Shown here: piece after piece, positions 1-64,000 of the stretch
Numbering within the stretch: the first letter of the stretch is position 1
Layout of the letters: every line of letters starts with the position of its first letter
NCBI GenBank assembly: GCA_038214535.1
Contig: JBBQRS010000009.1
Coordinates: forward strand, 4,176-68,175
Reading direction: 5' to 3'
DNA length: 64,000 bases
Origin: Anaerolineae bacterium
Lineage (GTDB): Bacteria > Chloroflexota > Anaerolineae > CG2-30-64-16
Made by a program: the position numbers and the translations under genes
Notes under the pieces: generated by a model
Told to the model about the DNA's origin: nothing
The model's database searches: none
What the model saw: the letters and a program-made list of their open reading frames with translations, nothing else

Positions 1-644
1 CGACGGCGACCGCTACGCCAACCGAGACACCGACAGCTACGCCGACGGATGAGCCGACGCCAACGGCAACGGCGACCGATGAACCAACCATTACGCCAAC
101 GGAGACGGCCACTCTAGTGCCTGACCAAACGCCGGTTGTTCCCGGCAACTCGCCCACGCCGACCGCAACCGCCACGCGACCGGTGCGCCTGCCGCCGGTG
201 TATGTCAGCGAGGTACTCTCCGTGCCGGGCGTCACGGATTGGGATGGCGATGGCCTTGTTGGGCAAGGCGACGCGTGGATCGAGTTGCATAATGGTTCCA
301 CACGGGCGGTCAGCCTGACCGGCTACCGGCTTGATACGGGACGTGGCACGCCGGTATATCGCATTCCCAGGGGCGTCATCCTGCGACCGGGCGCGTATAC
401 AGTGCTGTTCGGCAGCCAGACCGGTTTGGCGCTGAGTGAGCGCGGCGGCCAAATCCGGCTGCTGGATGCCCGTGGGCGATTGGTGGAGACCGTGACCTAC
501 GGCGCATTGACGCCAGACGCCAGCCAGAGTCGGGACGCCGCGGGTCAGTGGCATCTCGATTATCCGCCCAGCCCCGGCGCAAGCAACTTACCGTCGTCCG
601 CCAACACCACTCCGACTGTCGAGATCATATCCCCGACGCGTTGA
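1..644 (+). CDS. Lamin-tail-domain (LTD) surface protein, partial (5' end lies outside the window). A Thr/Pro-rich linker precedes a C-terminal LTD domain.
   Basis: The reading frame is open from base 3 (TATATPTETPTATPTDEPTPT...). The C-terminal ~110 aa match the LTD pattern (GDAWIELHN...LTGYRLD...IRLLDARGRLVETVTYG). Stop at 644. Confidence 0.7.
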   Translation, partial: TATATPTETPTATPTDEPTPTATATDEPTITPTETATLVPDQTPVVPGNSPTPTATATRPVRLPPVYVSEVLSVPGVTDWDGDGLVGQGDAWIELHNGSTRAVSLTGYRLDTGRGTPVYRIPRGVILRPGAYTVLFGSQTGLALSERGGQIRLLDARGRLVETVTYGALTPDASQSRDAAGQWHLDYPPSPGASNLPSSANTTPTVEIISPTR

Positions 645-682
645 TTCCTGGATACACATAACCGCGGAGTACGCATCCTCAG

Positions 683-2074
683 ATGCGCACTCCGCGGGGA
701 CGGCGCGTCATCAGCAAGCGGGTAGCCCTGCCTTTGGTGCATTGGGGCGAGGGTGCTACACTTGGCGCGGCCATGCTCACGACCGAAGCCTTCTCCAGCG
801 CCCGCGTCCGACTTCAACGGACCCTTTTCGGTCACGCGGCCGAAACCCTCGAGGACCGTAACTATCGCAACCTGCTCATCAGCGGCGCGTGGTTCGGCCC
901 CGCAGAGGGCGGCGTCTTCCAGTTTCTCGCTGTTTTTGTCGCCCGACTTGGCGCTTCACCGACCATTGTCAGTATGTTGACGGCGGGGCCGGCCCTCGTC
1001 AATATTTTCGTGGGGATCCCCGGCGGCGCGTACGCGGAACGCCGCGCCGATCAGGTGCGGCTCGTGGTGTGGGCGGGCTTCTTCGCGCGGTTGAGTTACC
1101 TGCTGATCGCTCTGCTGCCCTTCTTCTTGCCCCCTGATAAGATCGCCATCGGCATTGTGATCCTCTGGTCGTTGACGGCGATCCCGAACGCGGCCCACGT
1201 GCCGGCCTGGACCTCGATGATGCAGCGCGCCGTCTCGGCCAAGCGCCGCCCCAAGCTCAACGGGACGCGCTGGGGGCTGATGAGCCTCATCTCCGGGATT
1301 TCGCTGACCATCTACGGGTTCATGCTCGACCGCATGGCTTTCCCCATCGGTTATCAAATCATCTTCATGATCTCGTTCCTGGCCGCGCTGATGAACCTGT
1401 ATTATTTCAGCAAAGTCGTGATCCCGCCCTTTGTGTCGGGGCGCGAAGCGGGTCAGGGCCAGGGTTCCATCTTTGCCGAGATCCCCGAGCTCTTTAGGTC
1501 TTATGTCTCAACCCCGCGTTTTGTGCGGTTTCTGATTGCCAGCGGCGCGTTCCGGCTGGCGCTGGCGATGCCGGTCGGCCTATTCAGTATCTATTGGGTG
1601 AATGACCTTCAAGCCACCGACGGGTGGATCGGTCTGCGCGGCACGGTGGGGGCGTTTGCGCTGGTGATCGGTTATTTCTTCTGGGGGCGCACCGCGAATC
1701 GCATCGGTCATCGGCGGATGTTGCTGATCTGCGGGGTCGGACAGGCGTGCTACCCGGTTCTCACGGCGTTGGCCCCAAATGAATACTGGTTGTTGCCCGC
1801 CGCGTTCGTCTCAGGGATCACCGCGGGCGGGATTGATCTGGGCCTGTTCGACATGCTGCTCGCCGCGTGCCCTGAAGGCCGCCAGCCGACCTTCGCCGCC
1901 GGCTCCGCGGTCTTCACCAGCATGGCCGTGACCGTTGGCCCGCTGCTTGGGGCGGCGATGGCGCAATCAGCAAGCACGCGGACGGCATTGTTCATCATTG
2001 GCGGGTTACAGGCGATCGCGACGCTGGGGTTCCTCCTCCTGCCGAGTCGTGAACAGGAAAACCACGAGTTATGA
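683..2074 (+). CDS. MFS transporter (EntS/MFS_3-like). The true start is probably the internal Met near 772.
   Basis: About 12 predicted TM segments. The N-terminal 'RNYRNLLISGAWF' motif resembles the MFS_3 N-terminus. Hydrophobic throughout. Confidence 0.75.
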   Translation: MRTPRGRRVISKRVALPLVHWGEGATLGAAMLTTEAFSSARVRLQRTLFGHAAETLEDRNYRNLLISGAWFGPAEGGVFQFLAVFVARLGASPTIVSMLTAGPALVNIFVGIPGGAYAERRADQVRLVVWAGFFARLSYLLIALLPFFLPPDKIAIGIVILWSLTAIPNAAHVPAWTSMMQRAVSAKRRPKLNGTRWGLMSLISGISLTIYGFMLDRMAFPIGYQIIFMISFLAALMNLYYFSKVVIPPFVSGREAGQGQGSIFAEIPELFRSYVSTPRFVRFLIASGAFRLALAMPVGLFSIYWVNDLQATDGWIGLRGTVGAFALVIGYFFWGRTANRIGHRRMLLICGVGQACYPVLTALAPNEYWLLPAAFVSGITAGGIDLGLFDMLLAACPEGRQPTFAAGSAVFTSMAVTVGPLLGAAMAQSASTRTALFIIGGLQAIATLGFLLLPSREQENHEL

Positions 2075-2085
2075 CGGGCGGAGCG

Positions 2086-2115
2086 TTGATATTTCGGCGC
2101 GCTTTGGTGTATAAT
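2086..2115 (+). promoter_or_regulatory. Sigma70-like promoter upstream of ftsK: TTGATA, 18-nt spacer, TG-containing TATAAT.
   Basis: TTGATA at 2086-2091 and gTGtATAAT ending at 2115, about 55 nt upstream of the ftsK ATG at 2171. Confidence 0.45.
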
Positions 2116-2170
2116 CGGTGTAACATAGAACATTTGCACGGATTGCATACGCAGTACCGGGAACAGAGAG

Positions 2171-4597
2171 ATGGCGAGACGACGGGCTAAACCCAAACCA
2201 AAAACCGGCCCTAACCTGGAGCAGTTGTTCCGTGGGGAGATCATCGGCGGCATCCTGGTGGTGCTGGCGATCCTCCTCATGCTGAGCCTGCTCTCGTCGA
2301 ACCGCGGGGAGTTTACGGGCGCGGTGGTTAACGGGCTGCGCGATCTGTTCGGCGTGGGCGTCTGGCTGGCGCCGCTGATCCTGGGGTTTGTCGGTGCATG
2401 GCTGGCGCTGCGCCACATCGCCGCCGACGATCCGATCTGGACGCGCCGGTTGATCGGCGTGTTCGCGCTTTTTCTCGTCGTCGAGAGCGTACTGCACATC
2501 CTGCTGCGCGACCGTTCGCTGCCCCCTGCCCCTTCCGGCGAGGCGGGCGGCGTGGTTGGTTCGCTGCTGGGGCAGGGCCTCGAAGACGCGCTGGGGCTGC
2601 CCGTGACCCTGACGCTGCTCTTCTTGCTGGCAGTTGGGATTTTAATCCTGATCGCCGGTTGGACCTCGGCCCAGATGGGGCAGACGCTGGCAGATAGCTG
2701 GGACGGCCTCAGGGGCGCGTTCAAAGGCCCCGACGGCAAGAACATCAATCCGCCGCTGCCGCTGGGTGAACCATCGCCGCTGAAAGAGTGGTGGCGGCAA
2801 TTGACGGCCGGCCGCGCCGCATCGTCCAAACCGTCGGAGGTCTTCCAACCATCTCCGCCGATTGCCATTAACCCGGCGCAATCTGCCAAAGCACAAACGC
2901 CGCCTTCGCCGCGCCCTTCGCTCTTTGCCCGCCCGACTACGCCTGCGACGGCTTCGCCGGCTGCGACCCGGACGCCGTCCGTAGAAACCCAGCCGCGCAT
3001 CGTGGGTGGGCGCGGGCAGACGTGGCGGCTGCCGGTGCTGGCGGAGATGCTCGAAGAAAGCTCGGAGGTGGATATCCAGAGCGATGACCTGCGGCGTCGG
3101 GCGCAGATCATCGAAACCACGCTGGAAGGCTTCGGCGTGCCGGTGCAGGTGGTCGAGGCGAACCAGGGGCCTGCCGTCACGCAGTTTGGGTTGCGCCCCG
3201 GCATCATCATACGCAAAGATCGCAAGGGCGAAGAAAAGCGCATCAAAGTCCGCGTCTCGCAGATTCAACAACTCTCCAACGATCTGTCGTTGGCGCTGGC
3301 GGCCTCACCGATCCGTATCGAGGCCCCCGTGCCCGGCCGCGACATTGTCGGGGTCGAGGTGCCCAACGTCCAGACGGCGCTCGTCGCCTTGCGCGGCGTG
3401 ATGGAGTCGGACGAATTTCGCGGGGCGCGTGGCCCGCTCACGATTGGGCTGGGGCGCGACGTTTCCGGCGCGCCCGCCGTCACCGATATGACCAAGATGC
3501 CGCACCTGCTCATTGCCGGGGCGACGGGATCGGGCAAGTCGGTGTGCGTCAACGCCATCATCACGGCGCTGTTGATGACGCATACGCCCGATACGTTGCG
3601 GTTCCTGATGATTGACCCGAAACGTGTGGAGTTGACCGTCTACAACGGCATCCCGCACCTGATTGCCCCTGTGGTGGTGGACGTGGAGCGCGCCGTGCCC
3701 GTGTTGCTGTGGGCGACGCGTGAGATGGAGCGTCGTTATAAGCTGTTTTCAAAGGCCGGGGCGCGCAACATCGAATCCTACAATGAAAAACTCGTGGCGA
3801 GCGGCGAACCGAGCCTGCCCTACATCGTCGTGATGATTGATGAGCTGGCCGACCTGATGCTCTCTGCGCCCGATGAGGTGGAGCGCCACGTTTGCCGGCT
3901 GGCGCAGATGGCGCGCGCCACGGGCATCCATCTGGTCATCGCCACGCAGCGCCCCAGCGTTGACGTGGTCACCGGTCTCATCAAGGCCAACTTCCCGGCG
4001 CGCATCGCCTTTGCCGTGACCTCGCAGATTGATAGCCGCGTGATCCTGGATACGCCCGGCGCGGAACAACTACTGGGCCGCGGTGACATGCTCTTCATGG
4101 CCCCGGACAGCAGCAAGCTCCATCGCCTGCAAGGCTGCTGGGTCTCGGATCGCGAGACGCAACACCTGGTGCGCTATTGGCGCGGCGCGCGGGCCTTTGT
4201 TGAGGACGGCGCGCCCGACGGGTTGCCGGTGGATGCGCTGGGCGCAACGCAGGCTGGGACGAGTGATGGGGCCGCGACCGGCGAGCTCGAGCCGCCGTGG
4301 TTGCCTGGGCAGGAAGCGCTGCAACAGCCGCTCTGGACCGATATGGCCGGGGTGGAAGCCAGCCTGTCGGGTAAGGATGACATGTATAACCAGGCGGTCG
4401 AAGAGGTGCGCAAAGCCGGGCGCGCCAGCGTGTCGCTGCTCCAGCGCCGACTGCGGATCGGTTATAGCCGGGCTTCGCGGCTGATCGAGGAGTTGGAGGC
4501 CGACGGCATCGTCGGGCCGGATCAGGGCGGCAGCCGCGGCCGCGAGGTGTTGCCGGATCAGGGCGAGGGTTCCGCGGCTGCGAGCTACGATGGGTGA
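2171..4597 (+). CDS. ftsK: DNA translocase FtsK: N-terminal TM domain, Pro/Ala-rich linker, RecA-like motor and a C-terminal gamma (winged-helix) domain.
   Basis: Walker A 'GATGSGKS' and Walker B 'VVMIDELADL' motifs. C-terminal 'SVSLLQRRLRIGYSRASRLIEELE' gamma domain. N-terminal hydrophobic helices. Confidence 0.95.
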   Translation: MARRRAKPKPKTGPNLEQLFRGEIIGGILVVLAILLMLSLLSSNRGEFTGAVVNGLRDLFGVGVWLAPLILGFVGAWLALRHIAADDPIWTRRLIGVFALFLVVESVLHILLRDRSLPPAPSGEAGGVVGSLLGQGLEDALGLPVTLTLLFLLAVGILILIAGWTSAQMGQTLADSWDGLRGAFKGPDGKNINPPLPLGEPSPLKEWWRQLTAGRAASSKPSEVFQPSPPIAINPAQSAKAQTPPSPRPSLFARPTTPATASPAATRTPSVETQPRIVGGRGQTWRLPVLAEMLEESSEVDIQSDDLRRRAQIIETTLEGFGVPVQVVEANQGPAVTQFGLRPGIIIRKDRKGEEKRIKVRVSQIQQLSNDLSLALAASPIRIEAPVPGRDIVGVEVPNVQTALVALRGVMESDEFRGARGPLTIGLGRDVSGAPAVTDMTKMPHLLIAGATGSGKSVCVNAIITALLMTHTPDTLRFLMIDPKRVELTVYNGIPHLIAPVVVDVERAVPVLLWATREMERRYKLFSKAGARNIESYNEKLVASGEPSLPYIVVMIDELADLMLSAPDEVERHVCRLAQMARATGIHLVIATQRPSVDVVTGLIKANFPARIAFAVTSQIDSRVILDTPGAEQLLGRGDMLFMAPDSSKLHRLQGCWVSDRETQHLVRYWRGARAFVEDGAPDGLPVDALGATQAGTSDGAATGELEPPWLPGQEALQQPLWTDMAGVEASLSGKDDMYNQAVEEVRKAGRASVSLLQRRLRIGYSRASRLIEELEADGIVGPDQGGSRGREVLPDQGEGSAAASYDG

Positions 4598-6098
4598 GGG
4601 TGTCGCGCTGAGGCGGGTCTTGCTGCTCGCCATTCTTGCCATCTATGTGTTGTTGGGAACGCTCTACGCCGTCAACACCCCCGACTGGCAGGCCCCCGAC
4701 GAACCGGCGCACTACAATTACATCCGCACCTTGGTCACAACAGGCCGCTTCCCCGTGCTCCAACCGGGCGACTATCCCGCCGACTATCTGGATGAGATCA
4801 AGCGCCTGGGGTTCCCGGCCGAGATGAGCATTGATCCGATTCGCTACGAGTTCCACCAACCGCCGCTATATTACATACTGGCAGCTCCATTTTATATCCT
4901 GGGCAACGGCGCGCTGTTGCCCATCCGCTTGTTTTCGGTGTTCCTGGGTGTGGGTATCGTGTGGGCCGCCTACGCGGTGGCGCGCCTGATTGTTCCACGT
5001 GAGCCTGCTATTGCGCTCGGTACGGCGGCGCTGATCGCGTTTTTGCCGCAACATCTCGCGACGGTCTCACAGGTGGGCAATGACGTGCTGGCGGAACTGC
5101 TGGTGGGGCTGGTGTTGCTGATATTGCTCATCTGGTTGCGCCCGCCGGTGGGGCAGATGCGCGCGTCGGGTGGGTGGCCGCTGTTCGGCCTGGGGCTGCT
5201 GCTGGGGCTGATCCTCATCACCAAGACGACGGCGTACATTGCCGTGCCTCTGGTATTCGGCGTGATGTTGTGGCGCTGGCTGGCCGAGCGGGCGTCGCTG
5301 CGCCGCGTCGCGTCCGACACGGTTGCCGTCTGGGTCCCGGCTATACTGATCGCGCTGCCGTGGTATGCCCGCAATCTCGCAATTTACGGCTGGCCGGACG
5401 CGCTGGGGTTGCTGCGGCATGATGCGGTGGTCGTGGGGCAACTGCGTACCGAGGAGTTCCTGGCCCAGAACGGTGCAGGTGTATACGTCGAGCGGTTGGG
5501 CGAGTTCACGTTCAAGAGCTTCTGGGGCGTCTTCGGCTGGCTGGGCATCTTCATGGATAGCCGCGTGTATTTTGTTTTGACGCTGCTCACGGTGTTGGCC
5601 GTGGCCGGGCTGTTCTTCCGGTGGCTGGTGTGGCCGCGCCGCCAACGTGCAGGAGCCGCGAAGCGCGCCGCCTATGCCCCGGTGCTGCGTGTGCCCTGGA
5701 AGGGCGCGCAGATCGTCGCCGCGCCGATGCTTTTCACCGTGATGGCGTATGGTTGGTATAACATCCAGTTCGTCCAGCACCAGGGGCGCTATCTGTTCAC
5801 GGCGCTCATCCCCATCGCCATCGGGTTCTGCCTGGGGTGGGATGAAGCCGTGACGCCGCGCAGCGCGCGCTTCCTCGCGGCGGGGCTGGTATTATTGGGC
5901 CTCGTCATGGCCGGGGCGACGCTGTGGCTGGGACAGGGGTTGCCCAAATGGCCGCTCGCGCTGACGGGGGCGGCCGCGGTTGCGTTGGCGCTGGCGTCCA
6001 TCCTGCCCGCGCGCTTCCGCTATCTGAGTTACGCGGCCCCCTTCTTGCTCTTGCCGATCATCGCAATTTACGCTGTCTGGGGGCCGATCACGCCCTGA
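4590..6098 (+). CDS. Glycosyltransferase family 39 / PMT_2-type (ArnT-like) membrane glycosyltransferase.
   Basis: Multi-TM protein with the 'DEPAHY' motif typical of PMT_2/GT39. ATGGGTGA start overlaps the ftsK stop. Confidence 0.7.
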   Translation: MGEGVALRRVLLLAILAIYVLLGTLYAVNTPDWQAPDEPAHYNYIRTLVTTGRFPVLQPGDYPADYLDEIKRLGFPAEMSIDPIRYEFHQPPLYYILAAPFYILGNGALLPIRLFSVFLGVGIVWAAYAVARLIVPREPAIALGTAALIAFLPQHLATVSQVGNDVLAELLVGLVLLILLIWLRPPVGQMRASGGWPLFGLGLLLGLILITKTTAYIAVPLVFGVMLWRWLAERASLRRVASDTVAVWVPAILIALPWYARNLAIYGWPDALGLLRHDAVVVGQLRTEEFLAQNGAGVYVERLGEFTFKSFWGVFGWLGIFMDSRVYFVLTLLTVLAVAGLFFRWLVWPRRQRAGAAKRAAYAPVLRVPWKGAQIVAAPMLFTVMAYGWYNIQFVQHQGRYLFTALIPIAIGFCLGWDEAVTPRSARFLAAGLVLLGLVMAGATLWLGQGLPKWPLALTGAAAVALALASILPARFRYLSYAAPFLLLPIIAIYAVWGPITP

Positions 6099-6100
6099 GG

Positions 6101-7051
6101 ATGAGGAGTGTTATGGATTTCGTTCAATTCGCCCGCGCCGTCCAGGATAACGTCGGCAAAGTCATCATCGGCAAGGAAGAGGCGACCGAGTTGTTGCTGG
6201 TCGCCCTGCTGGTGGAGGGCCACGCGTTATTGGAAGACGTGCCCGGCATCGGCAAGACCACGCTGGCGAAAGCGCTGGCGCGCAGCATTGACCTGAGCTT
6301 CGCGCGCATCCAGTTCACGCCCGACCTGCTGCCCGGCGACGTGACCGGCATCAGTTTCTACAACCAGAAGCAGCAGGAGTTCGAGTTCCGGCCCGGCCCC
6401 GCCTTCAGCCAGGTCCTGCTGGCCGACGAGATCAACCGGGCGACGCCTCGCACGCAGTCGGCGCTGTTGGAGGCGATGCAGGAGCAACAGGCGACGGTGG
6501 ACGGGGAGACCTATACCTTGCCCCGCCCGTTCCTCGTGCTGGCAACGCAGAACCCCATCGAGTTGGAGGGCACGTTCCCACTGCCCGAAGCCCAGGTGGA
6601 TCGCTTTCTCGTGCAGATTAAGCTGGGCTATCCCTCGGAGCAGGACGAAGAAGAAATCCTGTTGCGCTATCAGCGGGACGATCCGCTATTGGCGCTCCAA
6701 CCCGTGGCGACCGTCGCCGATGTGACGACGCTTCAGCAACAGGTGCGCGAAATTCACGTGAGCGACGACGTGCGGCGTTATGTGACGCAGGTGACGCGTG
6801 CCACGCGCGAGCATCCATCGGTAGACCTGGGCGTCTCGCCGCGCGGCACGCTCGCGCTGTTCAAGGCGAGCCAGGCATTGGCTGCCCTGCGCGGGCGTGA
6901 TTTCGTGATCCCCAGCGACGTGCAGGCCTTGTGTGAGCCGGTGCTGACCCATCGCGTCCACATCAGCCCGCAGGTGCGGCTGCGCGGCCGCACGCCCGCG
7001 CAGGTGATTGCCGAAGTCACCCAGACCGTGCCGGTTCCGGTGACGGAGTAG
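6101..7051 (+). CDS. MoxR-family AAA+ ATPase.
   Basis: 'EDVPGIGKTTLAKALARSI' Walker A and 'LLADEINRATPRTQSALLEAMQE' sensor region. Start chosen at the ATG three nt after the upstream stop; the ORF track extends further upstream. Confidence 0.9.
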   Translation: MRSVMDFVQFARAVQDNVGKVIIGKEEATELLLVALLVEGHALLEDVPGIGKTTLAKALARSIDLSFARIQFTPDLLPGDVTGISFYNQKQQEFEFRPGPAFSQVLLADEINRATPRTQSALLEAMQEQQATVDGETYTLPRPFLVLATQNPIELEGTFPLPEAQVDRFLVQIKLGYPSEQDEEEILLRYQRDDPLLALQPVATVADVTTLQQQVREIHVSDDVRRYVTQVTRATREHPSVDLGVSPRGTLALFKASQALAALRGRDFVIPSDVQALCEPVLTHRVHISPQVRLRGRTPAQVIAEVTQTVPVPVTE

Positions 7052-7054
7052 CGG

Positions 7055-8428
7055 GTGGCTGCGATGGAACCGGGCGCGCCTCCGATTGACGGCCCGACCC
7101 GCGCGGCTGCGCCGCCGGGCGGAAGTTCCGACGGCAAGGCAGGCACGCCGCGCGGCAAGCGCTATATTGATGAGACCAAAGATACCCAGTTCACCAGCGC
7201 ATGGCTCGTCCTGGGGTTGATCCTGACGGTCGCCGGGTTCTTGCTGAACAGCCGCTTCTTGCTCGCCGTGGCGCTCAGCCTGTTCGTCATTAGCGTGGCC
7301 GCGTGGGCATGGAATTACTTTGCGCTCACCGGTGTGGAATATACGCGCAAGTTCGGTGAGACGCGCGCATTTCAGGGCGAGACGGTCGAGCTGATGCTGG
7401 AGGTGCGCAACCGTAAGCTGCTGCCCGTCAGTTGGGTGCAGGTCATTGACGTTTTCCCCGCCGCGCTGACGGTCAACGAGCGGCAGGTTGTCACGAACCA
7501 GTCTACCAATCAGGGCGAGTTCACCAGTTTCTGGAGCCTGGGCGCGTTCGGGCGCGTCACCCGGCGGTTCGAGGTCGCTTGCACCCGCCGCGGGTACCAC
7601 GCCTACGGCCCCGCATCCATCTCTACCGGCGACGCGTTCGGGATGTTCAGTTCCAGCGGCACGCTGACGGGCAGCCAGCGCCTGATCGTCTACCCGCGCA
7701 TCTATGCCGCCGCAGAACTGGGCTTACCGGCAAAGAACCCGTTTGGCGAGCGTCTCGCCGTCTCTCCGCTCATTGAAGACCCCCTGCGCACCGCGGGCAT
7801 CCGCGACTGGCAGCCCGGTGATGGGGTGCAGCGCGTGCATTGGAAGGCCACGGCGCGCCACCAGGCGTTGTTGAGCCGGCTTTATGAGGCCAGCCAGGAG
7901 TCGCAGGTGATGATCTTCCTGAACGTGGCGACCATGGAGCGGCACTGGCTGGGGCATTACCCCGAACTGATGGAGTTGGCGATCAGCGTGGCCGGCAGCC
8001 TGGCCGTGATGTCCGCCGAAATGCGCCTGCCGGTGGGGTTGATCGCGAACGGCTTCCTGCCCGGCAGCGACCAGCCGTTGCGTCTGTTGCCCGGCCGCAG
8101 CCCCGAGCAGATCGTACACATCATGGAACTGCTGGCGGCGGTCACGGCGTTTGCTACCGAGCCGATCGAAGGCCTGTTGCTGCGCGAGGCGCGGCGGCTG
8201 CCGTGGGGCGCGACGATCCTGGTGGTCACGGGGATTGCTCACGAGGGCCTGCTGGCGAGCCTGGCCGAACTGCTGCACGCGGGACGCAAGGTGGTGCTCT
8301 TCACGCTGGCCGAGAGTCCGCCGGAGGGACAGATCCCCGGTTTGGTGGTGTATCACATGCCGCAACTGTTGGATGATCTTGTGGCGCCCGATCTGGTGGC
8401 CGAAGGCGGGAATCATGCTGCTCGCTGA
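7055..8428 (+). CDS. DUF58 domain protein, the MoxR partner.
   Basis: 'GIRDWQPGDGVQRVHWKATARHQALLSRLYE' matches the DUF58 signature. N-terminal TM helices. Immediately downstream of moxR. Confidence 0.8.
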   Translation: MAAMEPGAPPIDGPTRAAAPPGGSSDGKAGTPRGKRYIDETKDTQFTSAWLVLGLILTVAGFLLNSRFLLAVALSLFVISVAAWAWNYFALTGVEYTRKFGETRAFQGETVELMLEVRNRKLLPVSWVQVIDVFPAALTVNERQVVTNQSTNQGEFTSFWSLGAFGRVTRRFEVACTRRGYHAYGPASISTGDAFGMFSSSGTLTGSQRLIVYPRIYAAAELGLPAKNPFGERLAVSPLIEDPLRTAGIRDWQPGDGVQRVHWKATARHQALLSRLYEASQESQVMIFLNVATMERHWLGHYPELMELAISVAGSLAVMSAEMRLPVGLIANGFLPGSDQPLRLLPGRSPEQIVHIMELLAAVTAFATEPIEGLLLREARRLPWGATILVVTGIAHEGLLASLAELLHAGRKVVLFTLAESPPEGQIPGLVVYHMPQLLDDLVAPDLVAEGGNHAAR

Positions 8429-9830
8429 TCGCCGCCGCACGTTGATTTTCCTGTGTATGGCGGGCATGGAGGCGGCCTGGATCACCCCGTTCGTGCTGTT
8501 GATGTTTCGCCCCACGCCGTCAACACCGGTGGCGTATGGCGTCGTCCTGGCCGGGCTGCTCGCGTGGATCCTCATCCTGGAACTGTTGGGCCGTTCCGAG
8601 GTTCCCTCGCCGCTGTACGAGGTCGTCGCCTTTGGCGTGATGTTGCTGGCGGGGTTGGTCATGGTGCGCGTCTTACTCTATCGGCAGTGGCCGCTGAGCG
8701 ACTTCGGCTGGCTGCCGCAGACGGTGCGGGACATCGCACGCTCCGCGGGCGGAAAGCCGCCCGCGGTAGCGATCTTCATCACGAACCTATTCCTGTGGCA
8801 CCGCGCGACGACAGCCACGGGCCGGGAGATCAGCTTCTTCAACGTGGGCATGAGCTTCCGCCGCGGGTTGTTGTTGTTGATCGCCGGGGCGGGGCTATAT
8901 GGCTATTTTAGGGGCGGCGCGCCGTTGTTGCTGCTCTGGTTGTTCCTGGGTTTCGGGCTATCGGCGGTCGCGCTGGCCCGCATTGACGAGAAGGCGCGCC
9001 CCGTTCAGAGCGCGGGGGTTCCGCTGCCGCCGCGCCGCATGGCGCAACTCGTGCTCGCGATCACGGCGACTGTGGCGAGCGCCGCGCTGGTGTCGCGTGC
9101 GTTCACACAGAGCACGCTTGTCGCCCTGTTGCAACAACTCGCGCCCGTGTGGCGGTTGATCGAGCCGGTCCTGGCCGGCCTGGTTGCTCTGATTGTGCGT
9201 CTGCTGGACCCACTCTTTCGTCTCCTGGACGGCATCCTGAGTTCGCTGCTGGCCGGGGCCGCCATGCCTACCCTGACCGAATACGGGCCGTCAACTGCGC
9301 CGGATGGTCAGGACGCATTGACGCGGGAACTGCCCTACTGGTTGACGGACCTGCTGCCGCGCATCCTGACGGTTGCTGTGCTGGTGATTGCCGTCGTGGC
9401 GATTGTGACCTTCCTGCTGTTGTGGCTCGAACGCTCGCGGGGTCGCAGGGTGGATCGGCAAGAGGCAGAAGAGGAAACGACGGAGCCGTGGACGCCGGGC
9501 GCAGGTCTTTTGGGCTATCTGAAGAACGTCGCTTCGCTGGCCTCACGGCGCGGCGTGAACCGACAGTTACTGGCGGCGGCTTCCGTGGAGAACATCTACG
9601 CCAACGTGTGCCGGTTGGCGCGGCGTCGGGGCTATGGGCGGTTGCCTGCACAGCCGCCGGATGATTATATCGCGGTGCTGGTGCGTGCGTTTGGGGGGCA
9701 CGAGGAGGCGCTGAACCGCATCACGACCGCATATATGCGCGTGCACTACGGCGATCACCCCGTCTCGCGCGCCGAACTGGACGCAATTCGTGCGGACTAT
9801 CAGGCGTTGCGCGCAAGCCAGGCTACGTGA
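8415..9830 (+). CDS. Multi-TM membrane protein with a C-terminal DUF4129-like domain, third member of the MoxR operon.
   Basis: Start set at MLLADRRR (ATG 8415). Six or more hydrophobic helices. C-terminal 'PPDDYIAVLVRAFGGHEEALNRITTAYMRVHYG' resembles DUF4129. Confidence 0.6.
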   Translation: MLLADRRRTLIFLCMAGMEAAWITPFVLLMFRPTPSTPVAYGVVLAGLLAWILILELLGRSEVPSPLYEVVAFGVMLLAGLVMVRVLLYRQWPLSDFGWLPQTVRDIARSAGGKPPAVAIFITNLFLWHRATTATGREISFFNVGMSFRRGLLLLIAGAGLYGYFRGGAPLLLLWLFLGFGLSAVALARIDEKARPVQSAGVPLPPRRMAQLVLAITATVASAALVSRAFTQSTLVALLQQLAPVWRLIEPVLAGLVALIVRLLDPLFRLLDGILSSLLAGAAMPTLTEYGPSTAPDGQDALTRELPYWLTDLLPRILTVAVLVIAVVAIVTFLLLWLERSRGRRVDRQEAEEETTEPWTPGAGLLGYLKNVASLASRRGVNRQLLAAASVENIYANVCRLARRRGYGRLPAQPPDDYIAVLVRAFGGHEEALNRITTAYMRVHYGDHPVSRAELDAIRADYQALRASQAT

Positions 9831-10911
9831 TGAGCATCGCATCGCCGAAGCTGTAGAAACGATAGCGCTCGCGAATCGCTTCCTGGTAAGCGCGATCCAT
9901 CAATTCTTTACCGGCGAACGCGCTGACCAGCATCAGCAGCGTCGAACGGGGCAGGTGAAAGTTGGTGATCATCGCATCCACGGCGCGGAAACGATGCCCC
10001 GGCTTGATGAACAGGTCCGTTTCGCCCTGAAACGCCGCGACCGTCTGCCAGCCGCACACCGACCCCTCGGGGATCTCGTCGCACGGTTTGAAACCGAGCG
10101 CGATCTTGGCGGCGCTCTCCAGCACGCGGACGGCCGTCGTGCCGATAGCGACCACCCGCCCGCCCGCCAGGCGCGTTTCGTTCACCGTGCGCGCCGCCTG
10201 AGAACTTAACTCCGCCCACTCGCGGTGAATCTCGTGCTGCGCGATCTCCTCTACCTGCACGGGCCAAAAGGTGTCCAGCCCGATGTGCAGCGTCACGAAG
10301 GCTATATTGACGCCGCGCGCCCGCAACTCCAGCAGGAGGTCGGGCGTGAAGTGCAACCCCGCCGTTGACGACGCGACGGAGCCCTCGATCCGGCTATAGA
10401 CCGTCTGATAGCGTTCGGCGTCATCTAATGTGCTGTGGATATAAGGCGGCAGCGGCGTCTCGCCCACGTCCCACAACCACTCCTCGACCGGTGGATCGAA
10501 CGCCACGATGCGCCCGCCCGTCTCCGTCTCGTCGAGAATACGCGCCCGCACTTCATGCCGGCCGGTCGGGTCGTTCACCCTGACCTCTGCGCCGGGCCGC
10601 AGCCCCTTGCCGCCCACCAGGCACTCCCATGCCGTCGCTGCGTGTTCGCCCTGCGCAGGACGGAGCAAAAAAATCTCAACGGCCCCGCCGGTGGATTTGA
10701 CGCCGTGCAGCCGCGCCGGGATCACGCGGCTGTCGTTGCCCACCAGCAGATCGCCGGGACGCAGGTAGGAAGGCAGATCGCTGAAGGTGCGGTGCGCCAG
10801 CTCGCCGCTCGCCCGCTCGACGACCAGCAGACGCGACGCATCGCGCGGCTTGATGGGCTGCTGCGCGATCAGTTCCGGCGGCAGCGCGTAATCGAAATCA
10901 CTGGTTTTCAT
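9823..10911 (-). CDS. queA: S-adenosylmethionine:tRNA ribosyltransferase-isomerase.
   Basis: Canonical QueA N-terminus '[19 protein letters not shown]'. Confidence 0.95.
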
Positions 10912-11969
10912 GCGTTGTCAGATTCGCTGCCCGGTGGGGTGTTTCCGTTGAAGAGGGCCGGCTGGTCGGGCGATTCGGGATAGGGCTCGCCCAGATGCGC
11001 GTAGGCGCGTCGGGTTGCCACGCGGCCGCGGGGAGTGCGCTCCAGGAAGCCGAGTTGCAGCAGATATGGCTCGACGACATCCATGATGGTATCGGGCTCT
11101 TCGGAGAGCGCCGCCGCAATGGTCTCCAGCCCGGCCGGCCCGCCGCGAAAGTCGCGGATCAGCCGGAAGAGCACCTGCCGGTCGAGGTTGTCCAGCCCCA
11201 GGTCGTCCACGTCGAGCAGTACCATCGCCTCACGGGCGACGTCGGCGGTGATGACCCCGTCGGCCCTGACCTGGGCATAGTCGCGCACGCGGCGCAACAT
11301 CCGCAAGGCGACGCGGGGCGTGCCGCGGCCGCGCCGGGCGATTTCCGAGACGCCCGCCTCGGTCGCGGTCACTTGCAGCAGTCCGGCGGCGCGCTCGACG
11401 ATGCGCTCCATCGCTTCCGGCTCATAGAAGTCGAACCGGTAGACCGCCCCGAAGCGCGCCCGCAGCGGCGCGGTCATCAGGGCGAGGCGGGTGGTCGCGC
11501 CGATCAAGGTGAAGCGTGGCAGCTTGAGCCGGATGTTCCGCGCGCTCGGCCCCTTGCCGATGACGATATCCAGCGCGAAGTCTTCCATCGCCGGGTAGAG
11601 CACTTCTTCGACGGCGCGGCCCAGGCGATGCACCTCGTCAATGAAGAGGATGTCGCCCTGGCGCAAATTGGTGAGAATTGCGGCCAGGTCGCCCGCCCGC
11701 TCGATGGCCGGCCCCGCCGTCACCTTCAGGCCGACGCCCATCTCGTTGCTGATGACGTGCGCCAGGGTAGTCTTGCCCAGGCCGGGCGGGCCGTAAAGCA
11801 GGACGTGATCCAGCGGCTCGCCCCGGCTGCGCGCGGCCTCGATGAGGATCATCAGGTTCTCGCGCAACCGGTCTTGCCCGACCATCTCGGTCAGGCTGTG
11901 GGGGCGCAGGGCCGCATCCACCACGACTTCTTCGGGGCGGCTCTGGGGTGCAATTGGGCGGTCAACCAT
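10908..11969 (-). CDS. ruvB: Holliday junction branch migration helicase RuvB.
   Basis: '[23 protein letters not shown]', '[10 protein letters not shown]', and a winged-helix C-terminus. Four-nt overlap with queA. Confidence 0.95.
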
Positions 11970-12073
11970 CGGTTTTTTGTTACTCCGTAGCGCACATTAT
12001 ACCAGAAACACCGCACATGGGATATCAGGGATTCCAAAGCAGGTTCAAAACTTAAAGTTCGTATGCGCGCCGG

Positions 12074-12102
12074 TTGACGAGCAACATATTCCGTGGTATA
12101 AA
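12074..12102 (+). promoter_or_regulatory. Near-consensus sigma70 promoter: TTGACG, 17-nt spacer, TATAAA.
   Basis: TTGACG at 12074-12079 and TATAAA at 12097-12102, about 75 nt upstream of the DksA/TraR-like gene. Confidence 0.5.
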
Positions 12103-12181
12103 ACGACAACTTTGCGCCCGGCAGCGAAATGTGCCTGCCGCAAAGCGTTGAGTCGCTGTGATTTTACAGGAGTGGATGTTG

Positions 12182-12568
12182 ATGGTAACCCGGGAAGAAA
12201 TTGCGTTACAGGAACGCCAGAAACTTTTAGACGAAGCGGAGCGCATCAAGGGCGCGCTCGAGCACCTCCGTGAAGCCATGAAAGAAGAAGTGGACGTTGA
12301 TGCGGAAGAGGGCGACCCGGACTTGATCGAGCGCGAGAAAAACGTGGCGCTCTCTAACCAACTCGAGCGCAAGCTAGAGGGTGTGCAGGCGGCATTGCGC
12401 GCGATTGAGAAGGGCCGCTACGGCATTTGCGAGCGTTGCAACAAGGAGATTGACCCCGAGAGGCTGGAGGTGCGGCCCGATGCCACGTTATGCCTCCAAT
12501 GTCAGGTCGAGGTCGAGAAGCTCATCAAGCGGGGGCTGATGCCGACCCCGCCGCCCGATATCCAGTAA
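12182..12568 (+). CDS. DksA/TraR-family C4-type zinc-finger protein.
   Basis: Coiled-coil N-terminus and C-terminal 'CERCNKEIDPERLEVRPDATLCLQCQ' zinc finger. AGGAG Shine-Dalgarno 9 nt upstream of ATG 12182; an alternative start lies at 12176. Confidence 0.8.
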   Translation: MVTREEIALQERQKLLDEAERIKGALEHLREAMKEEVDVDAEEGDPDLIEREKNVALSNQLERKLEGVQAALRAIEKGRYGICERCNKEIDPERLEVRPDATLCLQCQVEVEKLIKRGLMPTPPPDIQ

Positions 12569-12679
12569 GCGCCCTGCGGTCAAAGCAATCTCACCACGAT
12601 TGAGCGTCAGGGGCGATTTGCATGTGTCACTCGCCATGCAGTTCACATAACACGCAGACCCGTTCCGGAGTGCGGGTCA

Positions 12680-12716
12680 GGCCAGGCATTTATCCGCCGG
12701 TCTGGCCCGTTTTTTG
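12680..12716 (+). terminator. Intrinsic-terminator-like hairpin followed by T6, 24 nt upstream of the upp start codon. Either a leader attenuator or the terminator of the upstream gene.
   Basis: Eight-bp stem ggccaggc/gtctggcc (12680-12687 and 12700-12707) followed by cgTTTTTT (12710-12715). Confidence 0.5.
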
Positions 12717-12739
12717 CGCCCAAAGGGGAGAACCGAACC

Positions 12740-13372
12740 ATGTCCACACCCAACGTCTTCGTTACCGGCCACCCGCTGATCCAGCACAAGTTAGCCATTT
12801 TGCGCGACAAGACCACCGAATCGAAGAAGTTCCGCGAATTGGTCCGCGAGATTTCGATGCTGTTGACCTATGAAGCCACCGCCGACCTGGGGCTGACGCC
12901 CTGCGATGTGGAGACGCCGATGGGGACGGCGCACTGTCAGGAGTTGACCGAGGCGATCGGGTTGGTACCGATCTTGCGGGCCGGCCTCGGCATGGTAGAA
13001 GGCGCCTGGGAGATGATGCCCGGCGCGGAGGTGTGGCATATCGGCCTGTTTCGCGATGAACAGACGCTGCGCCCGGTGCAGTATTACAACAAGCTGCCGA
13101 TCGCGCCCACCGTGCAGGTGTGCCTGGTGCTCGACCCGATGCTGGCGACGGGCGGCTCAGCCGTCGCCACGATAGACATCCTCAAGCAGTGGGGCGCGCA
13201 GCGGATCAAATACGTGGGCATCATCGGTGCGCCGGAAGGCGTGGCGCGCTTGCACGCCGCGCATCCGGATGTGCCGATCCACCTCGCGGACATTGACATC
13301 AAGTTGAACGAGATCGGGTATATCGTCCCCGGCCTGGGCGACGCCGGCGACCGGCAGTTCGGCACGGCGTGA
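12740..13372 (+). CDS. upp: Uracil phosphoribosyltransferase.
   Basis: '[26 protein letters not shown]' and the PRPP-binding motif '[14 protein letters not shown]'. GGGGAG Shine-Dalgarno. Confidence 0.95.
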
Positions 13373-13392
13373 ACGCACAGGGAGACGCAATC

Positions 13393-13851
<459 letters not shown>

Positions 13852-13926
13852 GGCGAGGGTCTTCCGCAATTCTCGCCCTGCCGGTTTTTTCCCTGCGCGC
13901 AGGTCATGCTATACTATTGAGGCTAC

Positions 13927-14002
<76 letters not shown>

Positions 14003-14045
14003 AGCCGGGCCAGGCAGACATCACTGCCTGGCCTCGTGTTTTTAC

Positions 14046-15662
14046 ATGGAGTTCGCGTCTATGCGACACACTTCCCGCTTTCTGTGGATCGGGCTGGCCT
14101 TCTTGCTCTCGGCATGTATGCAAGTCCCGACCCGAACCGATACGCCGTCTGCACTTCCCACCCTCACCGCCCCCACCGCTACATCCGAAGCCGAACCGAT
14201 CGTCGCGCCGGAAGTGACGCCCGTACCCACGGTCGCGCCCACTGCCGAACCCGCACTGGTGACTCAGCCTCTTTTTGCGCCCCTGAGCGACGCGCAAATT
14301 CTGATGGAGACGCTGCGCCCCGAAGCCGAGATGACGCCCGAAGGTACGGCCGACATGACGCGCTATGACATGACTGTGCAGTTGGCCGACGACCTGAGCG
14401 CCGTCACCGGCGAGGCGACCATCCGCTACACCAATCGCGAGGCGGTCCCGCTTGATGCGCTCTATCTGCATCTTTTCCCCAATCTGTGGGACGGTGGGCT
14501 GACGGCGGCTAATGTGAAGGTGGACGGCGCGCCTGTCGAAATTGCGTGGCCGTCGGGCGACGACATCCTCGGCGGCGTGCTGCCCGCGCCGCTGATGCCG
14601 GGCGAAACCGTGGAGCTTGCGCTGGAGTTCGCCATGGATGTGCCGTCGGGCGACGGCGTGGGCAATTATGGTGAGTTCGCCTATCAGGACGGTATTCTGG
14701 CGTTGGCGCACTTCTACCCGACGATGGTGGTCTATGATACGGATTGGCGGCTCGAGACGCCGTCGTCGCAGGGTGACGTGATCTTCAACGACGCCAGCCT
14801 GTATGACGTGACCTTCATCGCGCCCACCGGCATGAAGGTGGCGGCGACCGGCGCGACCGTGGAGAGCCGCGATCTGCCCGATGGCCGCACGGCCTGGCAT
14901 CTGGTGGGCGGCCCGATGCGCGATTTTAATATTGTCGCAAGCAAGTCCTACGCGTCTGAAGCCCAGCAGGTCGGCGGGGTCGAAGTGACCAGTTATTTCC
15001 TGCCGGAGGATAAGACGGGCGGCGAACTGGCGCTGAAATATGCCGCCGATGCGCTGCGCGTCTACGGGGACGCGTTCGGGCCGTATCCGTATCGCGAGCT
15101 GGATGTGGGCGCCACGGCGACCGAGGCCGGCGGGATCGAGTACCCCGGGCTGGTCGTCGTCGCGCGCGCGCTGTATCAGGCTGCCGACCCCACGGGCTTC
15201 TTTCAGGCCGCGACGGCGCATGAAGTGGCGCATCAGTGGTGGTACAACGTGGTCGGCAACGACCAGATCAACGACCCCTGGCTGGATGAGGCGACCGCGC
15301 AATACGCGACGGAGCTATATTACGGCCATGTCTACGGGCCGGGCGGCGCGGCAGCGTTCGAGAAATCGCTGGATGACCGCTGGGCGCGCGTGGATCACGC
15401 CGACAAGCCCATCGGCCTGCCCGTCGAGGACTATGTGGACCGTGAGTATGGGGCCATCGTCTACGGGCGAGGGCCGCTGTTTCTCAATGCCCTGCGTGAC
15501 CGCATCGGTGGGGAGAAGATGACGGAGTTCTTGCGGCGCTACTACGAGGAAAATCGCTGGGGCATCGCCACGCCCGCGCGCTTCGAGGCGTTGGCCGAAG
15601 AAGTCTCCGGTCAGGACCTCAGCGACCTGTTCGCGGAATGGGTTTACGGACTGCCCCAATAA
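14046..15662 (+). CDS. Secreted M1-family metallopeptidase (aminopeptidase N-like).
   Basis: N-terminal signal peptide/lipobox (LLSAC). 'HEVAHQWWYNVVGND' HEXXH motif followed by 'LDEATAQY'. Confidence 0.85.
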   Translation: MEFASMRHTSRFLWIGLAFLLSACMQVPTRTDTPSALPTLTAPTATSEAEPIVAPEVTPVPTVAPTAEPALVTQPLFAPLSDAQILMETLRPEAEMTPEGTADMTRYDMTVQLADDLSAVTGEATIRYTNREAVPLDALYLHLFPNLWDGGLTAANVKVDGAPVEIAWPSGDDILGGVLPAPLMPGETVELALEFAMDVPSGDGVGNYGEFAYQDGILALAHFYPTMVVYDTDWRLETPSSQGDVIFNDASLYDVTFIAPTGMKVAATGATVESRDLPDGRTAWHLVGGPMRDFNIVASKSYASEAQQVGGVEVTSYFLPEDKTGGELALKYAADALRVYGDAFGPYPYRELDVGATATEAGGIEYPGLVVVARALYQAADPTGFFQAATAHEVAHQWWYNVVGNDQINDPWLDEATAQYATELYYGHVYGPGGAAAFEKSLDDRWARVDHADKPIGLPVEDYVDREYGAIVYGRGPLFLNALRDRIGGEKMTEFLRRYYEENRWGIATPARFEALAEEVSGQDLSDLFAEWVYGLPQ

Positions 15663-15673
15663 GCTCCCAAGCC

Positions 15674-15735
15674 TTTGTAGTGACGGCTTTAGCCGTTGCG
15701 TGCGCCAAAACGGCTGAAGCCGTCACTACGAAGGC
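15674..15735. repeat. Nested palindromic intergenic repeat, copy 1 (REP-like), acting as a bidirectional terminator between convergent genes.
   Basis: TTTGTAGTGACGGCTTTAGCCGTT, 12-nt spacer, AACGGCTGAAGCCGTCACTAC. Each arm contains an ACGGCT/AGCCGT mini-hairpin. In minus orientation it is followed by TTTTGG. A near-identical copy lies at 29946-30010. Confidence 0.7.
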
Positions 15736-17114
15736 TGACCGGCCAGGGGTAGGGTAAGCGTGAAGGTTGCGCCGTGGCCCGGCGCGCTTTCTACGGTGAG
15801 ATTGCCGCCATGCGCCAGCGCCAACTGGCAGGCGATGGCCAGCCCCAGCCCTGCCCCGCCGCCGCGCCGGCTGCGGCTTTTGTCGGCGCGATAGAAGCGG
15901 TCGAAGACGTAGGGCAGGTCTTCCGGCGCGATGCCGCTGCCGGTATCCTCCACGATCAGCCGCGCCTCTCCCTCCGCCTGCTCGACCCGTATGGTGACGC
16001 TGCCTCCTGCGGGTGTGTGCCGCAACGCATTGCTCACCAGGTTTCGCACGATCTGCCCCAGCCGATCTCGGTCGCCGAGAACGATGGCTTCGCGCGCTGC
16101 CTGCTCTAATTTGAGTTGTATCCCGGCAGATTCGGCGGGCGGGCCGAAGTTCGCGGCCGCAACCTGCGCCACCTCTCGCACGTCCAAAGGCTGGGCGTCC
16201 ATCCGGAGTTGCCCCGCTTCGGCCAGCGCCAGATCGCGCAAATCGTCCACCAGGCGGGTGAGCAGGCGCGTCTCGTCGTATAGCCCGGCGATTTGCGCCT
16301 GATCCAGCGGGTAGATGCCGTCGAGCATGGCCTGCAAGTTGCCCTGGATCACGGTCAGCGGAGTGCGCAATTCGTGCGCGACGTCGGCCATTACATGCCG
16401 GCGCAGCGCCTCGGCGTCCTCCAGGTTGGCCGCCATACCGTTGAAGGTGCGTCCGAGTTCTGCGAGCTCGTCCTCGCCCACGGCTTCGACCCGCTGCGAG
16501 AGATCCCCGGTGGAAATCGCGCCCGCCGCGCCGGTCAATCGTCTCAGGGGTGAAGTCAGTCGCCGGCTCATCCAAAGCCCGACAAACAGGGCCAGCGCAA
16601 CCGCAGCGAGCGCGGCCAACAACAGCGCGCGTTGCACGGCAGCGAGAAACGCCTGGCCGGGGTCGTCGAGCACCAGATCGGCGGATGCCAGCGTGAGCAA
16701 CGTACCCACCTGTTGCCCCGAGGCGGTGGTGATCGGCAAACCGTGGGCAAGCAGCGCCGGTGAAAGCGTCTGCCCTGTCAACTCGCCGGTTGGGTCGGCG
16801 ACCACGCGGCCTGTGTCGTCCGCCAGCACCGCCCGGAATCCGCCGCGCCGACCACGGCCGCCCATCATCTGCCCCATGCCCTGACCGGGCGCGGTCTCTT
16901 CTAATAGAGGCTCCACGCCCTGCCATGTCCCGTATGTTGCGTAGTACGTGGCGAGGTTTTCGACCGCCTGGGGTGACAACATCATGTTACTGCGCACGAC
17001 ATACTGGCGGAACTCATCGCCGGTGGCGCGCAACACCACCGCCGCAACAACGGCCACGGCCAGCAACGCGACGGCGACAAAGGCCAGGGTCAGCTTGACC
17101 CAGAGGCGGTTCAC
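15726..17114 (-). CDS. Sensor histidine kinase (TM, HAMP, HisKA, HATPase_c).
   Basis: 'HELRTPLTVIQGN' H-box. 'DTGSGIAPEDLPYVFDRFYRAD' and 'GGAGLGLAI' G-boxes. N-terminal TM helix and HAMP region. Confidence 0.9.
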   Translation of the reverse strand: MNRLWVKLTLAFVAVALLAVAVVAAVVLRATGDEFRQYVVRSNMMLSPQAVENLATYYATYGTWQGVEPLLEETAPGQGMGQMMGGRGRRGGFRAVLADDTGRVVADPTGELTGQTLSPALLAHGLPITTASGQQVGTLLTLASADLVLDDPGQAFLAAVQRALLLAALAAVALALFVGLWMSRRLTSPLRRLTGAAGAISTGDLSQRVEAVGEDELAELGRTFNGMAANLEDAEALRRHVMADVAHELRTPLTVIQGNLQAMLDGIYPLDQAQIAGLYDETRLLTRLVDDLRDLALAEAGQLRMDAQPLDVREVAQVAAANFGPPAESAGIQLKLEQAAREAIVLGDRDRLGQIVRNLVSNALRHTPAGGSVTIRVEQAEGEARLIVEDTGSGIAPEDLPYVFDRFYRADKSRSRRGGGAGLGLAIACQLALAHGGNLTVESAPGHGATFTLTLPLAGQPS

Positions 17115-17809
17115 GAAGCGTCTCCGTCGTGGTCTTCAAACTTATAGCCGACGCCGTAAACCGTTTGGATGTAGCGCGGCCGGCGTGGGTCGTCGCCCAG
17201 CTTGGCGCGCAGGTTCTTGATGTGCGCGTCTACCGTGCGCTCGTAACCCTCATAGGCGTAGCCCTGCACCCGGTCGAGCAGGTCGAGCCGCGTGAAAGCG
17301 CGTCCGGGGTGATGCAGCATCACGACCAGCAGGTCGAACTCGGTCGGCGTCAGGTCGAGCAGCCGGCCCGCGCGGGTTGCCCGATGCGCCGTTACGTCAA
17401 CCTCGAGGTCGCCCGCCCCAAGCACTTCATTCACCGGCGCAGCGCCAGAGGTGCGCCTTAACACCGCGCGCACGCGCGCGACCAGCTCGCGCGGGTTGAA
17501 CGGTTTTGCCACGTAATCATCCGCGCCCAGCTCAAGCCCGATGATGCGGTCGGTATCGTCTACCCGCGCGGTCAGCATGATGATCGGGGTATCGCCCGCG
17601 CGACGGAGCGCCCGCGCGACTTCCAACCCATCTATGCCCGGCAACATCAGGTCCAGGATCACCAGATCGGGCTTTTCGCGGCGCGCCTGAATCAGCGCCG
17701 TCTGGCCGTCAGTTGCGGTCACCACCGTGTAGCCCGCCTGCTCCAGATAAGACCGCACCAGTTTGACGATTTTTGCCTCGTCATCTACCACCAGGATTTT
17801 CGCGCCCAT
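17111..17809 (-). CDS. OmpR-family response regulator.
   Basis: Receiver domain 'ILVVDDE...DLVILDLMLPGIDG' and winged-helix C-terminus 'YIQTVYGVGYKFE'. Four-nt overlap with the histidine kinase gene. Confidence 0.95.
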   Translation of the reverse strand: MGAKILVVDDEAKIVKLVRSYLEQAGYTVVTATDGQTALIQARREKPDLVILDLMLPGIDGLEVARALRRAGDTPIIMLTARVDDTDRIIGLELGADDYVAKPFNPRELVARVRAVLRRTSGAAPVNEVLGAGDLEVDVTAHRATRAGRLLDLTPTEFDLLVVMLHHPGRAFTRLDLLDRVQGYAYEGYERTVDAHIKNLRAKLGDDPRRPRYIQTVYGVGYKFEDHDGDAS

Positions 17810-17956
17810 GAATCATCACCTCTCTCTGGGTCTGACCTATCGCCGCATTTGATCGGTTTGCGCCGTGTGATGCTATAATGCCGTGTGCTCCGCTTCGACC
17901 GGCCGCTGCGACGTTGCGAGCGATGGGTACAATCTACCTGCCGGAAAGGACAGGGT

Positions 17957-19069
17957 ATGCGCGCCGAAGACCATTCGCCTCCGGCCCCCAAACAGCCGCC
18001 CCGTGCCAAACGCGGGCTATGGCTGCTTGCAGCGCTCCTCTTACTACTTCAGATGCCGGGATGCGCCGCGCCACGGCGCGCGATGCCCACGCAACCATCA
18101 TCGCAGATCACAGATACGGCCACCGCAACGGCCGCTGCACCGCGTGAAACCATAGCGCCCACGGTAACGGCAAGCCCCACCCTTGCGAAGACCGCCACCG
18201 CCACAGCGACCGCGGCAACTCCCGCAGACAAAATTATCATCCCCGAAACTTTGCGGGCGAAGATCGAGATTGTCTGGCCGCATGACGGCGCCACGGTGCG
18301 AGAAGCGACGCAGGCCAACCTCACCGCGTATCTCATGGGTGTTGACTCCTACAAGTCCCCACCGTGCGCCTGGGAGCCCACGGTGCGCCTGTGGATGGCG
18401 CTGAACGCCGAACCGGCTCGCCCCATCGCCGTGGCGGAGAAGCGCATGTTGGACACCGGCGGGCGGGATTTCCCCGTCTGGGATTTCAACGATATTGACG
18501 TCAGCGCCGCGCGCGACCCCTTCAACAAGCTCACATTTTACGTCACTGTGGATGATGTGGATACTTACCATAACATATGGGTCCACGCGCAGGACGCCCG
18601 CACCCTTCAAGCGCAACCCAACCAGCCAACCGAGTTGCTGTCACAACCGCCGCAGGAAGTGGACGCACGCATCAAGATCGTCTGGCCGCATGATGGCTTG
18701 TCGGTCGAACAGGCGGAACTGGCGAACATCACGGCGTCGCTGTTCAAAGCAGGCACGCTTTCGGCGATTTCAGGCGGAGCATCATGGAATCCCGCCGTTC
18801 GGCTCCATCGCTCGCTCAATGCGGACGCCGAATCGCCATCCGATCCGCCGATCACGGGTCAACGTCGCGCCATCCCAACCGAAACCGGCGCTGAGATGTG
18901 GGCCTGGGATTTCAACGATGTTGACGTGCGCGCCGCCCAGGACCGGTTGAACAAGCTCTACTTCTGGGTCAGCGTTGACGGCGTCGCGACGTTCCCAAAT
19001 ATCTGGACGCACGGCGCGGATACCCCCACCGTATTCCCGCAGGTAGACGTGCTGGAATCTTGCCGGTAG
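17957..19069 (+). CDS. Secreted protein made of two tandem copies (~130 aa each) of an unrecognised domain.
   Basis: Signal peptide (LWLLAALLLLLQMPGCAAP). Repeat 1 reads 'KIEIVWPHDG...WDFNDIDVSAARDPFNKLTFYVTVDDVDTYHNIWVH' and repeat 2 'KIVWPHDG...WDFNDVDVRAAQDRLNKLYFWVSVDGVATFPNIWTH'. Divergent from the two-component system. Confidence 0.7.
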   Translation: MRAEDHSPPAPKQPPRAKRGLWLLAALLLLLQMPGCAAPRRAMPTQPSSQITDTATATAAAPRETIAPTVTASPTLAKTATATATAATPADKIIIPETLRAKIEIVWPHDGATVREATQANLTAYLMGVDSYKSPPCAWEPTVRLWMALNAEPARPIAVAEKRMLDTGGRDFPVWDFNDIDVSAARDPFNKLTFYVTVDDVDTYHNIWVHAQDARTLQAQPNQPTELLSQPPQEVDARIKIVWPHDGLSVEQAELANITASLFKAGTLSAISGGASWNPAVRLHRSLNADAESPSDPPITGQRRAIPTETGAEMWAWDFNDVDVRAAQDRLNKLYFWVSVDGVATFPNIWTHGADTPTVFPQVDVLESCR

Positions 19070-19087
19070 GCATTCCCGGCAAATTGC

Positions 19088-21286
19088 CTATCTCCGCAAT
19101 TCCAGTGTGGGGTCACCCAATAAGTTAAAAGTCAGCAACACCTCGCGTACCCCCGCGGTCTGATCGGTAACGCTCGTCTGCGCCTGCAACACCGCGTCGC
19201 CCAGCCGGGCTGCGTTGTCCTGGCCGCCCGGCCTGATTGCCAGCGCGTCTGCCAGGGCCTGCGAAAGGGGTCTTTGATCCGCCAGCAACGCTGCGCCGGA
19301 GGGCACCAGCGCCGCGACTGCGCCGCCACCCGCGTGTCGCACCAGCGCCTCACCCAGCGATACGGTCGAGGGGTGTACGAAGAACCCGCTCAGGCACGTG
19401 ACCGTGAAAACGACGGGCAGGCGATCTCCATTCTTCAACGCCGGTACATCCTCGACTTTCAGGATGCCTTCCTGCGCCCAGAGCGTCACGCTGCCGTGGC
19501 CGGTGTAACCCATCAGCCCGACCCCGGCGTCGAACGCGCCCAACACAGCCGTGCGCGCCGCGCTTCCATCGCCCGTCACCGGCGCGACCTCGGCCTGAAA
19601 CCCCGTCAGCCTCGCCCCGAACGCCTGCGCCTCGACCAGGAAGTCGGGATCATCGTTATCGGCGGGCAAAATTGCCTGGCGTCGCCATCCGGCTGCTGCG
19701 TTGCCCTGCTCATAAGCGAGGGTCTTGGCGACCATCGCACGCACCTGTTCGGACGTCTGCGCCGGGAGCCGGCCCACCGCCATGACTGGTTTCAACGATG
19801 GGGCGGCGTCGCCTGCCTTCAAGGTGATGCCATCTCCCTCAAAAACGGTGGGCGGCAACGCGTACCATACGTCTGATGCGGTCCAACCCGTGTAGGTTGT
19901 GGCGATGAACTGGGCAGGGATGATATCCTTCTCGGCCCCAGCGAGATAGCCGGATGGATCGTAGGAGGCGTCGCCGACCAGAAGGAGATAGGCAGGGGCG
20001 GGCGCAGACCAATTTGCCCGCGCATATTGCACGAGGTCGCGGATTGCCGACGGGTCGGGCCGGCTGCGGCTGAACGCGTCATATACCGCCGCCGCATCCA
20101 GCACGGCCACGCGCAGACCAGCCTTCTCGCGCGCCGCGATGAGCGGCTGGAGCGCCTCGCGGAACTCGGGCGCAGTTACGACGATCACGTCTGCGCCGCC
20201 GGGCCACCCGGGCAGGCTGCCGGGTGCAACGCCCGCGATGGATGCGGGCTGGAGTAAGCCATCCTTGAGTGCAACCACGTAACGTCGCGCCGTCCCATCG
20301 GAGCCGAAGCGCAACGCGCCATCGGCAATCGCATATCCGGTCAGGGGTTGGGGCTGTGCGGGGTCGGTCACATCCCACACGGCGAGGTCATCGGGTTGCA
20401 ATCGCCCGGCGGTCAACGCGACGCGGAAGCCGGACGCCTGGCCACCAAATTCCAGCGGTGCAGCGCCGGCGACGAGCGGGCGCTGATAGGTCACTTCGGC
20501 CCAGTCCACCAGCACGGAATCGGCAGGCGCGCCCGTGTCGCCGGGCGCGGTGAGTTTGAGGCGATTTTCGCCGGGTTTCAGCAGGCCCGCGGGCAGCGGC
20601 AGCTCCACGAGGTGCGTGCCGCGGCCGTCCCACGTCGTTTCGCCCAGCGCGACGTCGTTCATCGTGAGGATGATCCGATGGTCGGGGTTGACCGGGGCCA
20701 TGGACTCGGCCCACAGGCGCAGCCGGAGCAGGCCTTCCGCGGGCAGCGGGTCAACTATTGCGAACGGGATTTCAAAATCGGCGGGCGCAAAGAGCGAGGT
20801 CCAGAACCAGCGGTCGCCGCCCGGCTCGGCATCGGGCAGGTAACGCTTTTGCTCCTCCGCGCGCACCGTGACCCAACCCGTATCGGTCAGATTGGCGTCC
20901 GCGGGCGGGGGGGCCGGTTGCGCTGCCGCTGACCCCTGACCGGCCGCCAGCCGGTACACATTGCGGTAAGATTGGCCCGGACGGCGATTCGCCCGGCCAT
21001 AGAAGCGCACGGCGGCTTGTTCGTCCTCTCCCACGCGTTCCAGGGCGACGGGGCGACCATCCACGCTCAGGGACAACCCGGCGGCATCTGTTACGGCCAA
21101 CCCTGTGTTGCGTAGGGCGTCGAGCGAGAGGGAATACAGGCCATCTTCTCCGATCACCAGTTTGACGGCGGCGATGGTCTGCGGCGCGGGCGGGGTCTGC
21201 GGGGTCTTCGACGTGCAGGCGGCGACCGCAAGCAAGAGCAGGAGCGGCAAAATCCACTTCCGCCGCAGGGCGCGTGGGGGCGTCAT
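19088..21286 (-). CDS. C25-family (gingipain-like) cysteine peptidase, paralog 1, secreted or lipoprotein.
   Basis: 'LMGYTGHGSVTLWAQ' (catalytic His region) and 'LPVVFTVTCLSGFF' (catalytic Cys region). Signal peptide LLLLLAVAACTS. Start trimmed to MTPPRALRRKW to avoid overlapping the upstream gene. Confidence 0.75.
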   Translation of the reverse strand: MTPPRALRRKWILPLLLLLAVAACTSKTPQTPPAPQTIAAVKLVIGEDGLYSLSLDALRNTGLAVTDAAGLSLSVDGRPVALERVGEDEQAAVRFYGRANRRPGQSYRNVYRLAAGQGSAAAQPAPPPADANLTDTGWVTVRAEEQKRYLPDAEPGGDRWFWTSLFAPADFEIPFAIVDPLPAEGLLRLRLWAESMAPVNPDHRIILTMNDVALGETTWDGRGTHLVELPLPAGLLKPGENRLKLTAPGDTGAPADSVLVDWAEVTYQRPLVAGAAPLEFGGQASGFRVALTAGRLQPDDLAVWDVTDPAQPQPLTGYAIADGALRFGSDGTARRYVVALKDGLLQPASIAGVAPGSLPGWPGGADVIVVTAPEFREALQPLIAAREKAGLRVAVLDAAAVYDAFSRSRPDPSAIRDLVQYARANWSAPAPAYLLLVGDASYDPSGYLAGAEKDIIPAQFIATTYTGWTASDVWYALPPTVFEGDGITLKAGDAAPSLKPVMAVGRLPAQTSEQVRAMVAKTLAYEQGNAAAGWRRQAILPADNDDPDFLVEAQAFGARLTGFQAEVAPVTGDGSAARTAVLGAFDAGVGLMGYTGHGSVTLWAQEGILKVEDVPALKNGDRLPVVFTVTCLSGFFVHPSTVSLGEALVRHAGGGAVAALVPSGAALLADQRPLSQALADALAIRPGGQDNAARLGDAVLQAQTSVTDQTAGVREVLLTFNLLGDPTLELRR

Positions 21287-21296
21287 GGCAGGTATC

Positions 21297-22283
21297 TCAG
21301 GGACGGCGCATGCGAAGCGCGGTCGCCGCGACCACACCGAGCGTTACGCCGACGGCCAGTGTCAGGGCGATCACCACCCCGATGGGCAGCCCCCCTTTGC
21401 TGCTTGCGTTCGTGTTCGCTATCGGGACCTGCGCATCGGTGGGCGTGTCCGCGGAAGCTTCGCTTCGCGCGGCAAATACTACCGGCGCAGGGGTCAGGGT
21501 CGGTGTTACGGTTGGGCGCGGCGTGTGCGACGGAGTTGCGGTCGGCGTTTCCGTGGGTAAGGGGGTGGGCGAAGGCGTCGGGATGGGCTGCGTTGCGGTC
21601 GCGGGCAATGGGATCGCTGCGAGGACCGGTTCGCCGGTCGGCCTGGTGACGACCCCCGGGCCGGGCTTCGGCGCCGGGACCGCGGGCACAACCGGCTGCT
21701 GAGGTTGCACCGGTGGAATGAGCGTCGCGGGCATCGGCGTCGGTGGTATGGGGGTGTTCGTATAGCGTCGCGTGGCGGTTGGCGGGTCGGTGCTGGTGGC
21801 TGTACCGGCAACATAGACCCAGCGGGTTGAAGTGGCGTTCGTCGTGCCGCCGGGATTCACGGGGCCATGCCACGACGAACCGCCCGCAGAGGTCAGCTCT
21901 TCCAGCCGGTAGTAGTAATTACGCCCTGCGATCAGCTCCGACGCGGGGTCTGTGTAGCTGTAGGTCGCGCCGGTGACGCTGTTGCCCTGCGCCTGTTGCG
22001 TGGCGACTACTTGCCCCACCATGTTCGGGCTTTCAGACCGATAGACGCGAAACGCCACCGTATCAATTTCGGTCGCGGTCTCCCACTCCACGAGGATGGA
22101 GCCGTCGCCCTGGCGTGTGGCCTTGAAGCTTTTGAGGGTGACCGACGCATCCACGCGATGCAGGGTTACCCCCGAGAGAAGCACCGTCACGGCCAGCAAC
22201 ATCACTGCCCAGACCCACATGACCGCGCGTCGCCCATTGTGAAAGTGTTTACGAGAATCCATATCCATCATCTTGCCTGCCAA
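21297..22283 (-). CDS. Membrane-anchored Fn3-like domain protein with a Pro/Thr-rich stalk and a C-terminal TM helix plus basic tail (P1).
   Basis: N-terminal TM/signal. Fn3-like 'ILVEWETATEIDTVAFRVYRSESP...YYYRLEELTSAGGSSWHGPV'. About 130-aa P/T-rich linker. C-terminus 'GLPIGVVIALTLAVGVTLGVVAATALRMRRP'. Start codon uncertain (TTG, or downstream ATGs). Confidence 0.65.
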   Translation of the reverse strand: MAGKMMDMDSRKHFHNGRRAVMWVWAVMLLAVTVLLSGVTLHRVDASVTLKSFKATRQGDGSILVEWETATEIDTVAFRVYRSESPNMVGQVVATQQAQGNSVTGATYSYTDPASELIAGRNYYYRLEELTSAGGSSWHGPVNPGGTTNATSTRWVYVAGTATSTDPPTATRRYTNTPIPPTPMPATLIPPVQPQQPVVPAVPAPKPGPGVVTRPTGEPVLAAIPLPATATQPIPTPSPTPLPTETPTATPSHTPRPTVTPTLTPAPVVFAARSEASADTPTDAQVPIANTNASSKGGLPIGVVIALTLAVGVTLGVVAATALRMRRP

Positions 22284-22335
22284 CCGCGCCGCTCCACATC
22301 ATCCTCAATACAATAAGAACCTGGCCGAAAACTCC

Positions 22336-22358
22336 GTAGTTTAGCCCCTCATGGGCGT
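22336..22358. repeat. Twenty-three-nt conserved intergenic motif, copy A (GTAGTTTAGCCCCTCATGGGCGT on the plus strand).
   Basis: Reverse complement ACGCCCATGAGGGGCTAAACTAC matches 36557-36578 (ACGCCCACGAGGGGCTAAACTAC) at 22 of 23 positions. Confidence 0.6.
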
Positions 22359-22406
22359 TGGCGACGGGTACAAGGCCCTAAGCTACGATTCGGATAGACA
22401 CAAACT

Positions 22407-24716
22407 TCAACGCAACACGTGCGGCAGATACGTCCATTCTTTGCCTGACGGCAATCGCATTGCCGGATCGCCATACAACGTCATGGTTGCCAGTACATAG
22501 TTATCCCCGTACTGGCGATAGAATTGCTCTTTCGCCAACTGAAGCGCCATGCCCAGCTCTGGCACATCGTTCCGGAACAGCTCGGTCATCACCAGCTTTC
22601 GGAGGTTCTGCTGATCGGGGGCCAGCCCCCGGCCGGTCGCCGAGATCGCCGCAATGGAACCCCCACCCTGTCGCAACAGCATGGTCTCCGCCATGCTGGG
22701 CGTCCCGGGATAGGCGAAGTACCCATCCAGACAGTTGAGCGTCATCACCACCGGCAGAGCACCGCCGTTTTGTAACCCTGCAACGTCTATTGTACGCCAG
22801 ATTTGCTCATGCGCCCAACTCGTGATCTCACCATGCCCGGTATAGTGGAGCATGAACGCCCCGCTCTGGATCGCGTTGGCGATGGCCTGACGCGCGGCGT
22901 CGGCGTTTGGGATGGCCGGGGTGTTCAGGTAAATCCGCTCGGCATACTGGTCGCGCGGGAGATCATCACGAATGATCTCATCGGATAGCGCCTGAAAGTT
23001 GCCGGCGTAATCGGGACCGTTGCTGTCGGTGTTGTCGGCCACAAATATCGAACGGCGCTGCCAGCGCGCCAGTCGCAGCGAATCGTCATAGGCAATGATC
23101 TTGCCGACCACCGTGTTGGCTTCGGCCAGCGTGTTTGCCGGGATGCGCCCGACGGCATATTCGGAGCGTCCGTCGCCGTTGGTGTCGCCGTACAGCGCAT
23201 CGGCGGGCGCCTCGCCCTGCCACGGGTCCACGAAAGCGAGATAAGGCGGCACGAGATTCGGCGCGGGCGGATACTTCGCCGGGTTGTACCCCTTGAAATT
23301 CCAGTGCCCATCTCCGAGCAACGTCAAGTACCTGGGCGACGCGCCTTCCCAGTGCGTTTGGGCCCAGGCCAGCATGGCCGGCACGGCGCGCGGGTGATAA
23401 ATCCCGTCATTGAATTCGTCCACCACATCGCGGAACAGCGCCACGATGGGACGACGGCCATGACTGATATGCCAGTTTGCCAGGGTTTGCGCCGCGGGCA
23501 ACAGACTTTCGTCGGTCACGATCACCACATCCGCGCCGCCGGCCGGCGCGCGTAGCGTCGTTGGGGGCCGCAGCCGCACCGACGCGGGCGCGTTCAGCGT
23601 CTCGACCGTTTGCAGCCAGGAGCGCGAGCTTGCGCCATCCTCGACGCGGAAGCGCGCCTGGAGGCCGCCCGCGCCGGGCTGGAACGCCGCGCCCGTCAAC
23701 CGGCGCGGCGATGCCGGCGTCGAGATGTCCCAGACCTCAACCTGATCGTTCGGCCAGCCCGAAGTCAGATATTCGTGCGTCCCCGGTGACTCGGCAGTGA
23801 AGCTCAGGCGGCCCGCATTGGCCCGGAAAAGCCGCCGATAATCCAGCTCTAGATAGTTGACATAAACATCATCCACGACCAGATTCGCCGGGACGAGCGC
23901 GCTCACCGCCGCCGTGTTCGCGCCTGCGGCCAGCAGCCCGCCCGGTACGTTGGTCTGGAAGACCCTACGCACTTTGCCGTCCCAGCTTTCATCGAGCAGC
24001 GGCGCGCCGTTAAGAGTGATCGTCGTGCGATGATCGGGGGCGTAGTTGTTGTTATAGCCGCGCGCAACCACTTCCACGCGCAGGGTCGCCGCGGCGCTGG
24101 GCGCAGGGTCGGGGACAAAGAGGCTCAGGTTGGCGGTCGCCGGGGCCGTGACGGCGGTCAGTCGCGCCCAGAACCATGTATCTTGCGTATCCAGCTTGAG
24201 CGTGTCCAGCGACCACCACTCCAGCGATTCTTCGGCGTGCAGGGTGTCGGGGAAATCGGCCGGCGGGGTGAGGTTGCCCTGCGGCGCGGCGGCAATGTCA
24301 AGGACGCGCGGCCCAGGCGCGCCGCCCATGTCCAGCCAGTAAACGCGTTCATCGGTATATTTTTGCTGCATCTCCGGGCCGCGAAAACGTTGGCCGTAGA
24401 AGATCAGCCGGTCATCGGGATCGAAGCGGCCATCGGCCTCGCCCGTGACGCGCACGGCCACCGGTTGCCCCATGCTGCTCAGCGCGAACGTCAGCGGGTT
24501 GACGGAAGCTGGGTCAATGCCTGCGGCGGCCAAGTCTTGCGGGCGTAGGACGGTGAGGCCGTCCGTGGTCACGCCGATGCGGAGGCGTGTGGTTCCATCC
24601 GGTTGGGCGAGGTTTGGTTGGGCATGGCCGGTTGGGGCAGGAAGGAGGGCGGCGAGGACGGCGACAAGAACGAACGCGCGGATCAGGCGCAATGTAAATT
24701 GGCGGGTTTGATTCAT
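22407..24716 (-). CDS. C25-family (gingipain-like) cysteine peptidase, paralog 2, secreted.
   Basis: 'MLHYTGHGEITSWAHEQ' and 'LPVVMTLNCLDGYF'. Signal peptide. Overall collinear with paralog 1. Confidence 0.75.
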   Translation of the reverse strand: MNQTRQFTLRLIRAFVLVAVLAALLPAPTGHAQPNLAQPDGTTRLRIGVTTDGLTVLRPQDLAAAGIDPASVNPLTFALSSMGQPVAVRVTGEADGRFDPDDRLIFYGQRFRGPEMQQKYTDERVYWLDMGGAPGPRVLDIAAAPQGNLTPPADFPDTLHAEESLEWWSLDTLKLDTQDTWFWARLTAVTAPATANLSLFVPDPAPSAAATLRVEVVARGYNNNYAPDHRTTITLNGAPLLDESWDGKVRRVFQTNVPGGLLAAGANTAAVSALVPANLVVDDVYVNYLELDYRRLFRANAGRLSFTAESPGTHEYLTSGWPNDQVEVWDISTPASPRRLTGAAFQPGAGGLQARFRVEDGASSRSWLQTVETLNAPASVRLRPPTTLRAPAGGADVVIVTDESLLPAAQTLANWHISHGRRPIVALFRDVVDEFNDGIYHPRAVPAMLAWAQTHWEGASPRYLTLLGDGHWNFKGYNPAKYPPAPNLVPPYLAFVDPWQGEAPADALYGDTNGDGRSEYAVGRIPANTLAEANTVVGKIIAYDDSLRLARWQRRSIFVADNTDSNGPDYAGNFQALSDEIIRDDLPRDQYAERIYLNTPAIPNADAARQAIANAIQSGAFMLHYTGHGEITSWAHEQIWRTIDVAGLQNGGALPVVMTLNCLDGYFAYPGTPSMAETMLLRQGGGSIAAISATGRGLAPDQQNLRKLVMTELFRNDVPELGMALQLAKEQFYRQYGDNYVLATMTLYGDPAMRLPSGKEWTYLPHVLR

Positions 24717-24728
24717 AGAGGAAACATT

Positions 24729-25352
24729 TTACCGCGTGGAGGTCTTGTATGCAAAGATGCCCTGTCGTATCGCCCCAACCAGCGTGTCAAATGGGGGCTG
24801 GGTCATCTTGCGGCCCCTCTGACTCAGCGACTCAAACAGCGTCTTGCGCAGGCCATAGCTGATTTCGAGCTGGCAGCCCTGCCCGGTCGCGCCCCGATTG
24901 CAGATGTTGTCCGGCTCCTGTCCTGCGAGGTCGCGGTTGATGGTTCCGCGAGTGGTGAAACCCGCGGCCATCAGGGCGTCCATCATGTGGCGACTCAGTT
25001 CAACATTGCGCCCACCCAGATAGATGACCGGTTCTTCACCCGCGCAACCGTGGAGGGCCAACACAACACGGTGTTTTGCAACAAGTTCCCGGCATGACGG
25101 TTCGTCAAATCGCGTGCTGGTGATGTGCAGCATTTCGTTACGACGCAATTTCACGCCCTCGAAGCAGTAGAACGAATACGATTCCCCTGCGACCGCCCGG
25201 GCGATCTCACCGGTTCCCGGTTCGATGCCGCCGGCATGGGGCGCAACGATGATGACCGGCGCAAGACGTTCACGATCCGTGATGCGATAGTCCTGGCCAA
25301 CGACTTCAACGGACGCTAAATCGGCGAAGCGCGCGTAACGGTCACGAGGCAT
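24729..25352 (-). CDS. Poly-gamma-glutamate hydrolase (PghP/YjqB, PF05908-like) family protein.
   Basis: 'IIVAPHAGGIEPGTGEIA' and 'LALHGCAGEEPVIYLGGRN' resemble the PghP zinc-site motifs. About 200 aa. Confidence 0.55.
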   Translation of the reverse strand: MPRDRYARFADLASVEVVGQDYRITDRERLAPVIIVAPHAGGIEPGTGEIARAVAGESYSFYCFEGVKLRRNEMLHITSTRFDEPSCRELVAKHRVVLALHGCAGEEPVIYLGGRNVELSRHMMDALMAAGFTTRGTINRDLAGQEPDNICNRGATGQGCQLEISYGLRKTLFESLSQRGRKMTQPPFDTLVGAIRQGIFAYKTSTR

Positions 25353-25776
25353 TGGCGTTTGCGGCGCGCTGCTGACCCCCGCGCACCCATAGGAAGATCA
25401 CGAATCCGGCCAGCCCGCCCAGAATCAGCGCGTGCCGCCAATCGAACGCGGAAGTTCGGCTTGCCACCGGCCCGTGCAGGTTGACTGCCCCGGATTTCTC
25501 GATCTCCTGGAGCTGATAGTAATACGTCACGCCGGGCCGCGCGGTCGTATCCTCGAAGGTGTATTCCCCGCCGACCAGTGGATCGCTCGCCGGGGGGATG
25601 AGTTGCGGGTTGACCTTCACGTCGAACGGCCCATCCGGCGATTCGCCCCGATACAGGTTGAAGCCCGCCGTGTTGATCTCGCTCTCGGTGCTCCATTCCA
25701 CCCGCACCGATGAAGTGCAGCCGGCGAGCAGCAGGGCCAGGAGGAGCCACATGACAGGGCGCGGCGCGCGTGACAT
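25342..25776 (-). CDS. Lipoprotein with an Fn3-like domain and a C-terminal TM helix, paralog of P1 (P2).
   Basis: Start set at MSRAPRPVMWLLLALLLAGC (lipobox LAGC). 'VEWSTESEINTAGFNLYRGESP...YYYQLQEIEKSGAVNLHGPV'. C-terminal 'ALILGGLAGFVIFLWVRGG'. Confidence 0.6.
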   Translation of the reverse strand: MSRAPRPVMWLLLALLLAGCTSSVRVEWSTESEINTAGFNLYRGESPDGPFDVKVNPQLIPPASDPLVGGEYTFEDTTARPGVTYYYQLQEIEKSGAVNLHGPVASRTSAFDWRHALILGGLAGFVIFLWVRGGQQRAANANAS

Positions 25777-25787
25777 AGAGCGCAAGC

Positions 25788-27635
25788 CTATTCTACGCCC
25801 GTCGGGCATTCGAACAGGTGATCCGTGTCGAGCCAGCCCTGCCAGCGACAGCGGCCCGAGCTGAGATAGATGGGCCACGGCGGTACACCGGCCTGCTTCC
25901 GCACGGTCAGCGCGTAGGGCAAGGGTTGCACCGTGCGCGGCAGCCGGTAATCGAGCCGAACAACGTGGCTGTCGCCGGGGCGCAGCACGAAGACACCGGC
26001 GATCACCGTGGTGTCGGCTTCGCCGGTCTCGACCAGTACGCGCTCCAGCCCGTCCGTCGCCGTCACCTCGGCCCCCGGGGGCACGTACACGCGCAGATAA
26101 TCCCAGAAGCAGCGCCGCACCATTTCGTTATAGGAATCCCCATAGCGCGGCGTCCGGTCGCACGCCTGGTCGGGCGGCAGGGGCTGCGCTCCGTGGGTAT
26201 AGGTGATCAGCAGCGTCGCATTCAACAACCCTTCATTATTGCTCACCCGATAATCAATCATGTTTCGGATGGCCGCGCTGGTCTTGTTGAAGCTCAGGTT
26301 GCTGTCAACCACCGCCAGATAGTCCTGGCCGGGGACGGGGCGCATCGCGCCGTCCCAGCCCTGCTCGGCCAACAGCGTCGAGATCGTGGGATCGTCCACG
26401 AAGATCTGCAAATGACGCCCGTTCAGCATCGTAATCAAGGCTTTCGCCAACGCCGTTGGGTTCAAATCCGCGCCGCTTTGCAGCCGGGTCAGCGCCGTCG
26501 ATACCAGGTCGCCCATGAAGTCTTTGCGCTTGAACCACCAGTCTCCCGTGGCAGAGGAAGCCACCGTTTCGGTGCTGTCGGCGGGGCGTTCCCAGGCGCG
26601 TTTCATGTTATCCACGAGGTTGTCGGCGGTTACCGGCCCCTCGATGCCGGGTACATCCAGCGGCCCCAGCGCTTCCACCAACAGGCGCACGGCTTCCATA
26701 TCGAGCGCGATGACGCCATCGGTGTAGACGTCCTGGTCCTGGGCGTAAAGGGAACGCGCAACTTCGGCGCTGGTGGGGAAATCCGGCGACCAGTTGCTAT
26801 CGCGCAGCAGCAGCATTTGCGCGCCCATCCACTCGCTCAACGGCAGCGGCGGCGACGGATGCGGCTTCGACAGGTCGTCTGCCGCATAGCTGTCCGCCAT
26901 CTTGAGGTCGGTCAGCCGTCCGCCTTCGAAGCGCGCAACCCCCGCGCCGCTGATGAAGCCGCCGGTGGGGCGCATTTCATCGTTGTTCTGCGCCAGAATC
27001 AGGTAAGAGCGAGGTTCATCCACGCCCAGCAGCACAGGCGCAATCTGTGCGGCCTGCAATCCCACCCGCGCTAGGGGCAAGATGCGGTCTACCTGTGCCA
27101 TCTGGCCCTGGAAGCGCCCCGGCAGCGGTTGGGTGATGGATGCCCGGGCGGCCTCCGCGCGCGCGATGTGTTCTTCGGCGGCGGCCAACTCGGGTTGCGC
27201 GGCCTGCAACGCAGCGACCACTTGCCCCAACCCGTCGCCCGCGCCGTGCTCGCGCAGGCCCACGAGCGCAGGCCGCAATGCCGTCAGGGCTTGATTCCCG
27301 CCGGTTGCGGTTTCCACCGCCATATCCAGCAGCGCCGGGGCCGACCCTGCCAGCGGGCCGACTTTGGGCAACCAGCCAAATGCGGGGGCGAGAGGCATGA
27401 AGGGCCCGACGGCGCTGCGCACGGCTTTAAGGTGCGTCTCCAGGGCCGCCATCTCCGGGGCGACGGCGTCGAGCGCCGCCATGTCGGGGTTATCGGCCGC
27501 GGCCTGGATGCGATCCAATGCAGCCAGAGCCTTGCGCGTTTCTGTGGCCGCGCGGATCGCGCTGAACCCCACCCAGATCACCAGCAGCAGCAGGGCGACG
27601 CCGGCAACCATCAGGATGCGTCGTTTGTTGGTCAT
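25788..27635 (-). CDS. DUF4012 domain membrane-anchored protein.
   Basis: N-terminal TM helix followed by a ~580-aa extracytoplasmic domain containing 'ILAQNNDEMRPTGGFISGAGV', reminiscent of DUF4012. Four-nt overlap with the next gene. Confidence 0.55.
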   Translation of the reverse strand: MTNKRRILMVAGVALLLLVIWVGFSAIRAATETRKALAALDRIQAAADNPDMAALDAVAPEMAALETHLKAVRSAVGPFMPLAPAFGWLPKVGPLAGSAPALLDMAVETATGGNQALTALRPALVGLREHGAGDGLGQVVAALQAAQPELAAAEEHIARAEAARASITQPLPGRFQGQMAQVDRILPLARVGLQAAQIAPVLLGVDEPRSYLILAQNNDEMRPTGGFISGAGVARFEGGRLTDLKMADSYAADDLSKPHPSPPLPLSEWMGAQMLLLRDSNWSPDFPTSAEVARSLYAQDQDVYTDGVIALDMEAVRLLVEALGPLDVPGIEGPVTADNLVDNMKRAWERPADSTETVASSATGDWWFKRKDFMGDLVSTALTRLQSGADLNPTALAKALITMLNGRHLQIFVDDPTISTLLAEQGWDGAMRPVPGQDYLAVVDSNLSFNKTSAAIRNMIDYRVSNNEGLLNATLLITYTHGAQPLPPDQACDRTPRYGDSYNEMVRRCFWDYLRVYVPPGAEVTATDGLERVLVETGEADTTVIAGVFVLRPGDSHVVRLDYRLPRTVQPLPYALTVRKQAGVPPWPIYLSSGRCRWQGWLDTDHLFECPTGVE

Positions 27636-29188
27636 TGTGGTGTCATCTTTACGAGTGCTCCGACCGGCTCCTCAATCAGATCCGGCGCGTTGATGTCAAT
27701 CGGGCCGGCGCGATAGACCGGCAGGCGGTTCGCTACATCTGCGACGAAAGCGTCCACATCCGGCGCATCTAAGCCGACGGGCGGCAATACTCCGGGATGG
27801 TGGCTTGCCAGGGTGCGCCGATACCAGGGGAAAGCATACAGCCGGACGTTGACCGGCGTCAAGTCGGGGCGGCGCTGCAAGCCGTAGATGCCGTACCACA
27901 GCGCGAACGTGCGCGCATCTTCCTCAACGAGAATCACGGCGTCCGGCGCGGCCTCGGAGAGCGCGGCGTCGAGAAAGGCTTGCGCACGCATATCGCTGCG
28001 TGCGTCCATCGTCGCGCCGTGCCGCAATACAGAGGCGACCGGCAGGCTCAACAGGAACAGACCGAGCAGGATGCCCGACAGGGTGCGCCCCAACGGGATC
28101 GGCTGTTTACCGTCCGGCGTTCCCGCCGCGAGTTCGGCCAGCCAGTTCAGCCCTTCCGCCAGCCAGAAGGCAATCGCCGTCCACGCGGGGATGAGATACA
28201 GGTACGCGTCCGCCGTGTCGTAACCGATCGCGTAGATGCTGTAGGCGACCACGATGAGCAGGGTGAAACGCTGCCAGAGATGTTCGCGCCGGTCGAGCCG
28301 CCACAGGCCGAGCAACGCAATCAGCGCTCCCCACGGCCCCCCGCCGAACTGCCAGACGAGCTCGCTGCCCCAGGCCGCCACCCGACCGGGAAGCGCGCTC
28401 AGGCTGACGCCGAACATCAGCGGCCGGTAAATCTGCCCGGCGACCACTTGCCAGAACCGGAGTGGTGTGCTCGGGTCGCCCCAGTTCACCGGCGGGTCGG
28501 CGGCCGCGGCAAGGGGCAGATAGAGATAGACGGTCAACCCCAGCGCGGCTGCGGCCGCGGCGCTAAGCCATTCCCGTCTGTGGTCGGCTTGCTTCCGCCG
28601 GGTGTGCCACAGCCAATCGGCAGCCGCGGGGAGCATGAGGAGGGTCGTCAGGTGATTGCCCAGGCTCAGGCCAAATATCAGCCCTGTCGCCGCGGACGAC
28701 CCACGCCACGCGCCGCGCCCCCAGGACCACAGCAACGTCATCAGCGCGACGACCAGCAGGAAGTTCAGCCCGTGTACCTCGGTGATGACGGCCTGGCTCC
28801 ACAGCGCCGGCGATGCGGCCAGACAGAGTGCGGCAGAGAGCGCCACGGGGCCGCGCCAGACCGTCCCGGCCAACACTCGATAGGCGAGCGCCGCGAACAG
28901 ACTGACGCCCAGGGCCGCGCAACCGGCGGAGAGCCAGTTCCCCCAGCGCGCCGTCTCACCGGGCAACCAAGTGATCGCCCGCAATAATATCGCGTAGGTG
29001 GGATATCCGGAGGGATGCGGCACGCCCCTGACGAGCGCGGCTGCAAGGAAGTCGCCACCGTCGGAGCCATGATGCGCCCACGTCAGCCCGGGCGCGAGGG
29101 TTGCCGCATATAGAAGCAAAGCGACCGGCCCTGCAATCAGGGCCGGCCAAATGCCCCGAAGGGCGGAGCGAATCGAGTCGGCGGTCAT
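27632..29188 (-). CDS. DUF2723 (TMEM260-like, GT-C fold) putative protein O-mannosyl/glycosyltransferase.
   Basis: 'LAPGLTWAHHGSDGGDFLAAALVRGVPHPSGYPTY' N-terminal signature of DUF2723. Ten or more TM helices. Confidence 0.7.
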   Translation of the reverse strand: MTADSIRSALRGIWPALIAGPVALLLYAATLAPGLTWAHHGSDGGDFLAAALVRGVPHPSGYPTYAILLRAITWLPGETARWGNWLSAGCAALGVSLFAALAYRVLAGTVWRGPVALSAALCLAASPALWSQAVITEVHGLNFLLVVALMTLLWSWGRGAWRGSSAATGLIFGLSLGNHLTTLLMLPAAADWLWHTRRKQADHRREWLSAAAAAALGLTVYLYLPLAAAADPPVNWGDPSTPLRFWQVVAGQIYRPLMFGVSLSALPGRVAAWGSELVWQFGGGPWGALIALLGLWRLDRREHLWQRFTLLIVVAYSIYAIGYDTADAYLYLIPAWTAIAFWLAEGLNWLAELAAGTPDGKQPIPLGRTLSGILLGLFLLSLPVASVLRHGATMDARSDMRAQAFLDAALSEAAPDAVILVEEDARTFALWYGIYGLQRRPDLTPVNVRLYAFPWYRRTLASHHPGVLPPVGLDAPDVDAFVADVANRLPVYRAGPIDINAPDLIEEPVGALVKMTPQ

Positions 29189-29203
29189 ACTCTGAGGCAG
29201 ACC

Positions 29204-29890
29204 CTAACGGGGTCTGCCCGGATCGGCCCACGCGCCGCCCACCGGCGGCAGTTCCACCGGCGGCCAGATCAGGATCGCCTGCGCCACGGCCACGCTGCCG
29301 CCCGCCGCCGTTGCCTTTGCCACGTTCGTCAGTTCAGGCCCTGAGCCCGGAACCGGCCCTGCCAGTGCTGAGAAGCGAATCGTGTATTCGCCACCCGGCG
29401 GCAGCACGGCCACCTGCGCGCGGAGGGTGCGGCCATCCCATGCCGCGTCGCGACCTTCCAGCACCACGCCCGGCTCCAACCCCGGCGGCAGGGTATCTTC
29501 GAGCGAGATGCCCTGCAACGAGGTCGCGCCCTGGTTGCTGAGCGTCAGGGTGAAACCCACGGTCTCCCCCGGCCAAATCTGCCGGTGGTCGGCCCGTTTC
29601 TGAAGCACGAGTTGCGCGCCTTGCGCAGGCGCGATCGGGACGATGGGGGCGACGGTTGCGCCCGGCGCGACGGTCACACCCGGCGCGGGGGTTGCGCCCG
29701 GTGCCGGCGGCTGCCCGGGATCGGGCTTATCGGGGTCGGGCCGCTCCGGCGGCTCTGGAGGCTTGGGCGGTACAGTCTGGTTCGCCGGGCTTTGACCTGG
29801 TGTGGCCCATACGACCGGGCCGGACAGCGCCACGCCGACCAGCGCGACGGCCACCAACCCATAAATGATCCATTTCTTACTTCGTCCCAT
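29204..29890 (-). CDS. Membrane-anchored DUF11 (conserved repeat domain) surface protein with a Pro-rich stalk.
   Basis: N-terminal TM, 'PPKPPEPPERPDPDKPDPGQPP' linker, and 'GETVGFTLTLSNQGATSLQGISLEDTLPPGL' DUF11-type repeat. Confidence 0.6.
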   Translation of the reverse strand: MGRSKKWIIYGLVAVALVGVALSGPVVWATPGQSPANQTVPPKPPEPPERPDPDKPDPGQPPAPGATPAPGVTVAPGATVAPIVPIAPAQGAQLVLQKRADHRQIWPGETVGFTLTLSNQGATSLQGISLEDTLPPGLEPGVVLEGRDAAWDGRTLRAQVAVLPPGGEYTIRFSALAGPVPGSGPELTNVAKATAAGGSVAVAQAILIWPPVELPPVGGAWADPGRPR

Positions 29891-29945
29891 CGGATCCTCC
29901 CAGGCCGGAAAGGCATGACGTGCTCCGGCGGGTAGTTACACACCA

Positions 29946-30010
29946 CTTTGTAGTGACGGCTTCAGCCGTTGTCGTGCCCCCCCAAAACGGCTGAAGCCGT
30001 CACTACAAAG
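29946..30010. repeat. Nested palindromic intergenic repeat, copy 2, with perfect 24-bp arms.
   Basis: CTTTGTAGTGACGGCTTCAGCCGT, 16-nt spacer, ACGGCTGAAGCCGTCACTACAAAG. Lies between the stop of the flippase-like gene and the start of the DUF11 gene. In minus orientation the inner hairpin is followed by TTTTGGGGGGG. Confidence 0.75.
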
Positions 30011-30044
30011 GAGAGCGACGCACAGTTTTTGGATAGATTCTAAG

Positions 30045-31082
30045 TTATGGTTGCGTATCGAGCGTCCCCGGCAAGTCTGCCGTCGCCTCGCGGAGACGGC
30101 GGAGGTTCAGGCTGCGCGCCCACAGCGCAAGGGCTGCCCAGACGCCAATCGTTCCAAAAGCAATCGCATAGAGCACGACGCCGTAACTGAAGCTCGCCGC
30201 TTCGGGCACGCCGAAAACGGACAGCGCCGCCACACAGAGATACTGAAAAACGCCGATCTTGCCCGGCGTCGAAGGGATCGCCACGCCCCCCTGCAAGACG
30301 ACCAGCAGGAACACCGCGATCAGAAACGACGGCGGCAGCCCAAACGCCAACAACAGGAACCAGTTCGTGAGCGCCGACAGCAGCCAAGCGATCACCGTCC
30401 AGCCCCAGATCGCCGGCGCCGGTCTGCCCGCGCTGAGCACCGCTAATCCATCCATGAGCGACCGCAAACGGCCTTCCCAGCGCACCGCGAGGGTGGGAGA
30501 GAGCCGGTTCAACGCCCGCTGCATCAGCGCCAGCCACAATCGCCGGCCCGCCAGGAACACCGCAATCGCCAGCCCCACGGCGACGGCCATCACCAGCACC
30601 GGCGTCGTCCGCAGGGTGAACCGCTCGGGCAGCGCGACCAGCGGAACCAGCGCCGCGACCAGCACGGCCAGCATCACCAGATCGAGCAGCTTCTCGGCGG
30701 CAATCGTCCCAAAGACGTAGGATTTGTTAATGCCGGTTTCTTCGCCGCCCAGATATGTGCGGGCAAGCTCGCCGAAACGCCCCGGTACGATCAAATTGAC
30801 CGCCTGGCCGATCACCAGGGGGCCGCTCAACGCCAGGGTGCTCGCTTCAACCTGTTTCGGATAGAACAGCCAGCGCCAGCGCACGGTCTTTGCCAGCGGC
30901 GTCAACACGGTCGCCCCGACGGCCAGAAGCACGTAGAGCGGTTGAATCGTGCCGAGAACGGCCCATACCTGCCGCAAGTCAGTGTTGCGCGCCGCCAGCG
31001 CAAGCACCATCAGGCCCAGCGCCAGCCCAATCCAGGTGCGGATGCCGAACAGAGGACCCCGGCGCGCCCCCGCAGACGCCAT
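30045..31082 (-). CDS. Flippase-like UPF0104 / LPG_synthase_TM-domain membrane protein.
   Basis: Eight TM helices. 'WRWLFYPKQVEASTLALSGPLVIGQAVNLIVPGRFGELAR' is typical of PF03706. Confidence 0.65.
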   Translation of the reverse strand: MASAGARRGPLFGIRTWIGLALGLMVLALAARNTDLRQVWAVLGTIQPLYVLLAVGATVLTPLAKTVRWRWLFYPKQVEASTLALSGPLVIGQAVNLIVPGRFGELARTYLGGEETGINKSYVFGTIAAEKLLDLVMLAVLVAALVPLVALPERFTLRTTPVLVMAVAVGLAIAVFLAGRRLWLALMQRALNRLSPTLAVRWEGRLRSLMDGLAVLSAGRPAPAIWGWTVIAWLLSALTNWFLLLAFGLPPSFLIAVFLLVVLQGGVAIPSTPGKIGVFQYLCVAALSVFGVPEAASFSYGVVLYAIAFGTIGVWAALALWARSLNLRRLREATADLPGTLDTQP

Positions 31083-31097
31083 CAGGTTCAGTTGAAC

Positions 31098-31910
31098 CTA
31101 TTGCGCCGGAACCGGGCGGGCGATGACCACGAGACGATGTGTATTGTTCCACGGCGGCCAGCAGGTGATGATCGTCACCCGCTCGTCATCCGTCGGATTC
31201 ATGAAACGCGCGTTCGCCATCCGTTGTTCGGCGGACACACCCGTATCGCGCAGCCGATAGAACTCCTCGATCTGATAATCTACTTCCTGGCCGTCCGCGC
31301 CGAAAAGTTGCACAGTGCGACCATTCAAGACGTCGGAGCGATCCGTGAATTTGTCCACGGCGACCCGCGTGTCGTTGTTCCACGACTTGCTGATGGACTC
31401 GAACACCTTGCTGTAGATGTTGTTGTGGCCGGAGATCACTAGGTTGCCCTGCTCACCCAGCGACGCGCTGTTGATGTGATGGCCGGCCTCGATCTTCGGG
31501 ATCACCCATTCCGAAACCGGACCGTTGGCCGTATCCACCACGCGCCAACTCATCGGGATCACTGGCGTATCAATCTTCAGGTCGGGGATGACCAGCCGCA
31601 CGGGGGGCTGAAGAACCACCGGCGCGGACGTTGCGGTCGGCTCGACCGTCGGTTCTACCGGCTCAGCCGTGGCCGTAGGCGCTTCCGCGAGGGCGGCCTC
31701 TGTAGGCACGGGTGAAGGTTCGGGCGCGACCGTCGAGGTCGGGGGCGGCGTGCGCGAAGGCACGACGACCACTGCGGTGGGATCGCTGGCGGCTTGCGCG
31801 GCAGCCGCGTCGGGCGGCGTCCCGGTCTGGCAGCCGGCGATCAGCAGCGCGCTGACCAGCATCGCAGCCGCCCATTGAGTGATACGAAGATTGACGTGAG
31901 AACGCAACAT
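31098..31910 (-). CDS. Sortase-family transpeptidase (class E/F-like), membrane anchored.
   Basis: N-terminal TM plus Pro/Ala linker. 'GNLVISGHNN' (His), 'RVTIITCWP' (Cys) and downstream 'RLVVIARP' (Arg). Confidence 0.75.
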   Translation of the reverse strand: MLRSHVNLRITQWAAAMLVSALLIAGCQTGTPPDAAAAQAASDPTAVVVVPSRTPPPTSTVAPEPSPVPTEAALAEAPTATAEPVEPTVEPTATSAPVVLQPPVRLVIPDLKIDTPVIPMSWRVVDTANGPVSEWVIPKIEAGHHINSASLGEQGNLVISGHNNIYSKVFESISKSWNNDTRVAVDKFTDRSDVLNGRTVQLFGADGQEVDYQIEEFYRLRDTGVSAEQRMANARFMNPTDDERVTIITCWPPWNNTHRLVVIARPVPAQ

Positions 31911-32025
31911 AGAAATATCCTTGGAAGTGCGATGAAAGGGGCGCGACCCGGCGCTTTAGCATTGCGCGCCCGCCAGCAACGAGTATAGCACCAACGCGGC
32001 ATTCCCGCAATATCGAAATTGGTAC

Positions 32026-32054
32026 TTGACATCGAACACCCGTTCTGATATGAT
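32026..32054 (+). promoter_or_regulatory. Consensus sigma70 promoter of lexA: TTGACA, 17-nt spacer, TATGAT.
   Basis: TTGACA at 32026-32031 and TATGAT at 32049-32054. A LexA box lies in the spacer. Confidence 0.6.
32034..32045. promoter_or_regulatory. LexA (Cheo-type) box 1: GAACACCCGTTC, inside the lexA promoter spacer.
   Basis: GAAC-N4-GTTC palindrome of the Gram-positive-type SOS box class. Confidence 0.55.
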
Positions 32055-32061
32055 GCATTCA

Positions 32062-32073
32062 GAACATTCGTTC
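32062..32073. promoter_or_regulatory. LexA (Cheo-type) box 2: GAACATTCGTTC, just downstream of the -10 element.
   Basis: Second GAAC-N4-GTTC palindrome, 8 nt after the -10 hexamer. Confidence 0.55.
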
Positions 32074-32112
32074 GCGACGCCGACGACACATACCTGCGTC
32101 GAGGAGATCAAG

Positions 32113-32829
32113 ATGGCATTTACCCGCATGACACAAATTAGCGAGCAACTGACCGAAATCGAGGCGCGCGTCCTGTGCTACCTCGAACAGACTCTGCGGC
32201 CCGGTTTCTGCCCCAGCCGTGAGGAACTCAGCCGCGCCGCCGGGCTGGGCAGCCGCGGCTACCACATCAATCAGGTCTTGAAAAGCCTGGATGAGAAGGA
32301 ATTCATCGAGCTGACGCCGGGCCGGTCGCGTTCGATCGCCCTGTTGCGCCGCGCCGATGGCCGACCCTTCAGCTTCAACACCATTTGGGCGCCGGTGGCG
32401 GGCATCATCGGGGCGAGCTGGCCCCGCGACACCGCGACCGAGGATGACAATGTCTTCGCCGATGAGGCCGTGGAGTTGACCCGCAGCCTGGTCGGCGGGC
32501 ACGAAGATGTCGTCACGCTGCGCGTATCGGGCGACTCCATGATCGAGGCCGCCATCAACGACGGCGATCTGGTGGTGATCTCTCCATCGGATGAGATTCG
32601 CAACGGCGATCTGGTGGCGGCGAACGTCAAAGGCGTGGGCCGCACGTTGAAATACTTCTATCGGCATAACGACAACGTGGAGTTGCGCCCGGCGAATGCG
32701 AAGATGAAGCTGGATCCGATGATCTATCATCCGAACCTGGTGCGCATCGAGGGCAAGGTACTGCTCGTCATTCGCCAGGTCACGGCTCCGGCAGATGGCC
32801 GGGCATCGCTGAATCTGATCGCCGCGTGA
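32113..32829 (+). CDS. lexA: LexA repressor (wHTH plus S24 peptidase domain).
   Basis: N-terminal wHTH collinear with E. coli LexA. 'VSGDSM' catalytic Ser and a downstream Lys (TLKYF). Start at MAFTRM. Confidence 0.9.
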   Translation: MAFTRMTQISEQLTEIEARVLCYLEQTLRPGFCPSREELSRAAGLGSRGYHINQVLKSLDEKEFIELTPGRSRSIALLRRADGRPFSFNTIWAPVAGIIGASWPRDTATEDDNVFADEAVELTRSLVGGHEDVVTLRVSGDSMIEAAINDGDLVVISPSDEIRNGDLVAANVKGVGRTLKYFYRHNDNVELRPANAKMKLDPMIYHPNLVRIEGKVLLVIRQVTAPADGRASLNLIAA

Positions 32830-32868
32830 GCGCCGCTCCTCCAGGAGCGCCATCCTTCCTGCCGGAGT

Positions 32869-33960
32869 TTGACCATGGCTCGCAAATACGATATGCAGGC
32901 CGCCCGCATCGAATCGGTGCTGGGCGCGCACAAAGTGCCCGCCCGTGTCTGGCAGGCGACCATTACGCCGCGCTTCGTGCGGTTTGACGTGACGACGGCG
33001 ATCGGCACGAAAATCAACAAGGTGAGCAATCTGGCCGAGGAACTGGCGTTCTCGCTGGGCGCGCGCAGCACGCGCGTCTATCGTGAGGGCGGAATGCTGC
33101 ACGTGGAGGTGCCGCGCGATGCGCCGCGAACCGTCGAGCTCCTGGAACTGTGCGGCGGGTTAAGCACCGTACCGCCTAACTGCGCCGTGCTCGGCATTGA
33201 TGAGGGGGGGCTCCCTTTGCTGCTCAGGCTCGATAGCCCGGACGTGGCGCACGTCCTTCTGGCCGGCACGACGGGCAGCGGCAAGACGGCGCTCTTGCGC
33301 ACGTTGCTGGTTTCGCTGGCAATGCACAACCATCCCGGTCGCCTCCAGGTCGTCCTGATTGATCCCAAGGCGCGGGGGCTGACGGCGCTCTCTGCGTTGC
33401 CGCACGTCTGGCGAGGGCAGGGCGTCGTCCACGATGTGGCGGAGGCGGGCGAAGTGCTGGATGTCCTCGTCGCCGAGATGAGCCGGCGCGATGTGGCCCG
33501 CGTGTCGCTGCCGCGGCTGGTGGTGGCGATTGACGAACTCGCGGATCTCCTCGTGACCGGGGGCAAGTCGTTGGCCGATGCCGTGACGCGGCTGACCCAA
33601 CGTGGCCGTGAGGCGGGTATCCACGTGGTGGCTGCCACGCAGCGGCCTTCGTCGGCCCTCGTCGGCGGCATGATGAAGGCGAACTTCCCGGTGCGGCTGG
33701 TGGGCAGCGTCGCCAGCCCCGAAGATGCAAAGGTCGCATCGGGGCTGGCCGGCACGGAAGCGGAACGGCTTCTGGGCCGCGGCGATTTTCTGCTGGTCGC
33801 CAAGGGGCAGACCATCCGGTTTCAGGCCGCCTATGCGGCCACCCCTGAACTGGAGGGCATTCTGAATCGCATCCGGGCCGGGGGGCGTAAGCGACGGTCG
33901 TGGCGGCCTGAATCCGAGAGCCGCGGCGTGCGGCGGCTGGCGGCAGGTAGACCGTCATGA
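32869..33960 (+). CDS. Soluble FtsK/SpoIIIE-family ATPase carrying the motor alpha/beta domains only, with no TM domain and no gamma domain.
   Basis: 'LLAGTTGSGKTALLRT' Walker A and 'VVAIDELADL' Walker B. 'IHVVAATQRPS' and 'LLGRGDFL' parallel ftsK motifs 'IHLVIATQRPS' and 'LLGRGDML'. No hydrophobic N-terminus. Confidence 0.85.
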   Translation: MTMARKYDMQAARIESVLGAHKVPARVWQATITPRFVRFDVTTAIGTKINKVSNLAEELAFSLGARSTRVYREGGMLHVEVPRDAPRTVELLELCGGLSTVPPNCAVLGIDEGGLPLLLRLDSPDVAHVLLAGTTGSGKTALLRTLLVSLAMHNHPGRLQVVLIDPKARGLTALSALPHVWRGQGVVHDVAEAGEVLDVLVAEMSRRDVARVSLPRLVVAIDELADLLVTGGKSLADAVTRLTQRGREAGIHVVAATQRPSSALVGGMMKANFPVRLVGSVASPEDAKVASGLAGTEAERLLGRGDFLLVAKGQTIRFQAAYAATPELEGILNRIRAGGRKRRSWRPESESRGVRRLAAGRPS

Positions 33961-34325
33961 AGAAGATCATCATCCCCGTCATGCTGGGTTTTGGCGTGGC
34001 AATGGCGCTGATCATCGGCCAGCGGATGAGCACCGACGCGATGGCCGTCGTGATCGGGGTCGTCGTCGGGGTGGCGTCGAGCGTGCCGACGAGCATCCTG
34101 TTGATGGCGCTGTTGCGGCGTGAGCGCGCCGGCATGACGAGTTGGCGACAGGAAGCGCCGCCTCCGCCACAAATCCAGACGCCGAATTTCATCGTCCTGA
34201 ACCCATCTGATCTGGTGAATGGACGGACCTCGCAGATGCAGGTTCCCATGCCGCCGCCCAACTATGGGATGGATGGCGGCCTACGCCGGCTGCGCGTCGT
34301 CGGCGACGAGGACGAGTGGAGCTAA
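33957..34325 (+). CDS. Small membrane protein with two N-terminal TM helices and a Pro-rich C-terminus.
   Basis: 'IIIPVMLGFGVAMALIIG' and 'AVVIGVVVGVASSVPTSILLMALL' helices. ATGA start overlaps the upstream stop, indicating translational coupling. Confidence 0.6.
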   Translation: MKKIIIPVMLGFGVAMALIIGQRMSTDAMAVVIGVVVGVASSVPTSILLMALLRRERAGMTSWRQEAPPPPQIQTPNFIVLNPSDLVNGRTSQMQVPMPPPNYGMDGGLRRLRVVGDEDEWS

Positions 34326-34365
34326 CCACGCCCCCAAGAGGGCGTTTGATTTCTAAGGAGTCCTC

Positions 34366-34722
34366 ATGCTAAACAAAGACACGAATCCGGTGCAGATCTC
34401 GGTCCGCCCCGATGGGTTCACGCCGCAAGCATTTCGATGGGAAGACAGACTGGTGCGGGTGCTGGCGGTGGAGCGCATCCGCACTTTCGGCACGGAGCGG
34501 CGTTACCGCGTGGTCACTGCCGAGGGTCGCTTCGAACTGAGTTACTATGCCGATGCCGGACTGTGGTATGTGCGGTGCAGCCCGACGCGGCTGGGGCGCG
34601 CCCTGTGCCGGTGGGAGGCCACGCCACGCTACGCCTTGCCGATGTGGCGGCGACGCGCGCATCGCCGACCGGCAGGAAGGATCAAGGGGGCGCGAAATGC
34701 AGATGGGCTTGCTCTGGTTTGA
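34366..34722 (+). CDS. Hypothetical protein of 118 aa.
   Basis: ORF with coding-like composition in operon context. Its Arg-rich C-terminal tail overlaps the next ORF, so the true end is uncertain. Confidence 0.4.
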   Translation: MLNKDTNPVQISVRPDGFTPQAFRWEDRLVRVLAVERIRTFGTERRYRVVTAEGRFELSYYADAGLWYVRCSPTRLGRALCRWEATPRYALPMWRRRAHRRPAGRIKGARNADGLALV

Positions 34723-34960
34723 CAGCGACCCCGGTCGCGATGTGATCGCCAAGGCGCGGGATGCGGCGCGACGTTACCGCGAGAAATTCGGCGCACTGCC
34801 CGATACCTGTTATGTCAATATTGATGCGCTGACCGGGGCACAGTTCATCGAGTTAGAGGGGGCCGGAGGGCCGACGTTGCGCGTGGTTCCGGCGGACAAC
34901 ATCCTGGCGCATCACTTCTGGGTGGGGGTCGAGGAACGGCGGGAGCCCAGCGCGGCGTAG
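34697..34960 (+). CDS. Hypothetical protein of 87 aa.
   Basis: ATG at 34697 preceded by AAGGGGG. 'MQMGLLWFDSDPGRDVIAKARDAARRYREKFG...'. Confidence 0.4.
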   Translation: MQMGLLWFDSDPGRDVIAKARDAARRYREKFGALPDTCYVNIDALTGAQFIELEGAGGPTLRVVPADNILAHHFWVGVEERREPSAA

Positions 34961-34971
34961 AGTCGGACGCG

Positions 34972-36015
34972 TCAGGCGAGGGCGAGTTGGGCCAGCAGCA
35001 CGTCCATCGCCTCGCGGTCCGTCATCTTGCCGGTCTTGATCGCCTCGTCGGCGGCCAGCACGTGTTCCAGCGCGCGCTGGAGGCCGGCAAAGGTGTGACG
35101 TGCGGCCTGGTTCAGTAGTTTGTTAGCCGTCCAGTCGGGAATCCCCAGCGCCTGCCCCACTTCCTGCGGGCGAGCCGCCCTGGCCTGCATCGCCTTCGCC
35201 TGAAGCAACAGCCGAAACTGCCGCGCGATCATCGTCAGGATGATAAGCGGTTGTTCGCCGTCAATATCGAGCATATGGCGCATCAGGCTTGCGGCGCGGC
35301 GCGTATCGCCCATTCCCAGCGAATCCACCAGGTCGAAAATGTTGGCGGCGCGGGTGGCGGCGACGAGCAGGCGCACGTCGGCGCGGGTGACCGTTCTTCC
35401 GGCGGCGTAATCGGTCAGCTTGATCAACTCCTGGTCGAGTTGACGCAGGTCGTCGCCCACGAATTCGGCCAGATCGTTGACGGCTTCACCGGCCAGTTTC
35501 AGCGTGTGCTGCGCCGCGCGCGCGCGAATCCAGCCGGTCAGGTCGTTGCGCCCCGGTTTCTGACACAACACGATGCGAGCCTGGTTGGATCGTTGCAGCT
35601 CCATGAGCCGGCGCAGCAGCGGCCCGCTGCCTACGGCGTCCTCCTCGATCAACACCAACTCGGTCGTCTCAGGGATCTGCTCGATGTATTCGATGAAGCG
35701 GCGCGCCTCGACGGCGGCGGAATCGGTAGAACCTGTGTCCTCTGCGTCTGTCTGATCCTCTCGCTTCGAGCCGCCCCGTGACTTGCGTGACCCCGCAAGC
35801 CGGCGCACCAACCCCTCGATGATGACCAGGCGATGCTCCGCCAAAAAGGGCAGGGTCTCGCAGACGTTCTCGATCTCGGCCAGGGTGGCCTTGCGCCCGT
35901 CAATCACGTGGGTATTGACTTCCAGAAAAGCGGGGTCGTCGCCCAGCCCGGCGCGCAGGCTCGCCAGCGCCTCGGTGCGCAACAACTCCGCCGGCCCGTG
36001 AATCAACGTAATCAC
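34972..36015 (-). CDS. holA: DNA polymerase III subunit delta.
   Basis: 'MITLIHGPAELLRTEA...', the typical HolA N-terminal and C-terminal domains, about 345 aa. Confidence 0.8.
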   Translation of the reverse strand: MITLIHGPAELLRTEALASLRAGLGDDPAFLEVNTHVIDGRKATLAEIENVCETLPFLAEHRLVIIEGLVRRLAGSRKSRGGSKREDQTDAEDTGSTDSAAVEARRFIEYIEQIPETTELVLIEEDAVGSGPLLRRLMELQRSNQARIVLCQKPGRNDLTGWIRARAAQHTLKLAGEAVNDLAEFVGDDLRQLDQELIKLTDYAAGRTVTRADVRLLVAATRAANIFDLVDSLGMGDTRRAASLMRHMLDIDGEQPLIILTMIARQFRLLLQAKAMQARAARPQEVGQALGIPDWTANKLLNQAARHTFAGLQRALEHVLAADEAIKTGKMTDREAMDVLLAQLALA

Positions 36016-36037
36016 CGAACCACCTCAATAAACGCCA

Positions 36038-36529
36038 TCAAGCTGAAATGACCACGCGGTGGCAAACGAGCGGGCCGGTGTCGCAGCGCTTCACGTCAAC
36101 GACGCGCAAGCCGCCGACCTGTGGCGAGGTGGTCACCTTCGCCTGCGCCAGCCGCCCCAGCGGCGGGGCCACCATCAGCGCGGCGGTCGCCGCCAGCACT
36201 GCGCCGGGGGCGCGATCCCACAGCGAACGTTTGCTATCTCCGGCGGTAAGCAAGACGGCCAGGCCGCTCAACACAGCCGCCGTCACGAGGTTGGTGCCGC
36301 AATTCGGGTGAACGGCCAACCGCGCCTCGCCGGCCTCCAACCGCGCCAGGGCCTCTTCAGCGGCGGCGCGCAGCTCCATCGTCGCCACGTCGCCGTAAAC
36401 GACGAATCCTCTGGAGTCGCTGCGCGCAAATAGCTGAACCTGCGGCGCATACCGGCTCAACAGGGTCAGGGTCGCATGTTCGATGCCATGATGCTGGCGC
36501 ACGGCTTGTACCCAGGAACGTTGCGTCAT
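36038..36529 (-). CDS. Conserved hypothetical protein.
   Basis: ORF of 163 aa with a GGGAGG Shine-Dalgarno 8 nt upstream. No recognisable motif. Confidence 0.5.
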   Translation of the reverse strand: MTQRSWVQAVRQHHGIEHATLTLLSRYAPQVQLFARSDSRGFVVYGDVATMELRAAAEEALARLEAGEARLAVHPNCGTNLVTAAVLSGLAVLLTAGDSKRSLWDRAPGAVLAATAALMVAPPLGRLAQAKVTTSPQVGGLRVVDVKRCDTGPLVCHRVVISA

Positions 36530-36556
36530 CGTTTAGGCCTCCCATATCCGCGGCGA

Positions 36557-36578
36557 CGCCCACGAGGGGCTAAACTAC
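36557..36578. repeat. Twenty-three-nt conserved intergenic motif, copy B (ACGCCCACGAGGGGCTAAACTAC).
   Basis: Matches the reverse complement of 22336-22358 at 22 of 23 positions. Confidence 0.6.
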
Positions 36579-36591
36579 CGGTGTCAATTTC

Positions 36592-37560
36592 TTAAGATTC
36601 TTCTGTGGGCGGCTTGCTCAACCAATCGCGCACCACATAGATCGGTTTATCCTGCGCCTCGTAATAGGTCCGCATCACCATTTCAGCCAACAGCCCCATG
36701 CTCAACATCTGAACCCCCACGATCACCAGCAAGATGGCGAGCATCAAGAGTGGGCGGTTGCCGATGTCCTGGCCCAGCACAAACTTGACGAAGGTGAGAA
36801 AGATACCGATGAGGATGCCCAGGCCGCCCATAATCAGCCCCAACCGGCCAAACACGTGGATGGGCCGGGTCGCATAGCCCAGCAGGAAGCGCACGGAGAT
36901 CAAGTCCAGCATCACGCGGAAGGTGCGGCCGATGCCGTATTTGCTCGCCCCGAACTTGCGGGCGCGGTCGTTCACCGGCACCTCGGCTACCTCGACGCCC
37001 ATCCAGCTTGCCAGCGCCGGGATGAACCGGTGCAACTCGCCGTACAGGTTGACGTTCTTTACGACTTCGCTCCGATAAGCCTTGAGCGAGCAGCCGTAAT
37101 CGTGGAGTGAGACGCCGGTCGCGCCGGAGATCATCCGGTTTGCCATCATCGAGGGCAGACGCCGGCTGAGGAACGGCTCCTTGCGATCTACCCGCCAGCC
37201 GCTGACGATATCGTATCCCCCTTCCTCCATCTTGGCGATCAACTTGGGGATGTCTTGCGGGTCGTTTTGCAGGTCAGCGTCGCTGGTGATCACGATGTCG
37301 CCCTGCGCGGCGGCAAACCCGGCGGCGAACCCGGCAGTCTGGCCGAAGTTGCGCCGGAAGCGGATGATCTGCCAGCGCGGGTCGCGCGCGTTGATCTCAC
37401 GCAACCGGTCGAAGCTGCCATCCTTGCTGCCGTCATCCACTACCACGACCTCGTAAGGCCGCCCGGTGGCTTCCAGCGCGGCAGTCAGTTCGTCGTAGAG
37501 CGCCGGAATGCTCTCGACTTCATTGTATAACGGAATAACGACGGAGATTTCAGGGTCCAT
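36592..37560 (-). CDS. GT2-family glycosyltransferase (dolichyl/polyprenyl-phosphate sugar synthase-like) with C-terminal TM helices.
   Basis: 'ISVVIPLYNE', 'VVVDDGSKDGS' and 'TSDADLQNDP' GT2 motifs plus two C-terminal TM helices. Start set at MDPEIS. Confidence 0.85.
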   Translation of the reverse strand: MDPEISVVIPLYNEVESIPALYDELTAALEATGRPYEVVVVDDGSKDGSFDRLREINARDPRWQIIRFRRNFGQTAGFAAGFAAAQGDIVITSDADLQNDPQDIPKLIAKMEEGGYDIVSGWRVDRKEPFLSRRLPSMMANRMISGATGVSLHDYGCSLKAYRSEVVKNVNLYGELHRFIPALASWMGVEVAEVPVNDRARKFGASKYGIGRTFRVMLDLISVRFLLGYATRPIHVFGRLGLIMGGLGILIGIFLTFVKFVLGQDIGNRPLLMLAILLVIVGVQMLSMGLLAEMVMRTYYEAQDKPIYVVRDWLSKPPTEES

Positions 37561-38557
37561 GTGCTTCTTCGCATCCGTGATGGGCGGCCGGCGCATCGGA
37601 ACCGCCGGTCGCCGGTTTGACTCGCGTGCGGCGAATCCCGCCGAAAAGGTAGATGATGCCGCCGAGCAGCCCGGTGGCGAGCGTGATGATATAGACGCCG
37701 AGCGACAGCGCGACCGCTTGCGCCTGGGGCACGCCGACCGAATCAAACAGCCCGGCGTAGGTCAGCTCGCGCACGCCAAGGCCGCCGAACGCGGGCAAGA
37801 GCAGGGTGACGGCGGTCAGCGGCACGAACACAAAATACGCGATCGGCGGCGCTTCGATGTGCAGGCCGCGCGCAATTGCCATGTTCCAGCCGACCTGCAA
37901 AAAGTTGAAGAGCAGCGAGATCACCAGCGCCTTGCCAAGCGTGCGCCGGTCATACGGGCGCACCGCGGCGGAGAACGACGGGATGCGCAGGGTCGAAACC
38001 GTCTTGCCCACCAGGCCGGGGCGCGTCGCCAGTTCATCCCACCAGGGCATTGCCAGCGCGACCGCGGCGATCAGCCCGGCCACAAAGAGCGCCGCCGTGA
38101 ACCAAAGCACCGCGGCCGGCGCAACGCCCGGCACAAGCAACCCCCCGATGACCCCCATCGCCAGCAATACCATCAGCCCCAGATAGCGATCCACCAGCAC
38201 GCTGTTGACCGCCACGTCGAGGCGCTGCGTGTCCTGCGCCAATTCGGCGACTCGCACGGCGTCGCCGCCGAAGCCGGTGGGCAGCACCATGTTGAAGAAG
38301 CTGCCGACGAAGTACCAGGCGCTCAGTTCGGCCAGCGAGCGCGGCATGTCCAGCGCATCCAGCAGGGTCTGCCAGCGCGCGGCCCGCACCACTACACCGA
38401 GGACGAACATGCCCCACGCCAGCGCCAGCCAGCCCGGCTCGATGCGTCGGAGGGCCTCGGTCACTTCGGTCCAGTGAACCTGCCGCAGGATAATGGTCAA
38501 CAGCGCGACGCTGATGACCACCTGAAGCGCGCCGCGGAGGCGCTTGCGGGTAATCAT
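37550..38557 (-). CDS. Flippase-like UPF0104 / LPG_synthase_TM-domain membrane protein, paralog 2.
   Basis: 'NMVLPTGFGGDAVRV' and eight TM helices. Eleven-nt overlap with the downstream GT2 gene. Confidence 0.7.
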   Translation of the reverse strand: MITRKRLRGALQVVISVALLTIILRQVHWTEVTEALRRIEPGWLALAWGMFVLGVVVRAARWQTLLDALDMPRSLAELSAWYFVGSFFNMVLPTGFGGDAVRVAELAQDTQRLDVAVNSVLVDRYLGLMVLLAMGVIGGLLVPGVAPAAVLWFTAALFVAGLIAAVALAMPWWDELATRPGLVGKTVSTLRIPSFSAAVRPYDRRTLGKALVISLLFNFLQVGWNMAIARGLHIEAPPIAYFVFVPLTAVTLLLPAFGGLGVRELTYAGLFDSVGVPQAQAVALSLGVYIITLATGLLGGIIYLFGGIRRTRVKPATGGSDAPAAHHGCEEAHGP

Positions 38558-38566
38558 GGATGTGAG

Positions 38567-41050
38567 TTAACGCTGAACCATTTTGGCAACGGTCACGCCT
38601 TCGCCGCCTTCGCTGTTCTCGCCAGCGCGATATTCGCTGACCAGCGGGTGGCCGCGCAGTTGGTCGCGCACGGCCTGGCGCAGCGCGCCCGTGCCCTTGC
38701 CGTGAATCAGCCGGACAAACGGCAATCCGGCCAGATACGCCGTGTCGAGGTAGCGATCCAACTCCATCAGCATATCATCTACCGTCAGGCCGCGCAGGTC
38801 GAGTTCCATGCCCGGATTCGCGGCTTTCGGCAGCGACCCCGCGGATTGAACCGCTTGAATCGCCGGCAGTTCGCCGCGCTGTTGCAACTCTACCCGGTTG
38901 CGTCCCAGCTTGACCCGGAACGAACCGATCTTGACCTCCACTTCGTTCTGGCCCACGGCCGCGATTTCGCCGCTGGCCTGGAGCGACGGCACCCACACCC
39001 GGTCGCCGGGCAGCAGCGGCCCATCCACGATGATCGGCTCGGTGGCTTTGGCGCGCGGCAACGGGCGCACTTCCTCGGCGCGCTTTGCCATGATGGCTTC
39101 CGCCTCGGCCAACCAGGTCTCATGCCGGCTGGTCCCTCTGGGCGCGGCTTCGACCGGCCCCAACCCGGCCAGCCGCTCGCGCGTCCCTTCGATCTCCTCG
39201 CGAATCGCGTCTAACTCGGCCTGCGCCTGCGTCCTGGCTTCGTCCAGCACGCCCCGGCGCGCTTCTTCGACGCCCGCCAGTCGGAACTGAAGGTCTGCGC
39301 GCAACGCTTCGGAGCGACGCAGGTTCGCCTTCGCGTCCGACTCAGCCGTCAGCGCCGCCTCGCGCGAACGCTTGATCTCCGCCAGCATCGTCTCGACTTC
39401 CATGGATTGCGGTGAGACGAGCGCCTCGGCCTGAGACACGATCGAGGATGGCAAGCCCAGCCGTTGCGCGATCGCCAGCGCGTTCGAGCGCCCCGGCAGG
39501 CCGATGCTCAACCGGTAGGTCGGGCTGAGCGTCTCGATGTCGAACTCGACGCTCGCGTTGGCGACGTAGGGCGTGTTGTGCGCGAAGACTTTGATCTCGG
39601 AATAATGCGTGGTCGCCACGGTGGTGATGCTGCGCGCCAGCAGCGTATTGAGCAAGGCCTGCGCCAACGCCGCGCCCTCTTCGGGGTCTGTCCCCGCGCC
39701 CAACTCATCCAACAGCACCAGCGACCGCGAATCGGCCCGGTCGAGGATGTCCACGATGTGCGTCATGTGCGACGAGAAGGTGGAGAGACTCTGCTCGATG
39801 CTCTGCTCGTCGCCGATGTCCGCGAATACATCCTCGAACACTGTCAGCGCGGAGCCGTCCGCGGCGGGGATCGAGAGGCCGGCCTGCGCCATGAGGGTCA
39901 GCAGCCCGGTGGTCTTCAGACTCACCGTCTTGCCGCCGGTGTTCGGTCCGGTGATGACGATGATGAAATAGTCGGCGTCGGTGTAAATGTCTACCGGCAC
40001 CACAGTGAGCGGATTCAGCAGCGGGTGGCGCGCCTTGATAAGCTTGATGAGGCTGCCCGGGTGATGGACGTTTGGCGCAACGTCCTCTGTGACTTCCGAC
40101 GCAGACTCAGCAGCCTTGCGCGCGCCGCGCGCCGGACGAGCGTGTGCGACCGTGGGCGCCTTAAAAGGCAAAAGCTCCGGCTCGACGCCGCGCAACTCGC
40201 TGCCGTAGCGCGCCTTGGCGAAGATCAGGTCGAGATCGCCCAGCGCTACGATGGTGCGCTGGATCGCTCCGCCCGACTGTGCCACCAGTTCGGTGAGTTG
40301 CGCCAGGATGCGGCGGATTTCCTCTTCCTCGGCCAGTTGCGCCTCGCGCCACTTGTTGTTCAACTCAACCACGGCCAGCGGCTCGATGAACAACGTCGCC
40401 CCGCTCCCCGATTGGTCGTGAACCAACCCCGGAATGCGGCCCTTGAACTCAGCGCGGAGCGGGATCACATAACGCCCCTGCCGCTGCGTAACGATGGCCT
40501 CTTGCAGGTATTGCGACGTGCCGGATGAACTGACGTAACGCTGGAGCCGGTCCATCAGCTTGTTGTGGGCGTCGCGCAACTCGCGCCGCACGCGCGCCAG
40601 GGTGTCGCTGGCATTGTCCAGCACCTCGCCGCGCTCGTCAATGCAGCGCGTGATCTCGTCAATCAGGCCCTGCGGCACAGAGATGCGCCCCGCGACATCG
40701 GCCAGGTAGGGGAACTGGTCATCCAGCCGAGTCAACGTGCGGTGCAGCGCTTTCGCGCGTTGCAATGTGCTGCGCACCTCGATGAGGTCCATCGGCAACA
40801 GCGGGCTGCCGCGCAACGCCTGCTCAACCCGCGGCCGCACGTCGTGGACGCCACCCAGGTGTACGTCGCTCTTCTCTTCGAGCAACCGCCGCCCCTCGCG
40901 GGTCTCTTCCTGCCATTCCTGCGCCTGCCGCAGGTCATCGGTCGGCTCCAGCGCCAGGGCGCGCTCGACCCCCAGCGAGAAGGAGGCAAAGCCGGCCAGC
41001 CGGTCGCGAATCTTATCGAATTCCAGGACGCGTAACGCTCTCGGATCCAT
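38567..41050 (-). CDS. mutS2: Endonuclease MutS2 (MutS domains III-V plus a Smr domain).
   Basis: 'ITGPNTGGKTVSLKTTGLL' Walker A, 'LVLLDELGAGTDP', and the C-terminal Smr domain 'LDLRGLTVDD...RLIHGKGTGALR'. Confidence 0.9.
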   Translation of the reverse strand: MDPRALRVLEFDKIRDRLAGFASFSLGVERALALEPTDDLRQAQEWQEETREGRRLLEEKSDVHLGGVHDVRPRVEQALRGSPLLPMDLIEVRSTLQRAKALHRTLTRLDDQFPYLADVAGRISVPQGLIDEITRCIDERGEVLDNASDTLARVRRELRDAHNKLMDRLQRYVSSSGTSQYLQEAIVTQRQGRYVIPLRAEFKGRIPGLVHDQSGSGATLFIEPLAVVELNNKWREAQLAEEEEIRRILAQLTELVAQSGGAIQRTIVALGDLDLIFAKARYGSELRGVEPELLPFKAPTVAHARPARGARKAAESASEVTEDVAPNVHHPGSLIKLIKARHPLLNPLTVVPVDIYTDADYFIIVITGPNTGGKTVSLKTTGLLTLMAQAGLSIPAADGSALTVFEDVFADIGDEQSIEQSLSTFSSHMTHIVDILDRADSRSLVLLDELGAGTDPEEGAALAQALLNTLLARSITTVATTHYSEIKVFAHNTPYVANASVEFDIETLSPTYRLSIGLPGRSNALAIAQRLGLPSSIVSQAEALVSPQSMEVETMLAEIKRSREAALTAESDAKANLRRSEALRADLQFRLAGVEEARRGVLDEARTQAQAELDAIREEIEGTRERLAGLGPVEAAPRGTSRHETWLAEAEAIMAKRAEEVRPLPRAKATEPIIVDGPLLPGDRVWVPSLQASGEIAAVGQNEVEVKIGSFRVKLGRNRVELQQRGELPAIQAVQSAGSLPKAANPGMELDLRGLTVDDMLMELDRYLDTAYLAGLPFVRLIHGKGTGALRQAVRDQLRGHPLVSEYRAGENSEGGEGVTVAKMVQR

Positions 41051-41209
41051 GCAATGGAGTATAGCATACCCGCGAGAGCGCCGAAAACGACGAACCGGTC
41101 ATTGAAAGCAGGTTCGTAGCGCGCGCTCCTGAGCGCCGGGGACGGCGCGCTACGAACCTTTTGTGAAAACCATCTGGCGCAGGGCGCAAGATTCGTGTAA
41201 AATTGCGCC

Positions 41210-44110
41210 ATGTCCGATCTCGCCCTGTTCATTCCCATCCTGTTGCCCCTGCTGGGCGCATTGCTGGCCGCGCTCTATGGTCTTCCAGGAGTCAATCGGC
41301 GTTTGTCGCTGCGGGGCGTGTGTTGGGCGCTTGCCGTCCTCCCGTTGATCTCGTTCCTGTTCCTGCTGGGTCGTGTCGCCGATGTCAACGCGGCCGGCCC
41401 GCAGACCTTCCGCGTTGCCTGGATTCCCTCGCTGGGCGTCAATTTCTCTCTGTGGCTGGATAGCTTGAGCCTGCTGTTTTTGCTGCTGGTGTCGGGCATC
41501 GGCGCGCTGGTGGTCGTCTACAGCGGGTATTATTTCTCCGCGGGCAGCGAGTGGCGCTTCCTGACCTACTTGTTCCTGTTCATGACCGCCATGTCCGGCA
41601 TCCTGCTGGCGGGCGACGTTGTGACGCTGTTCCTCTTCTGGGAAGGCACCAGCGTCACATCGTTCCTCCTGATTGCCTACAAGACTTCGGATGCGGCGGC
41701 GCGGCGCGGCGCGTTCAAGTCGCTCTTCATCACGGGCGGCGGCGGCGTGGCGATGCTCGCCGGGTTGCTGTTCACGGCCTCGGTGGCGGGCGGGCTGGAT
41801 TTCGCCACGATCCTCGCCAGCGGCGACGTGTTGCGCAGCAGCCCGATCTACCCGGTGATGCTGGCGCTGGTGGCGTTCGGCGCGTTCACCAAGAGCGCGC
41901 AAGCCCCGGCGCACATCTGGCTGCCAGACGGGATGTCGGCCCCCACTCCGGCCAGCGCCTATCTCCATTCCGCCACGATGGTGAAGGCCGGCATCTACCT
42001 GATGGCGCGCATGAACCCGGCGCTGGGACAGACCGAGTTATGGTTCTGGCTGCTCACCGGCTTCGGGCTGTTCACCATGATGCTCGGCGCGTTCGTCGGC
42101 CTGAAGCAACGTGATCTCAAGGCCCTGCTGGCCTACTCGACCATCAGCCAGCTCGGCGTGATGATGATGCTTATCGGCGATGACACGTCTGCCGCCTTCA
42201 AAGCGCTGGTGGTGAGTGTGGTGGCGCACGCATTGTACAAGAGCGCGCTCTTTCTTGTCGTTGGCATCATTGACCACGAAACGGGCACGCGCAATGTCTA
42301 CCGGCTGGGCGGGCTGCGTGCATCTATGCCGCGCACGATGGTGGTCGCGACCGTGGCCGCGCTCTCGATGGCCGGTCTGCCGCCCATGTTCGGCTTCCTC
42401 GCCAAGGAGACTTTGTTGGCCTCGGTGACGCACCCCTCGATGCCGCCGGTGCTGGGCAGCATCCTCGTCGGCGGCGTTCTGTTTGCCGCGGCCTTCCTCT
42501 TTGCCCAGGCCGGCACGCTGATTTGGGATACGTTCATGGGGAAACCGCGCGACCCGGAGGTTCACGGCCACGAACCGCCGGTCTGGATGCTGCTGATGCC
42601 GGCGGTCCCGGCCCTGCTGTCGCTGACGCTGGGTCTGCTGCCCGAGCCGAAGGCGCTGGCCGAATTCATATCGCGCGCTGCCGAGGCGGCCTATGGCGGC
42701 CAGGTCAAGGTGTCGCTGGCGCTGTGGGCAGGGATTACGCCGCCACTCGTCCTGAGCATTATCGCCATCGCCGGCGGCTTCGTGATCTGGCTCAACCGGG
42801 GTCGCGTCATCGCCTGGCAGGGCGGCTTCGCCGATCGGTTCTCGGCCAACCGGCTTTACGATGGGACGCTGAGCCTGCTGGATCGCACCGCGGGACTGGC
42901 GCTGCGCACGCAAGACGGCCACCTGCGGCATTACCTTGCGACCATCCTGATTGGCGCGGGCGCGTTGATCGTCCTGCTGGGCGAGATCCCGCAGACGGCA
43001 TCCGCGCTGACCTTCGGCCCGCCCGCCGAATTGCCCCTGTTGCGCGTCTTCGCGCTGGCGCTGGCCGCCGCTTCCGCCGCGGCTTCGATCATCCTGCGCC
43101 GCGACTTTTTCGCGATCCTGGCGCTCAGCACCTCCGGCCTCAGCATCGCGCTATTGATGCTATTACAGCCCGCGCCCGACGTGGCACTGGTGCAGGTGGT
43201 GGTTGACCTGCTCAGCGTGGTGGTGCTGACGCTGGCGCTGACCATCATCCCGCGCGAACAGCTCATGCGCGCAACCCTGCTCACCTACCGGCAAAGTCGC
43301 CCCGAGTTGTTCCGCGACATCGCGATTGCGGTGGGCGCGGGCTTTGTGATGACCTCCGTGAGCCTCTTCTCTCTGACGTCGCGGCCGCGCGCTTCGGTCG
43401 TTACCCCCTACTACGAGGCAGGCGCGAAACCGCTCACCGGCGCGGCCGATATCGTCGGCGCGATCGTGGTGGATTTCCGCGGGTTCGATACGCTGGTCGA
43501 AATCACCGTCTTCGCCATGGCCGGCATCGGGATGTACACCCTGATCCGTTACGCGATGCACCATGACGCAGCGTCATTCGCCACAACGGTGCGCGCCCAG
43601 TTGCGCAAAGGGGTAGCTCAACCGGACGCCGCCCCCGCGCACACCGTCTTCGGCATTGACGGGATGCCTACGTCGTCGTTGATACACCTGCTGGCGTATG
43701 TTCTCCTGCCGGTGATGATGGTCCTCGGCGCGACGCAAGTGATGTATGGGCACGACCAGCCGGGCGACGGCTTCACGGCGGGGGTGATCATCAGCCTTGC
43801 CATCGCGTTCTGGTACGTCGTCTTCGGCTATCAGGAGACGCGCCGCAAACTGCGATGGCTCAAATCGTCGCTCCTGGTGGGCCTGGGCCTGTTGCTGCAA
43901 ACCGTCAACGCATCCCTGACCGCGCTGTTCACGGGATCGTTCTTCAGCCATGTAGATTATGGCGCATTGGTTGGTCTGCCGCTGCCCAAAGGTTTTAACT
44001 TCAGTTCATCCTTTATCTTCGAACTCGCGATTTGCATCACGGTGCTGGGCGGCGCGACCTTGATCCTGGGCGCGCTTGGCCACCCGACCGACCCACCGGT
44101 GGAGGGATAG
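41210..44110 (+). CDS. mrpA: Na+/H+ antiporter subunit A fused to subunit B (MrpA/MnhA, 966 aa).
   Basis: NuoL-like multi-TM protein with a C-terminal MrpB-like extension. First gene of the mrp cluster. Confidence 0.85.
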   Translation: MSDLALFIPILLPLLGALLAALYGLPGVNRRLSLRGVCWALAVLPLISFLFLLGRVADVNAAGPQTFRVAWIPSLGVNFSLWLDSLSLLFLLLVSGIGALVVVYSGYYFSAGSEWRFLTYLFLFMTAMSGILLAGDVVTLFLFWEGTSVTSFLLIAYKTSDAAARRGAFKSLFITGGGGVAMLAGLLFTASVAGGLDFATILASGDVLRSSPIYPVMLALVAFGAFTKSAQAPAHIWLPDGMSAPTPASAYLHSATMVKAGIYLMARMNPALGQTELWFWLLTGFGLFTMMLGAFVGLKQRDLKALLAYSTISQLGVMMMLIGDDTSAAFKALVVSVVAHALYKSALFLVVGIIDHETGTRNVYRLGGLRASMPRTMVVATVAALSMAGLPPMFGFLAKETLLASVTHPSMPPVLGSILVGGVLFAAAFLFAQAGTLIWDTFMGKPRDPEVHGHEPPVWMLLMPAVPALLSLTLGLLPEPKALAEFISRAAEAAYGGQVKVSLALWAGITPPLVLSIIAIAGGFVIWLNRGRVIAWQGGFADRFSANRLYDGTLSLLDRTAGLALRTQDGHLRHYLATILIGAGALIVLLGEIPQTASALTFGPPAELPLLRVFALALAAASAAASIILRRDFFAILALSTSGLSIALLMLLQPAPDVALVQVVVDLLSVVVLTLALTIIPREQLMRATLLTYRQSRPELFRDIAIAVGAGFVMTSVSLFSLTSRPRASVVTPYYEAGAKPLTGAADIVGAIVVDFRGFDTLVEITVFAMAGIGMYTLIRYAMHHDAASFATTVRAQLRKGVAQPDAAPAHTVFGIDGMPTSSLIHLLAYVLLPVMMVLGATQVMYGHDQPGDGFTAGVIISLAIAFWYVVFGYQETRRKLRWLKSSLLVGLGLLLQTVNASLTALFTGSFFSHVDYGALVGLPLPKGFNFSSSFIFELAICITVLGGATLILGALGHPTDPPVEG

Positions 44111-44112
44111 GC

Positions 44113-44445
44113 ATGGATTTGTTACAGGCGTTAGCCATCGGCGTGATGTTCGGCGTAGGCGTCTTCCAACTGCTGCGCCGCAACGTCATTCGCACCGCCA
44201 TCGGCATGTTGATCCTCTCGAACGCCGTGAACCTGTTCCTGTTGACCGCCGGCGCGTATGACGGCATCGTGGACGCCTACACCAATCTCGCCGGCCAGCG
44301 CAGCGACGCGTTGCCGCAGGCGCTCGTCCTCACCGCCATCGTCATCAGCCTGGCGGGTTTCTCGTTTGTGCTGGCCCTGCTCTACGCGATTTCAATGCGT
44401 CTGGGCACGGCCGATTCCGATGAGATGGACCGGCTAAAACATTGA
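44113..44445 (+). CDS. mrpC: Na+/H+ antiporter subunit C (NuoK-like).
   Basis: Three-TM protein of 110 aa; start at MDLLQALAIG. Confidence 0.8.
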   Translation: MDLLQALAIGVMFGVGVFQLLRRNVIRTAIGMLILSNAVNLFLLTAGAYDGIVDAYTNLAGQRSDALPQALVLTAIVISLAGFSFVLALLYAISMRLGTADSDEMDRLKH

Positions 44446-45932
44446 ATCCGCATCTCGTCCTGTTGCCCATCCTGATTCCGCTTGCGGGGACGCCGGTAGC
44501 TCTGCTGCTGCGCCGGCGACCGCGCGCGCAATCGGCATGGGCGTTAGGCGTGATGCTCACCACGCTGCTGGTCAGTCTCCGGCTGCTCGGGGTGATCTGG
44601 AGCGGCGGCCAACCTGTCACCTTCCAGCTTGGCGGTTGGCCTGCGCCCTTCGGCATCACCCTGATGGGTGACCTGCTTGGCGTGACGATGACGGTGATGT
44701 CCGCGCTGGTGCTGGGCCTGGGTCTCGTCTATGCGGCGGGTTGCGGCGACCGCTGCATCACCTACCCGCATTTCTACCCGCTTTTCCTGGCCCTGGCCGC
44801 CGGGCTGATCGGCATCTTCCTGACCGGCGATATCTTTAACATGTTTGTCTTTGCCGAACTGCTGGTGATCTCCGGCACAGCGCTGACGGCCATCTCCGAT
44901 GACCCAAACGGAACCGAGGCGGCCTACAAATACTTCTTCATGAGCCTGCTGGCGTCCATCTTCCTGCTGATCGCGATGGGTAGCCTCTACGTGGCCTACG
45001 GCACGCTGAATATGGCCGACCTGGCGCAGCGTATTGCCGCCGAACCGGCCCGCCAGCCCGCGCCGCTGGCGATGGCGCTGCTTTTCGCCTTCTTCATGGT
45101 GAAGAGCGCCGTCGTGCCGTTCCACTTCTGGCAACCCGATTTTCACGCCGCCTCGCCGACGCCGGTGAGCGCGATGCTCTCATCGGTGGTGGTCAAGGTC
45201 GGCGTTTACGGCTTCATCCGCATGACGACGCTGTTGTTCGTCCCGGTGGCCGCGCCGCTTAAGACGGCCCTCATCGTACTCGGTGTGGTTGGCGTGATTT
45301 TTGGTGGGTTCACGGCGCTGGGCGCAACCCACGCCAAGCGGATGTTGGCCTACTCGACGCTGGGGCAGGTCGGCTTTATCCTCGTCGCTATCGGCTGGGG
45401 CACGCCGGCCGCGCTGACGGCGGCGATCATCCTGACCTTCAACCACAGCCTGATTAAGGCGGCCATGCTGATGCTGGCGGGCGCAGTCGCCAGCCGCGCG
45501 CCGGTGAAGTCCGCGTCCTTCGATGTGATCACCGGGATGGGCAAGGCCATTCCCTTCGGGGGGGTGTTGTTCTTCATCGGCGCGCTGGCGCTGGCCGGCG
45601 TGCCGCCCACCAACGGTTTCGTGGGCAAGCTGACGCTGTTCGGCAGCGGCATCCAGGCGCAAGCCTACCCGGCGCTCCTACTGATCGGCGTCTTCAGCAT
45701 CATGACGCTGATGTACGTCATCCGCGCGTTCCAGGTCATCTGGTGGACGCCGCCCGCCGAGGGCCAAAAAGCCAAATCGAAGGGCGATGCGTTATTGGCC
45801 CCGGCGATTCTGATCGGCCTGTGCGTGTTGCTGGGCCTGTGGAGTGAACCGCTGGCGCGCCTGGCTGTGGATATCGCCGGATCGGTGGGAAATCCGGCTC
45901 TGTACATCCTGACCGCCCTGGGAGGGAGATAG
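44442..45932 (+). CDS. mrpD: Na+/H+ antiporter subunit D (NuoN/M-like).
   Basis: 496-aa multi-TM protein of proton-pumping subunit type. Confidence 0.85.
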   Translation: MNPHLVLLPILIPLAGTPVALLLRRRPRAQSAWALGVMLTTLLVSLRLLGVIWSGGQPVTFQLGGWPAPFGITLMGDLLGVTMTVMSALVLGLGLVYAAGCGDRCITYPHFYPLFLALAAGLIGIFLTGDIFNMFVFAELLVISGTALTAISDDPNGTEAAYKYFFMSLLASIFLLIAMGSLYVAYGTLNMADLAQRIAAEPARQPAPLAMALLFAFFMVKSAVVPFHFWQPDFHAASPTPVSAMLSSVVVKVGVYGFIRMTTLLFVPVAAPLKTALIVLGVVGVIFGGFTALGATHAKRMLAYSTLGQVGFILVAIGWGTPAALTAAIILTFNHSLIKAAMLMLAGAVASRAPVKSASFDVITGMGKAIPFGGVLFFIGALALAGVPPTNGFVGKLTLFGSGIQAQAYPALLLIGVFSIMTLMYVIRAFQVIWWTPPAEGQKAKSKGDALLAPAILIGLCVLLGLWSEPLARLAVDIAGSVGNPALYILTALGGR

Positions 45933-46412
45933 ATGCAACGCGTTGTTGCCGGAGCGGGCCTGCTGGCGTTATATCTCGCCCTGACGAGCAATCTGACGCT
46001 ATCGAATATGATTGTCGGCGCCGTTGTGGCGGCGTTGATCGCCGCGCTCTTGCCGATCGAAGCGCGCCCCTTTGATCTGCGTCGGCTGGTGGTTGCCCTG
46101 GGTGCGGCGATCCTCTACGTCGGCGTCCTGATGCTGGATGTGGTCAAGAATGGCGTCACGATGGGCAGGCTGATCCTGAATCCGCGACTGCCGATGAACC
46201 CCGGCATCGTCGCCATTCCCGCCTGCTGTCAAAGTGAGTTGGCGACGGCCTTGAGCGCACATGCCATGACGGTCTCGCCGGGCGAGTTGGTGATCGGCAT
46301 TGACGCCGTGGGCGTGATGTACACGCATATCCTGGATGTATCCAAAGAGACCGAATACACCGAGGACGCAAGCGGTCGGCGCCGGAACCTGTTGAGCAGG
46401 ATTTTCCCATGA
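45933..46412 (+). CDS. mrpE: Na+/H+ antiporter subunit E.
   Basis: 159-aa protein with two TM helices at its position in the operon. Confidence 0.7.
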   Translation: MQRVVAGAGLLALYLALTSNLTLSNMIVGAVVAALIAALLPIEARPFDLRRLVVALGAAILYVGVLMLDVVKNGVTMGRLILNPRLPMNPGIVAIPACCQSELATALSAHAMTVSPGELVIGIDAVGVMYTHILDVSKETEYTEDASGRRRNLLSRIFP

Positions 46413-46684
46413 GCGCCGCCCTCTCATTCGTCCTGCACGCCGCCCTGATATTGCACATCGCGCTGATCGCGTTGTGCGTCTGGCGCGTCTGGCGCGGCGA
46501 AAACGTGATTGATCGCCTGATCGGCGCGGATCTGGTCGGCACGCTGATTCTCGGCATGTTGGTGATTATTGCCATGATCCGCGGCAACGCGCTCTACATT
46601 GACGTAGCCCTGGGGCTGGCGGCCCTGGGCTTCGTCAGCACCATCGCGCTCGCCAAATATGTCGCCGACGGGCGGATGTTCTGA
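46409..46684 (+). CDS. mrpF: Na+/H+ antiporter subunit F.
   Basis: 91-aa protein with three TM helices at its position in the operon. Confidence 0.7.
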   Translation: MSAALSFVLHAALILHIALIALCVWRVWRGENVIDRLIGADLVGTLILGMLVIIAMIRGNALYIDVALGLAALGFVSTIALAKYVADGRMF

Positions 46685-46691
46685 GGATGCC

Positions 46692-47048
46692 ATGACGACT
46701 TTGCTGCAAGCTTTCGCGATCCTCGCCATCATCACCGGCGCGGCGTTCTCCACCCTGGGCGTGCTCGGATATTATCGCCTGCCCGACGTCTATACCCGGC
46801 TACACGCCACGGGCAAGGTGAGCGTCTTCGGCGTGGTGTTGCTGGTGGTTGCCGCGGCCGTGCTGACCCCTCTGGGCTTCGGCAAGGGGCTGGTGCTGAT
46901 CTTCATGCTGGTGCTCGGCGGCCCCGTCGCATCACACGCCATCGCCTCGGCGGCGCATACCATCGGCATTCCCCTGGCGCGTACGACGCGTGACGATCTG
47001 GCCGTAGTTCAGGATGCCGCGCCATTCGACCCGGGGGCCGGTTCGTAA
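46692..47048 (+). CDS. mrpG: Na+/H+ antiporter subunit G.
   Basis: About 118 aa. 'MTTLLQAFAILAII...' TM helices. Last gene of the operon. Confidence 0.7.
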   Translation: MTTLLQAFAILAIITGAAFSTLGVLGYYRLPDVYTRLHATGKVSVFGVVLLVVAAAVLTPLGFGKGLVLIFMLVLGGPVASHAIASAAHTIGIPLARTTRDDLAVVQDAAPFDPGAGS

Positions 47049-47249
47049 CCTCCTCGGCGCCGCTGCGCATCTGACGCCATCTCGTGGCGTGCGCACTCCA
47101 CCGGGAACGTGGGGCCTGAATTGCAAACCGCCCTGCAAATTGTGTTCCCGCAAAGCGCTATGGTATCATCTTAATACTACAAGGGCCCCGGTTTGCCTGT
47201 CCGAAGCCGCGCCGGTAAATCCGCCTCCGCGGGCCCGCCAGGAGTTGCC

Positions 47250-49829
47250 ATGAAAGCGGTGGTGATGGCCGGCGGCGAGGGATCGCGGCTCCGCCCGCTG
47301 ACCCTCGAACGCCCCAAACCGATGCTGCCGGTGGTGAATCGCCCGGTACTGGGCCATATCCTCTACTTGCTGAAACAACATGGCATCGAGGACGTGGTGA
47401 TTACCGTGCAGTATCTGGCTGCCCAGATTCAGGATGCCTTCGGCGACGGCAAGGCGCTGGGCATGAACATCGAGTACGTGGTTGAAGAAACGCCCCTCGG
47501 CACAGCGGGCAGCGTGCGCCATGCGCGCCGTCTCCTACCCGCCAATGAACCGTTCCTGGTGATCAGCGGTGACGCGCTGACGGACTTCAACCTGACCGAT
47601 CTGATCGCGTTTCACCGCGATAACCGGGCATTGATTACCATCGCGCTTTACCGCGCCCCCGACCCGCTCGACTACGGCGTCATCAATGTGGATCGGGCGG
47701 GCCGCGTGACCCAATTTTTGGAAAAACCTGCGTGGCGTGAGGTCACGTCCGATACTGTCAATACCGGTATCTATGTGGTCGAGCCGGAGACGATTGACGC
47801 CATCGCCGCGGACCACCCGACGGACTGGAGCCAGGAAGTCTTCCCTGCCTTACTCGCCCAGGGGCGTCCGATATATGGCTATATCGCCAAAGGTTATTGG
47901 TGCGACATCGGCACGCTGGCCGAATATCGACGCGCCAATACTGATCTTCTCAGCGGGCTGTTGAACATGGGCGAATTGGGCAGGCGTATCGGCGCGGGGA
48001 TCTGGGCCGCCGGATCCGTGGACATCGCGCCCGACGCCGAGCTTTACGGACCCATTTACCTGGGCGATGAGGTGGATATTCGCAGCAAGGCGATGATTAA
48101 AGGCCCTGCCGTCATTCGCGATTATACGGTGGTTGATGAACAGGCGCAGGTGGACCGGTCCATCATCTGGCGCAACTGCTATATCGGCCCCAGAACTCAG
48201 ATTCACGGCGCCGTCATTGCGCGTCAGTGCAGCTTGAAGGCGGGCGCGTCCGTTTATGAGGGCGCCGTGATCGGCGACCGCACCTTGATCGGGCCGGGCG
48301 CGCTGATTCAGCCGGGCGTGAGAATCTGGCCGGGCAAGGAAGTGGAGAGCGGCGCCACGGTCAGCCGCAGCATCATCTGGGGTTCCTATGGGCGGCGTGC
48401 GCTTTTCGGGCGCTACGGCGTCACCGGCATCGTGAACGTGGATATGACGCCCGATTCGGTGGCCCGGCTGGGCGCGGCATTTGGCTCCGTGTTGCCCAAG
48501 GGGAGCACGGTGGTAGTGAACCGGGACCCGCATCGCAGTTCTCGGATGATCAAGCGTGCGCTTATTTCTGGCTTGCCTTCCGCAGGCAATAATGTGCTGG
48601 ATGTACGCACCGTGCCGATTCCCGTCGCACGCTACCAGATTCAGGCGGCGCGCGCGGCAGGCGGCGTCCACGTGCGCGTCTCGCCCTTCGATCCGCGTGT
48701 GGTGGATATTCGCTTTTTCGGCGCGGACGGGTTGAGCCTGACGCGCGAGCAGGAACGGGCCATCGAGCGGATCTACTTCCGCGAAGATTTCCGCCGGGCC
48801 TATATGGATGACATCGGCAATATCGAGTACGCGCTTGACGCCGCCGACGTCTATGCGCGCGGCTACCTGGACGCGCTTGACGCCGATGTGATTCGTGATG
48901 CGCACTTACGTATCGTGGTGGATTATGCCCACTCGCCCGCCGCTGACGTACTGACCGAAATCCTGGATGACCTCAACGTCGAGGTGGTGCCGTTGAACGC
49001 GCGCAGCGACCCCAACAAGATTTCGCTTGCGCCGGAAGAATTTCGCGCCGGGCTGCGTCAGCTTTCCCGTATCACCGGCGCGTTACAGGGCATTGATCTG
49101 GGCGTGCGGCTCGATGTGGGCGGTGAGCGGATATACATCGTGGATGACGTTGGTACGAACATCCCCGGGCCGGTCATGGCCGCGGCGATGGTCTCGCTGG
49201 TGTTCCAGACCCGGCCGGGCAGCCGTGTCGCGATCACCACGGATCAATCGCGCGTTTTCGAGCGGCTGGCGAAGCGCTATGGCGGATCGGTGCTGCGCTG
49301 CCCGGTGGATTTGCAGGCGCTGGCGCGTATCTCTGCGCGGGTTCAGGCCGATCTTGCCGCAGACAGCACGGGCAATTTCATCTTTCAGGAGTTGCATCCC
49401 GTCAACGATGGTCTTCTGGCCGTGGGCAAGTTATTGGAGTTCCTGGCGCGGCAAAAAATGCGACTGTCCGATGTGATTACCGGCTTGCCGCCGATTTTCA
49501 TCTCGTCGGGTAATGTGCCCGGCTTCTGGGAGACCAAGAGCCGGGTCATGGGCTGTCTGATGCAGCAACTCAGCAAGCTCGAGCACGAAACCATTGACGG
49601 CATCAAGATCAATCTCAACGACCACGAATGGGTCCTGATTCGGCCCGACGAAGAAACGGCGTCTTTCCACCTCATTGCCGAGGCCCGTTCCATCTCGGAC
49701 GCGCAGCAACTGATCGCCGATTATGGCGGGCTCGTCCAGACGCTGGTGCAGGAGCCTTGCCCCGACTCGCCGGAGCCGGCCGGCTTCGACAGCGAGTTCT
49801 CAGGTATATCGTATGAGGGTGCGGGTTGA
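47250..49829 (+). CDS. Bifunctional sugar-1-phosphate nucleotidyltransferase (with LbH) and phosphohexomutase, mannose-1-P guanylyltransferase/phosphomannomutase-like.
   Basis: N-terminal '[28 protein letters not shown]' NTP-transferase domain, a central left-handed beta-helix region, and a C-terminal ~450-aa PGM/PMM-like domain. Confidence 0.75.
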
Positions 49830-49857
49830 CGCGATCTGCATAATCTGTCGCCCGGCC

Positions 49858-49886
49858 TTGCAACGACTTGCTTCGTTCACTTACAT
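49858..49886 (+). promoter_or_regulatory. Sigma70-like promoter: TTGCAA, 17-nt spacer, TTACAT.
   Basis: TTGCAA at 49858-49863 and TTACAT at 49881-49886, upstream of the phosphohexomutase gene with an AGAGG Shine-Dalgarno. Confidence 0.4.
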
Positions 49887-49908
49887 CACATCTTAGAGAG
49901 GCGATTTC

Positions 49909-51357
49909 ATGACCATTGAATTCGGCACCGACGGCTGGCGCGCCGTCATCAGCGATGAATTTACGTTTGATAACGTGCGGCACGTGGCCCAGGCCATCGC
50001 CGAAGTGTTGCTGGAAAAACAGGAGACGCCGGGCGAAGATCTCGCGATGGCGCCCCTCGCCGTGGTCGGCTTCGATACGCGGTTTCTCTCCGACCGTTAC
50101 GCCCTGGCCGTCAGCGAGGTGCTTGCGGCCAACGGCATTCGTGTGGCGCTGGCGAAGGCCGATGCGCCCACGCCGGTCATTTCCTATGCGATTCCCACAC
50201 TGGGCGCGGTCGGCGGCGTGATGATTACGGCCAGCCACAACCCGCCCCGCTACAACGGCATCAAGCTCAAGGCCGGTTACGGCGGCAGCGCCACCCCCAC
50301 CGATACGAAGCTGGTGGAAAAGCATCTGGCGGAGAATCTCGCCGCGGGCAAGCAACCGCAGCGCATGGGCCTGGAACGCGCACTCGTTGAAGGCTGGATC
50401 GAGCGTTTCGACCCGTTCCCCTCCTACCGGGAGCATCTGCACACCCTGGTGGATTTCGACGCGATCGGCGCGGCCAACCTGCGCATCGTCGTAGACGCGA
50501 TGTACGGCTCGGGGCGCGGATATCTGCGGGATCTGCTGCTCGAGGCGGGCGCAGAGGTGGTTGAGATTCGCGGCGAGATGAACCCCGGCTTCAACGGCAT
50601 TCACCCTGAGCCGATCGCCCGGCATCTCGTCCCGCTCATCGAAGAAGTGACCGGGGGCGACTATGACCTGGGGCTGGCGATGGACGGCGACGCCGACCGG
50701 ACAGGCGCCGTCGGGCCGACGGGGCGCTTCATTGATCCGCATGCTATCATGGCGCTGACCCTGCGTTTTCTGGTGGGCCGCGGCCAGACCGGCGCGGTCG
50801 TCAAGACCGTTTCCACCACCCAAATGCTCAACCGGCTGGCCGAGGTTTACGGCCTGCCGCTGCATGAAACCCCGGTGGGCTTCAATCACATCAGCGATCT
50901 AATGCTCAGCGGCGACGTATTGATCGGTGGCGAGGAATCGGGCGGTATCAGCATCAAGGGCCACATCCCCGAAGGGGACGGTGTGCTGATGGGGATGCTG
51001 ATGGCCGAGATGGTCGCGCGTTCCGGCAAGTCGCCGGAAGCGCTGCTGGACGAGGTGATGGCCGAAATCGGGCCGTTCTACTACGCGCGCAACGACTTTC
51101 AGGTGCGTCCGTTCAAGAAGGCGGCGTTGGTCGCCGATCTGGTCTCGCACGCGCCGGCGGAAATGGCGGGCATCCGCGTCGCGTCCGTCAACACGCTCGA
51201 TGGCGTCAAGTATCTGCTGACCGATAACAGTTGGCTGCTGATTCGCCCGTCGGGTACAGAGCCGGTCTTGCGGGTTTACGCTGAAGCGCGCAGCGCCGAA
51301 ACCGTCGAGAGTCTGCTGGCGCAAGGTCGCGCTCTGGCCGACGCCGCCGGCGTCTGA
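49909..51357 (+). CDS. Phosphoglucomutase/phosphomannomutase (alpha-D-phosphohexomutase).
   Basis: 'GGVMITASHNPPRYNGIKL' active-site Ser loop and 'GGEESGG' sugar-binding motif. Confidence 0.9.
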   Translation: MTIEFGTDGWRAVISDEFTFDNVRHVAQAIAEVLLEKQETPGEDLAMAPLAVVGFDTRFLSDRYALAVSEVLAANGIRVALAKADAPTPVISYAIPTLGAVGGVMITASHNPPRYNGIKLKAGYGGSATPTDTKLVEKHLAENLAAGKQPQRMGLERALVEGWIERFDPFPSYREHLHTLVDFDAIGAANLRIVVDAMYGSGRGYLRDLLLEAGAEVVEIRGEMNPGFNGIHPEPIARHLVPLIEEVTGGDYDLGLAMDGDADRTGAVGPTGRFIDPHAIMALTLRFLVGRGQTGAVVKTVSTTQMLNRLAEVYGLPLHETPVGFNHISDLMLSGDVLIGGEESGGISIKGHIPEGDGVLMGMLMAEMVARSGKSPEALLDEVMAEIGPFYYARNDFQVRPFKKAALVADLVSHAPAEMAGIRVASVNTLDGVKYLLTDNSWLLIRPSGTEPVLRVYAEARSAETVESLLAQGRALADAAGV

Positions 51358-51387
51358 CCCGTCGCTCACCCACAAGCTATAAAACCA

Positions 51388-51416
51388 AGCCGGCCCTCTT
51401 TGTGAGGGCCGGCTTC
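51388..51416. terminator. Bidirectional intrinsic terminator between convergent genes.
   Basis: Perfect stem AGCCGGCCCTC/GAGGGCCGGCT with a TTTGT loop, U-rich on both flanks. Confidence 0.65.
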
Positions 51417-51419
51417 TGA

Positions 51420-52745
51420 TTAACGCGCGATCTGCGGCAAGTGTAACTGGAAGGACTGCGCCCGGATCCCGTGTGGGCCGGGACCATCGGGCGTCCGGGT
51501 GTGGCAAACCGTGCACCGATTCGCCGCCCCGATAGCGAGGTTCACGCCCTGCAGATCCAGGAACTTGATGGCGTCATTCGGCTCGCGGCTGGGCGCGATG
51601 GCATGGGTGCTATCGTGGCATGCTTCGCAATATAACCCGCCATGTCCGCGCGATTGACGGTATAGCGGTTGATCCTGGGCATATTGTGCGCCGTGACAGT
51701 TTGCGCTGTCACAACGCGGCTCGTTCAGCCAGGGGTTCCGATTCTGACTCACGTGTTCCATGGAGCCGTGACAATCAACGCAGTCCATGCCGCGCTGCGA
51801 CATCACGTCGCGCAGGCATTTGGTCTGCGGCCCCGGATGGCAATTGTAGCAGCCGTCCTCATCGTTGCTGACTTTATCGGCGTGCTTCTCGTGCATGGCT
51901 TTTGAGAGATTTGGCACACCGGGCGCGCCCGGCGCGCCCAGGGCGTTGGATGCGTGACACTCGGCGCACAGGATGGGCGTGCGCCCTGTTAGTGGGCCGG
52001 TGTGCCCCGGCGGATACTCACCCTGATTCTCTTTGTCGTGCAGAGTCAGGATGTTCAACTCGACAGAACCAGTGGCGATGTCCTCTTGCATTCCGTCGGC
52101 GTGACAGAAATCGCAGCGCATTTCCGTAGAGACCGGGCTGACGGTGGTGGCTTGTGTCAGCATCTGGCCGGTGGCTGTATTTCTTACAGCGATGGTGGCC
52201 AATTGATACGGGTAGGGGGCCGGATGCGCGGGATTGGCCGCATAGTCGGCATCGCGAAACTCAGTGAGCGGAATCCCTTCGGCCACGAAGTAAGACTTGC
52301 CCGGCAAGAGGTCCATATCACCGCTCAGTCCATTGCCGGTGAGACCGACATTGGGCGGCAAGTCCACGCCGAACAGCGCAAGGTCGTATTGCCAGAAGTT
52401 GGACTTGCCGACAGAGAAGGTGTTTTCGGGGAAGCCGTAACTGATGGAGACGCCGTCTGTCACGATCACGGGTGGGTTGCCGCGCAGGACCACCTGCGCC
52501 CAGAGGTTATTGTAGGGCGGCAAGACCGCAAGATATCGGAAATCGCGGTTATAGCAGTGCATTCCCAGGTCGTTCCAGCTCAGGACAACGTAGTCATCCG
52601 TTGCCGGCGCAGATACATCGGGCGCAGCCGCCGCGGAGGATCTGTCGGCGGATAGTCCGAGGACGAGCGCTGCACTTAGCGCCAGCCCACAGATAGCAAA
52701 CAAGAGGAGTTGCGGTTTCGCTTGTCTGTTCACGTCTTCCTCCAC
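51420..52745 (-). CDS. Secreted multiheme c-type cytochrome with six canonical CXXCH motifs.
   Basis: CDFCH, CAECH, CYNCH, CVDCH, CEACH and CTVCH motifs. Signal peptide. GTG start inferred. Confidence 0.8.
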   Translation of the reverse strand: MEEDVNRQAKPQLLLFAICGLALSAALVLGLSADRSSAAAAPDVSAPATDDYVVLSWNDLGMHCYNRDFRYLAVLPPYNNLWAQVVLRGNPPVIVTDGVSISYGFPENTFSVGKSNFWQYDLALFGVDLPPNVGLTGNGLSGDMDLLPGKSYFVAEGIPLTEFRDADYAANPAHPAPYPYQLATIAVRNTATGQMLTQATTVSPVSTEMRCDFCHADGMQEDIATGSVELNILTLHDKENQGEYPPGHTGPLTGRTPILCAECHASNALGAPGAPGVPNLSKAMHEKHADKVSNDEDGCYNCHPGPQTKCLRDVMSQRGMDCVDCHGSMEHVSQNRNPWLNEPRCDSANCHGAQYAQDQPLYRQSRGHGGLYCEACHDSTHAIAPSREPNDAIKFLDLQGVNLAIGAANRCTVCHTRTPDGPGPHGIRAQSFQLHLPQIAR

Positions 52746-52923
52746 ATCTGAAACAGCATTCGTCCGCGCGCGCAGGACGCTGCAAGAAGCCGACCGGTGC
52801 GAGGCGGATAATCTTGAAAGCGAACGGAATGGCGTCTCCTTATGTTCGTGAGATCAGGATTTGTGCAGGTGGTAAGTCGCCTGATAGCTGGCAGCTACAT
52901 TATGCCTGTTATCATATATGGCG

Positions 52924-54759
52924 TCAAAGTCCCAATGCCGCCAACGTCTCGGACGAGGGCGCGCCGTCGGGGAGCCAGCCGCGCCCGGCGTAGTACTCCT
53001 CCAGGATCAGCGGCAGGTCGGGCAGGTTGCCTTCCGCGCCGCCGGAGGGTCGCGGTTGGGTGAGGATGCGCGGAGGCAGCGTGTCGTCTGCGCGCCGGAT
53101 GCCGTAACGGTTGTTGATCAGGCGCTTGAGGTTGAAGATGCGCGCGCCGGTGGTCAGCAACTCGTCGCCGGTGATGTTCCAGCCGGTCGCCACTCCGACG
53201 AAGCGGGCGACGTCATCCGGCGGGAGGCCCGTCTTGCCGATGAACTTGCATAGGCCCAGCGGGTTGTACGTCCCGAAGTAGTCTTGGAAGGCGATGGTCA
53301 CCGCGACCGCGCCGGGGCTGGCGAGCCGGTCGTGCGGGCCTTCTTGCCAGCCTGGGAATTCGATGCCGTAGCCGCGCCAGTAGGCGATAGACTCAAGGTG
53401 GCACGCGCCGCGCGCCGCGGTCGCATAGGTCGCGCCCATTGAGACGAAAGCTCGTGGATCATGATAGGGCAGCTCCATGCCCTTGACGTGGGCCGCGAAT
53501 TCGTCCGCGCCGCGGCCCAGATGCGCGGCCGCGGCGCGCGCCCCATCGGCCAGATACGCGCCCGCGCCTTCCCGTGCGGTGATGAGGTCGAGAAGCCGGA
53601 ACGCGCCGACAGGCTCACCCCATTCGAGCGCCACGCCGCCCGTATCCTCCGGGCCGATCAGCCCGCGCTCGAACGCCTCATAGGCGAACGCGATGACCGA
53701 CGAAGAGCTGATGGTGTCCAGCCCAGCGCGCGCACACAGATCGTTCAGCGCGGCGATGGAGGACAGATCGTCGTTCAGGAGTTGTGCGCCGAAACCGGCC
53801 AGCGTCTCATACTCCGGGCCTTCGCCGCGCACGCCCGCGTATGGCCCCTCGCGCACTTCGATCAGCTTGCCACACCCGATGGGGCACGCGTAACAGAAGG
53901 TGTGCTTGACCCACATCTGCTCGTGGATGGACGGGCCGGAGATTTTTTGCGCGCCCTCGGGCCATGAGCCGTCGCGCCAGTTGCGCAGCGGCAGGTCGCC
54001 CTTGCCCTCCGCGCCGACTACGCCGCCTGCTGTGCCAAAGTTGGACATCGGCATGGAATGCTCTTTGATGAAGGCATTATCCTCGCGCACGCGGTCGCGG
54101 AAGCCGGTGGGGTCGGCATAGACCGGTTTATCCCTCCCCCGGCAGACGATGCCCTTGACGTGTTTGCTGCCCAGCACCGCGCCCATGCCGCCGCGTCCCG
54201 CGGCGCGGCTGTGCTCACGCCCGCCCTGCATCACGTTGGCGAAGTGGACGAGGTTCTCGCCCGCGGGGCCGATGACCGCGGCGCGCGCCTTTGGGTCAGT
54301 TGCCGCCACCATCGCGTCGAACGCGTCGTAGGTGTCCATGCCCCATATCGCGGATGCGTCACGAATCTCGGCCATCTCGTCGTGGACGTAAAGATAGACC
54401 GGCTTCTCGGCGCACCCGATGATCACCAGCCCGTCCAGCCCGGCGAAGCGCAGTTCCGCGCCCCAGTGACCACCCATGTTCGACTCGTTCCAGATGCCCG
54501 TCAGCGGGCTACGACCACACCAGCTCGATCGACAGCCGGTAGGCGCAAATGTGCCGCTCATCAGGCCGTTGAAGATGTAGATGGGGCTGCGCGGGTCGAG
54601 CGGCGGCGAGTCGGGGTCCATCTCGCGGTGCATCAGCAGGGCCGCATATCCGCTACCCAGGTAGAAACGGCGGACGTCCTCGTCGGCGATGGTCTCGATG
54701 TGCTGCTCGCCGCTGGTCAGGTCAACCCGCAGATATTTCCCTGCATGAACATAGGTCAT
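52924..54759 (-). CDS. Tungsten-type aldehyde:ferredoxin oxidoreductase (AOR family), paralog 1.
   Basis: 'MTYVHAGKYLRVDLTSGEQ' AOR N-terminal domain. 611 aa. Cys-rich 4Fe-4S/pterin-binding region. Confidence 0.85.
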   Translation of the reverse strand: MTYVHAGKYLRVDLTSGEQHIETIADEDVRRFYLGSGYAALLMHREMDPDSPPLDPRSPIYIFNGLMSGTFAPTGCRSSWCGRSPLTGIWNESNMGGHWGAELRFAGLDGLVIIGCAEKPVYLYVHDEMAEIRDASAIWGMDTYDAFDAMVAATDPKARAAVIGPAGENLVHFANVMQGGREHSRAAGRGGMGAVLGSKHVKGIVCRGRDKPVYADPTGFRDRVREDNAFIKEHSMPMSNFGTAGGVVGAEGKGDLPLRNWRDGSWPEGAQKISGPSIHEQMWVKHTFCYACPIGCGKLIEVREGPYAGVRGEGPEYETLAGFGAQLLNDDLSSIAALNDLCARAGLDTISSSSVIAFAYEAFERGLIGPEDTGGVALEWGEPVGAFRLLDLITAREGAGAYLADGARAAAAHLGRGADEFAAHVKGMELPYHDPRAFVSMGATYATAARGACHLESIAYWRGYGIEFPGWQEGPHDRLASPGAVAVTIAFQDYFGTYNPLGLCKFIGKTGLPPDDVARFVGVATGWNITGDELLTTGARIFNLKRLINNRYGIRRADDTLPPRILTQPRPSGGAEGNLPDLPLILEEYYAGRGWLPDGAPSSETLAALGL

Positions 54760-54790
54760 CGAAAATCTCCAGATTTACCAAGAAGACACG

Positions 54791-54880
54791 AAGACACGAA
54801 GTTTTTTGCCACGAATTTCACGAATTGAGCGAATTTATGAAAGAATCTTTTTCAATTCGTATAATTCGTGAAATTCGTGG
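54791..54880. promoter_or_regulatory. AT-rich array of ACGAA(G) half-sites, including an 18-bp perfect inverted repeat, at the AOR1 promoter / AOR2 3' end.
   Basis: GACACGAA repeated twice in tandem. CCACGAATTTCACGAATT at 54809-54826 and AATTCGTGAAATTCGTGG at 54863-54880. ATTCGT repeated three times at 8-9 bp spacing. Confidence 0.5.
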
Positions 54881-54887
54881 CTCCTTT

Positions 54888-56780
54888 CTATGCCAGCCAG
54901 GCCAGGTCGAGTTCCCGTAGCTTGGCGGGGGTTGGGTTGCCGGTGGCGACGTCCCAGCCGCACAGCGCATAGTAGTCATCCAGCGCTGCAGCCAGTTCCT
55001 CGCGGGTCACGGCCACACCGTCTGACGCGCCGCCCACCAGCGGGTCATCGAAGATGCGCTTCGGTAATGTGTCCTGATCGCGGCCCGCGCCCTCGCGCGC
55101 GTTGAAGGCGCGCATCAAGTTCAAGCGGCGCTCGCCGACGCGCTGCATCTCCTCGATGGTGAAATCCCAGCCGGTGGCGGCCCGCATCAGCGCGACCATG
55201 TCATCCGGCCCGAAGAGTTGCCACGACGGCCCATAGACGAACTGGCACAGGTCAGCGGTATCCATGAACGAGTAGTTCCACTGGGTGCGCATGGCATATT
55301 CGACCTTCGCGTGGTTGAGCGTCTGATTAGGTTGCGGGTCGGTGAGACCGAGCTGCGCCAGCCGTGTCAGGCTCTCCGCCGCCGCGTCAGGCGTGTAGCC
55401 CGGATCGTGTTCGTGCGATTGGTGGTCGGCCCCGAACGGGTTGACCGCGTAGATCAACGCGAGGCTGCGCTTGACCTGTGGCATGTGCGCCGGAAGCTCG
55501 CCCGCCTTGACGGCGACCACGTAGTCCTCAGAGCCTTTGCCGATGGCCTGCGCGGCGAGCGCGGAGCCTTCGCCCAGTAGCCGGCCCAATCCTTCGCGGT
55601 GTGCGATCTGCTCGACCATTTTCAGCATCGCGTCGGCGTCGCCGAAACGTAGCTCGATGCCGCCGGTATCCTCAAGCGTCAGGATGCCCCGCTCGAAGCA
55701 TTCCATGGCCCAGGCGATGGTCGCGCCGCACGCGATGGTGTCCACGCCGTACTCGGCGCAGAGCTGGTTCGCCAGCGACACGGCGGCGAGGTCGCCCACC
55801 ATACAGTAGGAGCCGAAGGTCGCCAGCGACTCATACTCCGCGCCGCCGTACAACCCGATCACGTCGCGTCCCTGGTACTCCGTCTCGACCACGCGCTTGC
55901 AGCGGACGGAGCAGGCGTAGCAGGTGTCGTTTTCCACCAGGATGGTGTCGGCCATCGTTTCGCCGCAAATCTCGTCGGCCTGCGCGAAGGTTCCGCTCGT
56001 GTAATTGCGTGTGGGCAACCCGCCGCTGGTGTCCTGATACATCACGACGCCCCCGGTGCCGTACTTTTGGAGCGCTTCGACATCGAGGTATTCGGGGATG
56101 GACTTTGCGCCTCGGCGCGCCAGCTTCGCAACGGCGGTTTTGTCGGCCAGGTTGATCTTGCCGTGACCGCGCACCGCGATGGCCTTGAGGTTTTTGCTGC
56201 CCATCACCGCGCCCATGCCGGTGCGCCCGTGGGCGCGATTCGACATGTTCATGATGGCTGCATAACGCACACCGCGCTCACCGGCGATGCCGCATTGCGC
56301 GACCTCGATCTTGGAGTCGCCTAACTCTTCCTGGATCAGGCGTTGCGCATCGCCGGTGGTCTGGTCCCACAGGTGTGACGCGTCGCACAGTTCCGCTTCG
56401 CCGTCATGCACCCAAAGGTAGACGGGGGTCGCGCTCTTGCCGGTGACCACGATGCCGTCGAACCCGGCGAACTTGAGCTCGGCGGGCCAGAAGCCGCCGG
56501 CCTGGCTGTCGCCGATCAGCCCGGAGAGCGGGCTTTTGGCGGTCGCGGTGGCGCGGCTCTGCCCGCTGATGGGCGCGCCGGTTGTGGCCGAAAGCATCAG
56601 GCTCAGCGTGTTTTCCGGCCCCAACGGGTCGGCCCCGGCGGGAGTGTTTTTCAGCAGGTAGTAAACGCCCATAGCGCTGCCGCCCACGTAGGTGCGATAA
56701 AATGCCTCTTCGGGCTGCTCGACCTCAATCTGCCCCGTGCTCAAATCAACGTGTAAAATCCTGCCCGCATATCCGTACAT
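54888..56780 (-). CDS. Tungsten-type aldehyde:ferredoxin oxidoreductase (AOR family), paralog 2.
   Basis: 'MYGYAGRILHVDLSTGQ'. 630 aa. Collinear with paralog 1. Confidence 0.85.
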   Translation of the reverse strand: MYGYAGRILHVDLSTGQIEVEQPEEAFYRTYVGGSAMGVYYLLKNTPAGADPLGPENTLSLMLSATTGAPISGQSRATATAKSPLSGLIGDSQAGGFWPAELKFAGFDGIVVTGKSATPVYLWVHDGEAELCDASHLWDQTTGDAQRLIQEELGDSKIEVAQCGIAGERGVRYAAIMNMSNRAHGRTGMGAVMGSKNLKAIAVRGHGKINLADKTAVAKLARRGAKSIPEYLDVEALQKYGTGGVVMYQDTSGGLPTRNYTSGTFAQADEICGETMADTILVENDTCYACSVRCKRVVETEYQGRDVIGLYGGAEYESLATFGSYCMVGDLAAVSLANQLCAEYGVDTIACGATIAWAMECFERGILTLEDTGGIELRFGDADAMLKMVEQIAHREGLGRLLGEGSALAAQAIGKGSEDYVVAVKAGELPAHMPQVKRSLALIYAVNPFGADHQSHEHDPGYTPDAAAESLTRLAQLGLTDPQPNQTLNHAKVEYAMRTQWNYSFMDTADLCQFVYGPSWQLFGPDDMVALMRAATGWDFTIEEMQRVGERRLNLMRAFNAREGAGRDQDTLPKRIFDDPLVGGASDGVAVTREELAAALDDYYALCGWDVATGNPTPAKLRELDLAWLA

Positions 56781-56803
56781 TGGTAATTCTCCTCATATTT
56801 TTT

Positions 56804-56866
56804 ACCACGAAGGAACGAAGAAGTGAAGTCTTTAAAAAAATCTTCGTTACTTCGCTTCTTCGTGGT
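56804..56866. promoter_or_regulatory. AT-rich inverted array of three ACGAAG units per arm at the AOR2 promoter.
   Basis: ccACGAAGgaACGAAGaagTGAAG, then tctttaaaaaaat, then CTTCGTtaCTTCGCttCTTCGTgg. In gene orientation it is followed by TGGTAAAAAAT (extended -10-like) and GAGGAG (Shine-Dalgarno). Confidence 0.5.
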
Positions 56867-56950
56867 GAATCCCTTTGACATGCTCCAGATTATAGTCCGA
56901 AAGAGCCATCTGTTCCAACCAGGGCCGAACTACAGAGTTTCGGCGGTTGG

Positions 56951-58069
56951 TTATGGGGTGTTCACCGGCGCTTTCGTAGCTGCGGGCTGTTGCTGGGTGA
57001 TGCAGTGGATGTTCCCACCGCCCAGCAGAATCTCCCGCGCGGGTATGCCCACGATACGGCGTTCGGGCAACAGGCGCGCCAGCGTTTCCAGCGCCGCGGC
57101 GTCATAGGGGCTGTTGAAGGTGGGCACGATGACGCCGCCGTTGGCGATGTAGAAATTGATGTAGGAGGCGGCGAGCCGGTTGCCCGCGCGGCGCGGCAGT
57201 GTGCCCGGTGCGTGTTGCACGCTGGCGCTCTCCTCTGCGGTGACGGTCAGTGGGTCGGGCTGGTGCAGCTTGACCACCTCCAGCGTGCGGCCGCGCGCGT
57301 CCGACGCCCGGCTCAGGCGTGCGTAGGCGTCCTGCGAGATTGGGTATTGCGGGTCGGTCGTGTCGCCCGTCCAGGTGAGGGTCACAACGCCGGGTCGGAC
57401 GAAGCAGCACAGGTTGTCTACGTGACCGTCCGTCTCGTCGCCATAGACGCCCTGCCCCAGCCAGATGATCTTCTCGATGCCCAGGTAGGCGCACAGATAC
57501 GCCTCGATCTGGGCTTGCGACAACGCGGGGTTACGGTTGGAATTGAGCAGGCATTCCTCGGTGACCAGCAGCGTCCCTTGCCCGTCGGCGTGGATCGCGC
57601 CGCCCTCCAGTACCAGCGGCGCGGCGTAGCAATCCAGCCGCTCGATCTCCAGTATCTTGCGCGCAACCAGTGTATCCTGTTCCCAACTCGCGTAGATGCC
57701 ACCCAGCGCGCCGCCGTAGGCGTTGAATTCCCAATCCACGCCGCGCACTTCGCCCCGGTCGTCTACCACGAAAGTGGGGCCGGTATCGCGCGCCCAGGCG
57801 TCGTCGCCGGCGATTTCGACCACGCGCACTTCGGGGGGCAGCAGACGTCGTGCATTGGCCCATTGCATGGCCGACGCGCCCACGCTCACCAGCTCGAAGC
57901 GAGCGATGGCTGTGGCAACGGCCGCGAACGCACCCTGCGCCGGAACTGCTGACTCGCGCCAGTTGTCGGGCCGTTCCGGCCATAGCAGCCAGCAACCGGC
58001 GTGCGGCTCCCATTCGGCGGGCATATGGAACCCGTCGGCGCGGGGGGTGGTGGTCAGGGTGCGCATCAT
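56951..58069 (-). CDS. aguA: Agmatine deiminase (PAD_porph family).
   Basis: '[25 protein letters not shown]' is the canonical AguA N-terminus. Start at the MMRTLTT ATG, four nt after the upstream stop. Confidence 0.85.
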
Positions 58070-58073
58070 GGCG

Positions 58074-59084
58074 CTACTCCGCGAGCAATGTCTCGATGCG
58101 CCCGCGGTGATACGCATGCAGGGCGAGCGAAGACTGTTTAAGACGCGGCTGAATCAACCACGCAAGCAACGCCTTCTCGGTGTGCAGGCGATTTTCGGCC
58201 TGGTCGAAGATGATGGATTGCGGCGAATCCAGCACCTCGTCGGTGGCCTCGACGCCGCGCGATGCAGGGAGGCAGTGCATGAACTGGCAATGCGCCGGGG
58301 CCAGCCGCAGCAAGTCCATGGTCACCTGATAGCGCGGCATGAAAGCGGCGCGCCGATCCGGGATCTCGTCTTCCTGGCCCACCCACCACCAGAGGTCGGT
58401 GTAGAGGAAGTCGGCTTTGCGCACGGCGGCCTCGACATCCTCGGTAATGGTCAGGCTGCCGCCCGACGCTGCGCAATTGGCTTCTGCCAGCGCGCGCCAC
58501 GCGACAGGGGGTTGATACCTTTCGGGCGCGGCGTGAGTGAAGTGCATTCCCAGCCGGGTGCAGATCAGCATCAACGAATTGAGAACGTTGGTCGCGTCGC
58601 CGACGAAGGTGACATGCAGGTCTTCCAGCCGCTTGCCCGCGGGTAGATATTCGGTCATGGTGAAGACGTCACACACGGCCTGCGTGGGATGGTTGTAGTC
58701 GGTCAGGCCGTTGATCACCGGCACGGTGGCCGTCTCCGCCAGTTCGGTGATCGTCGCATGTTTCAGGGTGCGCGCCATGATGCAATCGGTCATGCGCGAG
58801 ATGACTTTTGCCGTGTCGCCCAGCGACTCGCGCGCGCCCAGGTGAATTTCGCCCGGCTTGAGATAGAGCGCGTGACCGCCGAGTTCCGTCATCGCGACCT
58901 CGAACGAAATGTGCGTCCGGGTGGACGGCTCCTCGAAGATCATCGCCAGCGACGCATCGGGCAACAGCTTCGGGGTCACGCCCTGTTGATCGGCTTCCTT
59001 CAGCCTGCGCACCAGTTCGATCAGATGGAGTAATTCTTCCCGGGTGTAGTCTTGCGTGTCAACGAAATGGCGTAGTTGCATCAC
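58074..59084 (-). CDS. Putrescine/ornithine carbamoyltransferase (ATCase/OTCase family), putrescine carbamoyltransferase by context.
   Basis: '[12 protein letters not shown]' carbamoyl-phosphate motif and 'HCLPA' motif. Sits between aguA and patA. Confidence 0.8.
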
Positions 59085-59092
59085 GTAGACCC

Positions 59093-60451
59093 CTAAACCG
59101 CTGCGCTGATTTCGGCCAGCGTATCGGCCAGCCGGTCGAGCACGGCGTCAATCTGCTCGTAAGTGATAATCAACGGCGGCTCGATGCGGACGGTGTGTGC
59201 GCTGGTGAGCGTTCCAGCAACCAGGACGCCGCGCTGGAACAGCCCCGCGGCGACTTTGTAGCCGATCTCTGCATCATTGAAGTGTTGCCCGATGAGCAAG
59301 CCCTTGCCGGTGATGCCCTCGTAGATGGCGGGGTATTGTTCGGCCAGCGCGTTCAGGTGCGCCATGAAGTACTCGCCCTTCGCGGCGGCCTGCTCCCACA
59401 ACCGGTCGCGCAGCGTGACGTTGATGGCGGCGATGGCCGCGCTGCACGCCAGCGCCCCGCCGCCGGTGGTGGTGGTGTGGATGAACGGGTTGGGGTCCAT
59501 CATCACCTGCCAGATTTCTTCGGTCGAGCAGAAGGCGCTCACGGGCATCACGCCACCGCCCAGCGACTTGGCGACCGAAAGGATGTCGGGCGCGACGTCC
59601 CAGTGATCCACGCCCCAGAGTTTGCCGGTGCGGCCCATGCCGGTCTGCACCTCATCTGCGATGAGCAGCACGCCATAGCGCCGGGTCATCTCGCGCAAGC
59701 GCGGCCAAAAGTCATCGGGAGGCACGATCGCGCCGGCCTCGCCCTGGATCGGCTCCATCAGGACGCCGGCAATGTCTACGCCCACCTGTTGACAGATTGC
59801 GAGCTGACGCTCCACTGCATCGGCGTCGCCGTAGGGCACGTGGTAGACCGGCCCGCCGTAGAGCGTGCCGGGCGGCTGGCGATAGTCGGCCTTGCCCATC
59901 ATGCTTAGGCTGCCCATCGTCTTGCCGTGGAACGCCTTGACCGCGACAATGAAGCCGTTCTTCTTCGTGTACATTTTCGCCAGTTTGATCGCGCCCTCGA
60001 TGGCCTCGGTGCCGCTGGCGCAGAAGAAGCTGTACTTGATGTCACCAGGGGTAATCTGGGCCATCAGGCGAGCCAGCACACCACGCAGCGGGTCAATCAG
60101 CTCCTGGCTGGGCATGGGGGTGCGGTCGAGTTGGTTGCGCACCGCCTCGACCACTTCGGGGTGGCCCCAGCCCAGGTCCATCATGCCGTAACCGCCCAGG
60201 CAATCAATGTATTCGCGGCCCAATACATCGCGGAAGATTGCGCCTTCCCCCGTCCATTCCGTCACGGCCCAATCGCCGGCCTCCGTCACCGACTTGCGAT
60301 AGTTCAGCCAGCCGCGGTTGAAATGCTCGGCGAAATTATACAGGCTTTCGTTGATGATTTCCTTGCCCTGGGCTTCGGACACAACGGGGGATTTGATGAG
60401 CTCGAGCCAGCGCGTCGAGTAGGCGATAGCGTCATCGAATGATTGTGGCAT
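59093..60451 (-). CDS. patA: Putrescine aminotransferase (class III PLP aminotransferase, PatA/YgjG-like).
   Basis: N-terminus collinear with E. coli PatA (NRGWLNYRKSVT...REYIDCLGGYG...SQELIDPLR...KYSFFCASGTE). Confidence 0.8.
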   Translation of the reverse strand: MPQSFDDAIAYSTRWLELIKSPVVSEAQGKEIINESLYNFAEHFNRGWLNYRKSVTEAGDWAVTEWTGEGAIFRDVLGREYIDCLGGYGMMDLGWGHPEVVEAVRNQLDRTPMPSQELIDPLRGVLARLMAQITPGDIKYSFFCASGTEAIEGAIKLAKMYTKKNGFIVAVKAFHGKTMGSLSMMGKADYRQPPGTLYGGPVYHVPYGDADAVERQLAICQQVGVDIAGVLMEPIQGEAGAIVPPDDFWPRLREMTRRYGVLLIADEVQTGMGRTGKLWGVDHWDVAPDILSVAKSLGGGVMPVSAFCSTEEIWQVMMDPNPFIHTTTTGGGALACSAAIAAINVTLRDRLWEQAAAKGEYFMAHLNALAEQYPAIYEGITGKGLLIGQHFNDAEIGYKVAAGLFQRGVLVAGTLTSAHTVRIEPPLIITYEQIDAVLDRLADTLAEISAAV

Positions 60452-60478
60452 AGAGAACGCTCCTTCGGTGAAATGGAG

Positions 60479-60955
60479 TCAGGCGGCGCACCGGCCCGAT
60501 GGGATAGGCCAGCCGTGGTCGTCTTTAAGGATGATGGGCAGCAAGACGGTGGTCGTCCTGCGGACGCCGGGGACATCGGCAATGACCTCGGTGACGAAAC
60601 GGTAGAGGCTGCCGTTGTCTTCGGCCACGATCTGGATGCTCAGGTCGTTCGCGCCGGTCGAGCACGCGACGTAGGTGACACAGTCGAATTCCGCGATCTG
60701 CTTGCCGGCAGCCATCACGCGCCCTGGTTCGACTTCGATAAACACGTCCGCCGTAACAGGCAGCCCAACGGCGGCGCGGTTTACGACCGCGGTTACCTGG
60801 ATGACCTTCTCGCGGATCAAGCGGTCGAGCCGGTAGCGGACGGCGCGTTCGGTGATATTGCCGATACGTTGGGCCATGTCTGCACCCGACATGCGCCCAT
60901 CTTCGATCAGCAGATCAACAATCGCGCGGTCAATGGGGTTAATTTTGGTAGGCAT
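60479..60955 (-). CDS. Lrp/AsnC-family transcriptional regulator.
   Basis: HTH 'IDRAIVDLLIEDGRMSGADMAQRIGNITERAVRYRL' plus a C-terminal RAM domain. Start set at MPTKINP. Confidence 0.8.
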   Translation of the reverse strand: MPTKINPIDRAIVDLLIEDGRMSGADMAQRIGNITERAVRYRLDRLIREKVIQVTAVVNRAAVGLPVTADVFIEVEPGRVMAAGKQIAEFDCVTYVACSTGANDLSIQIVAEDNGSLYRFVTEVIADVPGVRRTTTVLLPIILKDDHGWPIPSGRCAA

Positions 60956-61072
60956 GACGGCATCCGTAGGAGTAACACTGTTTCGGAAGGAAATGCTACC
61001 TTGTGTTTCCGAAAACGTCAAAGAATGGGAAATATATGATGATAATGCCGTAATTAAAATCTGGAGTCCGCG

Positions 61073-61100
61073 TTGCTATGTTTGCAATTGGTGCTATAAT
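61073..61100 (+). promoter_or_regulatory. Promoter with extended -10: TTGCTA, 16-nt spacer, TGcTATAAT.
   Basis: TTGCTA at 61073-61078 and TATAAT at 61095-61100 in an AT-rich divergent region between lrp and the DUF1003 gene. Confidence 0.45.
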
Positions 61101-61179
61101 CGCATGGAAATCGCCCGTCATGCAGGGTCGGTTCCGGTGAAAGGCCGGATGGATCATCCTATATGTAGGAAGTTCAAAG

Positions 61180-61710
61180 ATGGAGCAAACGGATTCAACC
61201 ACGATACCCGTGCCCCGTTATCCGCATCTGCATCCGCCGGTGCAGAACGTCAACGACGTGCTTGCCGAACAAATTACGCTGGAGCAGCGCGCCGCCGATG
61301 CCTTTGCCAATCTGATCGGGAGTTGGCGTTTTATCATCGTGCAGAGCGTGATTCTGTTCATCTGGATCATCCTCAATGTCATGGCCTGGATCAATCACTG
61401 GGATCCATACCCGTTCATCCTGCTTAATCTGGCGCTCAGCTTTCAGGCGGCCTACTCCGGCCCCATCATCATGATGAGCCAGAACCGCCAGGCCGAGAAA
61501 GACCGGCTGACGGCGCAACTCGATTATGAAGTTAACGTCAAGGCGGAAGATGAAATTCAGGCGTTGATGTGTCGGATCGAAGACACTGAGGCCTATGTGT
61601 TGGAGATCTTGACGCTGCTGAAGGAGCAGGAGAAGCGACTGAAGAGGCAGGAGCAGTTACTAAACGGGCAGGAAAATGGGAACAGCACCCAGCCCGGGCC
61701 GAGGGTATGA
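61180..61710 (+). CDS. DUF1003 domain membrane protein.
   Basis: 'FILLNLALSFQAAYSGPIIMMSQNRQAEKDRLTAQLDYEVNVKAEDEI' DUF1003 signature. Two TM helices and a C-terminal coiled coil. Confidence 0.8.
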   Translation: MEQTDSTTIPVPRYPHLHPPVQNVNDVLAEQITLEQRAADAFANLIGSWRFIIVQSVILFIWIILNVMAWINHWDPYPFILLNLALSFQAAYSGPIIMMSQNRQAEKDRLTAQLDYEVNVKAEDEIQALMCRIEDTEAYVLEILTLLKEQEKRLKRQEQLLNGQENGNSTQPGPRV

Positions 61711-61714
61711 AACT

Positions 61715-62467
61715 TTAAAATATGGCTTGCTGTGATGTTACCCAGGCGGAGTCCATCTTTTGCAAGCGATTCTTCTTGAGGTTTTCCCGCATGATCCAGC
61801 GCACATCGGGATCGGCAGAGGTTAACCACTGCTCTATTAAAGGCTTGCCGGTTTCCGGATGGGCGGCGACGGCCACGCTCCAACAATAGCCAAGCGCCTG
61901 CCGCAGGGTTTTGAATGCGGCGGATTTGCGGGCCGGTTGTGGAGTTTGACTGAGGCGGACTGTGATTTCGTCGAGAATTTGAAGCACGTGTGCCGCGTGG
62001 TCGGGACTTCGTAACAGGCGCGGCTCGCACAAGGCCGCGGCAGCAGCGCGCTGCACCAGAGGATCATTCGTTGTTGCCCAGGTCTGCATCTCCGCCAACA
62101 GCGCGGCCATGTCCGCGTCGCCCCAACGTTGAAACGCCATTGCGACTGCCTCGCGGGTGCGCCAGCGCGGATCGGCGGCGAACGCGCGCAGTTCTTGCCG
62201 CCCCGAGATCGTTTCCCCTCTGGTCAGAGCTCGCCCCAATCCCAACACACCGCAAAACGTCAGGAACTCTTCCGGGGAGTTGACGGGGGCCTGTTCCGGG
62301 GTTAGCGCACGCCAGCGGGCGAGTTGCGCGTCGCTCGCTTCATCCGCCACAACTTGCGCCAGCTCCAGGTTGCCGCGCGGGCCGGGGAGGCCGGAATGCG
62401 CAAGCAGATACGGCTCCCACTCGGAGAGGGCGCGCAGATGGCGGCGATACTCGTCAGATTTGCTCAT
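61715..62467 (-). CDS. DNA alkylation repair (AlkD-like HEAT-repeat) protein, tentative.
   Basis: 250-aa all-helical protein, weak resemblance to PF08713. Immediately downstream of sbcD. Confidence 0.4.
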   Translation of the reverse strand: MSKSDEYRRHLRALSEWEPYLLAHSGLPGPRGNLELAQVVADEASDAQLARWRALTPEQAPVNSPEEFLTFCGVLGLGRALTRGETISGRQELRAFAADPRWRTREAVAMAFQRWGDADMAALLAEMQTWATTNDPLVQRAAAAALCEPRLLRSPDHAAHVLQILDEITVRLSQTPQPARKSAAFKTLRQALGYCWSVAVAAHPETGKPLIEQWLTSADPDVRWIMRENLKKNRLQKMDSAWVTSQQAIF

Positions 62468-62494
62468 GGCCGGTTCGTGAACGTGCCTGATCGG

Positions 62495-63745
62495 TTACTC
62501 TGCGAAGTCGTCCTGCATCAGGGTTTGCGCGCGCTCCAGCAGCAGCTTGGTGCGTTCGGGCGCGACGCCACGGGCCTCGAAGTAGTGCTCCAGAAGTTGC
62601 AGGGGCGTCAGGGCCTCGACCGAAATGCCGCCAAGACGGCTGCGCTCGACCCGCTGAACGTCTTTCTGCAGCGCAGCGACGAAGTAGGCGTCATCCAGCG
62701 CGCGCTTGATCTCCCGCTCGACCAGCAACGGCTCCTGTTCCTGGCGGAGTTTTACGATCAAGCGCACAACGGTCGTGCTGAGGTCGTCATGGCGCTGGAT
62801 TTCGGCGATTATGGCCTCGGTGGGATCGGTGGCTTCGCGCACGTCGACTTCGATTGTCAGGAACGGGCGTGCCTTGAGATGATAACCGGTAAGAAACTCC
62901 CAGGTGGTTGGCCCGTCGCTGATCTCCGCAACGACAAACCCTTTTTTCTCGTGCTCCTCGCCGAAATCAATCCGCTCGATGCTGCCGCTGTAGACGATGG
63001 GCGGCTGGAGGTCATGGTTGAGGCTCTGGTGTTTGTGGATATGCCCCATGGCAACGTAACGCCAGGCGGGGTTCGCCAGCTCGGAGCGCGGCACCGACGC
63101 ATCGCGCCCGATCATGATGTTCTTCTCCGAGCCGGTACTGGCCTCACTGACGCTGAAATGGCCCATCAGGATGGCCGGCACATCCGGGGTCTTGTGCGCT
63201 TCCTCCGCCAGCGCCCGCGCGTTGTCAATCATGATGCTCTGAAGGAGGCCATCCAGCTCGGCCAGGCTCTTGCCCTGGTGGTCTTCGCGGCTGATCAGCG
63301 CCGACCGCAACGGGTAGGGGATCGCCGCAACGTTGAGCCGTTGACCGTCGCGGCACGTGATCGGATAGATTTCCTCGCGATAGGCCACGGTGACGTTAGG
63401 CACATCGAGCGTGCCGAAGATGTCAATGCTGCTGGCGCGCCGCGAGACGGCGGGCAGGTCGTGATTGCCCACCAGCATTACCACGGGAATGCCCGCATCG
63501 GCAACGCGTTTGATGCGCCGTGCGAACTCGCGCTGATAGGTGGGGTTGGGGTCGCGCGTGCGATACGCGTCGCCCGCGAAGATCAACACGTCAACGTCGT
63601 TTTCGATGGCATAGTCGCCGATGTCGGTCAGCCGGCGCAGGAAGTCCATGACGCGCGCGTTGATCCCCGTCTCCGGGTCCACGCGCCCGTAGTTCTCCAT
63701 GCCGATGTGAATGTCGGCGGTGTGCAACAGTTTGATCGGTTTCAT
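62495..63745 (-). CDS. sbcD: DNA repair exonuclease SbcD/Mre11 (calcineurin-like phosphoesterase).
   Basis: 'IKLLHTADIHIG', 'DVLIFAGDAY', 'VMLVGNHD' and 'GHIHK' phosphoesterase motifs. Start at MKPIK. Confidence 0.85.
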   Translation of the reverse strand: MKPIKLLHTADIHIGMENYGRVDPETGINARVMDFLRRLTDIGDYAIENDVDVLIFAGDAYRTRDPNPTYQREFARRIKRVADAGIPVVMLVGNHDLPAVSRRASSIDIFGTLDVPNVTVAYREEIYPITCRDGQRLNVAAIPYPLRSALISREDHQGKSLAELDGLLQSIMIDNARALAEEAHKTPDVPAILMGHFSVSEASTGSEKNIMIGRDASVPRSELANPAWRYVAMGHIHKHQSLNHDLQPPIVYSGSIERIDFGEEHEKKGFVVAEISDGPTTWEFLTGYHLKARPFLTIEVDVREATDPTEAIIAEIQRHDDLSTTVVRLIVKLRQEQEPLLVEREIKRALDDAYFVAALQKDVQRVERSRLGGISVEALTPLQLLEHYFEARGVAPERTKLLLERAQTLMQDDFAE

Positions 63746-64000
63746 GGGGTCACGCATCTCTTTGCGGCAGCCATTGAACCGTCACGAAGTGCTCTACGGC
63801 GTGGAATTTCAGTTCCGACTTCATGCTAGGGCGTCACTGCTATTCTACGCCCCCCATCTTCATCCATCAACGGTTAGCCAACAGCTAACCAGGAACTGCC
63901 TTGAGAATAGCTCTGCCCGGCACTTGCCAGAGCAGTCTGAGTTGGTGTTGTTTGTAGTGACGTCATTTTCATGTGCAGCGGTGAGCATTGGCATATAGAC

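Follow-up and report, generated by a model that had tools for sequence, protein, structure and literature searches.

The window, i.e., the whole 64-kb stretch of DNA analyzed here, contains a polyamine gene cluster that includes two genes for aldehyde:ferredoxin oxidoreductases (AORs). The adjacency of AOR and polyamine genes is functional and not due to chance, since it recurs in many genomes with short gaps between the genes and is also recovered by a reverse lookup starting from PatA. Because the pairing is found again in so many related genomes, it seems to represent a genuine variant of the pathway that has not been described before; we found no paper in the literature that ties AORs to polyamine catabolism. 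The cluster in the window is itself a cut-down derivative of a larger operon.

Genes and features of the cluster

Six intact open reading frames (ORFs) are found on the minus strand in the order asnC/lrp, patA, PTC, aguA, AOR2 and AOR1. A sequence-only reading of this DNA had given the same gene list and coordinates; our ORF calls agree with it, and matches to family and domain profiles support the names. The features are listed below, where L numbers denote related loci and SDH a carboxyspermidine-dehydrogenase-like (CASDH-like, Sacchrp_dh) gene.

60479..61021, minus strand: AsnC/Lrp-family transcriptional regulator, first gene of the cluster (Pfam HTH_AsnC-type and AsnC_trans_reg)
59093..60451, minus strand: PatA/YgjG-type putrescine (diamine) aminotransferase, class III (NF008570, PDB match 4UOX)
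58074..59084, minus strand: putrescine carbamoyltransferase, PTC (TIGR04384, 518 bits against a cut-off of 500; Pfam OTCace_N and OTCace)
56951..58072, minus strand: agmatine deiminase AguA (TIGR03380, 557, above the cut-off of 382; NF010070, 564, above the cut-off of 483)
56873..56927, minus strand: SDH gene remnant of 55 nt (blastn to L004 8768-8822, 89% identity)
56801..56869, minus strand: long AT-rich hairpin with CGAAG repeats of period 8 (inverted repeat I1), directly before the AOR2 ribosome-binding site
54888..56780, minus strand: AOR2, AOR/WOR-family aldehyde:ferredoxin oxidoreductase (AFOR_N and AFOR_C)
54808..54881, minus strand: hairpin with CACGAAttt repeats (I2; 28-nt arms, 89% complementary)
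54774..54806, minus strand: half hairpin; of the full hairpin found ahead of AOR1 in relatives, just the 3' arm is left (D1, a direct repeat shared with the AOR2 leader)
52924..54759, minus strand: AOR1, second AOR/WOR-family enzyme (AFOR_N and AFOR_C)

The regulator ORF opens at a TTG at 61021, with the ATG at 60955, where the sequence-only reading had ended its region, as the likelier start. An AsnC gene is also the first gene in the homologous clusters of L001, L085, L010, L012, L100 and L103. PatA scores 594 bits against NF008570 (cut-off 612) and 480 against TIGR03372 (cut-off 659), while its homolog in L063 exceeds the NF008570 cut-off (652). Its best PDB match is the E. coli putrescine aminotransferase 4UOX (438 bits, full-length; next family 253 bits), and many of the more than 100 homologs with at least 81% identity are named putrescine aminotransferase by their sources. 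The mechanical ORF of aguA extends to 58117 and overlaps PTC, but the profile alignment of AguA starts at residue 19–23 of this long ORF and a pair of Met residues at ≈58072 is the likely start. The window thus holds both members of the agmatine deiminase and PTC pair of the AgDI pathway, each above its cut-offs.

The spacers are short in the first part of the cluster (27 nt for lrp-patA, 8 nt for patA-PTC and ≈1 nt for PTC-aguA) and longer around the AORs (170 nt for aguA-AOR2 and 128 nt for AOR2-AOR1). The dN/dS ratios are 0.07–0.13 for PatA, 0.06 for PTC, 0.08–0.22 for AOR2 and 0.06–0.20 for AOR1, and against L004 they are 0.06–0.08 for all four. The cluster genes are under purifying selection.

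AOR1 and AOR2 are 34% identical. Both contain AFOR_N and AFOR_C (domains 2 and 3; PF02730, E ≤ 1e-64; PF01314, E ≤ 1e-117), align over their full length to 1AOR (392 bits for AOR1, 382 bits for AOR2) and have intact catalytic residues. The FeS cysteines are kept as CYACSVRC and DLCQF in AOR2 and as CYACPIGC and GLCKF in AOR1 (CYACPIGC and GLCLF in 1AOR), and the CxxCxxxC motif is present in 118 of the 118 members of the AOR2 clade. The four cysteine ligands of the [4Fe-4S] cluster are Cys288/291/295/494 (Pf numbering). [quoted passage not shown] Thr243, Glu313 (EYE) and His448 are kept in both proteins, and position 427, a Tyr in 1AOR, is a His in both (ELPAH in AOR2, ELPYH in AOR1) as well as in 110 of the 118 AOR2-clade proteins. 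The same Tyr-to-His exchange is found in the active AOR-Cf and WOR5 (PMC12096430). The second shell resembles that of AORs rather than that of YdhV/BamB. Tungsten, not Mo, would be the metal of a bis-metallopterin cofactor and ferredoxin the acceptor of these enzymes. No ferredoxin gene was found close to any of the clusters, and the window has no CxxCxxCxxxCP ferredoxin motif.

Conserved linkage and deletions in the window

In over 10 Chloroflexota assemblies that are independent of one another, orthologs and close homologs of AOR2 (58–94% identity) share a gene string with PatA, the CASDH-like gene, a GabT-like aminotransferase gene and amine transporters. The flanks are unrelated, e.g., SSB/DnaB in L085 and SbcD plus a cytochrome in the window, so the module moves as a unit. 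At 61–94% identity, AOR2 is joined to PatA, SDH, AT418 (the GabT-like aminotransferase, located between AOR2 and AOR1 in L004) or transporters in L001/L004, L002/L005, L007/L085, L010, L012, L067, L105/L106 and L086. When loci with less than 5 kb of flank are left out of the count, polyamine-type genes are near the AOR2 homolog in 5 of the 6 loci with ≥70% identity, in 11 of the 20 with 60–69% and in 5 of the 15 below 60%. Roughly half of the more distant homologs lack polyamine genes within 10 kb.

SDH and AOR2 are 14–39 nt apart where they adjoin in relatives (19 nt in L085, 39 nt in L002), and AOR and AT3 10–18 nt in L100/L103. The GabT-like gene is directly downstream of AOR2 in most relatives; it follows AOR2 in L085, L012 and L100, and in L004 and L105 it separates AOR2 from AOR1. 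In the 60% group, too, an SDH-like gene comes after the AOR. The reverse lookup from PatA orthologs (83–85% identity) returned PatA-SDH-SSF-AOR-AT3 strings, i.e., the same module, and here the sole Aldedh gene groups with two other aminotransferases and not with PatA (L100/L103). A minimal PatA-AOR2-AOR1 string is present in L086, and in one Eubacteriales MAG PatA adjoins a 56%-identical AOR of the AOR2 clade. The earlier suggestion that an AOR next to putrescine genes is a meaningful pairing is thus borne out by its repetition and by the reverse lookup. It had assigned both AORs to the pathway. AOR2 is the conserved AOR of the polyamine module, whereas AOR1 follows it only in L004, L105 and L086 and is confined to this narrow lineage.

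Compared with a 93%-identical relative, the window cluster has lost the permease, SDH and the aminotransferase that sat between AOR2 and AOR1. The SDH remnant translates to RPWLEQMALSDYNLEHVKG, corresponding to SDH residues 21–39, and L086 retains the same fragment upstream of AOR2. Inside the remnant is a promoter-like TTGGAA-18 nt-TATAAT sequence (56918-56889), and AOR2 may therefore have a promoter of its own. The sequence-only reading had ascribed promoter-like regions to the AORs and held independent transcription to be likely; the promoter-like site fits this for AOR2, but a promoter of its own would leave the conserved linkage intact.

The hairpin in the AOR2 leader folds at -39.8 kcal/mol, has no matching Rfam family and has a homolog upstream of AOR2 in both L004 and L105. 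The hairpin at 54808..54881 (-40.4 kcal/mol, z = -5.9) corresponds to L004 11903-11980, which precedes AT418, the GabT-like gene deleted in the window. The half hairpin at 54774..54806 marks the deletion junction, placed by blastn between L004 positions 11987 and 13290; the full hairpin preceding AOR1 is found at L004 13258-13317. The 170- and 128-nt spacers of the window are deletion scars plus hairpins and not ancestral gaps.

A proposed ferredoxin-linked route and its alternatives

On balance, we favor the reading that the window cluster is a reduced form of a conserved Chloroflexota operon for polyamine/diamine catabolism, in which AOR2 oxidizes the aldehyde made by PatA. The fuller ancestral order would have been AsnC - PatA - (PTC - AguA) - amine transporters - CASDH-like - AOR2 - GabT-like (- AOR1). 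AguA would convert agmatine to N-carbamoylputrescine, PTC would split this into putrescine and carbamoyl phosphate, and PatA would transaminate putrescine to 4-aminobutanal. AOR2 would then oxidize 4-aminobutanal to GABA and hand the electrons on, via its [4Fe-4S] cluster, to a ferredoxin whose gene is located elsewhere. Where the cluster is of the fuller form, the GabT-like enzyme would next give succinate semialdehyde, which AOR2 again, or AOR1, could oxidize to succinate, so that each diamine would pass through two transaminase/AOR rounds. 4-Aminobutanal cyclizes to 1-pyrroline, and we know of no AOR that has been assayed on 4-aminobutanal.

As the sequence-only reading had stated, no NAD-type aldehyde dehydrogenase (ALDH) is found in the 64-kb window (tblastn, E. 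coli PatD, E ≤ 1e-3), and the same query found none within ±10 kb in loci of at least 70% identity. An Aldedh gene does accompany the AORs in sister clusters (L100–L104 and many loci at 57–64%). The AOR thus cannot be read just as a substitute for a missing ALDH: the proposed link between AOR and polyamine genes stands, while the stand-in role fits this sub-lineage and fails where both enzymes occur together. For the same reason a patD-like gene elsewhere in the source genome is quite possible. A carbamate kinase gene, which the sequence-only reading had suggested looking for, was found neither in the window nor in the related non-E. coli loci L001–L098 (tblastn, E. coli YbcF). The window has no second class-III aminotransferase (GABA aminotransferase), and the GabT-like enzyme of the relatives scores 430 against TIGR00700, below the cut-off of 507. 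An APC-family permease beside aguA in the relatives is deleted in the window. With the transporter, SDH and GabT-like genes lost, the local pathway is incomplete beyond GABA, and the window cluster may be decaying.

The AOR substrate would be 4-aminobutanal, succinate semialdehyde or 3-aminopropanal; for AOR2, succinate semialdehyde or the aldehyde that the SDH-like enzyme sets free is an equally possible substrate. There is a smaller but real chance that AOR2 belongs to the module and takes the CASDH-like product (e.g., 3-aminopropanal from oxidative spermidine cleavage) or the succinate semialdehyde of the GabT-like enzyme, with an NAD(P)-ALDH elsewhere acting on 4-aminobutanal and the AORs of the window being left-overs or having a narrower role. 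The positions of SDH directly upstream of AOR2 (14–39 nt), of the GabT-like gene directly downstream in most relatives and of the SDH-like gene after the AOR in the 60% group all fit this, as do the ALDH genes of the sister clusters. Yet L086 and the window keep PatA, AOR2 and AOR1 without SDH or GabT at dN/dS values of 0.08–0.2, and in L100/L103 it is PatA that goes with the AOR while the ALDH goes with other aminotransferases. That the AORs are general, independently transcribed aldehyde detoxifiers with a meaningless position beside the agmatine/putrescine genes is improbable. The 170- and 128-nt spacers, the promoter-like site before AOR2, the broad substrate range of characterized AORs (PMC12096430) and the many distant homologs without polyamine neighbors could be read that way, but the spacers are deletion scars and hairpins, and the linkage is retained in many genomes with differing flanks and in several with near-zero gaps.

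The catabolic direction of flux is presumed. AORs also catalyze acid reduction (PMC12096430), and the closest relatives of SDH, carboxy(nor)spermidine dehydrogenases or synthases, are biosynthetic enzymes; the module could then run reductively, the AOR reducing an omega-amino acid or dicarboxylate with reduced ferredoxin while the aminotransferases and the CASDH-like enzyme build di-/polyamines. We regard this as very unlikely, given the uptake systems in the clusters (PotABCD-like, APC and SSF permeases), a PTC of the catabolic type instead of an N-carbamoylputrescine amidohydrolase, and clusters without carboxyspermidine decarboxylase. It is just as hard to see the window cluster as a decaying relic without current function: three genes are gone relative to close relatives and a gene fragment and half a hairpin are left, but all six remaining ORFs are intact, PatA, PTC, AOR2 and AOR1 keep their low dN/dS against L004, and a comparable reduced set persists in L086.

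More tentatively, a ferredoxin-linked polyamine catabolism might be common to Chloroflexota (Anaerolineae/Thermoflexales) and one or more lineages of Eubacteriales, in which a dedicated, ELPAH-marked AOR2 clade oxidizes aminoaldehydes and semialdehydes, and the CASDH-like enzyme runs in reverse, splitting spermidine-type secondary amines into a diamine and an aminoaldehyde. Polyamines would end as dicarboxylates, with low-potential electrons gained at each aldehyde step. If true, the AOR2 clade would thereby gain its first assigned physiological role, and anaerobic polyamine turnover a new route. Anaerolineae abound in sediments and digesters. Polyamines set free by decaying biomass are an important nitrogen and carbon source in these habitats, and a ferredoxin-reducing route would alter energy-yield estimates for amine fermentation. 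An aminoaldehyde-accepting AOR could also be used in reverse for diamine or omega-amino-acid monomers. Most AOR/WOR clades are still without a known physiological role (PMC12096430), and the conserved operon context gives a directly testable substrate set for one of them.

Comparison with known systems

The putrescine transaminase pathway of E. coli (PatA/YgjG - PatD/YdcW - GabT/PuuE - GabD) has a PatA-clade enzyme in common with the Chloroflexota clusters, to which the relatives add a GabT-like second aminotransferase. The logic from diamine over aminoaldehyde, omega-amino acid and semialdehyde to dicarboxylate would be the same. Unlike the E. coli route, AOR/WOR enzymes are placed at the aldehyde steps in lieu of an NAD(P)-dependent enzyme of the ALDH superfamily or, in the sister clusters, together with one, the expected acceptor is ferredoxin and not NAD(P)+, and the clusters have an extra CASDH-like dehydrogenase and an AsnC-type regulator. 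AguA and PTC are shared with the agmatine deiminase pathway of lactic acid bacteria (AguA-AguB/PTC-AguC carbamate kinase-AguD antiporter), as is an APC permease beside aguA in the relatives. The window and related loci differ from it in having no carbamate kinase, the permease of the window is deleted, and putrescine is apparently catabolized further and not exported.

AOR1 and AOR2 have the same fold and cofactor-binding residues as the AOR and FOR of Pyrococcus furiosus and the AOR of Aromatoleum aromaticum. FOR has been proposed to act on C4–C6 semialdehydes from basic amino acids, and as an oxidizer of glutarate semialdehyde (PMC12096430). According to a reference cited in PMC12041015, the A. 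aromaticum AOR oxidizes, alongside an ALDH, the aldehyde formed by transamination and decarboxylation of Phe in anaerobic Phe catabolism. AOR2 differs from these enzymes in its score of 382 bits against 1AOR, where matches inside its clade exceed 1000 bits, in the His that replaces the second-shell Tyr427, in the lack of neighboring partner genes of the AorA/AorC or polyferredoxin type, and in its specific and conserved polyamine gene context.

Gene content of the cluster

The sequence-only reading had listed six same-strand genes at 52.9–61.0 kb of the window (64% G+C), and all six ORFs were recovered in that order on the minus strand:

60479-61021, minus strand, AsnC/Lrp regulator (AsnC), likely ATG at 60955
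59093-60451, minus strand, PatA-type class-III aminotransferase (PatA; NF008570 594 bits, cut-off 612)
58074-59084, minus strand, putrescine carbamoyltransferase (PTC; TIGR04384 518, above the cut-off of 500)
56951-58117, minus strand, agmatine deiminase (AguA; TIGR03380 557, above the cut-off of 382)
54888-56780, minus strand, AOR2, full-length AOR/WOR enzyme
52924-54759, minus strand, AOR1, full-length AOR/WOR enzyme

The best solved relative of PatA is the putrescine aminotransferase of E. coli (4UOX, 438 bits vs. 253 for the next family). The true start of AguA is probably a Met pair near 58072, since its profile alignment starts at residue 19–23. Spacers within AsnC-PatA-PTC-AguA are 27, 8 and ∼1 nt, and those before AOR2 and AOR1 are 170 and 128 nt. 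A terminator scan found no intrinsic terminator between aguA, AOR2 and AOR1; the hairpins in these spacers lack a U-tract.

The lack of an aldehyde dehydrogenase (ALDH), which the same reading had pointed out, was borne out for the window by tblastn with E. coli PatD, which detected no ALDH-superfamily gene. A PROSITE scan for ALDH, which had no match at all, was discarded as a false negative because the PatD search found many ALDHs in related loci. No carbamate kinase, second class-III aminotransferase or clostridial-type ferredoxin motif was found in the window, and carbamate kinase was absent beside PTC in every cluster examined.

Inspected by eye, the flanking genes have housekeeping roles; those on one side encode SbcD, HEAT-repeat and DUF1003 proteins, and those on the other encode phosphoglucomutases, Mrp antiporter subunits and a cytochrome c of the multihaem type. 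A Mrp/Mnh-type multisubunit cation/proton antiporter operon was recognized by eye at 41210-47048 on the plus strand (MnhA-like 966 aa, MnhD-like 496 aa, small subunits). The cytochrome gene (51420-52745, minus strand), directly downstream of AOR1, has Cytochrome_C7 and MtrC/MtrF-like domain matches. It was rejected as an AOR partner, as it follows AOR1 in the 93%-identical relative L004 but not in the metagenomic contig L086.

Both AORs align end to end with the P. furiosus AOR (382 bits for AOR2, 392 bits for AOR1) and retain the [4Fe-4S] ligands (CxxCxxxC...C) and the second-shell residues Thr243, Glu313 (EYE) and His448. The second-shell Tyr427 is changed to His in both (ELPAH in AOR2, ELPYH in AOR1). 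ELPAH occurs in 110 of 118 AOR2 homologues and is thus a clade trait, and the same change is found in the active AOR-Cf and WOR5 (2025 tungsten-enzyme review, PMC12096430). AOR2 and AOR1 share only 34% identity. The dN/dS values against relatives are 0.06–0.22 for PatA, PTC, AguA, AOR2 and AOR1.

Linkage of AOR2 and PatA in other genomes

AOR2 has thousands of homologues, the best 120 of which (67–94% identity) come mostly from Anaerolineae-type MAGs. Gene orders of related loci (percentages are identities to AOR2) are as follows:

L001/L004 (Chloroflexia MAG, about 93–94%): AsnC - PatA - PTC - AguA - APC permease - Sacchrp_dh (401 aa) - AOR2 - class-III aminotransferase (418 aa) - AOR1 - cytochrome
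L002 (Thermoflexales MAG, 73%): PatA - aminotransferase - PTC - AguA - PotABCD-type ABC transporter - Sacchrp_dh - AOR
L085/L007 (72%): SSB / AsnC - PatA - PTC - AguA - SSF - APC permease - Sacchrp_dh - (19 nt) - AOR - aminotransferase - BFN / DnaB

In L085/L007 the same module sits between wholly different flanks. Searching genome contigs with AOR2 gave 80 loci, which were scored by tblastn; only those with an upstream flank of at least 5 kb and a downstream flank of 1.5 kb or more entered the count. A locus was scored as positive if it had PatA, another class-III aminotransferase, a Pot-type/APC transporter or the Sacchrp_dh gene (SDH). Such polyamine-type genes were present in 5 of 6 loci at AOR2 identities of at least 70%, in 11 of 20 at 60–69% and in 5 of 15 below 60%. 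The usual order among the 57–64% loci is AsnC - PotABCD - aminotransferase(s) - AOR - SDH-like. One locus with 70% identity (L009) is without polyamine genes, and its ORFs are fragmented.

A Eubacteriales MAG (L063, 1692-8465) carries, in this order, PatA (652, above the NCBIfam cut-off of 612), an oppositely oriented APC antiporter gene, an AOR with 56% identity to AOR2, OTC and a DDAH-like enzyme. PatA adjoins the AOR2-type clade here in a second phylum; the antiporter is GadC/TyrP-like, the last gene DDAH/amidinotransferase-like, and the context of arginine/citrulline type.

The reverse test started from PatA, for which more than 100 homologues were found at ≥81% identity, and used two homologues of 83–85% identity, one present on 18 contigs and the other on 3. 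Each is part of the string AsnC - AT3 - AT3 - Aldedh - SSF - PatA - Sacchrp_dh - SSF - AOR - AT3 - [LarA] - AOR - ThiS-like, where AT3 is a class-III aminotransferase and Aldedh an ALDH. The first AOR (636 aa) has 58% identity to AOR2 and the second is 567 aa long, while the AT3 after the first AOR, at a gap of 10–18 nt, has 63% identity to the 418-aa aminotransferase (AT418). Looking up PatA therefore leads back to AOR. The single ALDH of the large cluster groups with two other aminotransferases, and PatA with SDH, AOR and a GabT-like gene. Judged from this linkage, AOR2 is very probably associated functionally with diamine/polyamine catabolism.

The 401-aa SDH of the fuller clusters (L085 8776-9981; L001 8373-9578; L100 11471-12676; absent from the window) is nearest to carboxy(nor)spermidine dehydrogenases (8DEB, 4INA; NF043000 215 bits). 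A possible activity is the oxidative cleavage of spermidine-type secondary amines, the reverse of carboxyspermidine dehydrogenase chemistry. In catabolic-looking clusters SDH nearly always adjoins PatA and/or AOR. AT418 resembles GABA aminotransferases (TIGR00700 430 bits, cut-off 507), and the transporter binding protein in related clusters is PotD-like. A HemL-like class-III aminotransferase (L002 960-2264; homologues in L014, L019, L039, L042, L057 and L100) scores 664 with the guanitoxin GntE model (cut-off 525), a name that is probably too specific for such enzymes of polyamine clusters.

Reduction of the cluster and its intergenic elements

By blastn, the window is collinear with L004 at 85–89% identity, with two exceptions. 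The stretch L004 6912-9905 (permease and SDH) is missing from the window, its sole survivor being a 55-nt SDH remnant at 56873-56927 (minus strand) that translates to RPWLEQMALSDYNLEHVKG (SDH residues 21–39), and L004 11987-13290 (AT418) is also missing. L105 and L106 (AOR2 85%) likewise carry the fuller set (SSF - permease - SDH - AOR2 - AT418 - AOR1), so the fuller form is the ancestral one in the lineage. On this comparison, the window cluster is evidently a reduced derivative of a fuller operon. L086 has just PatA - AOR2 - AOR1 (81%, 75% and 75% identity), which suggests that PatA and the AORs form a viable minimal unit. This contig was the one close relative found in a metagenome search with AOR1, which lies 3' of AOR2 only in a narrow lineage (the window, L004, L105 and L086).

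A promoter-like TTGGAA-18 nt-TATAAT is found at 56918-56889, inside the SDH remnant (codons about 21–39). L086 likewise retains a single piece of SDH (about 3270-3320, upstream of AOR2), which is the same stretch (PWLE..DYN; TTGGAG-18 nt-TATAAT) with a 3' boundary other than that in the window. TATAAT is also present at this place in the intact SDH genes of L001 and L105, and is lacking in SDH genes of greater distance. The stretch may therefore, plausibly, be an internal promoter that came to serve as the AOR2 promoter.

In L004 and L105, a hairpin of 60–75 nt directly precedes the RBS of SDH, AOR2, AT418 and AOR1 (L004 8598-8682, 9921-9982, 11905-11981 and 13258-13317; L105 intergenic regions; in the window 56801-56869 and 54808-54881). 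The arms are period-8/9 tandem repeats (CACGAAnn/CACGAAnnn or CGAAGnn) that vary in sequence between copies and genomes while retaining complementarity. The window still has the AT418 hairpin but, of the one before AOR1, just the 3' arm, and this marks the deletion junction. In relatives further away the hairpins are absent and the gaps are 19–39 nt. L052 and L066 have hairpins of a similar kind. An Rfam search of 52–62 kb gave only sub-threshold miRNA-precursor matches on the hairpins, with no matching family, and found neither a Moco/Wco riboswitch nor any other known RNA. Another family of REP-like elements is represented in the window by two intergenic copies (15670-15736 and 29946-30010) of a long near-perfect palindrome (CTTTGTAGTGACGGCTTCAGCCGTT ... 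AACGGCTGAAGCCGTCACTACAAAG).

Possible role of the AORs

Oxidation of 4-aminobutanal to GABA, as first proposed from the sequence, would be the simplest assignment for AOR2, because PatA alone is a constant partner in the reduced clusters, ALDH is absent locally, and in L100 PatA groups with AOR and not with ALDH. AOR2 could instead act on succinate semialdehyde or on the aldehyde product of the SDH-like enzyme, both of them serious alternatives. AOR1 may take the second aldehyde or be redundant. It is well established that the potential of the acid/aldehyde couple suffices for ferredoxin reduction, and ferredoxin would be the expected acceptor for the AORs of the window.

The pathway logic combines that of PatA-PatD-GabT-GabD in E. 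coli with the AguA and PTC steps of the AgDI pathway, and AOR/WOR enzymes would take the aldehyde steps. AORs acting after transaminases are described for Phe catabolism in Aromatoleum (in a reference cited in PMC12041015) and for peptide fermentation in Thermococcales, and FOR has been proposed to oxidise glutarate semialdehyde (PMC12096430). Full-text literature searches found no prior description of an AOR linked to putrescine, 4-aminobutanal/aminobutyraldehyde or polyamines, nor was a polyamine link found in the literature on AOR and Anaerolineae; Chloroflexi genome papers handle AORs generically. The AOR-bearing form of the polyamine pathway is proposed from comparative genomics.

In L088 (8684-11740), genes for ABC ATPases and a class-III aminotransferase directly precede an AOR of a different clade (34% identity to AOR1). 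The pairing of an aminotransferase with an AOR may recur from one AOR clade to another.

Follow-up and report, generated by a model that had tools for sequence, protein, structure and literature searches.

A tandem-repeat hairpin of the STRR-like kind precedes an aldehyde:ferredoxin oxidoreductase gene in Chloroflexota

Introduction

The cyanobacterial STRRs (short tandemly repeated repetitive sequences) are 7-bp tandem repeats with the capacity to form hairpins, as in the arrays between hupS and hupL; what they do is unknown, and roles in transcript stability or translational coupling have been proposed (PMC2670836). In Haemophilus influenzae, transcription of the (ATCTTTC)n repeat ahead of hmw1A yields a long 5'-UTR hairpin in which the repeat makes up one of the arms; RNase III cleaves this hairpin, and expression is set in this way (PMC12721329). 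Arrays of the heptamer TAACTGA, found in Beggiatoaceae, Cyanobacteria, and Bacteroidetes, lie mostly a few nucleotides upstream of start codons, and translational regulation has been proposed for them (PMC4679880).

Here, we analyze an array of ACGAAG-type units upstream of AOR2, a gene of the aldehyde:ferredoxin oxidoreductase family, in a 64-kb stretch of Chloroflexota DNA (referred to below as the window). The element is a tandem-repeat hairpin of the STRR-like kind, which was already known and is now found in a second phylum. It shares with STRRs, of which a genome may carry several unit families, the short head-to-tail units, the intergenic or intercistronic location (STRRs also lie upstream of hoxW), the inverted, hairpin-capable arrays, and the filamentous hosts. 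In the window, tandem repeat finding with TRF detected the repeated units, and these form inverted stem-loop arrays in intergenic DNA with fold z-scores from -5.1 to -9.6. The units of the local family, which we name after its CACGAA ends, measure 8-9 nt compared with ~7 nt in STRRs, whereas most other Chloroflexota units are 7 nt long. The CACGAA copies are, moreover, clustered in one operon and not dispersed, and an oriented A-tract follows most of them (6/7). As the host belongs to the Chloroflexota and is not a heterocystous/filamentous cyanobacterium, the element is an analogue of the STRRs and not a family member.

The hmw1A leader resembles the AOR2 array in having a hairpin arm of tandem short units just upstream of a gene, and its repeat number tunes expression. 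It differs in that the left arm alone is repetitive, the right arm being G-rich, and in being a contingency locus of a pathogen with at least 11 units. Among known systems, hmw1A is the best model with experimental proof of how such a structure can act. The TAACTGA arrays, whose hosts are filamentous, share their placement before start codons with the Chloroflexota arrays; they use one dominant unit that is nearly always in direct orientation, whereas the Chloroflexota arrays use many units and about one-third are paired as hairpins. Our literature search returned no report of such elements in Chloroflexi, which is no proof of novelty.

Results

AOR2 (630 aa; 54888-56780, minus strand) matches the Pfam families AFOR_N (3.9e-70) and AFOR_C (2.2e-117). 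It is part of a series of minus-strand genes that starts with an Lrp/AsnC regulator gene (60479-61021) and continues with genes for a putrescine-aminotransferase-like protein (59093-60451), putrescine carbamoyltransferase (58074-59084), agmatine deiminase (56951-58117), AOR2, AOR1 (611 aa; 52924-54759; 34% identical to AOR2), and a multihaem cytochrome. Judged by this gene order, the cluster would serve agmatine/putrescine catabolism, with the AORs presumably oxidizing the aminoaldehyde intermediates; tungsten-type AORs would then replace aldehyde dehydrogenases in anaerobic polyamine catabolism.

Hairpins were found in two gaps of this cluster, 56781-56950 and 54760-54887, each between co-oriented genes. 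The first gap also contains a remnant (56873-56927, minus strand) of a saccharopine-dehydrogenase-like gene, from the part that encodes the N terminus, recognized by comparison with a relative, L001, in which the gene is intact. Inside the remnant is a promoter-like sequence, TTGGAA-N18-TATAAT (56918-56889), that is seen upstream of AOR2 in a second relative (L082) as well. We regard its TATAAT (56889-56894) as a doubtful promoter because it sits in the remnant of a coding region, although it is conserved in L082.

On the plus strand, the array consists of three 8-nt ACGAAG-type units, CCACGAAGGAACGAAGAAGTGAAG (56805-56828), a 13-nt A/T spacer, TCTTTAAAAAAAT (56829-56841), and three 8-nt units that are inverted relative to the first three, CTTCGTTACTTCGCTTCTTCGTGG (56842-56865). 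This is the arrangement of three units per inverted arm that the original prediction had described, with coordinates correct to within 1 nt. Read in the sense of the gene (minus strand), the RNA would have a 5' arm of three 8-nt units, CCACGAAGAAGCGAAGUAACGAAG (56842-56865), a 13-nt A/U-rich loop defined by sequence and fold (56829-56841), and a 3' arm of three further units, CUUCACUUCUUCGUUCCUUCGUGG (56805-56828). Also as predicted, the array is followed on this strand by TAAAAAATAT and GAGGAG (56794-56789), and then, 8 nt on, by the ATG of AOR2 (56780-56778), so that the Shine-Dalgarno and start region occupies 56778-56794. The 10 nt between the end of the array and the Shine-Dalgarno sequence form an A-rich, single-stranded tract, UAAAAAAUAU (56795-56804, minus strand).

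The AOR2 array is non-random, as indicated by hexamer counts against shuffled sequence, by the excess of paired motifs, by its 8-nt period, and by its folding. The window has 38 ACGAAG hexamers where 25.4 would be expected, and four of them fall in the 63 nt of the array, whereas a maximum of three was reached in 300 dinucleotide-preserving shuffles of the window. The pattern CACGAA-N20-50-TTCGTG was found three times in the window against 0.12 expected, all three upstream of the two AOR genes. TRF reported a period of 8 with 2.8 copies at 56841-56862. One unit reads GTGAAG and another GCGAAG, and the arms are ~79% complementary (76% over 33 nt in an arm search). Folding predicts a long hairpin for both strands, at -27.1 and -30.3 kcal/mol (z -5.1 and -6.6), with ends of the form CCAC...GTGG. 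The stem is A/U-rich, A6 comes next on the sense strand, and the Shine-Dalgarno sequence is unpaired or weakly paired in the predicted folds.

The same half-site had been predicted at 54791-54880, upstream of AOR1. Related CACGAA-based arrays do precede both AOR genes, but two distinct elements are present in the AOR2-AOR1 gap. The larger is a sister hairpin (54808-54881, minus strand) with the 9-nt unit CACGAATTN, whose 28-nt arms each hold three 9-nt CACGAAUUN units, are 89% complementary, and enclose an 18-nt loop; its fold z-scores are -8.7 and -9.6, and TRF found a period of 9 with 2.9 copies at 54854-54879. The smaller, in which the ACGAAG hexamers lie, is an 8-nt direct repeat present on one side only (54782-54801, minus strand; sense CUUCGUGUCUUCGUGUCUUC; TRF period 8, 2.5 copies). 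By sequence comparison, we identify the direct repeat as the relic 3' arm of a hairpin with G-type (8-nt) units that precedes AOR1 in L001. Both hairpins of the window fold slightly better as the antisense strand. The 64 kb thus contain two CACGAA copies and one relic, all in one cluster, and the family occupies 2 of the 28 intergenic gaps of at least 40 nt in the window, the two gaps being adjacent.

An Rfam scan of the window gave tRNA alone above the gathering threshold and no riboswitch, including the Moco/Wco riboswitch that might be expected near AOR genes. At E<=1, the scan added only eukaryotic miRNA-precursor matches far below threshold, which indicates a generic long hairpin.

We compared the cluster with its best relative, L001, a 'Chloroflexia' MAG whose AOR2 is 93% identical; the next relatives are Thermoflexales and Anaerolineae MAGs at 70-73%. 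In L001, every intergenic gap of the cluster holds a CACGAA hairpin, four in all, and some of them stand before non-AOR genes. They precede the saccharopine-dehydrogenase-like gene (2598-2682; 9-nt units), AOR2 (3917-3986; 8-nt ACGAAG units), a GABA-aminotransferase-like gene that follows AOR2 (hairpin C, 5903-5980; 9-nt units, arms 31/31 perfect), and AOR1 (hairpin D, 7257-7318; 8-nt ACGAAG units). The presence of hairpins ahead of non-AOR genes shows that the motif is not AOR-specific. Each hairpin starts 7-32 nt past a stop codon and ends 15-30 nt ahead of the next start. The gaps of L001 thus consist essentially of hairpin, A-tract, and Shine-Dalgarno sequence, leaving no space for a separate promoter.

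Between the window and L001, the hairpin arms differ at 7 of 104 positions (6.7%; our own count), whereas 81 of the 324 fourfold-degenerate sites of AOR2 differ (25%). Loops have diverged in both sequence and length (13 nt at AOR2 in the window, 14 nt in L001, and 12 nt in L001 hairpin D). This conservation of the arms suggests that the hairpin is probably not pure junk. The window copies are more degenerate than those of L001, and no compensatory substitutions were seen between orthologous hairpins of the two. At 34% identity, AOR1 and AOR2 are too dissimilar for the near-identical G-type hairpins of L001 to be left over from an old gene duplication, and we rejected a tandem duplication that carried hairpin and AOR gene together. 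The near-identity would instead point to hairpins that have spread recently or are actively maintained.

The window differs from L001 by deletions, one that removed the dehydrogenase-like gene except for the remnant at 56873-56927 and one that removed the aminotransferase gene together with the 5' arm of the AOR1 hairpin. Their end-points lie inside the coding region (the remnant) and inside the hairpin loop, at short microhomologies, and this placement is evidence against recombination of a cassette type at the hairpins. Intercistronic stem-loops in operons are also a feature of the REP/BIME elements of enterobacteria, which can stabilize upstream mRNA; REPs, however, occur in high copy number with a GTAG/CGTC tag and an associated RAYT, and have no tandem units, whereas the CACGAA hairpins have CCAC/GTGG ends and number two copies in 64 kb. 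A search for the R''/R' cores of attC sites found no GTTRRRY at the hairpin ends.

More distant AOR2 orthologues lack the array: it is absent from L081 (86% identical), from L082 (75%), and from L002-L009 and L083-L090 (70-73%). L082 has a single CCACGACAAGAAC at the equivalent place, and most of the 70-73% relatives have the stop codon of the dehydrogenase gene close against the AOR start, ~1-80 nt away. Given this absence at 86%, 75%, and 70-73% identity, the hairpin would be an insertion or expansion specific to the lineage of the window and L001. The AOR2-AOR1 spacer of L082 contains a G+C-rich stem, which is not significant (z -1.2).

Outside these loci, CGAA-type arrays of at least three units occur in few others (L011/L092, L039, L084, L109, and L127), the L109 array lying within a related, more divergent CGAATTA hairpin. 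In L063, a CACGAATTT hairpin is found upstream of ftsK and after an aldehyde dehydrogenase gene. Together, the window, L001, and L063 provide seven CACGAA hairpins with the invariant ends CACGAA...TTCGTGG and the core ACGAA[G/T] in all units of all seven copies. G-type copies repeat every 8 nt and have inter-arm spacers of 12, 13, or 14 nt, whereas T-type copies repeat every 9 nt and have spacers of 16-18 nt or longer. Between the two types, 4 of 16 predicted pairs are changed on both sides and are still paired. An A-tract follows six of the seven hairpins, a feature that holds for the CACGAA family only and that we rejected as a property of the wider class described next. The sequences suggest that the CACGAA hairpins are a small local family that spread recently into the gaps of the agmatine/putrescine-AOR cluster in this lineage; recent spread is argued by the near-identical hairpins before the dissimilar AOR genes of L001 and by their absence from the 75-86% orthologues.

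To place this family in context, we used our own scripts to scan 160 Chloroflexota AOR loci and the window (1.28 Mb), all of which are AOR-centered, so that the counts are not genome-wide frequencies. The scan yielded 44 unique hairpins with periodic (6-9 nt) arms and dozens of unrelated units, among them AAGGAAAC, GGACGAT, GGTATCN, TGCGTGT, AAGGATG, GACCGNN, GCAGGGGA, AGTAAGG, GGTGAGTTN, CCAGTNA, and CGTATTG. Arrays of 6-10-nt units detected by TRF numbered 149 (unique) in 282 kb of noncoding DNA versus 77 in 994 kb of coding DNA, and ~52 arrays, about a third, had an inverted partner array within 90 nt. The units upstream of AOR genes differ by genome, and some form long runs of direct repeats, for instance (ACGCAAC)x10 in L027 and (CGTGAAA)x5 in L099.

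Gene orientation was assigned with a codon-position model that was trained on the AOR gene of each locus and that, for the window, agrees with the strands supported by Pfam. Periodic hairpins lay in 18 co-directional gaps, two divergent gaps, and no convergent gap, compared with 15 non-periodic hairpins in convergent gaps. The distance from periodic hairpin to start codon was 3-64 nt in 17 of 18 cases (205 nt in the other), with a median of ~24.

Between two near-identical strains, L139 and L143, the difference is a single 7-nt unit, a polymorphism of the slippage type; we rejected a coordinated change of unit number in both arms, as the indel is in one arm only. A strand-specific RNA signature was not detected, sense-strand G-U and A-C mismatches standing at 30:30 in 33 oriented class members, and this result was counted neither way. 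Arm complementarity was 0.88 in register versus 0.78 after a one-unit slip, a difference that we discounted because the hairpins had been ascertained in register 0. Among the orthologous GACCGNN hairpins of L038, L044, and L042, 3 of 26 pairs are changed on both sides and several are broken, which is weak evidence for maintained pairing.

Discussion

The array is best understood as a tandem-repeat hairpin of the STRR-like kind whose arms, built from 8-nt ACGAAGNN units, make an imperfect palindrome. The reading that we favor for its role, and to which we give about an even chance, is that it acts post-transcriptionally and is not a conserved metal or aldehyde operator. The AOR2 hairpin also falls within a wider class of Chloroflexota noncoding arrays and hairpins that have 6-10-nt units of diverse sequence, a class that is common and fast-changing in the intergenic DNA of AOR-centered loci.

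In such a scheme, the hairpin would be transcribed within the AOR2 leader or a polycistronic mRNA, with transcription entering from the upstream genes or from the promoter-like sequence at 56918-56889. The transcript could then fold into a stem of ~24 bp followed by the A-rich tract and the Shine-Dalgarno sequence. We propose that the stem may serve as a processing site for an RNase III-type double-strand RNase and/or as a barrier to exonucleases, and that it might thereby set the stability and translation of the AOR2 segment of the mRNA, with the A-rich single-stranded tract beside it acting as a ribosome landing site. Slippage of the repeat units would make the stem length evolvable. The RNase III mechanism of Haemophilus offers a direct, testable hypothesis for these repeats.

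Extended to the phylum, the same idea would make the Chloroflexota arrays an undescribed class of leader and intercistronic tandem-repeat stem-loops that work as evolvable post-transcriptional rheostats, their slippage-set stem length being read by a double-strand RNase or by the ribosome, and the CACGAA set would co-tune all genes from agmatine/putrescine to the AORs. We think this extension unlikely to hold as stated. In a variant that is bolder still, the conserved ACGAA core would be read by a cluster-specific RNA- or DNA-binding protein.

The function of STRRs has been a question since 1990, and abundant start-proximal arrays in a second filamentous phylum supply independent comparative data. 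Natural experiments are available in the presence or absence of the hairpin over relatives of 75-93% identity, in the one-armed relic, and in single-unit indels; this series, together with the Haemophilus precedent, makes the long-standing question of repeat function more testable. For annotation, our data imply that short motifs shared upstream of Chloroflexota paralogues are usually lineage-specific repeat hairpins and not shared operators.

It is possible, if doubtful, that the hairpin has no role at AOR2 and is a neutral or selfish repeat, arising as a by-product of slippage or palindrome expansion or as a small non-autonomous mobile repeat that is tolerated in a non-terminating orientation. 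Its absence from the 75-86% orthologues, its recent spread over several adjoining gaps, and the unit indel polymorphism of near-identical strains would all be expected of such a repeat, as would the one-armed relic left by deletion at 54782-54801 and the decay of the window copies relative to the perfect palindromes of L001. The absence of a G-U/A-C strand bias is compatible with neutrality, and the function of the cyanobacterial STRRs has likewise been unknown for decades. Two observations weigh against it: in the comparison with L001, fourfold-degenerate sites have diverged ~4x as much as the hairpin arms, with the loops varying freely, and the oriented A-tract and tight placement before the Shine-Dalgarno sequence in six of the seven family members suggest an oriented module.

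The original prediction had a dedicated regulator, perhaps responsive to tungsten or aldehyde, controlling both AOR genes. In this form, ACGAAG half-sites would be bound cooperatively by, for example, an Lrp/AsnC protein or an RHH-type protein, and we consider it quite unlikely. Among ribbon-helix-helix (RHH) repressors, MetJ recognizes 8-bp metboxes in tandem, and the sites of omega are 7-bp heptads arrayed in direct and inverted order; the 7-8-bp period and the mixture of direct and inverted units give the CACGAA arrays a resemblance to these operators. The hexamer core is present in every unit of the seven copies, arm sequence is conserved against L001 beyond what pairing requires, an Lrp/AsnC gene heads the cluster, and the confinement of the family to one cluster in 64 kb, in two adjacent gaps of 28, would fit a cluster-specific binding factor.

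Several results speak against operators, however. The sites had been expected to be kept in orthologous promoters, and they are present in L001 only; in L001, arrays also stand ahead of the saccharopine-dehydrogenase-like and aminotransferase genes. In MetJ and omega arrays, the units adjoin one another at a constant period and are retained together with the regulator, whereas the CACGAA arrays have a period of 8 or 9 nt and a loop of variable length (spacers of 12-18 nt), which suits a stem-loop and is awkward for cooperative binding, and they come with no RHH gene and no conservation in orthologues. Unlike the MetJ and omega arrays, the CACGAA arms are complementary even at non-core positions: unit variants are mirrored across the arms, up to the 31/31 match of L001 hairpin C, and independent half-sites need no such mirroring. 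The L001 gaps have no room for a promoter, and an extended -10-like sequence there, TGGTAAAAA, would have transcription begin at or beyond the Shine-Dalgarno sequence. In the window, no link was seen between the Lrp/AsnC gene and the motif, and ACGAA arrays are missing from the gene's own promoter region (61022-61179). Finally, analogous hairpins elsewhere are built from dozens of unrelated units. These observations count against the proposed tungsten- or aldehyde-responsive regulator of both genes.

A terminator or attenuator, at which the hairpin would stop or pause polymerase arriving from the agmatine deiminase gene and leave AOR2 to read-through, is in our view very unlikely. A strong stem-loop in a co-directional gap is what such a device would look like, and strongly structured RNA is found in 26% of co-directional and 53% of convergent spacers. 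Few hairpins of either kind in these genomes have a canonical U-tract behind them (4/70 non-periodic, 1/33 periodic), so that a missing U-tract is not decisive. The stem at AOR2 is nevertheless A/U-rich and is followed by an A-tract in place of a U-tract, a scan of 54600-57100 gave zero terminator-like sites, periodic hairpins avoid the convergent gaps in which 15 non-periodic ones lie, and four terminating hairpins in the 5-kb L001 cluster would fragment a co-oriented, tightly packed operon.

A recombination site or cassette boundary of the attC or REP/RAYT type, marking units of gene gain and loss, is extremely improbable: the gene content of the window and L001 does differ by whole genes between hairpins, but the deletion end-points lie at microhomologies in a coding region and a hairpin loop and not at hairpin boundaries, the CCAC...GTGG ends have neither the REP GTAG/CGTC tag nor the attC GTTRRRY core, so that we rejected cassette, attC, and REP identities, and the GTAG-tagged REP doublets of the window are unrelated to the hairpins. 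These doublets form a true REP family in their own right, with members at 15670-15736 and 29946-30010.

Gene order and differences from the closest relative

On the minus strand of the window, the gene order between positions 52924 and 61021 is Lrp/AsnC, putrescine aminotransferase-like, putrescine carbamoyltransferase, agmatine deiminase, AOR2 (54888–56780), and AOR1 (52924–54759). The last two belong to the aldehyde:ferredoxin oxidoreductase family and share only 34% identity. AOR1 is followed by a multihaem cytochrome gene (52745–51420). This gene order suggests that tungsten-type AORs replace aldehyde dehydrogenases in anaerobic agmatine/putrescine catabolism.

Compared with L001, the closest relative among the Chloroflexota AOR loci, a GABA-aminotransferase-like gene is gone from the window (window 54782–54801; L001 5996–7318), and the hairpin that precedes AOR1 has lost its 5′ arm and its loop along with it. 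Loss of the arm and loop leaves a one-armed direct repeat at window positions 54782–54801, which is a natural "half-hairpin" mutant. When aligned with the window, the AOR2 orthologue of L001 (4001–5895) shows two single-base insertions (alignment columns 51 and 243) that disrupt its reading frame, reflecting either MAG assembly errors or a pseudogene.

L001 has an intact saccharopine-dehydrogenase/carboxynorspermidine-synthase-like gene (2705–3910), of which a 55-nt remnant from the part encoding the N terminus survives in the window upstream of AOR2 (56873–56927; 89% identity). The remnant includes TTGGAA-N18-TATAAT, and the same stretch is kept upstream of the more distant AOR2 orthologue of L082. 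Possibly the remnant serves as a promoter, either exapted or internal.

Repeat arrays and intergenic hairpins

Long direct heptamer arrays were found in the 160 Chloroflexota loci directly 5′ of Shine-Dalgarno sequences or behind stop codons, for example at L027 1473–1544, L099 29–171, L011 5892–5972, and L063 7463–7499. Example arrays include (ACGCAAC)x10, (CGTGAAA)x5.6, (TCAGTGG)x11.6, and (GAATGGA)x5, and many heptamer units have the pattern ACG..A. in common. In two near-identical metagenome strains, a CCAGTNA repeat hairpin closely follows the AOR gene (L139 5895–5964; L143 2492–2547), and one of its arms is longer by a single 7-nt unit (ACCAGTT) in one strain than in the other; this is a slippage-type copy-number polymorphism.

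The window also contains two GTAG-tagged, REP-like inverted doublets in intergenic gaps (15670–15736 and 29946–30010). The internally palindromic, GTAG-tagged sequence TTGTAGTGACGGCTTNAGCCGT occurs in four copies in the window, with none expected. These doublets are REPIN-like, are unrelated to the CACGAA hairpins with tandem-repeat arms in the agmatine/putrescine-AOR cluster, and were found in none of the 160 Chloroflexota AOR loci. The sole Rfam match in the window at the gathering threshold is a tRNA gene (13927–13999).

Across the 160 loci and the window, purine-rich far outnumbered pyrimidine-rich 5′ arms among both periodic (27:7), that is, built of 6–9-nt tandem units, and non-periodic (66:32) intergenic hairpins. 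A purine-rich 5′ arm of a palindrome is a property that is identical whichever strand is taken. Few of the stable hairpins in the oriented gaps of the 160 loci are followed by a canonical U-tract (4 of the 70 non-periodic hairpins and 1 of the 33 periodic ones), even though 53% of convergent spacers were strongly structured. Terminators in these loci may mostly be without U-tails.
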